A stretch of 46,800 nt of DNA, the filler included, from Catajapyx aquilonaris (lineage: Eukaryota), in the NCBI GenBank assembly GCA_000934665.2. It is 2 parts of 2 records of this genome, joined end to end, with 100 filler letters (N's around TTAATTAATTAA, not from the genome) between each part and the next. Parts side by side here need not be neighbours in the genome. Positions count along the whole stretch, not along the records: positions 1 to 23,356 come from JYFJ02005698.1; 1 more part is not named here. The stretch is one strand, 5' to 3'. Of the stretch, positions 1-46,800 are shown piece after piece. Each line of letters opens with the position of its first letter. Within the stretch, counting starts at the first letter, position 1. The translations under genes were made by a program, and so were the position numbers. The notes beneath the pieces were generated by a model. That model saw only the letters and a program-made list of their open reading frames with translations, had not been told where the DNA came from and searched no databases.

Positions 1-374
1 TATATACCAAATATTGCATGTGCATCAATCCAAACAACACACTATACGGATGCCAGATTCTAAGCTCTGCTATGTTGGAGCTTCTATACATACATTTTCT
101 TCTACATTTACTGCACAACCTTCAATTTTTCACTTTTGCTGGATTTTGAAGGCGTATTGTGTATTTTCTTACAATCCGACATCCGCAGTGCGTTGTTTTG
201 ACTTCATGCACATGCATGTACAGGCTCCATGTTACAGGTATGCCAACATGATATAGCCATAATTATTACAAAGGTAACTACCAAATCAATAATAAAGTAA
301 TATAAGTAATATAAGTCACTCCTATGGAAAAGTCTTTCATAACCCGAGCAACGCCGGGTATCCTGCTAGTTCTA

Positions 375-450
375 ACCCCTAAATGTGAGGGTTGGAAGAA
401 TGTAGACATGAATCCATTCCATTTCCAGAGTGCCTTGGATCTGCCACTAA
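375..450. repeat. 76-bp direct repeat, copy 1
   Basis: ACCCCTAAATGTGAG...GGATCTGCCACTAA matches 2788-2863 without gaps, 8 mismatches by eye. Confidence 0.9.
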
Positions 451-743
451 GGCTATACTGCAAGTAATTTGAAATCTCACATGCGAATTCACACGGGAGA
501 GACACCATTATGGTTACCGGAACTGTGCAATTTAGATGGATGGGGAAACCACCATCATTTATACACCTGAATAATCACCTGATCAATAACAGTCCATTGA
601 TAATAATCAATCTTCATTGACTTTTTCTCCCCGTGTTTAGCCTTCAAATGCCACGTAAAGAACACATGTTTATTTCGCTTTTTATTTTAATGAATGAATT
701 TTGTCGTCGAAACTACTATGCCTTTTCGAATATTCAAAACGCG

Positions 744-2270
744 TCAATAACTAGATAAGGTGCATCTGCCCGCCAGGGATGTGAATACCGTGTATCCGAT
801 CCTCATGTTGAAGAAGTATGTCTTCAGCTTCTCCTGCATCGAATTAACGAAACCGTTAGGTAAGTCCTTCAACCGCTCACCGGAAAAAACCGCGGACTCC
901 AGGTCTTCCCCAAAGTAGTCGAAGATCACTGATGTGACAGATGGGGTCAGGTGGTCGCTCCACAATTCTAATTCTTTCAGTTTGAGCATTGGGTTGAGCT
1001 GAAGCAGGTCGTGGACAGCGGAGTCATCCAGGCCCCAACCGCGCTGCAATATCTCCAGAACCTCCAGACCATAGGAGTGAGACAGCATGTAGGCCAGATG
1101 GTGTGGACTCCAAGTGTCCTCATCATCCATGATCCTAAGCCTCTCCAGATGCACGAAAGGGTTGCCTTTGTTTCTCGCGAGGCTGGTCAACTGACATTCA
1201 AACAGGTCAATACTGGTCAAATTGGGGAACAGGTTGTTGATCTGCGCCAGATCGATCTGTTCGCAGGAAAGCAGCTCCAACTTTTCCATGCCTTGCAATG
1301 GGCCGATGATTACTCCAAGGACCTTCTGCAGATCTGGAACATCAGTGAGATGGAGGCTCACAAGGCGAGAGAACACGGCGCTATCCACTACCGAGACTTG
1401 CTCCGGGGTGCATTCTCTCAAGGCCAGTTCCTTCAGGTGCACCATGCTGTTGATTGGCGACAGGTCGTCGCACCTGGTCAGCCTTACCCCCTGCAGTTTC
1501 GGGAAGTGGAGTGCCAGAGACTCCACGTCATTTCCAATCGCTGCATCATAATCATAGAGGACCTCCAGTCTCCGAAGGCTATACGGCCCATGGCAATCTT
1601 TGAGCAATGAACTCCCCATAATATCGCGCGGGATCGTCAAAGTGTCCAGCTGAGGGACGGTCAGCAGGATGGCCAGCACGTCTTCCACAGACTCACCGAT
1701 GTACTGGACACACACTCTCTTCAGGTTCTGGCAGCCCTCCAGTGTCACCTGCTGATTGGGGGACATCCCCCACTGGAACGACAGCACTTCCAAAGAAGGG
1801 CAGTCCTCCACCACCTTCTCAACGAGGTTCATGTCGTCCGTGACCTTCCCTTCCAGTAGGAGACACTTCAGCTTCTGGAGGCTGGGCAGGTGCTTGACCA
1901 CCGCCTTAGTCATGACGTGTCGTGCGCTGGGATGGGGGACGAATCCATGAGGCATCACCGTCAGGCAGATGAGTTTCTTCAGCCTGTCCAGGTTTCTGGC
2001 CACCTCCAGGTCCGTTTCGGTGAACCCGAGGGTGAGGTGGGTGCACGAGGGACACATGGCGTTGCGGATGTTGACTCCGGGCCACTCCTGACCATCCGAG
2101 ATGAGCCCCTTCATGTAGTCATTGGCCAGGGTGACGGGGATGGACCTCGAGAGAGCTTCGATGTTAATGTTGTGTCCATTCGGTTGTGTCTGGCACCATC
2201 TGATCACCAGCTGGACGAAGGACTTGAGGGCGAGTTGTTCCAGACCAGGAAATGTGCTTGGTCGTGGCAT
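744..2270 (-). CDS. Intronless leucine-rich-repeat (RNI/F-box-LRR-like) protein, 508 aa, with N-terminal BC-box-like motif
   Basis: Uninterrupted 1527-nt ORF. Many LxxLxL repeats (LQKLKCLLL, LEVLSF, LRRLEV, LKELAL, LVSLHL, LTSIDL, LERLRI, LKELEL). N-terminal FPGLEQLALKSF resembles Elongin-BC box motifs of PRAME/ZYG11-type LRR adaptors. Confidence 0.8.
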   Translation of the reverse strand: MPRPSTFPGLEQLALKSFVQLVIRWCQTQPNGHNINIEALSRSIPVTLANDYMKGLISDGQEWPGVNIRNAMCPSCTHLTLGFTETDLEVARNLDRLKKLICLTVMPHGFVPHPSARHVMTKAVVKHLPSLQKLKCLLLEGKVTDDMNLVEKVVEDCPSLEVLSFQWGMSPNQQVTLEGCQNLKRVCVQYIGESVEDVLAILLTVPQLDTLTIPRDIMGSSLLKDCHGPYSLRRLEVLYDYDAAIGNDVESLALHFPKLQGVRLTRCDDLSPINSMVHLKELALRECTPEQVSVVDSAVFSRLVSLHLTDVPDLQKVLGVIIGPLQGMEKLELLSCEQIDLAQINNLFPNLTSIDLFECQLTSLARNKGNPFVHLERLRIMDDEDTWSPHHLAYMLSHSYGLEVLEILQRGWGLDDSAVHDLLQLNPMLKLKELELWSDHLTPSVTSVIFDYFGEDLESAVFSGERLKDLPNGFVNSMQEKLKTYFFNMRIGYTVFTSLAGRCTLSSY

Positions 2271-2787
2271 GGCTCTATTTTAATATACGGAATGTATAGT
2301 GGAAGTTCTTGAAGTGCAAAGCTAAACTCCAAGCCTTCGCACATGAATGTATGGCCTGAGAAGTAGAATTTAAAGAACTCTCTTGACACAATGGCCACGA
2401 ATCACCTTTTTCCCAATATTCACTTTCGCATGAAATCGGTTTCAACAATGTCACTGATTGCACTTGGTGCAATGAGAGGGTAATTGTGGCCGATATACTG
2501 CGTATCAAGAGAATGTGTTGAGATCTAAATCAAAGTGGAGGACTATATACTTACAGTTTGATTTATACGAAATACCGACTCAGTTGCAGTACCAAGAACC
2601 AGTCCCTCATCATTCTTTTCTTCTGCAACAAATGGTTGTCTTTCGTCGTCTCTTGGCAACGCTTTGTAACCATTTACGTGCGTCGTGAGCAATGTTGTCT
2701 TGGAACCAATATAATTATGTAGGCCTACCATTTTTCATAGCCATTTGATTACAAGTCGGTTTAATTCGTTTTTATCTCACCATTCAT

Positions 2788-2863
2788 ACCCCTAAATGTG
2801 AGTGTTGGAAAAATGTAGGTATAAATCGATTCCATTTCCGGAGTGCCTTGGATCTGTCACTAA
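2788..2863. repeat. 76-bp direct repeat, copy 2
   Basis: Same orientation as 375-450; the pair brackets the LRR gene. Confidence 0.9.
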
Positions 2864-3264
2864 ATGCCAAGCCAAAAGGCAAGCATAATTTGTGTGCGAG
2901 ACATATAATGTCAGATTTTTCGCAATTTAATTTACAATATTATATCAGCGTTGCACGTGTCGTTCTCCATCAATACCGACATGATTGGTGGTCAGTATCA
3001 TAAATGTTGTGTATAGGCTACTCTGAAAAGGGACAACCCCAATTCGACCATAAAGAAGACCACAAGTGAGGGACACTTAACAATTTGTTTTTATTACAGT
3101 TTCCAATCCGCTGGTACATCAGTCAACACATTTGAAGGAATACAACTGTGGGCCGTACCTTGTGTGGTACCAGTGCCCTGACCAAAGCATTCTGTGCCCC
3201 GATAGTATGGTACCGTTGTTGATGGCTGGGTGAGGGGATGATTTTGGTGAGATCTTTAGTTGGC

Positions 3265-3663
3265 TTAGTAAATGTCCGGGAGGGTTCCGGTGAGCCTGCG
3301 TGCCAGTGCCTTGGTGTGGATGTGGTACTGGTAGGTGCTCTCCCTCATCCTGTTGAGCAGCAGGTAGTCCCTGGTGTGAGGGTAGACGTCGTGGTCCCTC
3401 TTTGCCCTGTCCAGGTAGGACTTGAGTGCCCTCTCGGCCCAGGTCTGGGGCTTGGGCAGCTCAGGGCGGTACCCGTTGGCCCTGCGGTCCATGTAGTCAA
3501 TCATGGGCCGGTAGTAGTAGGAGCCATAGTCATAGTTGTACTCGTACAGCGTGCTGCGGGGGCGGTTCCAGTAGATGTGGGGGCGGTACCTCTTCTCGGG
3601 GATGCTGGACGCCGTGTAGCTGGCGCCCTCAGACGCTGGGGCCGCTGGTGCCTCGTCCGCCAT
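3265..3663 (-). CDS. Flightin-like WYR-domain thick-filament protein (paralog A), about 132 aa
   Basis: ATG at 3663 (MADEAPAAPA..) follows a pyrimidine-rich splice acceptor (exon start 3693). HIYWNRPRSTLYEYNYDYGSYYYRPMIDYMDRRANGYRPELPKPQTWAERALKSY matches the flightin WYR pattern (W-x-R-P..Y-x-Y-x-Y..YY..IDY..P.PQTWAER.L). Minus-strand AATAAA at 3090-3095. Confidence 0.85.
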   Translation of the reverse strand: MADEAPAAPASEGASYTASSIPEKRYRPHIYWNRPRSTLYEYNYDYGSYYYRPMIDYMDRRANGYRPELPKPQTWAERALKSYLDRAKRDHDVYPHTRDYLLLNRMRESTYQYHIHTKALARRLTGTLPDIY

Positions 3664-3816
3664 CGGTATACTTTTGGTTGGTGGTTTAGATGCCTGAGGA
3701 GGAAGAGTGTGCATACAGAAATTGGTCTTAGTGGCAATGCTGAAACACGTGCGTAAAAGAAGCAGCTTAGCCAAGATATGCCCGGATTAACCCGGCACTT
3801 TCCAACTCTCGCCCGC

Positions 3817-3962
3817 AAGGGGGTAATCACTTCGGTACTCCGGTGTACACCTGGGAGTGGTACTCCCTGGTACTCCTCAGGCACCTCACTCTTTATTACT
3901 CATTGGTACTGCTTGAATTTGGTACTCCAGTGTACACTTTTCAGTCGAGTGATTACCCCCTT
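3817..3962. mobile_element. Small MITE-like element with 15-bp terminal inverted repeats
   Basis: AAGGGGGTAATCACT (3817-3831) and AGTGATTACCCCCTT (3948-3962); interior has several GGTACT(C) motifs. No clear TSD. Confidence 0.5.
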
Positions 3963-6850
3963 ACTCGCCCGTTTGTAGTTCTGGCACTTTGCCCTTCTCC
4001 TTCGAAGCAACTATTCCCCGTGAATATAGTTAGTGACAGCGACACTGTAACCAGCGTCGTCGGCGTCTCTTTGACCCTGTCCTACCGCACAGCAAAATAG
4101 TGCGTAGGCGATGTTATGCCAACCACCAAGTTGCCCCCAAGATCAAAAAGGAGGTGATCTGGCCACGAATCAAGAAGACCCCCACCTCTAAATCACCTGA
4201 ATCCCTTGGCAAGAAGCTGTGGGGGCAAGCAAAGCGATTTTGTACTTGTCAACATTGCTTGGCCCCAGTCTTGCCTTCTACGTGGGATGATTGAAATCTT
4301 CAGGCTATATGTGCTGAGACCGAAAAAGAGTTGTAACTGGATATCGGGAGTCGCCTGCATGGCTGCCAACGCCGTCTAATTGCTTCCGTAAGTGCAATGG
4401 AAGTACACGTGTTCAAGTGTTTGCCAGGATTTGTGCTATAGCCCGCATTTGGTTGCTGATCGCTGCCAAGAAAACAGTTTTCATGATGGGGACCTATCAT
4501 CGCAAGGTTGAGGTGCCAACAGTCCAAGCTCACTGATATAATGCGCCCAAGTACACGACAACCAATTAAATAAAATGCAATGACAGCTGAGAGCCATCCA
4601 ATATATTGGCAATCACACAGTTCGTCACAGTTTGTTACAGGAGTGGATGTAACAGTGAGGATGCAGTAATATTGAGTGGAATGCTACATAGTTGGCATCG
4701 AATGAAAGTATGCGGAAAACGCTGTTGTTGCTAAAATGTACGAGGGACAAATATTGAAGGTCAAATTCTAAACATTGTCATCGTCCTCAGGTGGCTTCTA
4801 TTGGAAACCAAATATCGTTATGACTTGAATGTTTTTCAAGAAAAAACCCTTGCAAATATAACAATAATTGATTCTCTGACACATTACTTTTATTAATTTT
4901 GAATATTGAAAGTCTGTCACGATCTATAAGTTATTCTGCTATTTGAATTGATTCGCGAAATATTTCAGCAAAATTTCTTTGACGTGTCCCCGATCTGCCA
5001 AATAGTCTGGCTCGGGTTGATAAACGAGCTAATAAACCTGCCCATTTTGGCACGTCTGTCAAGCGACTGCATGTCCTCTATTTGTCATAACTGGAAACCT
5101 CATCAAATAATATTATACACACATAAAATAATCAGAATTTTAACAATCAAGTCATTGCTATGCAGACATCGCGAAAATATCTGACATGTCTTCAGGATAA
5201 TATTTTTCAATCAGCATTATCAGCCAAGTATGTGCAGTATATCATGACACACGATTCATTTTAATGCTTTTGCACGTATTGCAAAACTGATTACTTTTCA
5301 CAATTTTGCGATTTTTTTTTCAAAATGTAGGATATTTTTTGGCAATTGAATTATTAAATCTCCTGAATGTCACGTCTCGTGTGCTGCATAGGCTATGACC
5401 CATCCTCTTTTTATGGCCATCAGTAAAATAGTTGGCAGCATTGTCTTTTTAAAAACGTCCACCCTGGAGCATGTAACATAACCCAAGTAACTCCGTCTAC
5501 ACTGTTTTCTTAGAGCCAGAATCTGGCACCGTTCCCACCAAAAAAAGAAGAAGAAATATAAAGTAGAGCACCGTATCCTCCTTGGACCATAAATCCTACA
5601 AGAGGACACTTCCTCATCTCATATCATAAAATTAGGCAAAGAGTTTAGACACTATGTACCACATGCTCTAAGTTAAGTCAGTTGCAGAGTACAAGAATTG
5701 GGCAACAATTGTCCGCAATTGCGAATTGTTGACCGCAGAAACCACTTCAATGAGAAGAAACGAGTATAATTTAAAGAGAGAAGCAACCATTTCAATGAGA
5801 AACAATCCGTATTGTCTTTCAAAGTGGTTGCTGGAATGAACAATCCCTCTTTCTGTAACTACTTTTGGGCTATAATGTACTATGAATGTATATAGTAAGT
5901 ACCTAGTGTAATGTGCCTCCTCGGAAGTGGTCCCAACGGCTCGGCGTCCAGTCGGAAACTGAAGCTTTAGCACAGGGTGGGAATGGATGTTAGGCTGTGA
6001 TTTTGAGAGGCTGCCATATACTTTCATCTCCTTTGTGTCTAGCCCGCTTCTTTCCTTTGCGCATGCGTCGCACTTTTTTCGCCACGAGAGATAAGACGAT
6101 TCTCGCCATTCAATTTAGGCACGCTCGGTAAAAGGTATTTAATGATGGGCCATTTGGCCGACATGCTCGAGATGCTGCCCAGTATATAATTAGCCCTGGT
6201 TTTTATTGCGCAGAGGGCAGATCTACGATTGCAACTAGTTATAAAATTCGACAATGCAGCTTGTAGTAACATCATTTTTATCCCAAGTGTGCTTTAAAGT
6301 ACGTATATAATTTCTTAGCTGCGTAATAAGAAGTGAAAGAAATTGAGGGGAATAACTATTATAATTATTTTTAATTCCAACAGGAGACACAGCGCAATAT
6401 CGTTATGCAATAATCGATTTGCACTCGCGATTTTAGAGGTTCCCGGATGGCTTGATATGACAGATATGCATCACTTTGACGAACAGGCCGCCGACTGACG
6501 AGTGAAAATGACATGTAGCAAGTAGCATATACATACCTGGAGCTAGTGAGGGTCCAAACGTATGAGTTGGCAGGTGGGCGATGCGCATCAAAGCGTCTCC
6601 TGACATGTGTCCAAAGCGAAATCAGGCGAGGAGACTCCTTGGTATATACGACCTGAAAGCATTTTCGCGTGCTAAACTGCAAGACATGAGAACTGGACAC
6701 GTCACGCGTGTCTCCCACGTACCAAAAGTGCAAGCCAAGTGACGCCTGATTGAGCTGAGACTAACTGCATAATGGCAAGGCTAGGTGACAAGAGGATTTA
6801 ACATGCTGAATTAAAAGCCAAAATTTGAGTGTGACAAACTAGTGCACCCA

Positions 6851-6983
6851 ATCCTGCAAGTATTTATAAAAATTAGGAGATAATTATTATCTCCTAATTT
6901 TTATAAATACTTGCAGGATACTTACACAAGTTTACAATGGTTCAGATAATTATTATCTGAACCATTGTAAACTTGTGTAAGTA
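6851..6983. repeat. Two abutting perfect palindromes with identical central AGATAATTATTATCT
   Basis: 6851-6919 has 34-bp arms around base 6885; 6919-6983 has 32-bp arms around base 6951. Confidence 0.95.
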
Positions 6984-9900
6984 GATATACCGGTATTATC
7001 TAAAATCGCTCAGCTCTAAAATATTTCTAGCAATTTTTGGGCAAAATTTCAATGGAAACGACATTCAATTTTGTCCAAAAATGGCTGGAAATATTTTAGT
7101 TTTTTTTAATGAAATATTTCTAGCCAATTTTAGAGAAAATTGATCTGTCGTTTCAATGGAAGCGACATTTTGTCCAAAAATGGCTGGAAATAATTATTTT
7201 AGAGCTGGAAGACAGCTTGGCTCCAAGGTTGATTTCACTTTGAGCAAGGTTATGGGGTCAAAGATGTTACACGTGCTGAGCGCATTACACCGATCGAGAA
7301 AAAAAATGAAGAAAGGGGGCCAAGGAAAATTTTGGCGTACATTTCATTTCGATTGGCAAACTTCTGATCTTGGCATTCGCTTCGAGGGACGCATATTTTT
7401 TTAAAAGAAGGTTCATGGAGAGGGCAAGTTCTGTTTCGGTCCATTTATAACCAAATGCGTGCATAACACCGATGACAAATAATGTGCGAATAGTCTTGCA
7501 TAATCTGACCACAGCCTTTCTTTTTTTTCGTTTCTACTTTTTAAACCTCGCGTTTACACTTGATGAATTTCTGGCACAGGTGAGAGCCTCTATTTGTAGA
7601 CATTGCCCGCCTTGTGAGTCGAGGTGCCACATTTCATGCTAATATATTTATTTCCTTTTTTACTGGCTTCTTCAGCAGCAGACACCTCCCTTTGCATTGT
7701 TACACCTCAGCACGCGTTGTTTTCTGGATGAAGTCGAGTCGGTAATAATAGCTCTGTAAATTCCATCGAGACAGTAAGGGTCAGGGACAATAGCCAGTCC
7801 CCAGTAGTCTCTTATACCTGCTAGCTCACAGAGGGGGGGCCTAAGAATAGGCCTTTCCCTGGAATTGGACCTCTTTTTTCTCTCTTCCAACTCTAGCCGC
7901 CTGTGTTTTCTATTCTGGGAATCAAGCGACGATTGACATCTGATTTGGGTCTAGAGTTACGGGGTCTCCCAAAGAGGACCGAAAATTGCGTAACTTCTAG
8001 TATTATGTATATATATTTTAGCGAGGCGGGCAAGGCAGCTGTGTGTGACAGGAGATGGGAATCAGTACGACTAATTTAGGGATGAATGATAGTCCTCTGC
8101 GACGTGGTGGCCTCCGGTTTGACGTGGGTATGAAGCCCAATTTCTGCTGCGGCTGGCAATGGGATACGTCAGCAATGACGCTGACATAAGACGACCACAG
8201 GTGGTTTTTCAAGTGGAGTCATATTAGAAAAGCCATCTTTTGCAATGTTATTGGACTCTGGCCACCCCTAATTTCGCCTTAAAATTCAGCATTTTTACTA
8301 ACCTGATGCACCAAACATATATCAAAACGTCAATTACATTTTTTGTGTGTCGGTTAATAGCATTTCGTTAGTGGTAAAGTTATCACAAACTTGTTACCTG
8401 TGTATTACAACAAAATCTTTAACTTATAAAACTGAAACTGATAATGTAGATGTTTCCTTCATCATATTCTCTCATTGTACTTCACGAAGTATTACCCCAT
8501 AGATATTTGTTGTAGTTAAACATCTATACGAGAAATTGGCATTCAGAAAAATCAGTCGAAACTTACCATTGCTTGAAAAATTCTGTCGCATTCACGGTCG
8601 CGATTTTAAAGTGGAAGAAATTGCAAAATTCAGAATTTAAAATGCGGATTTTCCCAAAGCCTGAATGAGCTTCACTTTTTCGTCTGGTTTTATTACAAGT
8701 ATGAACAACTACTGTAATATTTGGTAGACGAAGGAAAATACTATTCTGAATGGAGAGATCCTTTCAATACTGATCATTGCCTAACTTAAATCATATGTAG
8801 TACTGCCTGACTGACATTACATTCAAGTCATTCTGACCTATGATGGCACTAGATAAAGTAAAGCCAACCAGTTATGATAGGTCTAATAATGGCTCACACA
8901 GTCACACTGAAAGGATGATTAATATATTAGATCTTATTAGACGACGTTAGTCAAAAATTCGCATGGGTTCGCCAATTTCATGATGAACAATTTCTTGACT
9001 GGTACTTTGTATTTTCTTGCAGTAGCGTTGGCACAACTTACGAAAGGATGTAACTCACAATCACAGTATAACAGCCTCAGTTACTAATAAGTCACAAGAG
9101 TTAATTAATTATATGAAAGAGTGGTTACTGGGTATCTATATTGAGTCATGCCCTACTGCCACAGGATTTGGGACAGGGCACAAAATGTGTCTTGTTCCCA
9201 GTGGACAATGGCTCCTCTGAGAGCGGAGTTGGCGAGATGGCGACCCAGTGAGAGCTAATGGGTTTTTGCAAGCAGAGGATGCATGGGGGTGAGTTATGGG
9301 CGTGTTTGCCACTTGGACGAGTTATGAGGGGCGACTCAGAAGGTGCATCACACCCAGTCCGGCGCATAACGAGACAATCCGCCAAAACCACTCCCATCCT
9401 GTCGCCCAGGTCAGGTCCGTCATATTTCTTTCGCAAAATTGCGCCAACAATTATTGCAGCACACAAGTCTTCTCTTCCTGACCAAAAAACAGGGGTTAGC
9501 AAACTCATTAAGGTTGGCCTTAATTAAACAAAAAAAGTGCTGGATAATAATAATAAACTATTATATGACCGGACATGTTACGTGCGCCTTACAAATGCAC
9601 CTGTCGCGATTGAAATTCGGACGACTCTAACGCACGTCATGAGAGATACGTTAATTGCAAACTACCAAAATTACGTAAACCTTTTGCGTCAACCCTCCCC
9701 AATGAGAGACGCAAATATTTGTCGTTGATTAATACTGCTCAAACTGGAATTAACCTGCAGGCAAGATCAAGATGTAATTATTTATATATATTTGATGCAA
9801 AATGGGGTGTATTTTCGTTGCGAAAATTAGTGCAAATATTTCAAGAAAATATTTTGGAGAAAACGTTTATTAAAATCTCGAAACGACGCGACGAGACGTT

Positions 9901-12577
9901 TATATGTACACAGTCTGCTGTGACGAATAAGTATTGTGTGGGCAATAAAGGTTTGGAGATTCTCCAAAACGATACACGGAACCTTTAATATTCGCCGTTA
10001 CAGCACCGGAGTATGTGCAAACATTGTTAACCGTAAAACAATCACGTCGAGCTAAGCTGCATTCTTTTTTACGAATTGGCACCGCACCTTTCATGCCATT
10101 GTCAACCTTACCAAGCAGAATTTTTCTCGTGTCACCTTTTTTACGTAATGAAATCATATTACGCCATTCCTGTCATCAGAGGCAGTATGAGCCAAAAGTA
10201 GCTCATTTTCTGGTATGTGCCATGACAGATGATGTATATTGGCACAAACTTATATATTAACGTTGAATTTTCAGACCGAAATTGAGTGTTCATTTTGAAA
10301 AAACAGATGTCATATTCCATCACTTGTGATTTTTAACGTGTATGGTAATTAGTTGATTCAAGTAGACATGGAACTACTTATAGCGGTCTAAAATTACTTA
10401 CGATAACTACCTGGTTGATATGTTACACTTTAAAACGTGTGAGTATCCCACAGTGGAAAATCTATACATAAAGAAGCTTTTCCCGATGAATTTTGCGAAA
10501 ACCTTGTGAGCGACTGTAGGCATGTCTTGAGAGTAATATGAGCATACTATTCTCGAAGACAAAATGAATTCCTGCATGTCTTGCAATTGACGAGTGAGCC
10601 CGGTGGCATTCCAGAGGAGCAGAGGTTAATTCCACCATACCACTCGTCCGAACAGCTGATCTGCCAAAAACCCTGATTTAAGTTTCGGAATATTGCCAAT
10701 GAGTCTGGCTCGCTGGAGGTGGGCTTAAGAAAATGCTCGAGACTTCGGCTTCGAGTCTGTTTGGCAAGGGAAAGCGAAACCGCAAGAGAGGGACAGAGTT
10801 GACACAATGGGTCTGTCGGAGGCGCCAAAAAATCCGCGAAGGTGCCCAAGGTCGAGCGATCATATTCGCAATATTTCCGCAAATTCTTTTGCACACACTC
10901 GGACCATCTGGACATTCCACTCCTACCTTTTTTAAATTGCAAGGAGATGATTTTTTGGGCAGGCCATATGTGTAATGGACCTCCCCTGTTTTTGGACCGT
11001 TTCCAGAGTCCCAGACCATCTAGAGGAGATGGAAATAGACATGGCGCCCTGTTCCCTTCCCCAGAAGCTTTTCACTGATCTTAATTAGCCTATTCGTTAC
11101 TGCCAACTCCCACCGTGCTGCTTCTACTGCTAGGTAAAAAGTCTTACATAATTATGAGCTGGTGTGTCCAAAACCGTAGGCCACGTACACGGCGGAGGAG
11201 GAGGAGTGGCACTTAAAGAGACTCATTTCACGTATATGGCCGCTCTGTGGGTGTGCAGATTACTATTGGCTGCAAAATTCGGAGACTTGCAAAAGCTCGG
11301 GGAGAAAATTCAGCCATTTCAGGCGATGTTTTAAGGCGTTCCGCAATATTAACTGTGCATTTGTTGTTAGTTTTGTGGGTAAGAGTCACAATTCAATATT
11401 CAACACAGCATTTGCCAAACTATGGCTCAGTCACTTCTTCTCCAAAAGAAGGCTGGAATGCAAGGGCAAGGCTCATCCCATTGATTTTGACCAGGCTTTT
11501 CGAAGGCTGTAGAAGTGTAGACGTAGAGTGTAGACTATACTGTATCGAGGTGTATATTCTGTCCTTCACCTTTTTGTGCTCGGATGTTACACACACAGTA
11601 ATTTCAGGATACTTCTCTATTATATTGTATCAAGAGATGAAAAGTTTATATTATGCAAGCACTCACTAACAAAATACTGTAAATAACTGACGTATATCGT
11701 ATGTGATTTGGAGGAAAGGAAGAAACAATTGACAGTGCATGATATATGAATAATATTGCAGAACCTTTCAGAAATTATGGCGTCGATCTGGCGCACCATT
11801 CATTCTGTGATAATGATCATGACGATGATGACTTTATAATATTTTTGCGCGGATGCTATAAGGGAGCAACACCTGTCCGACAGTTACAAGAGTAGGCAAG
11901 AGAGGGCAGCGCAGAACAACAAGAGGTAACTACTCGCGGAAAAAGGACGAACTACGTACATATAGTTACAAGCACGGTTACAAGAAGAGTGATAACACTA
12001 TGCACTTGCATAATAATTATATGGAACATCCAGTGGTGGCTGATGTAATCTTGTTTCTCATTCTATTTTGTGGTCGTATGTATAATGTGCTATCTTCCAA
12101 AATAAGATAATATTGCCAGTTGTTACACACTTCATTTAGTAGATATTTGCCTACTTGACACACTTTTCGTATCAGTTGTGGAAATAAATTATCTGATAAT
12201 TAATGAATGTTGTACTCTATTCTATATAATACGTTTCTGTTAACTTATAAAAAGACCAGAGTGTGTTCCATTAAAGTGATGTTCATAGTGACGAGCCTTT
12301 GTCAGAGAACACTTCCGTATTAATTTTGTTATTCATGAGCATGTCAGAGGCATTTGCCTTGTGACATTAGGCAGTGCTGCACTCACCTTGAGTTGGTTCT
12401 GCTCTTGGGTTCCATCACCTCCCTTCCGGGTGGGCATCATTCCAAAGGCTTTTGCACCATTTCACATGCACTGCATCGTGCACTTGAACTTTTACTCGCT
12501 CTTATTTCGCGGTACACTTACTCTTTCTGGAGTTGTGATGCAGAGAAAATTCTGTACCCTACAAGGTATGTCATAAC

Positions 12578-13356
12578 TAGAGTCCGGATATTCAGGCAAA
12601 TGCCTATTTAGTTTCTTGACAGTTGGGATGGTTTTGTGAAGAGATCTATCCGTTTCATAAGTTCATGATGTGGAAAATGTAGGATTTATAGTGCCTAAAA
12701 TGGCCTATTTCGTCATTTTGGGAATTATTTTGCCTATTCTGGCTTTTTGAGACTTTTCATGCCCTATTTGGCTATATTTGGGATAGTTTATTTTGAACTT
12801 TTTGAAGCAATTTCGGGACTTTTATGGGCCTATTCCGGACCCATTCCTTCAGAGGCATGTTTGTTTTTTGCGGAGAATTTTTCGTGCTCCTGAAAGGATC
12901 AAAAATCGTTCAGAAGTAGGCCTAATACTACAAATCATGTTTCTGTGAAGCGTCTGCCAAATGTTTTTTTCTAAATTTTCCTCTAATTGTTCCAAACAGA
13001 GGAAAATTTAGACTAATATTTGGCAACATTTTGTGCAAGTGGAAACTGGCTACGAACGGTAGCGTCCAGAGCAAGTGATACTTGTTTTCACTTGTTTTTT
13101 TTGCCCAAGTTTCGCGGTTTCCTGTCAGTTTATCGTTGTTATTCGGTTTTTGCTATGGTTTGTCACCTTATACTTATACTTTAGGCCTATAAAACGATTC
13201 AAGATTTTTTATTTTATGTGACATTATCCTCCATACTCTCGAAAAAGCAACAATTTTGTGCCTATTTGCGGTTTTATCGTGCCTATTTAAGTGCCCATTT
13301 CAGGGTTTTTTCCTACCTATTTCGGGGGTTTTTTGTGCCTAAAAATCCGGACTCTA
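12578..13356. mobile_element. Non-autonomous hAT-superfamily DNA transposon (MITE), 779 bp
   Basis: 21-bp TIRs TAGAGTCCGGATATTCAGGCA / TGCCTAAAAATCCGGACTCTA (2 mismatches). Perfect 8-bp TSD GTCATAAC (12570-12577, 13357-13364). Repeated subterminal GCCTAT motifs. No transposase ORF. Confidence 0.9.
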
Positions 13357-14850
13357 GTCATAACGCAAGGGACAAGTGTTTGGATGATGATGATGATGAT
13401 GATTATGATGATTATTCTTATTATAGTGTCATATGATTGCGCTATGATAACACATTATTTTGCAGTGCAGTTTATAATGCAAACTTGATTTCAAGCCAGC
13501 ACGGTAGGCCTTGAGTTAAGCATAAATATTTACTTGCGCCGATAGTCGCTTGCATAATAATTATCTCAAAGGATTAAGACCCTCATGTACTCCATATTAT
13601 TTTATAGCATTAATGGGTACTCATATGCTCCGCAAAAATAGACTAATCCCAAAGCGCCTCAACATTTCGCATTTATCTCAGGCAGGGTTTTTCCAAATTT
13701 CGCAACGAGGCTATCGATATAGTTTCTGTTGTAGCCTACTGTCAGTGCTTTATTTTTTGTGTTCTGATATCACTGCTGTACTGTACATGCGTACTTTAAA
13801 ACTGTAAATACTGATCAAGGACTGATAATTTCCTGATAAAATCTAAAATAAGCTACAATCTGATACACTTACCTTTATGTGATCATAATATTATGTTCTG
13901 AAAAAGTTTTACTATACAATCAAATCCTGGGATGACTCTCCTATATAGCGCCAAGAACAACTAGTGCAAAATCGGCTATCAAATTTCATAATGCACATAT
14001 ATTCGCCAAATATCTTCGGAGAAAAAAAAGAGGTTGCAACGCCGTCGCATCACTTGCCAACTATTCTCTCCTCTGAATGCTGCTCCCTTAACCCATATCT
14101 CCTCCTCTGCAAAAATTATTTTGGGAACGCGCTAGAGCTGGAAGGTTAAGTTATTTGCAATCGAATCAGATGTCATACGTGCATTTAATCACCACCCATT
14201 TCCGGTCCCCTGCATGTAAATACGCGCCGCTGTTGCTGTCACTCCAGCTCTATAGGAAGAAAATCATGACATTTTCCTTCACAAAAATGGCAAGTTTTCT
14301 GTTCACTGCAATAATATTATTACTGGGCCATTCAATGTTTGGTTTCTGTAAATATATGTATGGAGTACTGCCCCGACAGGAAAATCAACGATAAAAATAA
14401 AAATCCAGTGAATAAACAAATAAATAAATGCAAGACGACGATATATTGCAGTAGTATTAAGCAATTATTTCATGACCCAGCTGATGCCTAACATAAGTAA
14501 TTACATTTCTTCAGAAGGAGACATTTTTTGGGAGGTCATTTGCCCTTGATGATTGTATGTTAATTAGTCCTTGTCGTCTTGAAATGAGCGTGTACTATTT
14601 TTCTGCTTCAACTGAAACAGCCGGTATGATTGACACTGTGACTGATAGTGATATCTAGTGATATTGAAAAGAAAAGCAGGCGGTGCAGACACATCTGCTC
14701 CAAATTTTACCCGGACATTTGGTAAATTTTATTTTCTTACGAATACACAATTTAATCCAAATTCAGACCGCGACTGGTAGACAATAATTTTAAAACCGGC
14801 AGTGCATATATTTTTTAAATAATATATTATTATATTATTTAAAATCCGAT

Positions 14851-16169
14851 TTAGAAAACGGTCTTCATTCTGGTGCTGGAGCTCTTCTCCGCCGTCTCAG
14901 TTGATTGGACCTCCTGGCGCATGCGCACCGTGGCGCTGACCGCGTCCATGTTGCGGCTTTTACGCGCCCAGCGTCTGTCCAATGTTGGAACCCCAGTCTC
15001 GTCCTCAAACTCCTTCTCGATGTTGTTGAGATGCTGCTTGGCCCTGGCTCTGGCCCCCAAAATCTCCTGCTCCCAGGCCAGCTGGTCAGCCGTGTCCATG
15101 GCCATGTCCTCGGACATTCCTCTCATATTCTTCTTGTAGAAGGGCTCCTCGTCTATGTACCCGGCTGTGCGCGGTCCGTTCATGAACCGATCCATGTCCG
15201 GGGTTCGAAGCCCGACAGTGTCCAGCATCTTGTCTGAGAAGTCAAGGCGAGGTGGGCGACGACGTCTTCCTGCAGGTTCCAAGAAGCCATCGTCCATGCT
15301 CATTGGCTCACCGGATGCTGACCCTGTTCAATTTGGGGGGGTTAGGACCAGGGTTAAACATAACACCAGCTTATAGAGGGCGTGTGTGTTTTTATTTGGG
15401 GATGAAGAAAAAATTGGGCCGATTTCTTGGGCTTATAAACACATTGTTTGGGTGTTAGATAACTAGCTAGGATTGTACTAGTTTGTTAGTGATCTAGACA
15501 AGGCTAAGGTCACTGGGTGACCTGCTACCATAAGCTGGCAAACGTTTCAGAACACTTGGTGTCAATNATTGGGTTTAGTTTCCGGTCCGTCACTTTTGAC
15601 GAGAAAATGGACCGGCAACTAAATGCTGATGTACACACTAAATGCGCCTTAGTCCAGTGTATGGTCAGCGACCATTGGTCCTTGGACATGGGCTAATACT
15701 AATCTAATACAAGGCACAAGATATTGAGAAACGCTTGGCTTTCAGCTTGAGGATCACAATCTCACACTCTTTCGCTCTCATTTTTTTTTTCTCTTTGGGG
15801 ATTTGTGTATTTTATTCAAACGATTCCATCGCGCATAAAACACGAAAGCAATATCCTGCCTGGGTCTCTGGACGTCGAGCGTCGCGGCGGGAAGACGTCG
15901 TCCAGATACATGGAAGCAGGTCGTTGGGGCCCTTCGTAGTCTCTCTCTGTCCAGTTCCTTCCTCCGACGCCGTTGATCGGGTCAACGGCTAACCTCTCGG
16001 CGAAGGTCTGGTGACCCGGAGGCCTCGCGTCCTTCTGGCCCACGTCCCTCTGGGCCAGGTACCGGGTCAGAGGTCGGTAGTAGTGCTCGCCAAAGTTGTA
16101 GTTGTATTCGTAGGTGCGGGTCGGCGGACGCCAGCGGGTACTGACGCGGGTTGGACGCCTCGAGGACAT
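14851..16169 (-). CDS. WYR-domain (flightin/miniparamyosin N-terminus-like) protein paralog B, about 260 aa, two coding exons
   Basis: Exons 16169-15860 and 15323-14851 (310+473 nt = 261 codons). RWRPPTRTYEYNYNFGEHYYRPLTRYLAQRDVGQKDARPPGHQTFAERL is a WYR-like motif. Exon 2 has a CTAAC branch-like site and AACAG acceptor. The best phase-matched donor is GC (CCAG|GCAGGA). C-terminal part is partly helical/charged. Confidence 0.75.
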
Positions 16170-19100
16170 TTTTCTAAACGGGAACTGCAGCAAAGAATTG
16201 GGGGAAGAAAGAAAATTGTTATCAAGAATAGCCAAATAACGAATAGCAGTAGCGAATAAGTGATGATAACTGCGAATTGTCTTTTCTTAGTAGCTATCAT
16301 CATGCCCATATGTTTTCTTTTAAAATATACGCCGCAAATCCGCAATTCTACTTCTATATCAGTTCAAAAAAAAAAGAAAATCGAAATTAAAATGCTAGGG
16401 GCAACAAATGTAAGGTAAACGAACAATTTACTTCCCAAATAAATAGCTTACAAATCTCGAGAACTTGCTTGATCTTCAAGCTCTGTATGAACAAGTTTAT
16501 GATGCTAACTTATCACGATTGTTGCTTAAAACACAAGTATGTGACATGTTAATATTTAATGCGTGCAATATAATATTTCAGAGCGATTTTGATTTGAGAA
16601 ACGTGGCCTTCGTTTGTCCAAAACAAACCCAAGGCTGTGAACGAGTTATTCATTTTTAACGGAAGTTTTCTACCGGTTTCAACATTTACTGCTGCTGTTC
16701 CGTGCCATTAAAAATTGCTATTATTAGAACCAGATTTCAGTTGGTTGCTAAATGGCTAAACTGCTACTTATCACGATTAACGGTCACCACTTCAATGGTT
16801 TTAAATCGTGTTGCCTGTTGCGAATGAAGAGAGATATTCCTTTCTTGGTGGTGGTCAACACGTCGTCTGAGTCACTCAACAACAAACAACAATACAGTTC
16901 ATCGCTTCAGAATGCCCGGTGGCTACTATATTTACAGCTTCTGTTCACTGTTCTCTCCTGTAGTTGCCCGGCCAGAGTTAATTGCCCAAACAAACCTGGT
17001 GCCGGATAGAGGCTATAGGACCTATAAAAGCGCCTTTCCACGTTTATCCCGCAGACCCATTTGGGTCAGCTCCAAGGGCTTTTGACAGACGTAAATAAAC
17101 CTCAAGACACGAGCAAGCCTGGGGGGGTTTGCAAACCTCAAGAGACTGGACAACAATCGACACACGAATTTATGAATTTGCCGGAAAATTTTTCACCATC
17201 TCCCTCTAACCTTGCCCTTTGGCAAACTTCACCACCCTTGGCTCAACCTCTGCTGTTTTGCCCTGAATTATTGAATTCGCCAGCCCTAGGCAGAGGGGGG
17301 GCTATAGTGACGGCGTCGCAAGAAATAGATTCGTTTATAGTCGGCTCCAAGAATAGACAGCCCGGTTGCATGGGGCAAGGTTAATCTTGCCCTGGTTTGG
17401 AGGAAGCAAGGGGCTAAGAGAAGATGCTGGTGAAGAAGAAAAAGTCTCTCTCTCTCTCTCGAAACAATGCCAGACCCCTCCTCGTTTCCTCCAAGGGCTA
17501 TTCTTAGTCCATCCACACGTTGCCATTTATCATATGGAGATCGCATTTTGGAGGAGCCGTTTTCAATAGTCCCTCGGTATATATACTAAAAGGATAGTGA
17601 TGTATATTTTTACAGGGGGGGCCAAGTGAGTAAAGGGGGTGGATGTTGAAAGCCCGTCGCATAAAACTTGGAGGTCTGGCATCCGAACATGTCTGGTAAT
17701 GTACGAGGTCGACTGCTACAAAGTGGTTAAGCTTTTAATTCACGTTGGGAGCTGCAGGTGATACGATTGCAATATTAAGCAAAGTAAGAAAAAAAAGTGT
17801 AATGTATTGAACAGCTAAAAAAAATTAGCGAGAAACACTTGTCAGACACACAAAAGGGTATCAAATGTGACTTGACTCTCAGCCTTATTCATTGACCTAT
17901 TTGGCCGTGTTTCAGGCGACTGATGTTGTCGTGGTGCTATTGTCTCTGAGCCAGCGATATCCGGGGAGGAATGGCGGAAACTAAAGAGTCACACCAATGG
18001 CATTTTAGCAGTTTAAGTTCTTGGCTGGCCATATTTTTTAAATAGAAAAGAATTTTCTGTCGTAGCACATCCTGGTACATGGTCATGGCAATGTGGTAAG
18101 CAGGAATTCTGCTGGAGATGTGCAAGGACTAAAAGTAGCACCAATGGCGGTCTGTGTTGGACGATGCCAAAATTCAAGATGTGGAACCGTTTACTGCAGT
18201 ACCTCCGAAACACAGCCGGTAAAACCTTGGGGCATTCCAGAATGATCTATGAACTGCTGGAATTTAGGAAGAGCTGACGTGCGGTGCAGCATAACTTTTT
18301 CTCCGGAAAAAATCTGAAAGCCCTGTACAGTACATCAGAAACATATACTTGGAGGAAACACAGTGAGATGTCGGGAATTAGCCAGAACAACAGGCGGTGA
18401 AATGCAATGACAATGTTTTGTCACGGTCACAAGAACATACACTGATTGAAAATTGCCAACTTAAAAAAATTTATATGCGTTTATTATCATGCTTTTTGTT
18501 TTGGTAACTTTAGGCAATCAAATCAGGCACGTGACAGGCTGGTGGTAAGTGATTGTGTGGTAATAATTGGCGCCATGTAATAATGGCTTAATGATGTAGT
18601 TGAGAGATGTCACGATTATTATTTTATACTATTAGTCACATTTTTTTTCCTCATTGGCTGACTTGGGATCATGTGACCTGTAGTTGTGTCAGTGTTATCC
18701 TCTCAAGTGAGGAGGCCTTCAACTATGGCAATAATCTGCGCGTGCCTGCACGGCGTTTTGAACTTCGTTAAAAATACTCTGCAACCCTGAACAAGGGGAC
18801 AGAGTATATTTTTAATTTGTTGGCAATATTATTAGCTGTCACCAAACCAAGCAGTCATGGTTTTTTGTACGTCAGAGAGTGAGAGACAAACAGCAACAAC
18901 TTCCTTGCCTAATTAAGTAACACCAATTAATAATATTCTAGTGTTAATAATTAGTGAACCAGACTGCTGGACAAGTGAAAGATCATGAAGGAGCAGAGGA
19001 CTCGTTAAAATGAATAATATAACAATATGCTTATTGTTCTGTCAGTGAATGCGTATCACCGCAAAGACACGTTTGACACACTCGTTAAAATGTGTAGTCC

Positions 19101-20416
19101 AAATGCAAATTAGAGACAATATCTGATTACTGCTGATTTTGCATTGGAAATAACCGGAGATTTTTCTGATTTATTTTTTTCAGGCAATGATTCGACCAAG
19201 CTATTTTTCCCCAATTGAAAATACTTACTGTATTTTTATGTAAGTAACTTTTTCAACCCTTTCAATTTGTACACGCATTTCCGTAAGGTCAGTCCATTAT
19301 TTCCACATCATTTGCTACCACCCTAATCTACTCGTACAACACAAAACAAGATCTCGTAACCAACACAAGATAACCTAGACATATCCAGTGGCATTCTCAT
19401 GCAGATATCTTTTCGCAGAATAATCCTTCAAAAGGATTCGTGCACTACTTTTTTCCCCCCCAACATGCGTCACACATACATTTCATTGTCCCCACCACCA
19501 TTTTGATGATGCAAATAAGCTTTGATGGTATCTGTCCCCTTGTGTTGTGTGTGTTCCGTACCTGCCTTTTTGTCGCACACCCAACGAAATTGCCTTGTCC
19601 GGAAGCGCTTCCCTTCCTGTGCCCTGGACTCCTGCCGACTGAAAAGTCCTCACCTGCGACCGGAATAGCTCAACTTGGGTCACTACCAAACCGCCTCCGC
19701 CGAATGAACCTTCTTCTTCTTCTTCTTTCCCCCCATCCATCCCCCCCAAAAAGAAACACTTTTGGCAAAAGAAGAGGGGCGGGGGAGGGGCCAGAAGCGT
19801 AGAATACACCATTTTTGTAACGGGTTGGGCTCACCTCTAATTGGCCTGCTTTTTGTAATTGCTTCACCTGCGAACAATCCAGGACTGACGTAACACCCTT
19901 TTGCCAAATATCTGCCAGCCAAACGCTGACCTAATATACACATTTAAAAAGGTGGTATATTAATAGACGATGAAGAAACACATAATGTTCGGCGCGTACT
20001 AGTTTTGGGATCAAGGTTAGGTGTGATTAATACGCCGAGTTGATTCGATATCAGAATTGATTGTAGCAGATGTGTGCAAAAATGAGTCTGGAGTGACACC
20101 TGGGGATGCGAGCAGGGCCAATTGAGGCCATGCGAATATTTTAGCAATGACGCGTGTAAGTGCAATAAACCAGATGCTACTGCCATTACTCACAAGACCG
20201 GCATATATAGAGTATACCCAAATGAGTCAGTTGGGCTTGAGTGATGATGGGGAACGAAATTGTTAATTAATTGATCTTTTGAACTAGATTCCAGACAAAA
20301 CTTTAATAAGTGCTATTACTAAGGCCGTGTTCAAGTTGATCTAAGCAGGGTTTAATAATTAATAACAGTTAAAACATGGTTAGAGAATCAACCTTGAGTG
20401 TAATTTACCCTAAATG

Positions 20417-21572
20417 TTACTTCATCATCTTGCGGATTTGAAGCAGTCTGTAGACTTCCAACTTCGTGATAACGTTCATTATAATCCGTACCAAAGGAAC
20501 TCGCATAATAACAGTGGCGGTGAACTTGATGAGAACAAAGTGCAGTTTGTCGTACCAGGCCATGGACCTATAAAAACTGGGCAGGTGTATGTCCGCTATC
20601 CAGAGTCCGTAGAGAAGCACCGATTCGCAATTGACTCCAAGCAACGACGGAAGGACCGAGTACTGTCGAGCCCCTTCCATCGTGATTCTGCTGGAAAATT
20701 CATCCTGAGCGCAAAATGTCTTGAGAGCAGGATGCAAAACCGACTCCAAAAACTCGGAATAAATGGTCCGAAAATGCTCCAGTCCTTGTCCGCAGGGATT
20801 AAACTTGTCCTGGATTCCGATATGATAACCTATGACCTGCCAGAGATGCAGGAAGCCTTCTAGGTCCTTGTCCGACGCACCGTGGACACCGAACTTCTTC
20901 TGGTTGGTCAGCAAAGGTCCGATCGTGCCCAGAACCACGGCTGCTGAATCCAGCTGGCTGATGAAGCATCTGTCCTCTGGGAACTCTATCTTGGGAGGGA
21001 TGCTGGGAAGACGCCCCATGTCCTTCTGGACCAAACTCCAGAAGGTACATTGGCCTTCAACTTTTGGCTCGTTCGAGGTGTTCACCCTGTGGGATAAATT
21101 GTGATTGGAATATACACAGACGATTCCAGTTTGTCGCATTGTACCTGGAAGTGTACACGGTGCACTTGTTCCTGTTGGACACGGCCCCGATGCTCTTGTG
21201 CATGTCCTGCACCATTTTCATGCTGAGGTACGACTTGTCCTCGGAGTTCCACATGTCGCCTTCGTACCATGACCTGATGAACTCCATGCTGTCCATACTT
21301 CGCTGGAAGGCCTTGTCCACAGTCTCCATTTTGCGGGTGTAGGTCATCAGCTGGAAGATTGGCGACCAGGTGAACGTGCAGAGAGCGCTGCAGAAGTGGC
21401 AGAACATCACCTGGAAGAAGTACTTTTGGACGAACTCCTGTCCCCTCCTGAGCTTGTCCTTGTCCAGCCAGACTGGAGGCTTGTCCAGTGAGTGTCCATC
21501 GTAGGCAGGTATGTTGGCTCCTGTTCGAAGTTGACGAAATGGCGATGAAACGTCCTCGCTCTTGGCTTTCAT
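20417..21572 (-). CDS. MpaB/rubber-oxygenase-like (DUF2236-type) protein, about 365 aa, two exons
   Basis: Exons 21572-21145 and 21086-20417, joined by a 58-nt GT-AG intron (phase 2). Motifs PVWLDKDKLRRGQEF, SWYEGD..V.DMH, ISQLD, EGFLHLWQVIGYHIGIQDKFN are typical of the arthropod-expanded members. An alternative in-frame ATG lies at 21680. Confidence 0.8.
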
Positions 21573-22875
21573 TCTCGATACTGTGTGTTGAGTCTGAGTA
21601 CTACAGCACTGTATGACAACAAGTGTTGTGGCTCGATGTTTACTTCCTCGTCCTTCAGTGTTATCGCTGATAAGCTCCATTGCGACGAAGCATCATGTAA
21701 ATGTACTGATATGGCACAATCCCTTTTTTTTGTTGGGCATTGCACGCAACCTCCCTGAATCAGATTACTACGTATTATGGTGAGTCATAAATTCATGCTG
21801 CATTTGGTATTGTGCGAAGAATACAGATTTTCCCACGAGTTCATTTCCTTTTGGTGTGTGACATATATCATAATTTCGGATAAAGGAAAGCCACTGACTT
21901 GAACAATGTTATACAATTAAGATTTTGTGCCACACCTGGCCGTAAACCACATTATTTTACACATGTTTTCATGCATTTCAGCTCAACACCCAGTGATTAT
22001 TTCCACCTAATTCTGGCAGCGTCAAATGGGCCAAGTTGCGACCGCCCAATTCCTTGCCCAATTTAGGTTAGAATATCTGTCCGGCTCAGTTGGCCTCGCA
22101 GATGAGCCCGGGCTGGTTGAAAGAAGAAAAAGTGCGTGCCAGACACTACCTGCAGTGATCGGAAGTTCAAGACGTCATGACCTGGGCATCTCAACATTAC
22201 GGTAATTATGATCTTTGCACTTCCTAATTATGATCAGGGTGTAACTTACACAAAAATGTGTGTGCGCAGGTGGAGCAAACATATCAGGACAACTTGTTGC
22301 AGGTTTATTAGAGGAACACTTGGTCTGTTTATACGCAAAGTTTGGACACAAAAGCACCTGTATGGACAGATTGGAGACAAATAACACCCGATCACTTTTG
22401 CGCGATATTTATTTCTATGACAAACAAGTAACAAAGCTACCCAAGAGAAAAAGACTGCACTGGGCAGTGAACGTGAACGCAACAAATAAAGAGGAGCAAT
22501 CTGAATAATCCTGCTACATTTTTAGCGAACCACAATATTGCAGTCCACTCAACTAGTAAATAGGTCAAATCAGTCAGGCATCATGACCGGGCTATGTACA
22601 AATGGGGGATTACAAAGGTTGAAGGTCACGAGGCCTGTCTGATTAATTGGGAGGGAAATTAAACGGGGGGGCTGTAACTTTTGGTATATGAATCGTTCGC
22701 AGGTACGTGGGACAAATTTGGCTACAGCTCGTTGACTGGACATATTTCGCAGTGTTGGAAGGTTTATTATGTATACAAATTTCTGGACCTGTTCACACTG
22801 CATTTTTTTAAAAGGGGAAGGAAGGATTGAATGGTTCGGGGGGGAAAAGGCGGACTACACAGTACAGAAATTACA

Positions 22876-23356
22876 CTAAGTCGACTTTGGGAAACAAGTG
22901 TCGCCTTCCACTCGTCTCTGTCGGATAAGAGGCGGCCTCTTGACATTTGCGTGGTCAGTTCTGTCCTCTCCGTCCATACCTGAATCGCTGGAATCATCCT
23001 CGCTCAAGCCGTGCTTCTCGCCTGGACAGCCATTCGCAATAACTGAAATCACACCAAAAATTAGGCGTCGCAATTATTAAAACCACCGACAAATAGAACA
23101 TACACGGCTGGACATAATAGCAGTCGCTTGTAAATTTACAGACGTGGGCGGCGCCAGTGAACGTTATTGTGGCGTTTTCAGGTGACAACGCCACGATAAC
23201 ATTCAGGGGGAACTGCCCATGTCTGAAAATTTCTATTATGTCCAGCCTCCAAATAGTCCGACCTGCAGGAACTTTGGTGACCCCGTGACCTTCTTCCTCG
23301 GATATACATGGGACAAGGACAGGCAACAAGACGCCACCACAGTCAGGGACGACCAC
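22876..23356 (-). CDS. Possible 3' end of an unidentified gene truncated by the assembly gap
   Basis: Open frame from the gap edge to a donor at 23263 (GCAG|GTCGGA) joins in phase to acceptor TTTCAG at 23042, reading ..TKVPAVIANGCPG..RPPLIRQRRVEGDTCFPKST*. Minus-strand AATAAA near 22763. No recognisable domain. Confidence 0.35.
23106..23247. repeat. Imperfect ~140-nt fold-back hairpin
   Basis: GGCTGGACATAATAG/CTATTATGTCCAGCC outer arms, AAATTTACAGACGTGGGC/GCCCATGTCTGAAAATTT middle, GTTATTGTGGCGTT/AACGCCACGATAAC inner stem. Confidence 0.8.
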
Positions 23357-23456
23357 NNNNNNNNNNNNNNNNNNNNNNNNNNNNNNNNNNNNNNNNNNNN
23401 TTAATTAATTAANNNNNNNNNNNNNNNNNNNNNNNNNNNNNNNNNNNNNNNNNNNN
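23357..23456. other. Assembly gap/contig-joining spacer
   Basis: 44 N + TTAATTAATTAA (stops in all six frames) + 44 N = exactly 100 nt. Confidence 0.95.
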
Positions 23457-23870
23457 TGATAAAACTAACTAATGAATTATTATGAATAAAAACTGATAAA
23501 ACTAACAAATGAATTATTAGTAATAAAAACTGATAAAACTAACAAATGAATTATTAGTAATAAAAACTGATAAAACTGAATAAAATCTAACTTATGAAAT
23601 CCGATAAAGCTTATAAAATGTAAATTATAAAATCTGATAAAACTAATAAAATCTAACGTAAATCATAAAGTAACTAATAAAAACCAGCTCATAAAACTGA
23701 ATGATAAAATAAGTAATGAAACTAATGCAACTGAAAAACTAACTGATAAAATGACCGGTTTATTAGTTTTGTCGGTTATTTTTATCAGTGAGTGGATTAG
23801 TTTTGTCAGTTATTTTTATCCGTTTATTAGTTTTGTCAGTTATCTTATCAGTTTGTTAGTTTTTATAGGA
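23457..23870. repeat. AT-rich degenerate tandem repeat (~37-bp unit) that flips orientation near 23755
   Basis: AATAAAAACTGATAAAACTAACAAATGAATTATTAGT units, then reverse-complement-like TTTATTAGTTTTGTCAGTT units. Confidence 0.7.
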
Positions 23871-25029
23871 GAGTTCACTACTTTTATTGGAGAGTTATTA
23901 TTATTGTTTATTACCCTTTCTAAGGTACAATACCTTCTGAGGGGGAATTGCCCCTACAAAACAAGTTTACATAGCACAAACTCTGGCTTATCCTTTTACC
24001 ATATTACAGTAATTTATGTAGATATTAACCAATTCACAATTTGAAAATAAATAAATACATAAATAAATAAGTAAATAAATAAATGGCTAACAAATGACGG
24101 ATTACACTTTGAAATCTACGACTTTATTGGAGAGTTCGTTAGTATTACCAGTTAGTTCATTAGCTGCATTAGTTTTATCAGTTAGTTTCAGCTAATAAGA
24201 CTAATTAAAACTAATAAAGCAACTGATGAAAGTAATACACCGACCTATAAGGCGAACTAATAAAACGATCTAATAAAACAACAGAATAACTGATTAGACA
24301 ATAATTGATGTGCTTCATTTGCGTGCATATTTTCCAACAATGTGATGTGGGGCAGAAAAAAGTGTGTTTCAAAGGAGGTGGGAGCGGTCAAAACGGCAAC
24401 AATGGTGTGTAATTTAATCCTGGGGCAATCCAATTTGTGTTAGGAGACCCGGGGAAGGCTTTTCATTCGTCACACCGAAATAATCCTGGTGGGGTTTTTG
24501 GTGATGGTAAAATGAAGCCTGTGGGGGTGGGGAGGGTTTTGATAATAATATGCCGCTTTGGGGGAGGGAGGATTTTAGCCAGATTTCAAGCCATCAGGAT
24601 TTGGTGATTTTGTTTGAAAAAAAAAATGTATATAATCGAAGGAAATTATTGGGGGGGAGGGCTATTGGTTTTTTATCTTATGATGATGCGGGTGGTAGCA
24701 GGTGTGGAGGCTGGAGAATGTTCATCAAGGATTCAAGGCGTGAGGTCGTTTCGTTAGAGTCATCAATACCTCTGGTGTTGTAATAAACTTCTCCTCTTAA
24801 CAATTTTGAGAGGGGGAGATAAGGAGACCTGGAGAGAGTTGAGAGAAGGAGGGGGATGCTGCAGACTTTCCACGACCTAGGACTCTTAAGGCTGTGGGTC
24901 GATACTTTATGGTATAGGAGGGGGGGGACTAGAAGAAGATGGGGAAGGAAAATCTAGGTTGCTGACCTTTTAACCCCTTGTATTAAAATGCAAAATAAAA
25001 TATATTTAAAGACAATTCTTTCCTTACAG

Positions 25030-28000
25030 TTGGAGGCTGGAGATGTCATATTGCAAATCAATGAGAAGGAAGTTTACAAGCTCACTACCAAGGAAGGTGA
25101 GAGAGACTTCAGTCCCTACGGATTCTATTCAGTTGAAAATAAGGTTTTCACTCTTGTCGTATGATATCCTCCGTCCTAATCAAATGCCATCTTCCAGTGT
25201 TGAAGTGTTTGAGGCTCTCAGGTGATGTTGTGACGTTAAAGTTAAAGCGAGGTGAGTGATGAGTGTTTGTGTTGGCGGGTGGCTTTTTAAAAAATATTAT
25301 TTGGAGCATGGCTGGGGGTTTGGTCCTTTTCCTGAATTAACGCTGGTTGGTTTTTGTGTGGTATAACTTTTTTTTTTTGTGCTGCTCTAAGGGAAGTGCT
25401 GCATGCCGCGAGAAGAAGCAAGAAGTTATTGAATGGTTGGCATGTCTGTGGATGGAAGTAACGGGTCGTACAGTGCATGACTTATGTCTTTGGGAGTTGA
25501 ATTCATATAATTTTTTCACGTGATTTTAGCTCAAGCCGTCACGATGCAGTAATTTGATTGAAAGCAATTTTGACACATAATATCACATGGTTTAAAATTT
25601 CAAATAAAACTACAGCATGGGAACGATATGGTAGCATCTCTTCTTAGCGTTATTACAGCATCATTACAGTTCAAATATGAATTTATGCTGTTGAACAGTG
25701 TGTACCTTTCCGCATTCACTGTAGACAAAAAACAAGGTGCAGTAATTTGATTGGAAAAAATATGAAACAATTTTTTAACATAATATCAGATGACTTAAAA
25801 TTTATTTTAAATAAAATTACAGCATGGGAATGATTTGGTTGCATCTCTGATAGGATTATGCATAAACAGCATTGTTACAGCCTTGAATAGTGTGTACTTA
25901 GCCTCATTAACCGTAAACAAAAAGTACGCGGAAAATAACAACAGTATTTGGATTGCGTATATATTTTTTTAAATATGGTAATTCAGTTGCCTTTTGTTGC
26001 TTTTTCGCATCATCCTCGGATAAATATCAATAGTAGCAGCTGTTAATTAAAATATTGGAAGCACTTTTAGTTATATTAGTGCCGTTTTGTTAAGGGCTCA
26101 CACTATTTATGTCCTTTCTTAATACATGTTGCTGCCATGTACTTTTAATTAACTCTGTTTGGCCTTTTAAGTGTTTCTGTATCAGTCTCATGTAATATGT
26201 AAAGTTTGTCGTCCTTTTCGCTGCATGATTCTGAGCAATGGCAGCATTGTTGGGCTGGCCTATCCGTTTTAAATGCAGAGGCTGGCTTTTTTTTTTTTTT
26301 TTGGCAGTACTGCAACTTGAACTGGGGCCAGCCTTATGAGTCGCTGTGCCGAGGTGCTCTCGTAATAGTTGGTGTGTCATTTTGCTGAGTGAGACTGATT
26401 AGTTAAGAGGTGCGCCTGCAGCAGACAATTAGTTTCAATTTTCTTGCCTTGACACAGTTTTCTCTTTGTTTTTTTTCCCCGTCAGACCCAGTGATTAAGG
26501 CGAAGGTGAAGAAGTACCTTTCGGCATCACCCAGCGTGGCCACGATACAACGGGAAGTGGACGGGGTGTCGGGTCCCCCTCAGAGTGGCCCTCGGAAAAA
26601 GAAGAGAGGTGGAGGAAGTGGTTGTGGTGGAGGAAGTGGTAGTAGTGGAGGGGACGCTGGCAGTGCCAACAAGAGTGGGGGCGGCGGGGGTGTGGTGCAG
26701 CGGCACACCAATGGGAACTGCAAAGGCAATGGCGCCAGTGGAGATACATCTGCGGCTGCCGAGGAAGCGCAGGAGAAGAAGCCAAAGGCAAGGAAACTAA
26801 TTTTCAACTTGAATTAAAGCCAACATTCGGACACATGAGTTATTCAATCTAAAACAGTTGCCATGGAGTACAGTCGAGATTCAATAAACCATGAGTGTAA
26901 TCAGGAACTTGTCGGTTACTGAAAAGGTTGGATTACTTGTGGAAATGGATGATCCGCAAATGATTTGAAAAATTAGAAGTCAGTCGAATGTACTCAGCAA
27001 TATTAATTATGAACTCGTCGGTAACAGAAAATATTGAATTACCTGTGGAAATGGTAACAAGATACTAATTACATTAAAGGTAATAATTCTTTGAAAACCC
27101 AGTCGAGTGAACAGAGCAATATTAATTAACTAGTAGCATTTTCACTGTAAGTGAGCGATGCAGCAGACGACGCAATTATGAACTCGATGTGACATTTCCA
27201 TGGTAACGTTTGAGTCGCACTGTAACGAGTCTGAAATATTTTGTCCTTATTTTAAAATTAGGAGATATGGACAAAGAGGTCGTGAGTTTAATATTGGTGT
27301 AAAATTAATTAAATGCAACAGATTAGCAAAGAAGTTCATCACAGATAGTGGACAATCAGTTATGAGTTTCATGTATATAATGCTAATATTTTGAACATTT
27401 TGTTGCCAAATCATCGAGGGGTTAGTCACTTCTGAAGTCCTTCGTACACCGAGACTGAAGTCCAGACAAAGTTTGTGAAGTACGACTGAAGCTAACTCCT
27501 CGACTTACATGCATTTTATGTACTCCAGTGCAATTATTGACCATCAATTCCTCTCCTGCAGGCGCGCTTCGAGGCCTACATGATGACTGGTGACCTGATC
27601 CTAAACCTGTCCAGGACGCCGCAAGGTGCTGATCTTCTCCCGGCACTGGCCCAGCGAAGGGTGGATAGTCTGCGTCAGTCCAGCTCAGTTCCCAGCAGTC
27701 CCAATGAGATGGACCTCGGCCTCAGAAAAAGTGGAACCTCATCGTCACACAAGCGACGAGCCGAACCAAGTCAGGAGGAGCAGGAGGTTCAGGCGTTGTG
27801 TTGCAGTCCGGCGCCCGAAGCCCGACAGATGTTCAGTTATGGCGGTGGGTTTGTGAGGACTTCCCGGTCAGAGGATCACTTGCAACTCAATAAAGACTCG
27901 GTGGCTGCAGCAGTTGACATTGACATTGATGAGGATGTGACGTCGTCGCTTAACACGCTGCTGGACCCGAGGCAGAGCAGTGAGGGTGAGGAAGAAGAGG

Positions 28001-31000
28001 GAGACCCGCGGATAGTGTGGACCTACAATGCACCTGTGTCGTCTCCTGAGGACGGCCAAGTTGTGTCCGGGCCCAGCACCACGGACAGTTCCTCAGGCGC
28101 AATGTCCCCGGGCCACTCGCTCAGTCCAAACTCGCCCACGTCCATATCGTCGTCCATCATGTCAAGTGACTCCCCTAAAAAGGGGGTCCCACAGGCGGAG
28201 GTTGATAGTGAGCTGTTGTTGCACAACGGTGATGTTACGAATGACGAGGATGAGGAGATGTCAAGTCCGGAGCAGGAAAGGAGGACGCAGCCGGAGAAGG
28301 AGAGGAGAAAAGAAGCGTCGTCGAGAGGCAGGCGAAGAGGAGACGAGAACAAGATTGTGATCGAAGTAAAAGGGCCGGACTACACCGAGATGTCGCCAAA
28401 GTCAAGTCCAGGAAGGACTGTCGGTACAGCAGGACCGCTTATGGTGAGTCTGTTCAGTACATTTTGGAGTCCGCAATTTTAATCTAACACATTTGCAGCA
28501 CACACTGTCTGCTGGACTCACTGCCTGCCAACAGTGCTCACCGAGTTCCAGCTCCGGAAACGTGACTCCCGACATGGTCAACTACCAAGAACTGAGGGAA
28601 TCTGAAGACGAAATAACGATGTTAAGTGAATCGGAGGACAACACAGGGAAGGGTGCCAACAGCCGTATGCAGCCGCAAACGTCCCCACCACTCTCGGAGG
28701 ACGAGTCTGATCTTGACAGCCTTCACAGCTTCCACTACAGCCCAAAGGCGGTTGACATTCCGTCAGCGGTTCGTTTAGCAAAGAGACTGTACACGTTGGA
28801 CGGGTTCAAAAAGTCTGACGTCTCACGGCATTTGAGCAAGAACAATGACTTCTCTAGGGCGGTGGCCGAGGAGTACCTCAAGTACTTCACCTTCGAGACG
28901 GATTCTCTGGATCTAGCCCTTCGCAAGTTCCTGAAGCAGTTCAGCCTCACGGGGGAGACTCAGGAGAGGGAAAGGGTCTTGGTGCATTTCTCTAAGCGTT
29001 TTCTCGACTGCAACCCTACTGGAAGTTTCAACTCACAGGTAACATGCACGTCAAGAGCATGTGTTTGGTGGAGGATGACTAGATGCTACATGTTGTGTTT
29101 GTCAAGATGTGTTAGCTGACATCGGAAGTGAGAAAAATATTTCAAGAAAGTTTGTGCCATTGGCCGCATTCATATGCAGGCGATGGTGCGGATCGCTTAC
29201 ATGTAAACGCGGCTGAAAGCAAGTAAAAATTGTAATTTGTTTCTGATGTTAACCTTTGCTGAGCCGCTGAGTACAAAACAATTACTTCTCTAAACAGTCC
29301 CCGGAAACTGTAATGAGCTATGTGCGTATGCAAGTGTATGTGTTGCATGATTCATGTTTTCTTCAATCAGGATGCTGTGCACACCTTGACTTGTGCCATA
29401 ATGCTGCTCAATACCGACCTTCACGGGACTGGTGCTGGAAGGAAGATGACCTGCGCGGAGTTTGTGGAGAATCTGGCTGAGCTCAACGACGGGGAGAACT
29501 TCCCTAGGGAGGTACTGAAGCAGCTGTACCATGCCATCAAGACGCAGCCGCTGGAGTGGGCAGTGTAAGTAGTTGTGTTCAGTGTTTACGGCACTAAACC
29601 GAAGCAATGTATAACGCTGTGGATGCCTCGATTCGCAGTGATGAAGAGACGGGAGAAGCAGTGAGCCAGCCCCAGGCCAAGCCTTTAGAGACTCCGAGTG
29701 CAATAGGGCAGAACCCCTTCCTGGAAGTCCCCAACGTCACTGTCGCCACGGAGTACAAGAAAGGCTACGTCATGAGGAAGTGCTGCATAGATCCAAACGG
29801 GAAAAAGAGTGAGTCCGATCAAGCCTCAGATGCTTGGTTCAGAATACTGCGGATTCATTCCAGGAACATCTTAACATGAATTACATTCAGTCAAATTTTA
29901 TGCTGATGTAGGAAATGTTTCATTGAAATTTACCGACAATTTATCGGCCCGGCACATTCAGCGTGTAAAGTGTCGTGAATCAGTTGACTTATTTCCTGCC
30001 GTTTTCAGCTCCGTTTGGCCGCCGTGGTTGGAAGATGTTTCACTGCACCTTGAAAGACATGGTGGTTTACCTCCACAAGGATGAGCATGGGAGTGGGCAG
30101 AAGAACCAGCTGTACGAGAACCTGCACAATGCGATCCGGGTGCATCACGCCCTTGCGACCAAGGCTGCGGACTACTCCAAGAAGCAGCATGTCTTCCGCC
30201 TCCAGACGGCCGACCAGGCCGAGTACCTCTTCCAAACCAGCGATGCAAAGGAGCTCCAGTCCTGGACGGACGCCATCAACTTCGTGGCCGCTTCCCTGTC
30301 AGCTCCTCCACTGGCCAGCGGGGTCGGATCGCAAAGGAGATTCCAGAGGCCGCTCCTGCCTTGCAGTCACACGAAGCTCAACCTTGTAAGTACAGCAGTG
30401 AGTTTTGCCAACTGAAGTAACCGCAATGTGACATTTGCCCGCAGCGTGAGCAGTTGCACAGTCATGAGCAGCACGTCCTGAGGCTGGAGCAGGAGTTTGA
30501 GGAGCACAGGAAGCATCCGCCCGAGAGAGGCACCAAGGCTCTCTTCGTGCAGAACTACAAGGAGAAGGACGCCTACGTGCAGTTTGAGGTGTGTTGTCCG
30601 CCGGTTAAGTTCACCATCTTGGGTTTTATTAGGCCGCATTTATTTACGTAATTACATGTGAGCGATTTGATCATGGATGTGCAGCTATTTGGAGCGATAT
30701 TGTTACCACAATTGTTACTTTCCCTGCACATTGCTGATCAAGTCGCTCACATGTAAACCGCACCGATGAAATCAATTGTTTGCTTCCAAAGCGCAATTGT
30801 TACTTTTGCCCCAAACAATTGGTTTTATCGCTCAGCAATGCTCATTGCTGATCAAATCACTGACATGTTTGTCGAAGTGTGAACTGCTGTTGGAGCCGTC
30901 ACCAATTCTTTACCTATCCGCAGCTGAAGAGGTACAGGACGTACGTGTCCCTCCTGCGCACCAAGATGGCCCAGTACCCCGAACTGGAGCCGTCGCTAGT

Positions 31001-31229
31001 GGAAACCTGCATAGGAGAGGTTGACGAACGGGCCGAACGAGACGGGGAGGTGATGGGTGTGCCGACGCTGGACACGCCTCCGCCGCAAAAGGCCTTGGTG
31101 CCAGCAGTGCTGCCAGCCTCGGAAGGAGCCGTGGTTCCCCCGCCGGTGCCAGAACGGCAGCAGCAACAGGACAGGAGGCACACAACGGATAGGTACAGTT
31201 ACAGGGCAGCCATCTATAGCAGTAGCTGA
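25030..31229 (+). CDS. Efa6: Efa6/PSD Arf6 guanine-nucleotide exchange factor (PDZ, MTED, Sec7, PH, coiled coil); first coding exon(s) not found
   Basis: Phase-consistent exons 25030-25096, 25198-25251 ([43 protein letters not shown]), 26486-26787, 27562-28443 ([22 protein letters not shown]), 28499-29038 and 29371-29564 (Sec7: [23 protein letters not shown]), 29639-29808 and 30009-30385 (PH), 30445-30588, 30924-31229. Confidence 0.93.
30652..30756. mobile_element. Intronic hairpin MITE-like element, related to a shorter copy at 29163-29213
   Basis: TTACATGTGAGCGATTTGATCA / TGATCAAGTCGCTCACATGTAA arms; both elements end in CGCT(C/T)ACATGTAAAC. Confidence 0.55.
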
Positions 31230-34200
31230 GGACGGGCCAACCGTGGCCACCGTCGTAACAGTAGCGGTGGCTGGTTGTGGGACTGGTGGCGGACCTGGTG
31301 GTGGGAGAACGTAGGGGGAATGCAAATGAAATGAATGGGTGGGAGAAAAAAAATTGCGGTTCACTAATATTTTCTAAAAGGGACAACAGTTGGGAGTCAA
31401 AGTAGCGTAGATCTGTACCGTAACTATTGTTACCCCCATCCAAACTTTTCCCCTCCTGTCCTTTCCTTCTAACTGTCTTAACCGGTACTTTTTAGGTTGC
31501 TTTGCAACAAAGTATGGAAATTATTAGATTTGAATATTTCCAATGGTGAGACGTCAGGTTCTTCCCCCTATTGTTTACCGTGCTTTTTATCGGCTGCATT
31601 TATCTTCAATTCTTCGACTGGGTGATGGAAGCGCACTGAATTTCCACTTCAGCCCGCACTGATTTTTTGGGGGGGTTTTGCATGTGGGGCATTTGGGAGG
31701 AGCTGGACTGATTGCGTTTCTTCTCATTTTTCATGATTTGCAAAAAAAAGTCATTTTTCCCGAGGGTGCAAGAGTGGAGCTTGAGTTATTGAGACGACAA
31801 CCAGTGTTGGGAAGTGATCCGAGTAGAAAGTAACCAGATGTGTTTATAAATAGGTAAAAAAAACACACACATTTTCCATCGATAGCGATGTAACTGTAGA
31901 GATTGTTCATACGTATATTTTGTAATGCCCTGTATGGGCGGATAAAGCCCTGGCATTACTCCCATGTTATAATTATCGTAAGAAGGGGGCTCTGTTTTTG
32001 TAGCAATATTTGTAAATGTTATTGTAATTTATATATATATATATATACACCGAAGAAAAATTAAATGGAGCTGAGCTGTTAAAGGCCATTTTTACACAAT
32101 TTTTGGGAGAGTACTGCAGCGTTACATTAGCTGTAATAATTAATGGGCCAGTAAGTAAGTCCCAACAGTTATTTCTCGACCTTAACGTCAGTTTAGATTT
32201 ATAGACGTTTTTTTAATTATTTTGGTGCTTTTTACGGAGTAAATTTGTTAACTCTCCCGAATTTAAAAAAAAAGGGGAGAAACATGCAAGTACCTTCAAG
32301 AGAAGTAGTGTTTAATCCGAAGTTTATTTTATTAAGAAATAGCCAGAGCTAGTTTATTAATTATGCAAGTAAATCGGATCTGTTGTCGTAGCTAACGTTT
32401 TTTTTTTTTTTAAATACGGAATGTAAACTACCTTGTACTCTAGTTACTTTTAAACCTGCTTTCCCAACACTGGTTATGCAAAATATTGACCTTGGATTCG
32501 AGTTGACGAATCCCATTGTTGCCCATCCATTTGGCAAAAAGTTTTTGCAGAATTCCTCTTTTTTTTCCAAACGTTCAATTGCTCGCCATTTACGTGTAAA
32601 ATTTAGCAGTCCCTCTCGTTCACTTTTCCATGACTGGATCCGAACCGCATTGGATTTGCATCTTTCTGTCAGTTCGTGCCTAACGAAAGGTTAATTAGGG
32701 GAAATTATTAATACGTACACAGGTCTCAATTGATTTACCTCTTGCAAACTAAAGGTAATAAAATGTTACAACAATACTGCAGGAGTACTTATGCATTCCA
32801 TGTTATGCATATTATTATAATTAATTAATAATGTTCATATTACTTTAGCAACATGTTTCACGAAAGCTGAGAATACTCGAACGTACGTCCAATGCGGTGC
32901 GGATACTTTTTTTTTTTTTTTGCACGTTGTCTTCTGCCTGTGCAATTTTACTTAGCCGTAGAACCTGTTTAGCCATAATTTTTTTTATATAAATCAGATG
33001 CCAAAAAAAAAAAGAAATTTCACAAATTATTTTGCACTTATTTTTATTTTTCTCTCTCTCTCTTTTTCTCATGTGTAGAAAATGAAACGGACGAAAACAA
33101 AAACACACAAACCTAAAAAAAAAAAAAAATTAATGAGACTGGTGACAAAAAACTCAAGACTCATATGTAACGTACATGTCGTTTGCACATAGGCCCAGGT
33201 ACATAGAGAGGGAGACGCACTTGTGAGAGACTTCATGGAAACGGAAAAGCTTGGCGGAAAATTTTTGTGGGGCGCAAATTTTCCGCAGTCAAAAAAATGG
33301 CCAAGATGTGTGAGTGACCTTTAATTTTTTCTCTCTCTCTCATATTTATTTGAATTATGATAACATCGTCCAACTTTAATTCTCATCTTACTTTTCTTTT
33401 CATTCTCAACCCCCTCCCTAGTTCAATGTGTGGGTCCATTTCGAAAGCATTTCAAGTGTGAAAATATTTGCATTCCGCTAATTTTTAACAAAAAAAAAAA
33501 AAAAGTGTGTGAAGTTTTCTCAAGGATGGCCAAAAAAAAAAAAAAAAAAAAAAACTTCGCTCAAGAGACGGAGACAATTTTTTTTTTCTTCCCCCTCCCA
33601 GTTTCCCCCGTCAAACCCCCAGTTTTGTATTTAAAATATTATACACGTTATTACTGTGAGAAAAAATAAGGGTTTTTGTGCCAAAAACTTTTTTGAAAAG
33701 TGGACAAGTTGGTGCCAAATCGCCTCCTCCGAGAGAAGAAAATTTGTGTGGAAAAAAATGTGGCTCAGATTTTTTTTTCCCCCCCCTCTTTCTCCTCCCC
33801 AGCCGTTGAGTGCGTGAAATAAAAAAAGTGAGCGATTATTGTAAAGTGTGCGTAAGTGAGGGAGGATGGTTTATTTTTAAGCGTGTTACATACGTTATAT
33901 TTTTTTTTGTGTCTATTTCAGCCCCCAATGCCCTCTCCTCCCCTGCATTAAAATGATTTTTTTTTTTGAAGACGTGCAGATGGTTGAGATGTATATACTG
34001 TGTATAAAAGAGCAGAGAGGATTGGTTAATTTTTTTTTTTTTGTTAATTTTTTTTTGTGTGAAAAGGGGGGAAGGTGTAATTGTACATAAATTTAACCAT
34101 CATCCAGCCATAATATTTAATGAAGGGTACAGCCCAGTAACAATTAGTCCGATGTACGATGGAGGGGGGAAAAAAAAAGTGCTTGAATTTTATTTGAGAT

Positions 34201-34974
34201 GATTGTTGGTTCGATGCAATTTGAATAATGAAAGAAGAATAAATCCCAATCCTCCCTGTCGTCATTGGTGATATTTAAAGAAGAGGAAGAAAGAAGAAGA
34301 AGAAGACGGAAAAATAATAATAATAATAATGGAGAATCGTACTGTACGCTGTTCCTTGTGCCTAATGTAGGTGCTGAAACAAGTTGTGCATTATTTATTG
34401 GTAAAATAAATTGAGTAACGGAACCCCTCGCCAACTGTTATTGCCAGTAGCATGTTGATATATTTACAGTAAAACCTGTTCATAACGTACCCTGAATAAA
34501 TTGGAAGCTTGTCCGATGCAGAATTATTTCTAGCTGACGGTGGAAACCTGTCCAGAATTTTTTTTTTGGGGTCCCATACCATTTTGCTGTAATTAGTGCG
34601 AATTAATTACACCTACCAGGTACAGTCTGTACATGAAATCAGGGCTGCCATTTGACTATTTGCTTCCTATTTGTAAGTGATGGTTACATTTGGGTCATTG
34701 TACACAGCCAGGATTTAGTGCCTGTTCTCGTATCTCCGACTTACGTAATGTACTTAGAGAATTACACCATTTTGTACTGTTACTTTACCCATCATTAAGG
34801 TGCATTTTGGTAGTAATGGGCTTGTCGGAAGGAGAAAATCTTGCTGGTGTAAAGAAATATTATATATCGTCACTTGTAATATATACATCATTGCTATCCC
34901 CTCCGCCTGACACATTCTCCATTTTCCAGGTATAGTGATACAAACAAACAGTAACAAAGTAGCAGTAAACAGTA

Positions 34975-35097
34975 CTGCCGTCCCATGAAAACAAGCCGTA
35001 TCTGCAAAACCGTTCGAGTCGTCTTGCCAGTGCTCTAGAGTGGGAAAGTCGACTCTTAACGGTTTTGCAGATACGGCTTTTTTCCATGGGACGGCAG
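34975..35097. mobile_element. Hairpin MITE with Stowaway/mariner-like ends
   Basis: CTGCCGTCCCATG..AAGCCGTATCTGCAAAACCGTT arm mirrored by AACGGTTTTGCAGATACGGCTT..CATGGGACGGCAG; TA dinucleotides at or near both ends. Confidence 0.65.
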
Positions 35098-35119
35098 AGT
35101 AGCAGCCTAGTAACAAACT

Positions 35120-35700
35120 AACAAGTAGCAGTAGCTTAAACTGCAGCAGTAGCTTAAACTGTAACAAGTAACAGTAGCTTAAACTGTATCAAGTAGCAGT
35201 AACAAGTAACAGGAGCTTGAACTGTAACAAGTAGCAGTAACAAGTAACAGTAGCTTGAACTGTAACAAGTAGCAGTAACAAGTAACAGTAGCTTGAACTG
35301 TAACAAGAAGCAGTAACAAGTAACAGTAGCTTGAACTGTAACAAGTAGCAGTAACAAGTAACAGTAGCTTGAACTGTAACAAGTAGCTGTAACAAGTAAC
35401 AGCTTAAACTGTAACAAGTATCAGTAGCTGAAACTGTAACAAGTAGCAGTAACAAGTAATGGTAGCTTAAACTGTAACAATAAGTAGCAGTAACAAGTAA
35501 CAGTAGCTGAAACTGTAACAAGTAGCTGTAACAAGTAGCAGTAACAAGTAATGGTAGCTTAAACTGTAACAATAAGTAGCAGTAACAAGTAACAGTAGCT
35601 GAAACTGTAACAAGTAGCTGTAACAAGTAACAGATTAAACTGTAACATGAAGTAACAGTAGGTCAGTAGCTTAAACATTAAACTGTAACAAGTAACAGTT
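35120..35700. repeat. Minisatellite, ~38-bp unit
   Basis: Tandem AACTGTAACAAGTAGCAGTAACAAGTAACAGTAGCTTG and variants, built from GTAACAA/GTAGCA subunits. Confidence 0.9.
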
Positions 35701-36476
35701 GCTCTTGGTAATAGTATTGGAAAACTGACAGGCAAATAAACAAACGGTCATACAGTAGCAGTAGCGAACGAACGAACTGTGCCTTTTATATTTGTTTTGT
35801 TTTTTTTGTTTTTTAAATAAGAGGCTGGACCTGAGGGCCGGACCGCGTCTCTTTTCATTTTTTTGATATATATTTTTTTGGAGGTTTCGAACAATTGCGC
35901 CTCATTTCCTCTCGTTGTTTCTTTAATTCTCCGCACCGTGTCGGGGATGGCGCCACGGTCGCCCAACAATGGACGAAGATTGATCAGCTTCTCTCTCTCC
36001 CGACGGCGGAATAATCTTCTTCTTCTTTGGGGTTCGCCCTGCCCGCTACCCCAGGCCCCCCCCCCGAAGAGGATGGGGGCGCACCCGTGAGGGGGCCAAG
36101 GTACGGGACACCCCACCCAGGGGCAGACACCCACCAGGGGCCAACACATTCCCCCTTTTTTTAATATAAGACAAAACGACGCCTCCCCGCCGCGAGGCAA
36201 ATCCAGGGCGAAAACGGGAGGGAAGCCATTTTGTGTGTTCCAAGTGTTCTTTTTTTGGGGGGCCCATTGAAAATAAATGGTACATTTTGTGGCTGACCCT
36301 TATGATTACAGTGGTGACCTTATGACCTTTGTTTGCAAGTTGCTGTACTTGAGTGACATTAGCACTTCTGTAGTACTGGGAGTGCCCAAATGAGCTGACC
36401 TTAATGTTTGTGAGCAGTGTCATTGACCTTACTGGGAGCTCTTTTTGACCTTGTTTGTGACTCCTGACCTTGCAGG

Positions 36477-38695
36477 ATGAGCCCGGCCCAGTTCCTGGTC
36501 CGTTGGGAGGGCCACCCGGGCCACCTGATGGGCCGGCTGGGCAAGCTGGTGGAGCAGCAGAAGTTTGCGGACGTGATGCTCGTTTGCGAGCAGCAGAGCG
36601 TCAAAGCGCACAGGGTCGTGCTGGCCGCATGCTCCCCGTACTTCGAGGCGCTGCTGGAGTCGCAGGCCGGGCCCACCCCGACGCTGGTGTTCAACGACAT
36701 GCGGTTCTCCATACTCAAAGCGCTGGTGGAGTTCATGTACTCGGGGGAGACCAGCGTGACGCAGAAGGATCTCGTCGGGCTGCTCAGATCCGCCGAGCAC
36801 TTCCAGATTAAAGGTGACGCTTTGTGTTTCTTACTCATGAGCAATGGAGTGTAACGAGCTTGTTGCAGGTTTGTGCGAGGTGGCAGCCGACTCGCTAGAG
36901 CCGTTAACGACCATCGAGCGTAAGACGGACGCATCGAATGATGTGGATAATGAGGACCAGACGGAGGAGACAGTCGTGGTCATTGATGGGACGTCCACAG
37001 CTAAAGACGACGACAACCAGGATGCGCAACAAGCATCGACGTCGACGGCCAGGTTGTTACTGTCGCTGGCTGCCGGTAATTCCGGCAGCACCGAAAGAGT
37101 TGTACTGAAAGCACCAAGGGCTGCCCCGGGGTCTAGAGCCACACCGTATGGACGTCCCGGACAGAAGAAGTGCAGCATACCGGTCAGCTCGAGCGTGTCG
37201 CCCATCCGGTTAGACCAGAGCATGCAGCAAACAGCAGGTCGGTAGAATCTTTGACGAACATTGCAATGAGTGTAATTGTTTGTACGTCAGGTGCAGCCAA
37301 AAGCACGGTGGCGAAGAATGAGCATAACGGCAGTGGCGATGTGGTAGCCATGGCGCTGTCAGACCTTGAGGATTCCACCGCCGAAGTGTCCATCCTGCCG
37401 GACAATGGCGTTGCGGACATTGTGGTCGAGGACACAGTGGAGGAAGACAGCTCACGGCAGACTTTTTTAGCGAATGAGTCCCACTCTTCCCTATCCGGAT
37501 CCTCCCGCGGCGCCGCGGCTGATCTGGATGCCGCCAACCCTGAAGCCACTTCAGGTCCGGACGGCAGGTTGAGTGGGACACCCAAGAGGCGCAAAACATT
37601 AAGGTAATTCGCAGGTGGTATGTTACACGTATGCGACATAACAATTTCGCATGCACAGATCTGACCCGCTGGCGTTGGATTGTGCCAACCAGACGTCGCA
37701 AAAGTCGGAGGAGATAACCATCACTCTGCCTGACGGTACGTCACTGGATGACTGTCCGCCCGGCACCGTCGTTCTAGTGCGGACTGGCGACGGCAAGGCG
37801 GACAATGCGGGCAGAGAGGACAATACATTGTATGTGACCACGTGCGAGGATGGACAGCTGATGGACGAGTCGGAAGCCAGCCAGGAGGTCGGCCAGGTGC
37901 TGACCGTTCTAAGCTCAGGAGGGCCGATCTTCAAGTCGGAGCCGACGATACTGAAGAAAGGACGCAGGGCTGCTAGGCAGCAGACAGCAGCAGACGGATC
38001 CAGACCTGTCGTACAGAAGGTGTGTAGCAGCAATTGAGGCGTACCGAGTAATAACGTGCTGTACTTACAGCGGGGGAATCCGAACCGGCGGACGCAGCAT
38101 GAAGGGTTCATCCTGATTGAAGAGATCGAGCCGACTAAGCCGGGCGAGCCGCCTAAGCGAACGTGGGAGTGCGTCATATGCAAGAAGCACTACCACTTCA
38201 GCTTCCAGTTGACCATACACAGGTTCGTGCGGTCGTACCTTCCCGGTTTGTACCGTTTGTTCAATGTCTCAATCCCGCAGGCGTTTCCACAGTGGCGACC
38301 GTCCATACGTGTGCGAGGTGTGCAAGAAGGGCTTCACTTGCGCTGGTGATCTTCGCCGGCATGACACCATGCACAAGGGGGACAGGCCGTACCGCTGCGA
38401 GCACTGCGACAAGCGGTTCAAGCTGAAGTCGCAGGTGGGCACCCACGTGTCCCGAGTCCACCTCAACCTGAGGCCGCACAAGTGCAACGTGTGCGGTTCG
38501 GGTTTCACGGACAGTTCAAAGCTCAAGTCGCACACGATGGTGCACACTGGGGACAGGCCCTTCCAGTGCCCGGACTGCCAGAAGGCCTTCCGCACCCACT
38601 CGAAGGTCAAAGAGCACGTCAGAGCAGTGCACTGCAGCTGGCCTCCCATCGTGCTGAAGGATAAGGAAGGAAACGACGAGAAAAAAGTGAACTGA
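36477..38695 (+). CDS. BTB/POZ + five C2H2 zinc-finger transcription factor (tramtrack/broad-type BTB), about 648 aa
   Basis: Exons 36477-36813, 36869-37237, 37291-37603, 37659-38019, 38071-38222, 38281-38695; five GT-AG introns of 51-58 nt; 1947 nt in total. BTB: QFLVRWEGH..FADVMLVCE..KAHRVVLAACSPYF..LVEFMYSGE..AEHFQIKGL. Fingers have GDRPY/GDRPF linkers. Confidence 0.92.
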
Positions 38696-38799
38696 CAATT
38701 GCGTCACGTACAATAGTGTGAGTTGAACCGTCGTGTTCGACAGTGTAAGCCCAGCACTTTCACCCCACCCCCACAATATTAACGGCAAATAAATTTTAC

Positions 38800-40520
38800 A
38801 GCCTAATTTGTCGGGTTCAATTTATTGGTAAGTTTTGCGGGGTTCGATAATTGTTGCTCATTTTTGGGAGCCTCAATTGTTGTTAATTATTGGGCTTAAA
38901 TTCTTGCTCCGTTTTGTTGGGTTCAATTGTTGTTAATTCTTAGGGGTTTAATTACTGCAAAAAAAAAATTGGGACCAAATGTAGCTAATTTTGGGCGGTT
39001 CAATTGTTGCTAATTCCTTGGGATCAATCATTGTTGCTAATTTTTGGGGTCAATTACTGCTTAATTGTTATGTGATCAATTGTTGTCGATTCGTAGGGGT
39101 TGAATTACTGCAATTTTTTTTTTGCATCGAACGTAGCTAATTTTTGGAGGGGGTTTGCTAATTTCTTTGGGTCATTTATTGTTGCTAATTTTTGGCCCGC
39201 AATTACTGTCTTTTTTTTGCGGATCTATATTGTTGTTAATTCTTATGGGTTTAATTACTGCTATTTTTTGGGGGGGATCAAACGTAGCTAATTTTGTGCG
39301 GGATCAATTGTTGCTAATTTTTTGGGGCGGTTCAATTGTTGTTAATGTCTTGGAATCAGTTATTATTGTTGCCAATATTTAATAATACAGGGTGCTCAAA
39401 AACTCGCGGAAAGTGGCCACGTGTAGCCTTGCTAGGACTGGCAACACTAATATAGGGATGTGGAAGTAGTTTCGGGCTAACTTGCATAGTTGTTTTTTTT
39501 TTGCGTACGACGACCTTCGGAAGTTTCATGACGTCACATCCGCCTTGAGGCCCCCATTGCGTCATCATACATGTTGTTGTGGCTGTTGCCATTGGCACCG
39601 ATTATTGTTGCGAATATTGTCAAATGTGATTGTTGAGAAATAAACAACGAAATGCGAGAAACTTCGGAACGCAGGAAAAGTCGACACCTCAATTGCCAGA
39701 CTGAAATCGTTTGTTTATTTCTCAACAGTCGCAGTTGACCCTACTCGCAACAATAATCGGTGCCAATGGCAACAGCCACAACAACATGTATACATTTTGT
39801 GAACTCCCCCCGGGTGGTTAGTCTCAAGGAATCCCACCCGAAACGAAGCCAGAGATGACCCCCCAACTCTGCACGAGATGAAGGGGCTCGGTATCGAACC
39901 CGGGACCCTTTTACATCTGTGGGCGCAATCATTACCGCAGCACCACTTCACCTCCCTATTGTTGCCAATATTTGTGGGCTCAATTACTTCTTATTTTTTT
40001 TGGTATCAACTGCTATTAATTATTCGACGTTTAATTAACTGCAAATGTTTTGGCATCAAACGTAGCTCATTTTTGGGGGGGGGGCTGGCGGGCGGTTCAA
40101 TTGTTGCTAATTTCTTGGGATCAATCATTGTTGCTAATTTTTGGTGCTCAATTACTGCTTTTTTTTTGGGGGGGGGGGGNATTGTTGTTAATTCTTAGGG
40201 GTTTAATTACTGGTTTTAAAAAATAATTGCATCAAACGTAGCAGGATTGCTAATTTTTTTTGGGCGGTTCAATTGTTGTTAATTTCTTGTGATCAATTTA
40301 TTGTTGCTAATTTTTGGGGGGGATCAACTGTTATTGATTTTTAGGGGTTTAATTACTGTGAAAAAAAATTTTTTTTAAATTTTTTTATTTTTTTTGTAAT
40401 TGTTTAAATTTTTAATTTAATTTTAATTTTAAAGAAATTTTAGCTAATTGGGGGTGGGGGTGGGGGTTTCAATCACTGCTAATTTTTGTGTGGCTAAATT
40501 GTTGTTAATTAATGGGCTGA
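38800..40520. repeat. Degenerate satellite-like array (GGTTCAATTGTTGCTAATTTTT family), interrupted by a SINE
   Basis: Dozens of TCAATTGTTG(C/T)TAATT, TTAATTACTGC and AACGTAGCTAATT variants on both sides of 39381-39956; boundaries approximate. Confidence 0.8.
39381..39956 (-). mobile_element. tRNA-derived SINE-like retroposon, 576 bp
   Basis: 17-bp TSD TATTGTTGCCAATATTT (39364-39380, 39957-39973). Minus-strand head has A-box-like TGGTGCTGCGG (39945-39935) and B-box GGTTCGATACC (39900-39890). Short TAT tail. Confidence 0.8.
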
Positions 40521-40984
40521 TTAGTGATTGTTGGTAATTAATTATTATTATTTTTTAAAAGTTATGTTCAAACTGGCGCAATTTTTTTTGTAGTTTGTTA
40601 CATTCCCGTCCAGATGTCGCTGCTATCCAATCCATCGATTGTGTTATATATTTTTGAAAAAAAAAAACGGACACGTGCTTTTCCCCATCATTTGAACTTC
40701 CTACAACTGGTCTTACTTCAATTGCGTCAATTGCGGGGTAATTATCGTGTTTTTTTAAGTGAAATAATTACATTCGAGGTAAGTGAAGGTGTGAGATTGA
40801 TTTGGGAAGTCCACCAGAGGTCATGCTTGTCATTCTTTTGTGCTTAGGCCTTCAGCAGTCAACAAAGGTTAGGCCCAGGTCACAGAGGTCAAAAGGTAGG
40901 TCAATTACCCAATAACTAGACTCCCAATTAAATTGGCATTTGATCAAGTAATGAGCTTTTTTTTTTTGAACACTTAGGCTGAGC

Positions 40985-43318
40985 ATGGATGACCCGAGGC
41001 CAAGGGGTGACTACGAGCCACCTTCAAAGCGAGTCAGGGCTACCGCAGCTACTGAGCCGATGGATCAAATGTGGTCGGGAAAGGTGACGCCCGCGGACCG
41101 CAAGGCAATTCAATCCGTGGTGAAGAACTTGGACAGTACGGACCATGCGAATCGATCCGGGGCTATCAACAAAGCTATTGAGATCATAAACCAAGGCGAT
41201 CCGTGGTTGACGGCCTTGGTTGAATCCGGAGTGGTTCCCAAGCTTGTTAACATACTGGGCCGGAAATCTAGGTATGACCTGTCGTTTGCTTGTGGCGATG
41301 TACGCTGATGTATGTACGTTCCAGTTCTGACATGAAGAAAGTGGTCGAGGCAATCACGTCCATCACCTGCGGGTCAGTCGAGTGCGCCAAGATTGTCCAC
41401 GACGCTAAGGCGGCTCCACTTCTGGCCAGTCTGCTGATCAAAGGAGGTTCCGCCGGATTGTCGGAAATGGTCATCTCGGCTCTTGCCAATGTGTCTGGGT
41501 GGGGATACCTGTCGTTTCCGTTCATGGCTGCGTTCATTGGCCGTCTGGTTCACATAGTCCAACTGCCTTGTTTGAAGGTAATTGATAACTTTATGGCAAC
41601 AACTTGTGCTGACAATTTCCATGCAATTAGGTGGAACTGTTGCGGCCTGTCAGTCAGATTCTGCAGAATCTATCGCCAGACAAGCTGCCTGTCGACACTA
41701 AGATACTGATGCTTCAGGCCGTCAAGAAGCTGCTGCATCACTGGGATTCCCAAGTGATAGGTATGCTACACAGTGGGTACTTGGGTTGTAATTATTCACA
41801 TCGCCGTTATTACAGCCCAGACTTGCGGCATTATCGTCTGCCTCTGCATGAGGAAGCCCAAGTGTCAGGTTGGTAAGGAAATATTGGTGCGGCTCATTCA
41901 CATCTTGGAGTACTTCAATTCCGAGGTGGTGGTTCCGGCTTTGGTTGCTGTGGCGCACATCCTGGCTGAGGACAAGAGTGAGATGTCAGCTGCGGTTAAG
42001 GCTGGAATTTTTCCAGTGTTGAAGAATATGATCGTGGAGGGCAACTCAAACGTGATGCAAGCAGTGGCGGATGTCCTGTATCAATTTTTAGATGAAGGGA
42101 ACGAGTCGCACATTCACGCCATATGGAAATCAGATCTGATCCGTTCACTCATCAAGGCTCTCGGAGAAGTACGATTTGCCATGTTTGTTTGTTATGATTG
42201 TAATTTACCGCATTGCCTTCAAGGACGATCCTGGTTGCCAGATGTCAGCGGCTTCTGCGTTGGTTACGCACCTAAAAAGGGGCACATCGGGATATGTAAA
42301 ACGGGTTTACGACAGTGGAGTCCTTCCACCGCTTTGCCACCTTCTGACCCCAGACAACGAGGCTATGACGAGTGTGATCCAGGAAGGGATTCTCTGCCTC
42401 GTGGAGAAGATCGGAAGAGATAAAATAATACAGGTGTTGCAGGCCACCGGGAAGTTTCAGCAAGTCCAGACGATGTTCACCAAAAGCAATAAGATCAAAC
42501 TCAAGGGCTCGTTAGACACACAGCACTGGACGGTGGGCCAAATTAGCGGCGTAGTCCAGAGTCACAAGAACGAGCCGCAAAGCACACCTACAGACAATGC
42601 TGAAGTCATGATTCAGATTGACTGTTCGTCTCTGGCCGCGAATAAGATCATAAATGTAACCGACTTTGAAACGTACTTGATGGATAACATCGACGGTACT
42701 GCAGAAAACGGCAGCCCCAACCTAGTGAAAATCACTCTCTTGCCCGGTGCCCATTTTTCCAAGCGGTACCTGAAAGTACTGATAATTCGGTACCTGAACA
42801 TGATGGACATTGGCGACCACGTGAAAGTAACCACCACCAACAACGAGGAAGACTACAAGCTTCAGTACATCAAGCAGGAAGGTAAGCAGCCTTCGAAAGA
42901 CACGGTGCAACCAAGCCCCAAACGTGAAGCTCGTAAAAGGAAATTCCACTCACCAAGTCCCCTGATCCCACCTCTGAAAGGGTCTGTGCCGCAGAAAAAA
43001 GCGGATACTTCTCCTGCCAAATCAAAAAGCAGGCGGAGCAGGCAACCGCTAGTGAAGGCACCGAATGTCACAAACTGGACCCTGTATGTTAATTTTTTGT
43101 TTTGTTTATGATATTATTAAAATGCAGTCTGACCATTTTGCCATTTCAGAAACGGGTGGCAAGAAGTTGATCCCGGAAGAGACAAGAAGGTCCAGATGAA
43201 AAGCGTCATACAGGTTCGGAGGAAGTCTCCGAGGAAAAGAGGGAAGGAATCGAAGAAAGAGACTGAAGGAAAATCAAGTAGTCGCACTGTTACATTCAAG
43301 TACATTGAAATTGCCTAA
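40985..43318 (+). CDS. Chimeric protein: divergent importin-alpha ARM repeats + eL22 (RpL22)-like domain + basic SP-rich tail, about 683 aa
   Basis: Exons 40985-41271, 41325-41577, 41631-41760, 41816-42168, 42224-43083, 43150-43318; all GT-AG and phase-consistent; 2052 nt. ARM: LVESGVVPKLVNIL..AITSITCGS..ALANVSG..VVVPAL..SGVLPPLCHLL. eL22-like segment at ~42605-42880: IDCSS..DFETYL..HFSKRYLKVL..YKLQY. Confidence 0.8.
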
Positions 43319-44850
43319 CAATTGTGCGGATGTGTTCAAATGTCTTGTGTTCAAATATCTGGTACAATTCGTTGTTTGTAAGAGAATCCCCCAGCATTTA
43401 TTTCTTTAAAAGTTTCATAACATTTTTTGACTACCTGAAATGTGCCATAAGCTGACTCGTCAAGTACAAATATGTATTAATTACATTGCTGCAGTACTTT
43501 TGATATCTCAGGTGACTTGGAGTGATTATTGTGTTGTATAATTTATATTTTTGTCAGTAACGAAAAGAAGAGAACGAATAGGGAAAAAAAATCATGCATG
43601 TAGTACTCTCCTATATTGCGACATGTGCTCTTATTTTTTTTGTGATGAAAAGAAAGGATAATCATATTTAAAAGTAATTAAAATTTATGAATCTCAGAGT
43701 TCCTTCAGATATTGTTATTGTTACATTATAATCAAAATTAGTGTGGTCATGTGCAATGCGTGAAGTTGTGATCCTAACGACATCTGTACATTCCTCAGAA
43801 GATGCGTATGAATATTATGATATATAATAATATGCTCTACTGTTTTGCCACTTCCATTCCCTCGGTATGGTTTTTCAGATTTTTAAATGCAAGAGTGAGG
43901 CTGGTCCCGTCACATCTGGACGGACGTAACGTATCCTTTTTGTTTGTAATGCATTTTACCGACTTGTACGTAAAACTGATATTTTTTTGCAGAATGTCTT
44001 CGGCGCCGAAATTATCGGAACCACTGTTTTAGACTGACTGCAACCCAGTCACACTGATTGTTGGATAAGTGGAGTCAAATGCAAGCTTTGAAGTGAAGCC
44101 CCCGCAACTCTCTATCTAGCCCGTGTTGACGGTTGTTGAATATAAAAGTCTCCCCCAGCCTTAAATTTGGATCTGGAACCGGCCTCAATGGCATGTTGTG
44201 GTTTGGGTTGGTTCAGGCGTCTGCGAGCGGCCGCCACAACCACAACATCCGGTTTACTATACAGTATAGACAACACCCCCGTGATAGCAGGTGATAGGTT
44301 CTATTGGGCATTTTAGGGGAGCGTAATATTTTAATAACCGACTTTAATCATTCGCTTACACTGACTGATTTTAATTGTGCGGAGAGAACCCATGGAAAGT
44401 TTATGCGCATATCCTCTGTCCGATCTTCGCCAGCGTACTCCACATTAATTGTTCAGCACCAGAATGACACGCTTTTCATAAAATAAATTATCATTTGCAG
44501 CGAAATAATACACCCCATTATGTAGTCATAAACAGCAATTTTTTTCATAGACAAAAAAGATAAATAACATTTTCCTCGCTCCTCTTACGAACAGACTGGT
44601 TTGCTTCTCAAGGCTTGTTACTTTGCCCTATCCACCCACAAAATTTAAAGACGATCGGTTGGAATCTCGCGATTTGACCTCTGCACCGTGGGAAATGGGT
44701 CATAGGGTCATGTGGGGCTAGTTTTTCTTTTTTGTTGTTGTCGAGGAATGAAAACCCACCTAGGGCGACCAAAAAAATCATGTCGATTTTTTCTCGTTCC
44801 CTGCTTCCAATTTGACAGCTCACAATATATGCTTGTACATATAACTATCC

Positions 44851-44851
<1 letters not shown>

Positions 44852-44912
<61 letters not shown>
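44852..44912. repeat. (AAT)n microsatellite
   Basis: About 20 perfect AAT units; a shorter run lies near 45295-45322. Confidence 0.95.
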
Positions 44913-45509
44913 GCGGTATTTCCAATTCGGCATTGCGTGTGGAGATGTGATTTTAGAGGTCAATGGAATTAAGTAAGGAGACAGACTGTTTTAATTACTC
45001 ACAAATTGCGCGATTGCGTCCTGACTAAATAACCTTTTTCGCGGCGCACATTTTTTTTCTCAATTTTCGATAACTACGTTCGTCTGATGGGCAATATTGA
45101 TGTAACATAATGCAATAGTTATTATTATTGGCTAAGGAATCAAGGGCAGTTGGCCTCGATTTGGATTTTGGATAAGGACGAAGGTCACTCCAAGCAGGAA
45201 AAAAGACGAGTCCCCTTGACAGGTATACACGCGCCAGCAGAGAGGGGCAGGTGTATAAACACGTGTCCCCATCTGATCTGCACCATATACAAGCATAATA
45301 ATAATAATAATAATAATAATAATCAGCCAGTCCAATTGGCCTCCCAATTAGACCCACCACTCGGGATGACAAGGACAAACTCTGGCAGCTTTATCTCTGC
45401 CTCAGTCTTTCGGCTGCCTTTGACCTGAACACTTCGGGGAAGAGGAGGATTGGACTGGGAATACTGCACCTTCACTCACACAACTCGTATCATGTTGCGA
45501 AGGATGTTA

Positions 45510-45670
45510 CGAGTCGTTTTTACGAAGGATTGATTTTACGAGTGCTTTTACGAGTGATTTTTACGAAGGATTGATTTTACGAGTGGTTTTACGAAGGATT
45601 TTACGAGTGCTTTTACGAGGGATTTTACGAAGGATTTTACAGGTGGTTTTTACGAAGGATTGATTTTACG
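45510..45670. repeat. Short tandem repeat of TTTTACGA(AGGA/GTG) units
   Basis: Repeated TTTTACGAAGGATTGA and TTTTACGAGTG motifs; also three CCCCATTTTG units at ~45791-45826. Confidence 0.85.
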
Positions 45671-46800
45671 AATGGTGGTGTTCGCCCTGGGGCCAGTGTA
45701 TGGATGATTGTAGTGTGTGGTGATGGTGACGTGTGGTTTTGTGTTTCACGTGCTGTGAATTTGGTGAATACTAATCAAAGGTTTGCAAACCCCCATTTTG
45801 CTCCCCCATTTTGCTCCCCCATTTTGATGCTGTCTAATTTTGCGTTCCAATTGTTATCAGTTGCAGGATGATGCAGGAAAGGACTTGGCTTTTGGCCTGC
45901 TCGATTTTATTGCTGGAGATTTGCAGAGAATGCGAATGTGGTTTTTGCTGTTTGATATAGTGCTCATCAATTTCAGGTGGATGGCAGGATTGGATTGATT
46001 GGGAGGAAATAGCTTGGCGGTTTGATGCATCATGGACATCACCTGAACCTGATACTTGCAGATGTCTCAGTAATAATTGGCAATTGATTTTAATGGAAGT
46101 GGATAGGAAGGGTGAAGCTGGCTGGAGAGGTCTAAGGGTCACTGCGCCATCCCCACCTCATGTCCAGTCTGGATTGAAATGGTTGCCTGGGATCCAGCCA
46201 TGGCAAGAGTAGGCCTTCCCAGTCAAGGCAGTGGGAACAGCTGGCGGCCATTTGCCTGGGCAGTAGTGATGCTGACAATGACAAGACGTATCGACCTATT
46301 CTTTCTGTATTTGCGGCGTTCTAGTCTTGCTATCATACTAGGATGGTGATAATGCAGTGCGATTTTACTTGTGACATGCACAGACGTTCTTAGGACAATT
46401 GATGGTTTATCAAAGTGCACTGGTGAAAAAATGAGGTACCATCTGACATTGGCGTAAGATTTGGAAATAGTAAATTTTACATTTGAAAAATCGGATGAAA
46501 TTGAAATGCAGTTAATTTCTAGTTTCATCATTCATGGAGTAAAATGATCTTTATTTTGGGAGATACTTGCAGTCTTATAGTCAAGTGCTGCAAAATTTTT
46601 GGACAGCATGGAAACATTGCATTTCCATTTCACATTTATAATTTCAACAAGTGATGTAATGAAGTAATTGCTGCATTCAATAATTCAGGACTTGAGTTTG
46701 ACTTACAACCATTTTGAAATTTTTTCCTCCATTGTAATTGAATGTTACGCTCATTTACAAAGTGAATGTACTTGCCTTTAGTTATTGTGGTTTGGCACAT

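Follow-up and report, generated by a model that had tools for sequence, protein, structure and literature searches.

The analyzed window, a 46,800-nt stretch made up of two joined parts of the Catajapyx aquilonaris genome assembly, carries two minus-strand genes that share a WYR-type domain. These are probably a flightin (gene A) and an old, uncharacterized WYR paralog (gene B), a second thick-filament accessory protein, which have remained neighbors from the time of a tandem duplication. An earlier note had placed both motifs on the minus strand, with a common WYR region and unlike C termini, and alignments and tail tests bear this out; the spacing of ~11 kb that it gave agrees with the 11.2 kb between the coding regions (3663 to 14851). 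Its view that both genes carry a WYR-type domain also holds. Scanned with a WYR profile, the window gave exactly two matches, with E values of 2e-24 and 3e-21 (next best, 1.9), and, as both genes were part of that profile, the result says that there is no third copy and nothing more. The shared motif YEYNY[DN][YF]G..YYRP occurred in none of 100 base-shuffled windows. The two genes can be aligned over the WYR region only (21 of 45 residues identical; 23 of 65 across the aligned core), and their tails match different families. Since the sole N between them is a single base at 15567, their linkage does not depend on a scaffold gap; no single contig of two DNA runs spans the whole interval. Nine of the longer intervening ORFs (100 amino acids or more) had no Pfam match, and we claim no intervening gene.

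The gene models of the first reading stood and were extended, from contig joints, by a non-coding exon of gene A and a second coding exon of gene B. The contigs concerned belong to X5 and X6, which we read as transcript assemblies solely from their splice-type joints, the kind of data being unrecorded. X5 contigs splice or cover each of the two genes, and both are also covered in a related organism (organism "B"). Gene A has one coding exon for 132 amino acids and the following features:

3265..3663, minus strand: coding sequence of gene A, flightin (ATG at 3663, stop codon ending at 3265; covered by X5 and X6 contigs)

3430..3570, minus strand: WYR domain of gene A, W32 to R78, equal to Drosophila W85 to R131 without gaps in the alignment to 8u8h_A

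3298..3381, minus strand: flightin C-terminal element of gene A, approximately residues 95 to 122 (alignment reaching Drosophila residue 175; tail profile test)

3694..5902, minus strand: 5' UTR intron of gene A with GT-AG ends, 2209 nt (X5 contig joint; splice ends read)

5903..6004, minus strand: non-coding first exon of gene A, without an ATG (X5 joint; splice ends)

3090..3095, minus strand: AATAAA, the candidate poly(A) signal for gene A, of presumed use

The joint of the 5' UTR intron is present in an X5 contig and is unlisted for the DNA runs X1 and X2. An X6 contig piece stops at 3091, near the candidate poly(A) signal. The true start of the transcript may lie slightly upstream of the exon end at 6004.

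Judged by its sequence, gene A is an ordinary flightin. Flightins were its sole matches in the PDB (E = 6e-16 and 6e-11), through the C terminus, and the match to Drosophila flightin (E = 6e-16) took in both WYR and the C terminus. In a homologue search 14 of 53 candidates were matches, and those with names were flightins. The tail of gene A alone scored 25.4 bits against 23 flightin tails, a score reached by none of 200 shuffles. The WYR domain of flightin is a tyrosine-rich stretch of about 47 to 52 residues with W and R at its ends, which agrees with W32 to R78 of gene A. Tail profile and alignment together give a variable N terminus and a conserved C-terminal element, as in the three-part layout of flightin described in PMC4929530 and PMC10573858. 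The myosin-contact residues R87 and R124 of Drosophila correspond to R34 and K71 of gene A, and W128 corresponds to W75 (alignment to 8u8h_A). Gene A fell among flightins in both trees; the enclosing fork in the WYR tree of 78 cores has support of 84/81, unstarred, and in the second tree a sister position to springtail-type flightins has 95/78. Foldseek with the gene A model ranked flightin first (E = 0.007). With weak support, the host looks like a wingless hexapod outside the springtails, a wingless host being what the earlier note had allowed; that it might be non-pancrustacean is unlikely, since the nearest relatives of gene A are springtail flightins.

The earlier note had further proposed that gene A is an intermediate between flightin and the head of miniparamyosin, so that the cluster would keep a stage in the origin of flightin. 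The WYR region of gene A is identical at 26 of 55 positions to miniparamyosin-like protein P0147, and the automatic NCBI name of the Folsomia flightin is "paramyosin, short form." A clade of gene A with the miniparamyosin-like rows was unrejected on the 66 WYR columns alone (AU P = 0.36); the WYR core thus leaves the choice undecided, and the tail decides it. Gene A has the flightin C terminus and lacks a miniparamyosin-like tail: against six tails that we labeled miniparamyosin-like, its own tail gave no score. Moreover, the miniparamyosin-like motif that had been taken as the sign of an intermediate is standard in springtail flightins. The stretch YEYNYDYG..YYRPM[IL]DY occurred in 22 of 342 collected sequences (a redundant set that includes gene A), among them the Orchesella and Folsomia flightins, and YEYN[YF] was combined with Q[TSN][WF]AER in six further sequences. 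Insect flightin has a derived form of this stretch, and the resemblance of gene A to miniparamyosin is ancestral sequence retained, common to all non-pterygote flightins. With gene A also among flightins in both trees, an intermediate is very improbable; of the earlier proposal, the tandem cluster survives as an old pair.

Gene B encodes 260 amino acids after joining of its second exon, as a spliced contig supports:

15860..16169, minus strand: first coding exon of gene B, residues 1 to 103 (ATG at 16169)

15993..16133, minus strand: WYR-type domain of gene B, W13 to R59 (alignments, family profile)

15324..15859, minus strand: phase 1 intron of gene B with GC-AG ends, 536 nt (X5 joint 15322/15859)

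14851..15323, minus strand: second coding exon of gene B, residues 104 to 260, a charged low-complexity tail (X5 contig)

15208..15255, minus strand: second motif of the B family, residues 127 to 142, R-x-x-[FVI]-[GS]-D-[RKQ]-[LMIV]-[LM]-D-x-x-G

14436..14850, minus strand: 3' UTR of gene B (X5 contig extends to 14436; AATAAA at 14733)

Only one of five possible joint registers gives the intron splice-type ends (GC..AG), and X6 has a loose end at 15326 that looks like the end of exon 1. Gene B may also have a short form in which the intron is retained. A splice-acceptor-like tract precedes the first coding exon, which makes a further 5' UTR exon upstream probable.

The WYR domain of gene B matched flightin at E = 0.005 as a single sequence. 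A profile made from 16 proteins, B-type or related and with no flightin among them, matched Drosophila flightin at E = 7e-10, and hhalign of the B-family profile against flightin gave a probability of 99.2 over 62 columns. Gene B differs from flightin outside this domain: it lacks the external N-terminal domain, its WYR beginning at residue 13, and has no flightin C-terminal element, with no score against flightin tails. Gene B is not a flightin, but it may still work like one.

Another possibility is that gene B has lost the ability to bind myosin rods and serves some other partner or a non-muscle role, its linkage to gene A being a passive leftover. Gene B has G at the R124 equivalent and F at the W128 equivalent, its spacing from W to the conserved R is one residue shorter, its end branch in the WYR tree is long (0.93), and its tail is mostly of low complexity. 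Pfam gave no family for gene A or exon 1 of gene B and a sub-threshold match for exon 2; none of 13 relatives reached the curated cut-off, and Flightin_C, a family named by the Atlas, was not reported by the Pfam search. Against such a loss, the W, R87, P, tyrosine set, G117, and ER are kept in gene B and across its family. The R87 equivalent is R or K in all 75 grouped rows (R in gene B), and this conserved arginine pairs with myosin E1554 in Drosophila according to PMC10573858. The changes at R124 and W128 run through the whole family and are not decay in gene B; the R124 equivalent is basic in 32 of 34 flightins versus 6 of 19 B-type rows. A helix-loop-helix is predicted for gene B at the same place (helices 32 to 43 and 56 to 62; pLDDT 71). 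Among 48,161 chains, the model, whose input alignment had flightins in 10 of its 64 rows, ranked two flightins first, with weak Z scores of 3.8 (RMSD 3.5, 51 residues aligned) and 3.0; Foldseek with the model gave no match. On balance, loss of myosin binding seems unlikely, and a second rod-binding protein remains our preferred reading of gene B.

By sequence comparison, gene B belongs to an unnamed family, defined here by an N-terminal WYR ending in T[FL]AER..DP and a second motif in a long, low-complexity tail; gene B has both. Along most of its length, spliced gene B could be aligned to P0041, P0057, and P0114 (E = 5e-26 to 2e-23 in a local set of 168 proteins), and its tail scored 33.2 bits against B-family tails in a profile built without gene B or locus L031 (0 of 200 shuffles as high). 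Against the six tails that we labeled miniparamyosin-like, the same tail scored 1.3 bits, a value reached by 7 of 200 shuffles. The second motif was found in 25 of 342 collected sequences, all of them B-type by eye. Named members, annotated "uncharacterized" or "hypothetical," come from Daphnia magna (OUZ56_004092), D. pulicaria (LOC124337500), and the ostracod Cyprideis torosa (CAG0879324.1). Exon 1 of gene B confirmed none of 71 candidates among longer proteins and none of 590 pattern matches in a metagenome scan; these blanks reflect limits of sensitivity, since profile searches later recovered the family. In the Atlas, residues 1 to 104 of gene B scored 0.85 to 0.86 with myofilin clusters and 0.84 with a flightin cluster, below the lead level of 0.9, and we do not claim a myofilin link; P0114 scored 0.88 to 0.90 with unnamed arthropod clusters, with low recognition. 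Matches of gene B to MCL-1 (E = 0.25 and above) and of the B-family profile to nsp8 (E = 0.15 and above) were treated as chance.

The family may already have been described. Soto-Adames et al. reportedly described in 2014 a WYR-bearing paralog of flightin in decapods, paraflightin, which is said to be older than the split of amphipods, isopods, and decapods. Gene B could be its hexapod ortholog, a reading to which we give somewhat less than an even chance; both families would then be described, and only the range and linkage would be new. Paraflightin is reportedly, like gene B, a non-flightin pancrustacean WYR protein, and in favor of the identity the B family is of old standing and spread across crustaceans. 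Paraflightin could equally belong to a divergent flightin-like group (P0044, P0048, and P0058) or to one of at least three further WYR groups outside flightin, however, and decapod paraflightin is not known to be linked to flightin. In the open literature to which our search was confined, we found neither the word paraflightin nor a description of the A-B pair or the B family. This identity is compatible with the main mechanism and would alter novelty only.

The age of the pair is indicated by the trees and by gene order. In the WYR tree of 78 cores, the B side was separate from flightins and miniparamyosin-like rows (99/91). A and B as one clade were rejected (AU P = 0.0007), so the two genes are not recent duplicates. 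As a synteny check, which the earlier note had called for, we searched 97 loci; one, L031, was informative, the others being too short or of other subfamilies. At L031, a B-type gene lies upstream of a flightin on one strand, in the same order as the A/B pair, with motifs 4.6 kb apart. The L031 flightin groups with springtails, and the tails of the L031 proteins scored 82.8 bits against the B family and 49.1 bits against flightin. Their identity to gene A was only 58 of 113 residues and to gene B 74 of 193. Other loci with two matches were single genes split by an intron or insertion, and the pattern matches at L011 and L082 were due to chance. Gene B and the L031 B-type gene were not sisters in the WYR tree; a constraint joining them was unrejected (P = 0.12), and one-to-one orthology is no more than likely.

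One could hold that the genes are neighbors by chance or through a recent lineage-specific duplication: the arrangement was seen at one outside locus, and the remaining neighbors differ (in the window an LRR gene follows downstream, and L031 has exons that look protease-like by eye). Recent duplication is what the constraint test rejects. That two animals whose flightins are 51% identical have the genes in one order on one strand, within ~12 kb and ~5 kb, is by our estimate very unlikely to be chance in genomes of hundreds of megabases, and we give this reading hardly any credence. Under the preferred reading, the tandem duplication would go back to the common ancestor of host and springtails or beyond, with the gene families themselves older still, and the linkage would date to the duplication itself. 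Gene A would work like other flightins: within the thick-filament backbone its WYR helix-loop-helix would bind the myosin rod, and its C-terminal element would contact a further myosin layer; its membership comes from sequence, and its function is carried over from work on Drosophila and Bombus. Gene B would be expressed in muscle and anchor on the myosin rod through the same WYR fold and the conserved R87-type arginine, as a second accessory protein probably of other muscle types or filament zones.

The recurring order suggests that flightin arose by duplication inside an older gene family. A 2014 survey is said to have proposed a de novo origin. We raise tentatively, as possible though rather doubtful, the broader idea that flightin is instead a branch of an older WYR superfamily of proteins anchored on the myosin rod, that the B-flightin tandem preserved in wingless hexapods is the footprint of the founding duplication, and that the B family is an unrecognized thick-filament protein of crustaceans and wingless hexapods. 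Such a superfamily would have at least five subfamilies (flightin, the B family, "PGAL," miniparamyosin-like heads, and "QEFG"); the B family may have been lost in winged insects and may be continuous with the WYR-like motif that chelicerates carry. If true, flightin would be recast as a gene copy that acquired a new C terminus, its ancestral state would be directly testable, and filaments of crustaceans and wingless hexapods would gain a second candidate thick-filament protein. This is an evolutionary and cell-biological lead inside a known kind of protein, with no new mechanism. In PMC8301149 and PMC8301185, WYR is treated as the domain that defines flightin and as exclusive to Pancrustacea.

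Among known systems, flightin (Drosophila 8u8h_A, Bombus 8ew5_A, Orchesella cincta ODN04188.1, and Folsomia candida OXA62897.1) shares with gene A the variable Ala/Pro/acidic N terminus, the ungapped WYR, and the conserved C-terminal element. Gene A is ~50% identical to springtail flightins; its WYR starts in the non-pterygote form YEYNYDYG and ends in the insect- and crustacean-like QTWAERA. Gene B has only WYR in common with flightin and carries a 190-residue tail with its own motif. The head exon of miniparamyosin splices to the last paramyosin coiled-coil exons, whereas neither A nor B is joined to such exons: each ends in its own stop codon, X5 contigs cover the 3' UTRs, and no paramyosin-like ORF was noticed in the window. 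The miniparamyosin head has a WYR-like N-terminal module with W, R/K, P, Y, and ER anchors in common with both genes; the rows that we take to be such heads, or paramyosin short form (P0113, P0130, P0135, P0147, P0117, P0134, and P0159), form a separate clade (100/99) with their own H[LI]P[WY] ending. Closest to gene B are the Daphnia and Cyprideis B-family proteins, which share its N-terminal WYR, a PP..T[FL]AER end (mostly followed by ..DP), and a long charged tail, with the second motif also present in Daphnia. The D. magna protein is identical to gene B at 75 of 228 residues, which makes gene B a divergent member of this family.

The two genes share a motif at 3546 and 16112, both on the minus strand in a six-frame translation of the window. 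This motif occurred in none of 100 shuffled windows, and a WYR profile search found no third copy in the window. The two co-oriented, motif-sharing genes described in the earlier note are real. Between genes A and B, the only N is a single base (15567). No sequencing run is on record as RNA, and splicing was inferred by comparing contig joints in X5, a run that we read as a transcript assembly from its splice-type joints, with DNA runs X1 and X2. Two stretches, 3694-5902 and 15324-15859, were skipped by X5 contigs and present in both DNA runs.

Structure of the two WYR genes in the window
3663-3265, minus strand: gene A reading frame, 132 residues
3694-5902, minus strand: gene A intron, X5 contig joint, GT..AG ends
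5903-6004, minus strand: gene A non-coding first exon, X5 joint
16169, minus strand: gene B start
15324-15859, minus strand: gene B intron, X5 contig joint, GC..AG ends

Given the X5 joint, the first exon of gene A is non-coding and the 132-aa product of A is complete; X5-supported splicing gives a gene B product of 260 aa. The gene B joint has splice-type ends in only one of five registers, namely, GC..AG. In X6, a run of a second organism, contigs match the exons of A and B and little else, with 34 substitutions in 268 bases (A) and 46 in 450 (B exon 2), so a relative also carries both genes. One X5 contig (15422-15888, minus strand) extends past the end of B exon 1 into the adjoining GC-AG intron, with AATAAA at 15396, and an X6 contig matches 15414-15588 within this intron. 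These may represent either unspliced RNA or an intron-retaining or intronic-poly(A) form, which would encode a WYR-only protein of 117 aa (stop at 15816). DNA depth indicated high-copy repeats at 3816-3962, inside the gene A intron, and at about 12550-13430; two adjacent palindromes lie at about 6860-6995.

On sequence grounds, gene A is flightin, a gene known already. Its PDB matches were Drosophila flightin (E 6e-16; A 28-122 on 81-175) and Bombus flightin (E 6e-11), with no others. Fourteen of 53 candidates matched, at 38 to 57% identity, and the named ones were Orchesella, Folsomia, and Ranatra flightins. With WYR removed, the 46-residue tail reached 25.4 bits on a profile built from 23 flightin tails (0/200 shuffles as high) and gave no score with any of the three remaining tail profiles. 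A flightin tree of 36 rows placed A as the sister of 12 springtail-type flightins (95/78, unstarred), not among them (90/94). This placement, weakly supported, would suit a host among the wingless hexapods outside springtails. Counting against this assignment, the WYR core alone did not reject the grouping of A and miniparamyosin-like rows in one clade (P = 0.36); where rows lack a name, “miniparamyosin-like,” “crustacean-type,” and “insect-type” are labels of our own. The earlier note had taken a miniparamyosin-like stretch in A as a possible sign of an evolutionary intermediate. This was not borne out: Orchesella and Folsomia flightin carry the identical stretch, which recurs in 22 of the 342 sequences collected (the set is redundant) and is the ordinary non-pterygote form of flightin. 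The Folsomia protein is auto-named “paramyosin, short form” by NCBI, reflecting the same resemblance.

Gene B is an uncharacterised paralog from an old, unnamed WYR family. A profile of both window cores and one crustacean-type flightin gave 357 matches at E up to 0.001 among 1.84 billion representatives; the best 150, inspected by eye, comprised flightins and several groups with an N-terminal WYR. The spliced product of B aligned along most of its sequence with one such group (34.5% to P0041, residues 1-214). Its tail alone scored 33.2 bits against 11 tails of this group (0/200 shuffles as high), by way of a second motif present in 25 of 342 collected sequences. An organism name was known for 1 of 20 group representatives in a cluster look-up (Cyprideis torosa). 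When 8000 candidates were scored in a family search, 72 matched; Daphnia magna and D. pulicaria proteins, annotated as hypothetical or uncharacterized, were among them. A flightin-free profile of 16 B-type and related proteins matched Drosophila flightin (E 7e-10), and profile-profile alignment of the B family with flightin gave a probability of 99.2 over 62 columns.

The WYR tree included 78 rows chosen from 237 complete cores (66 columns); two more had been meant for it but had no full core. B was placed with the B and “PGAL” groups, apart from flightins and miniparamyosin-like rows (99/91), with PGAL nested inside the B group, which was not itself one clade; 25 of 75 forks were open. In a 38-row set, a single A + B clade was rejected (P = 0.0007). 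Thus, if the family assignment is right, the A/B duplication predates the host's split from water fleas and ostracods.

Other WYR groups were also seen. The PGAL subfamily is large (100/99 in the 78-row tree), with its own conserved tail, several paralog types, and mostly unnamed records (loci L004, L007, L018, L038, and L076; proteins P0108, P0146, P0160, and P0213). A further WYR-like group, for which we found no name, carries YNQ[ED]FGG and ends in [YH][LM]P instead of TWAER (L010, L017, L030, L053, L066, and P0166). Additional variants (L008, L027, L028, L039, L042, L043, L055, L087, P0170, P0171, and P0148), several with a Ser/Arg-rich loop insertion, had tails matching none of four tail profiles and are candidates for further paralogs or non-pancrustacean members.

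The metagenome collection was screened with a degenerate DNA pattern representing the start of WYR. The 98 matching stretches came from 97 loci; 95 proved to be real WYR genes, and 12 loci were at least 3 kb. Locus L031 (12,165 bases, GC 36%) was the sole one with two WYR genes.

WYR genes of L031
7951-9135, minus strand: B-family frame, upstream of flightin
4038-4427, minus strand: flightin, downstream of the B-family frame

Gene order and strand are the same as in the window. The L031 flightin has 65 to 67% identity to Orchesella and Folsomia flightin and 51% to A, indicating a different lineage, and groups with Orchesella (87/87, 36-row flightin tree); its source is most likely a springtail, judging from these affinities. 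A clade of B with the L031 B-type gene was neither recovered nor rejected (P = 0.12, 38 rows). Synteny of the pair was retained at 1 of 1 informative locus, since the flank on the relevant side was too short at every other flightin or B-type locus (1.3 kb in L015, 1.7 kb in L022). This conserved B-then-flightin order, seen at one outside locus, is the new and useful point.

Other genes in the window
744-2279, minus strand: intronless leucine-rich-repeat frame, 511 residues, weak Pfam LRR matches, directly downstream of flightin
20417-21692, minus strand: two overlapping frames, with a frameshift or intron near 21100-21200
26407-31229, plus strand: Sec7 + PH domain gene, EFA6/PSD-like
36468-38695, plus strand: BTB zinc-finger gene
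40970-42423: importin-alpha-like/ARM-like exons, by eye
42140-43111, plus strand: frame after these exons with a Pfam Ribosomal_L22e match (E 4e-13), a possible fusion or inserted retrocopy

The frames at 20417-21692, with no Pfam match at E 0.001, resemble by eye an ER-bound oxygenase gene, MpaB/DUF2236-type.

Literature searches found no description of the A/B pair or the B family. In decapods, Soto-Adames et al. 2014 reportedly described paraflightin, a paralog of flightin, along with a third motif in chelicerates; B may therefore have a name already, paraflightin. WYR is described as flightin's domain, with no mention of a flightin paralog, in the passages covered from PMC8301185, PMC9820631, PMC8301149, PMC4929530, PMC10573858, and PMC2120917. 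The Drosophila WYR helix-loop-helix lies inside the myosin tail annulus, where flightin R87 pairs with E1554 of myosin and a second salt bridge involves R124 (PMC10573858). WYR on its own binds light meromyosin (PMC8301185). A retains both contact residues, as R34 (= R87) and K71 (= R124). B retains W, the R87 equivalent, P, the tyrosines, G117, and ER, with F replacing W128. All 75 grouped rows have R or K at the R87 equivalent; the R124 equivalent is G in B and basic in 32/34 flightins, 6/19 B-type, and 0/15 PGAL rows. Modelling of residues 1-75 of B (pLDDT 71) gave helices at 32-43 and 56-62. In a comparison of this model with 48,161 chains the two flightins ranked highest, at weak scores (Z 3.8 and 3.0). 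Sequence and model suggest that B would anchor on the myosin rod via the first contact site and would present a tail different from flightin's.
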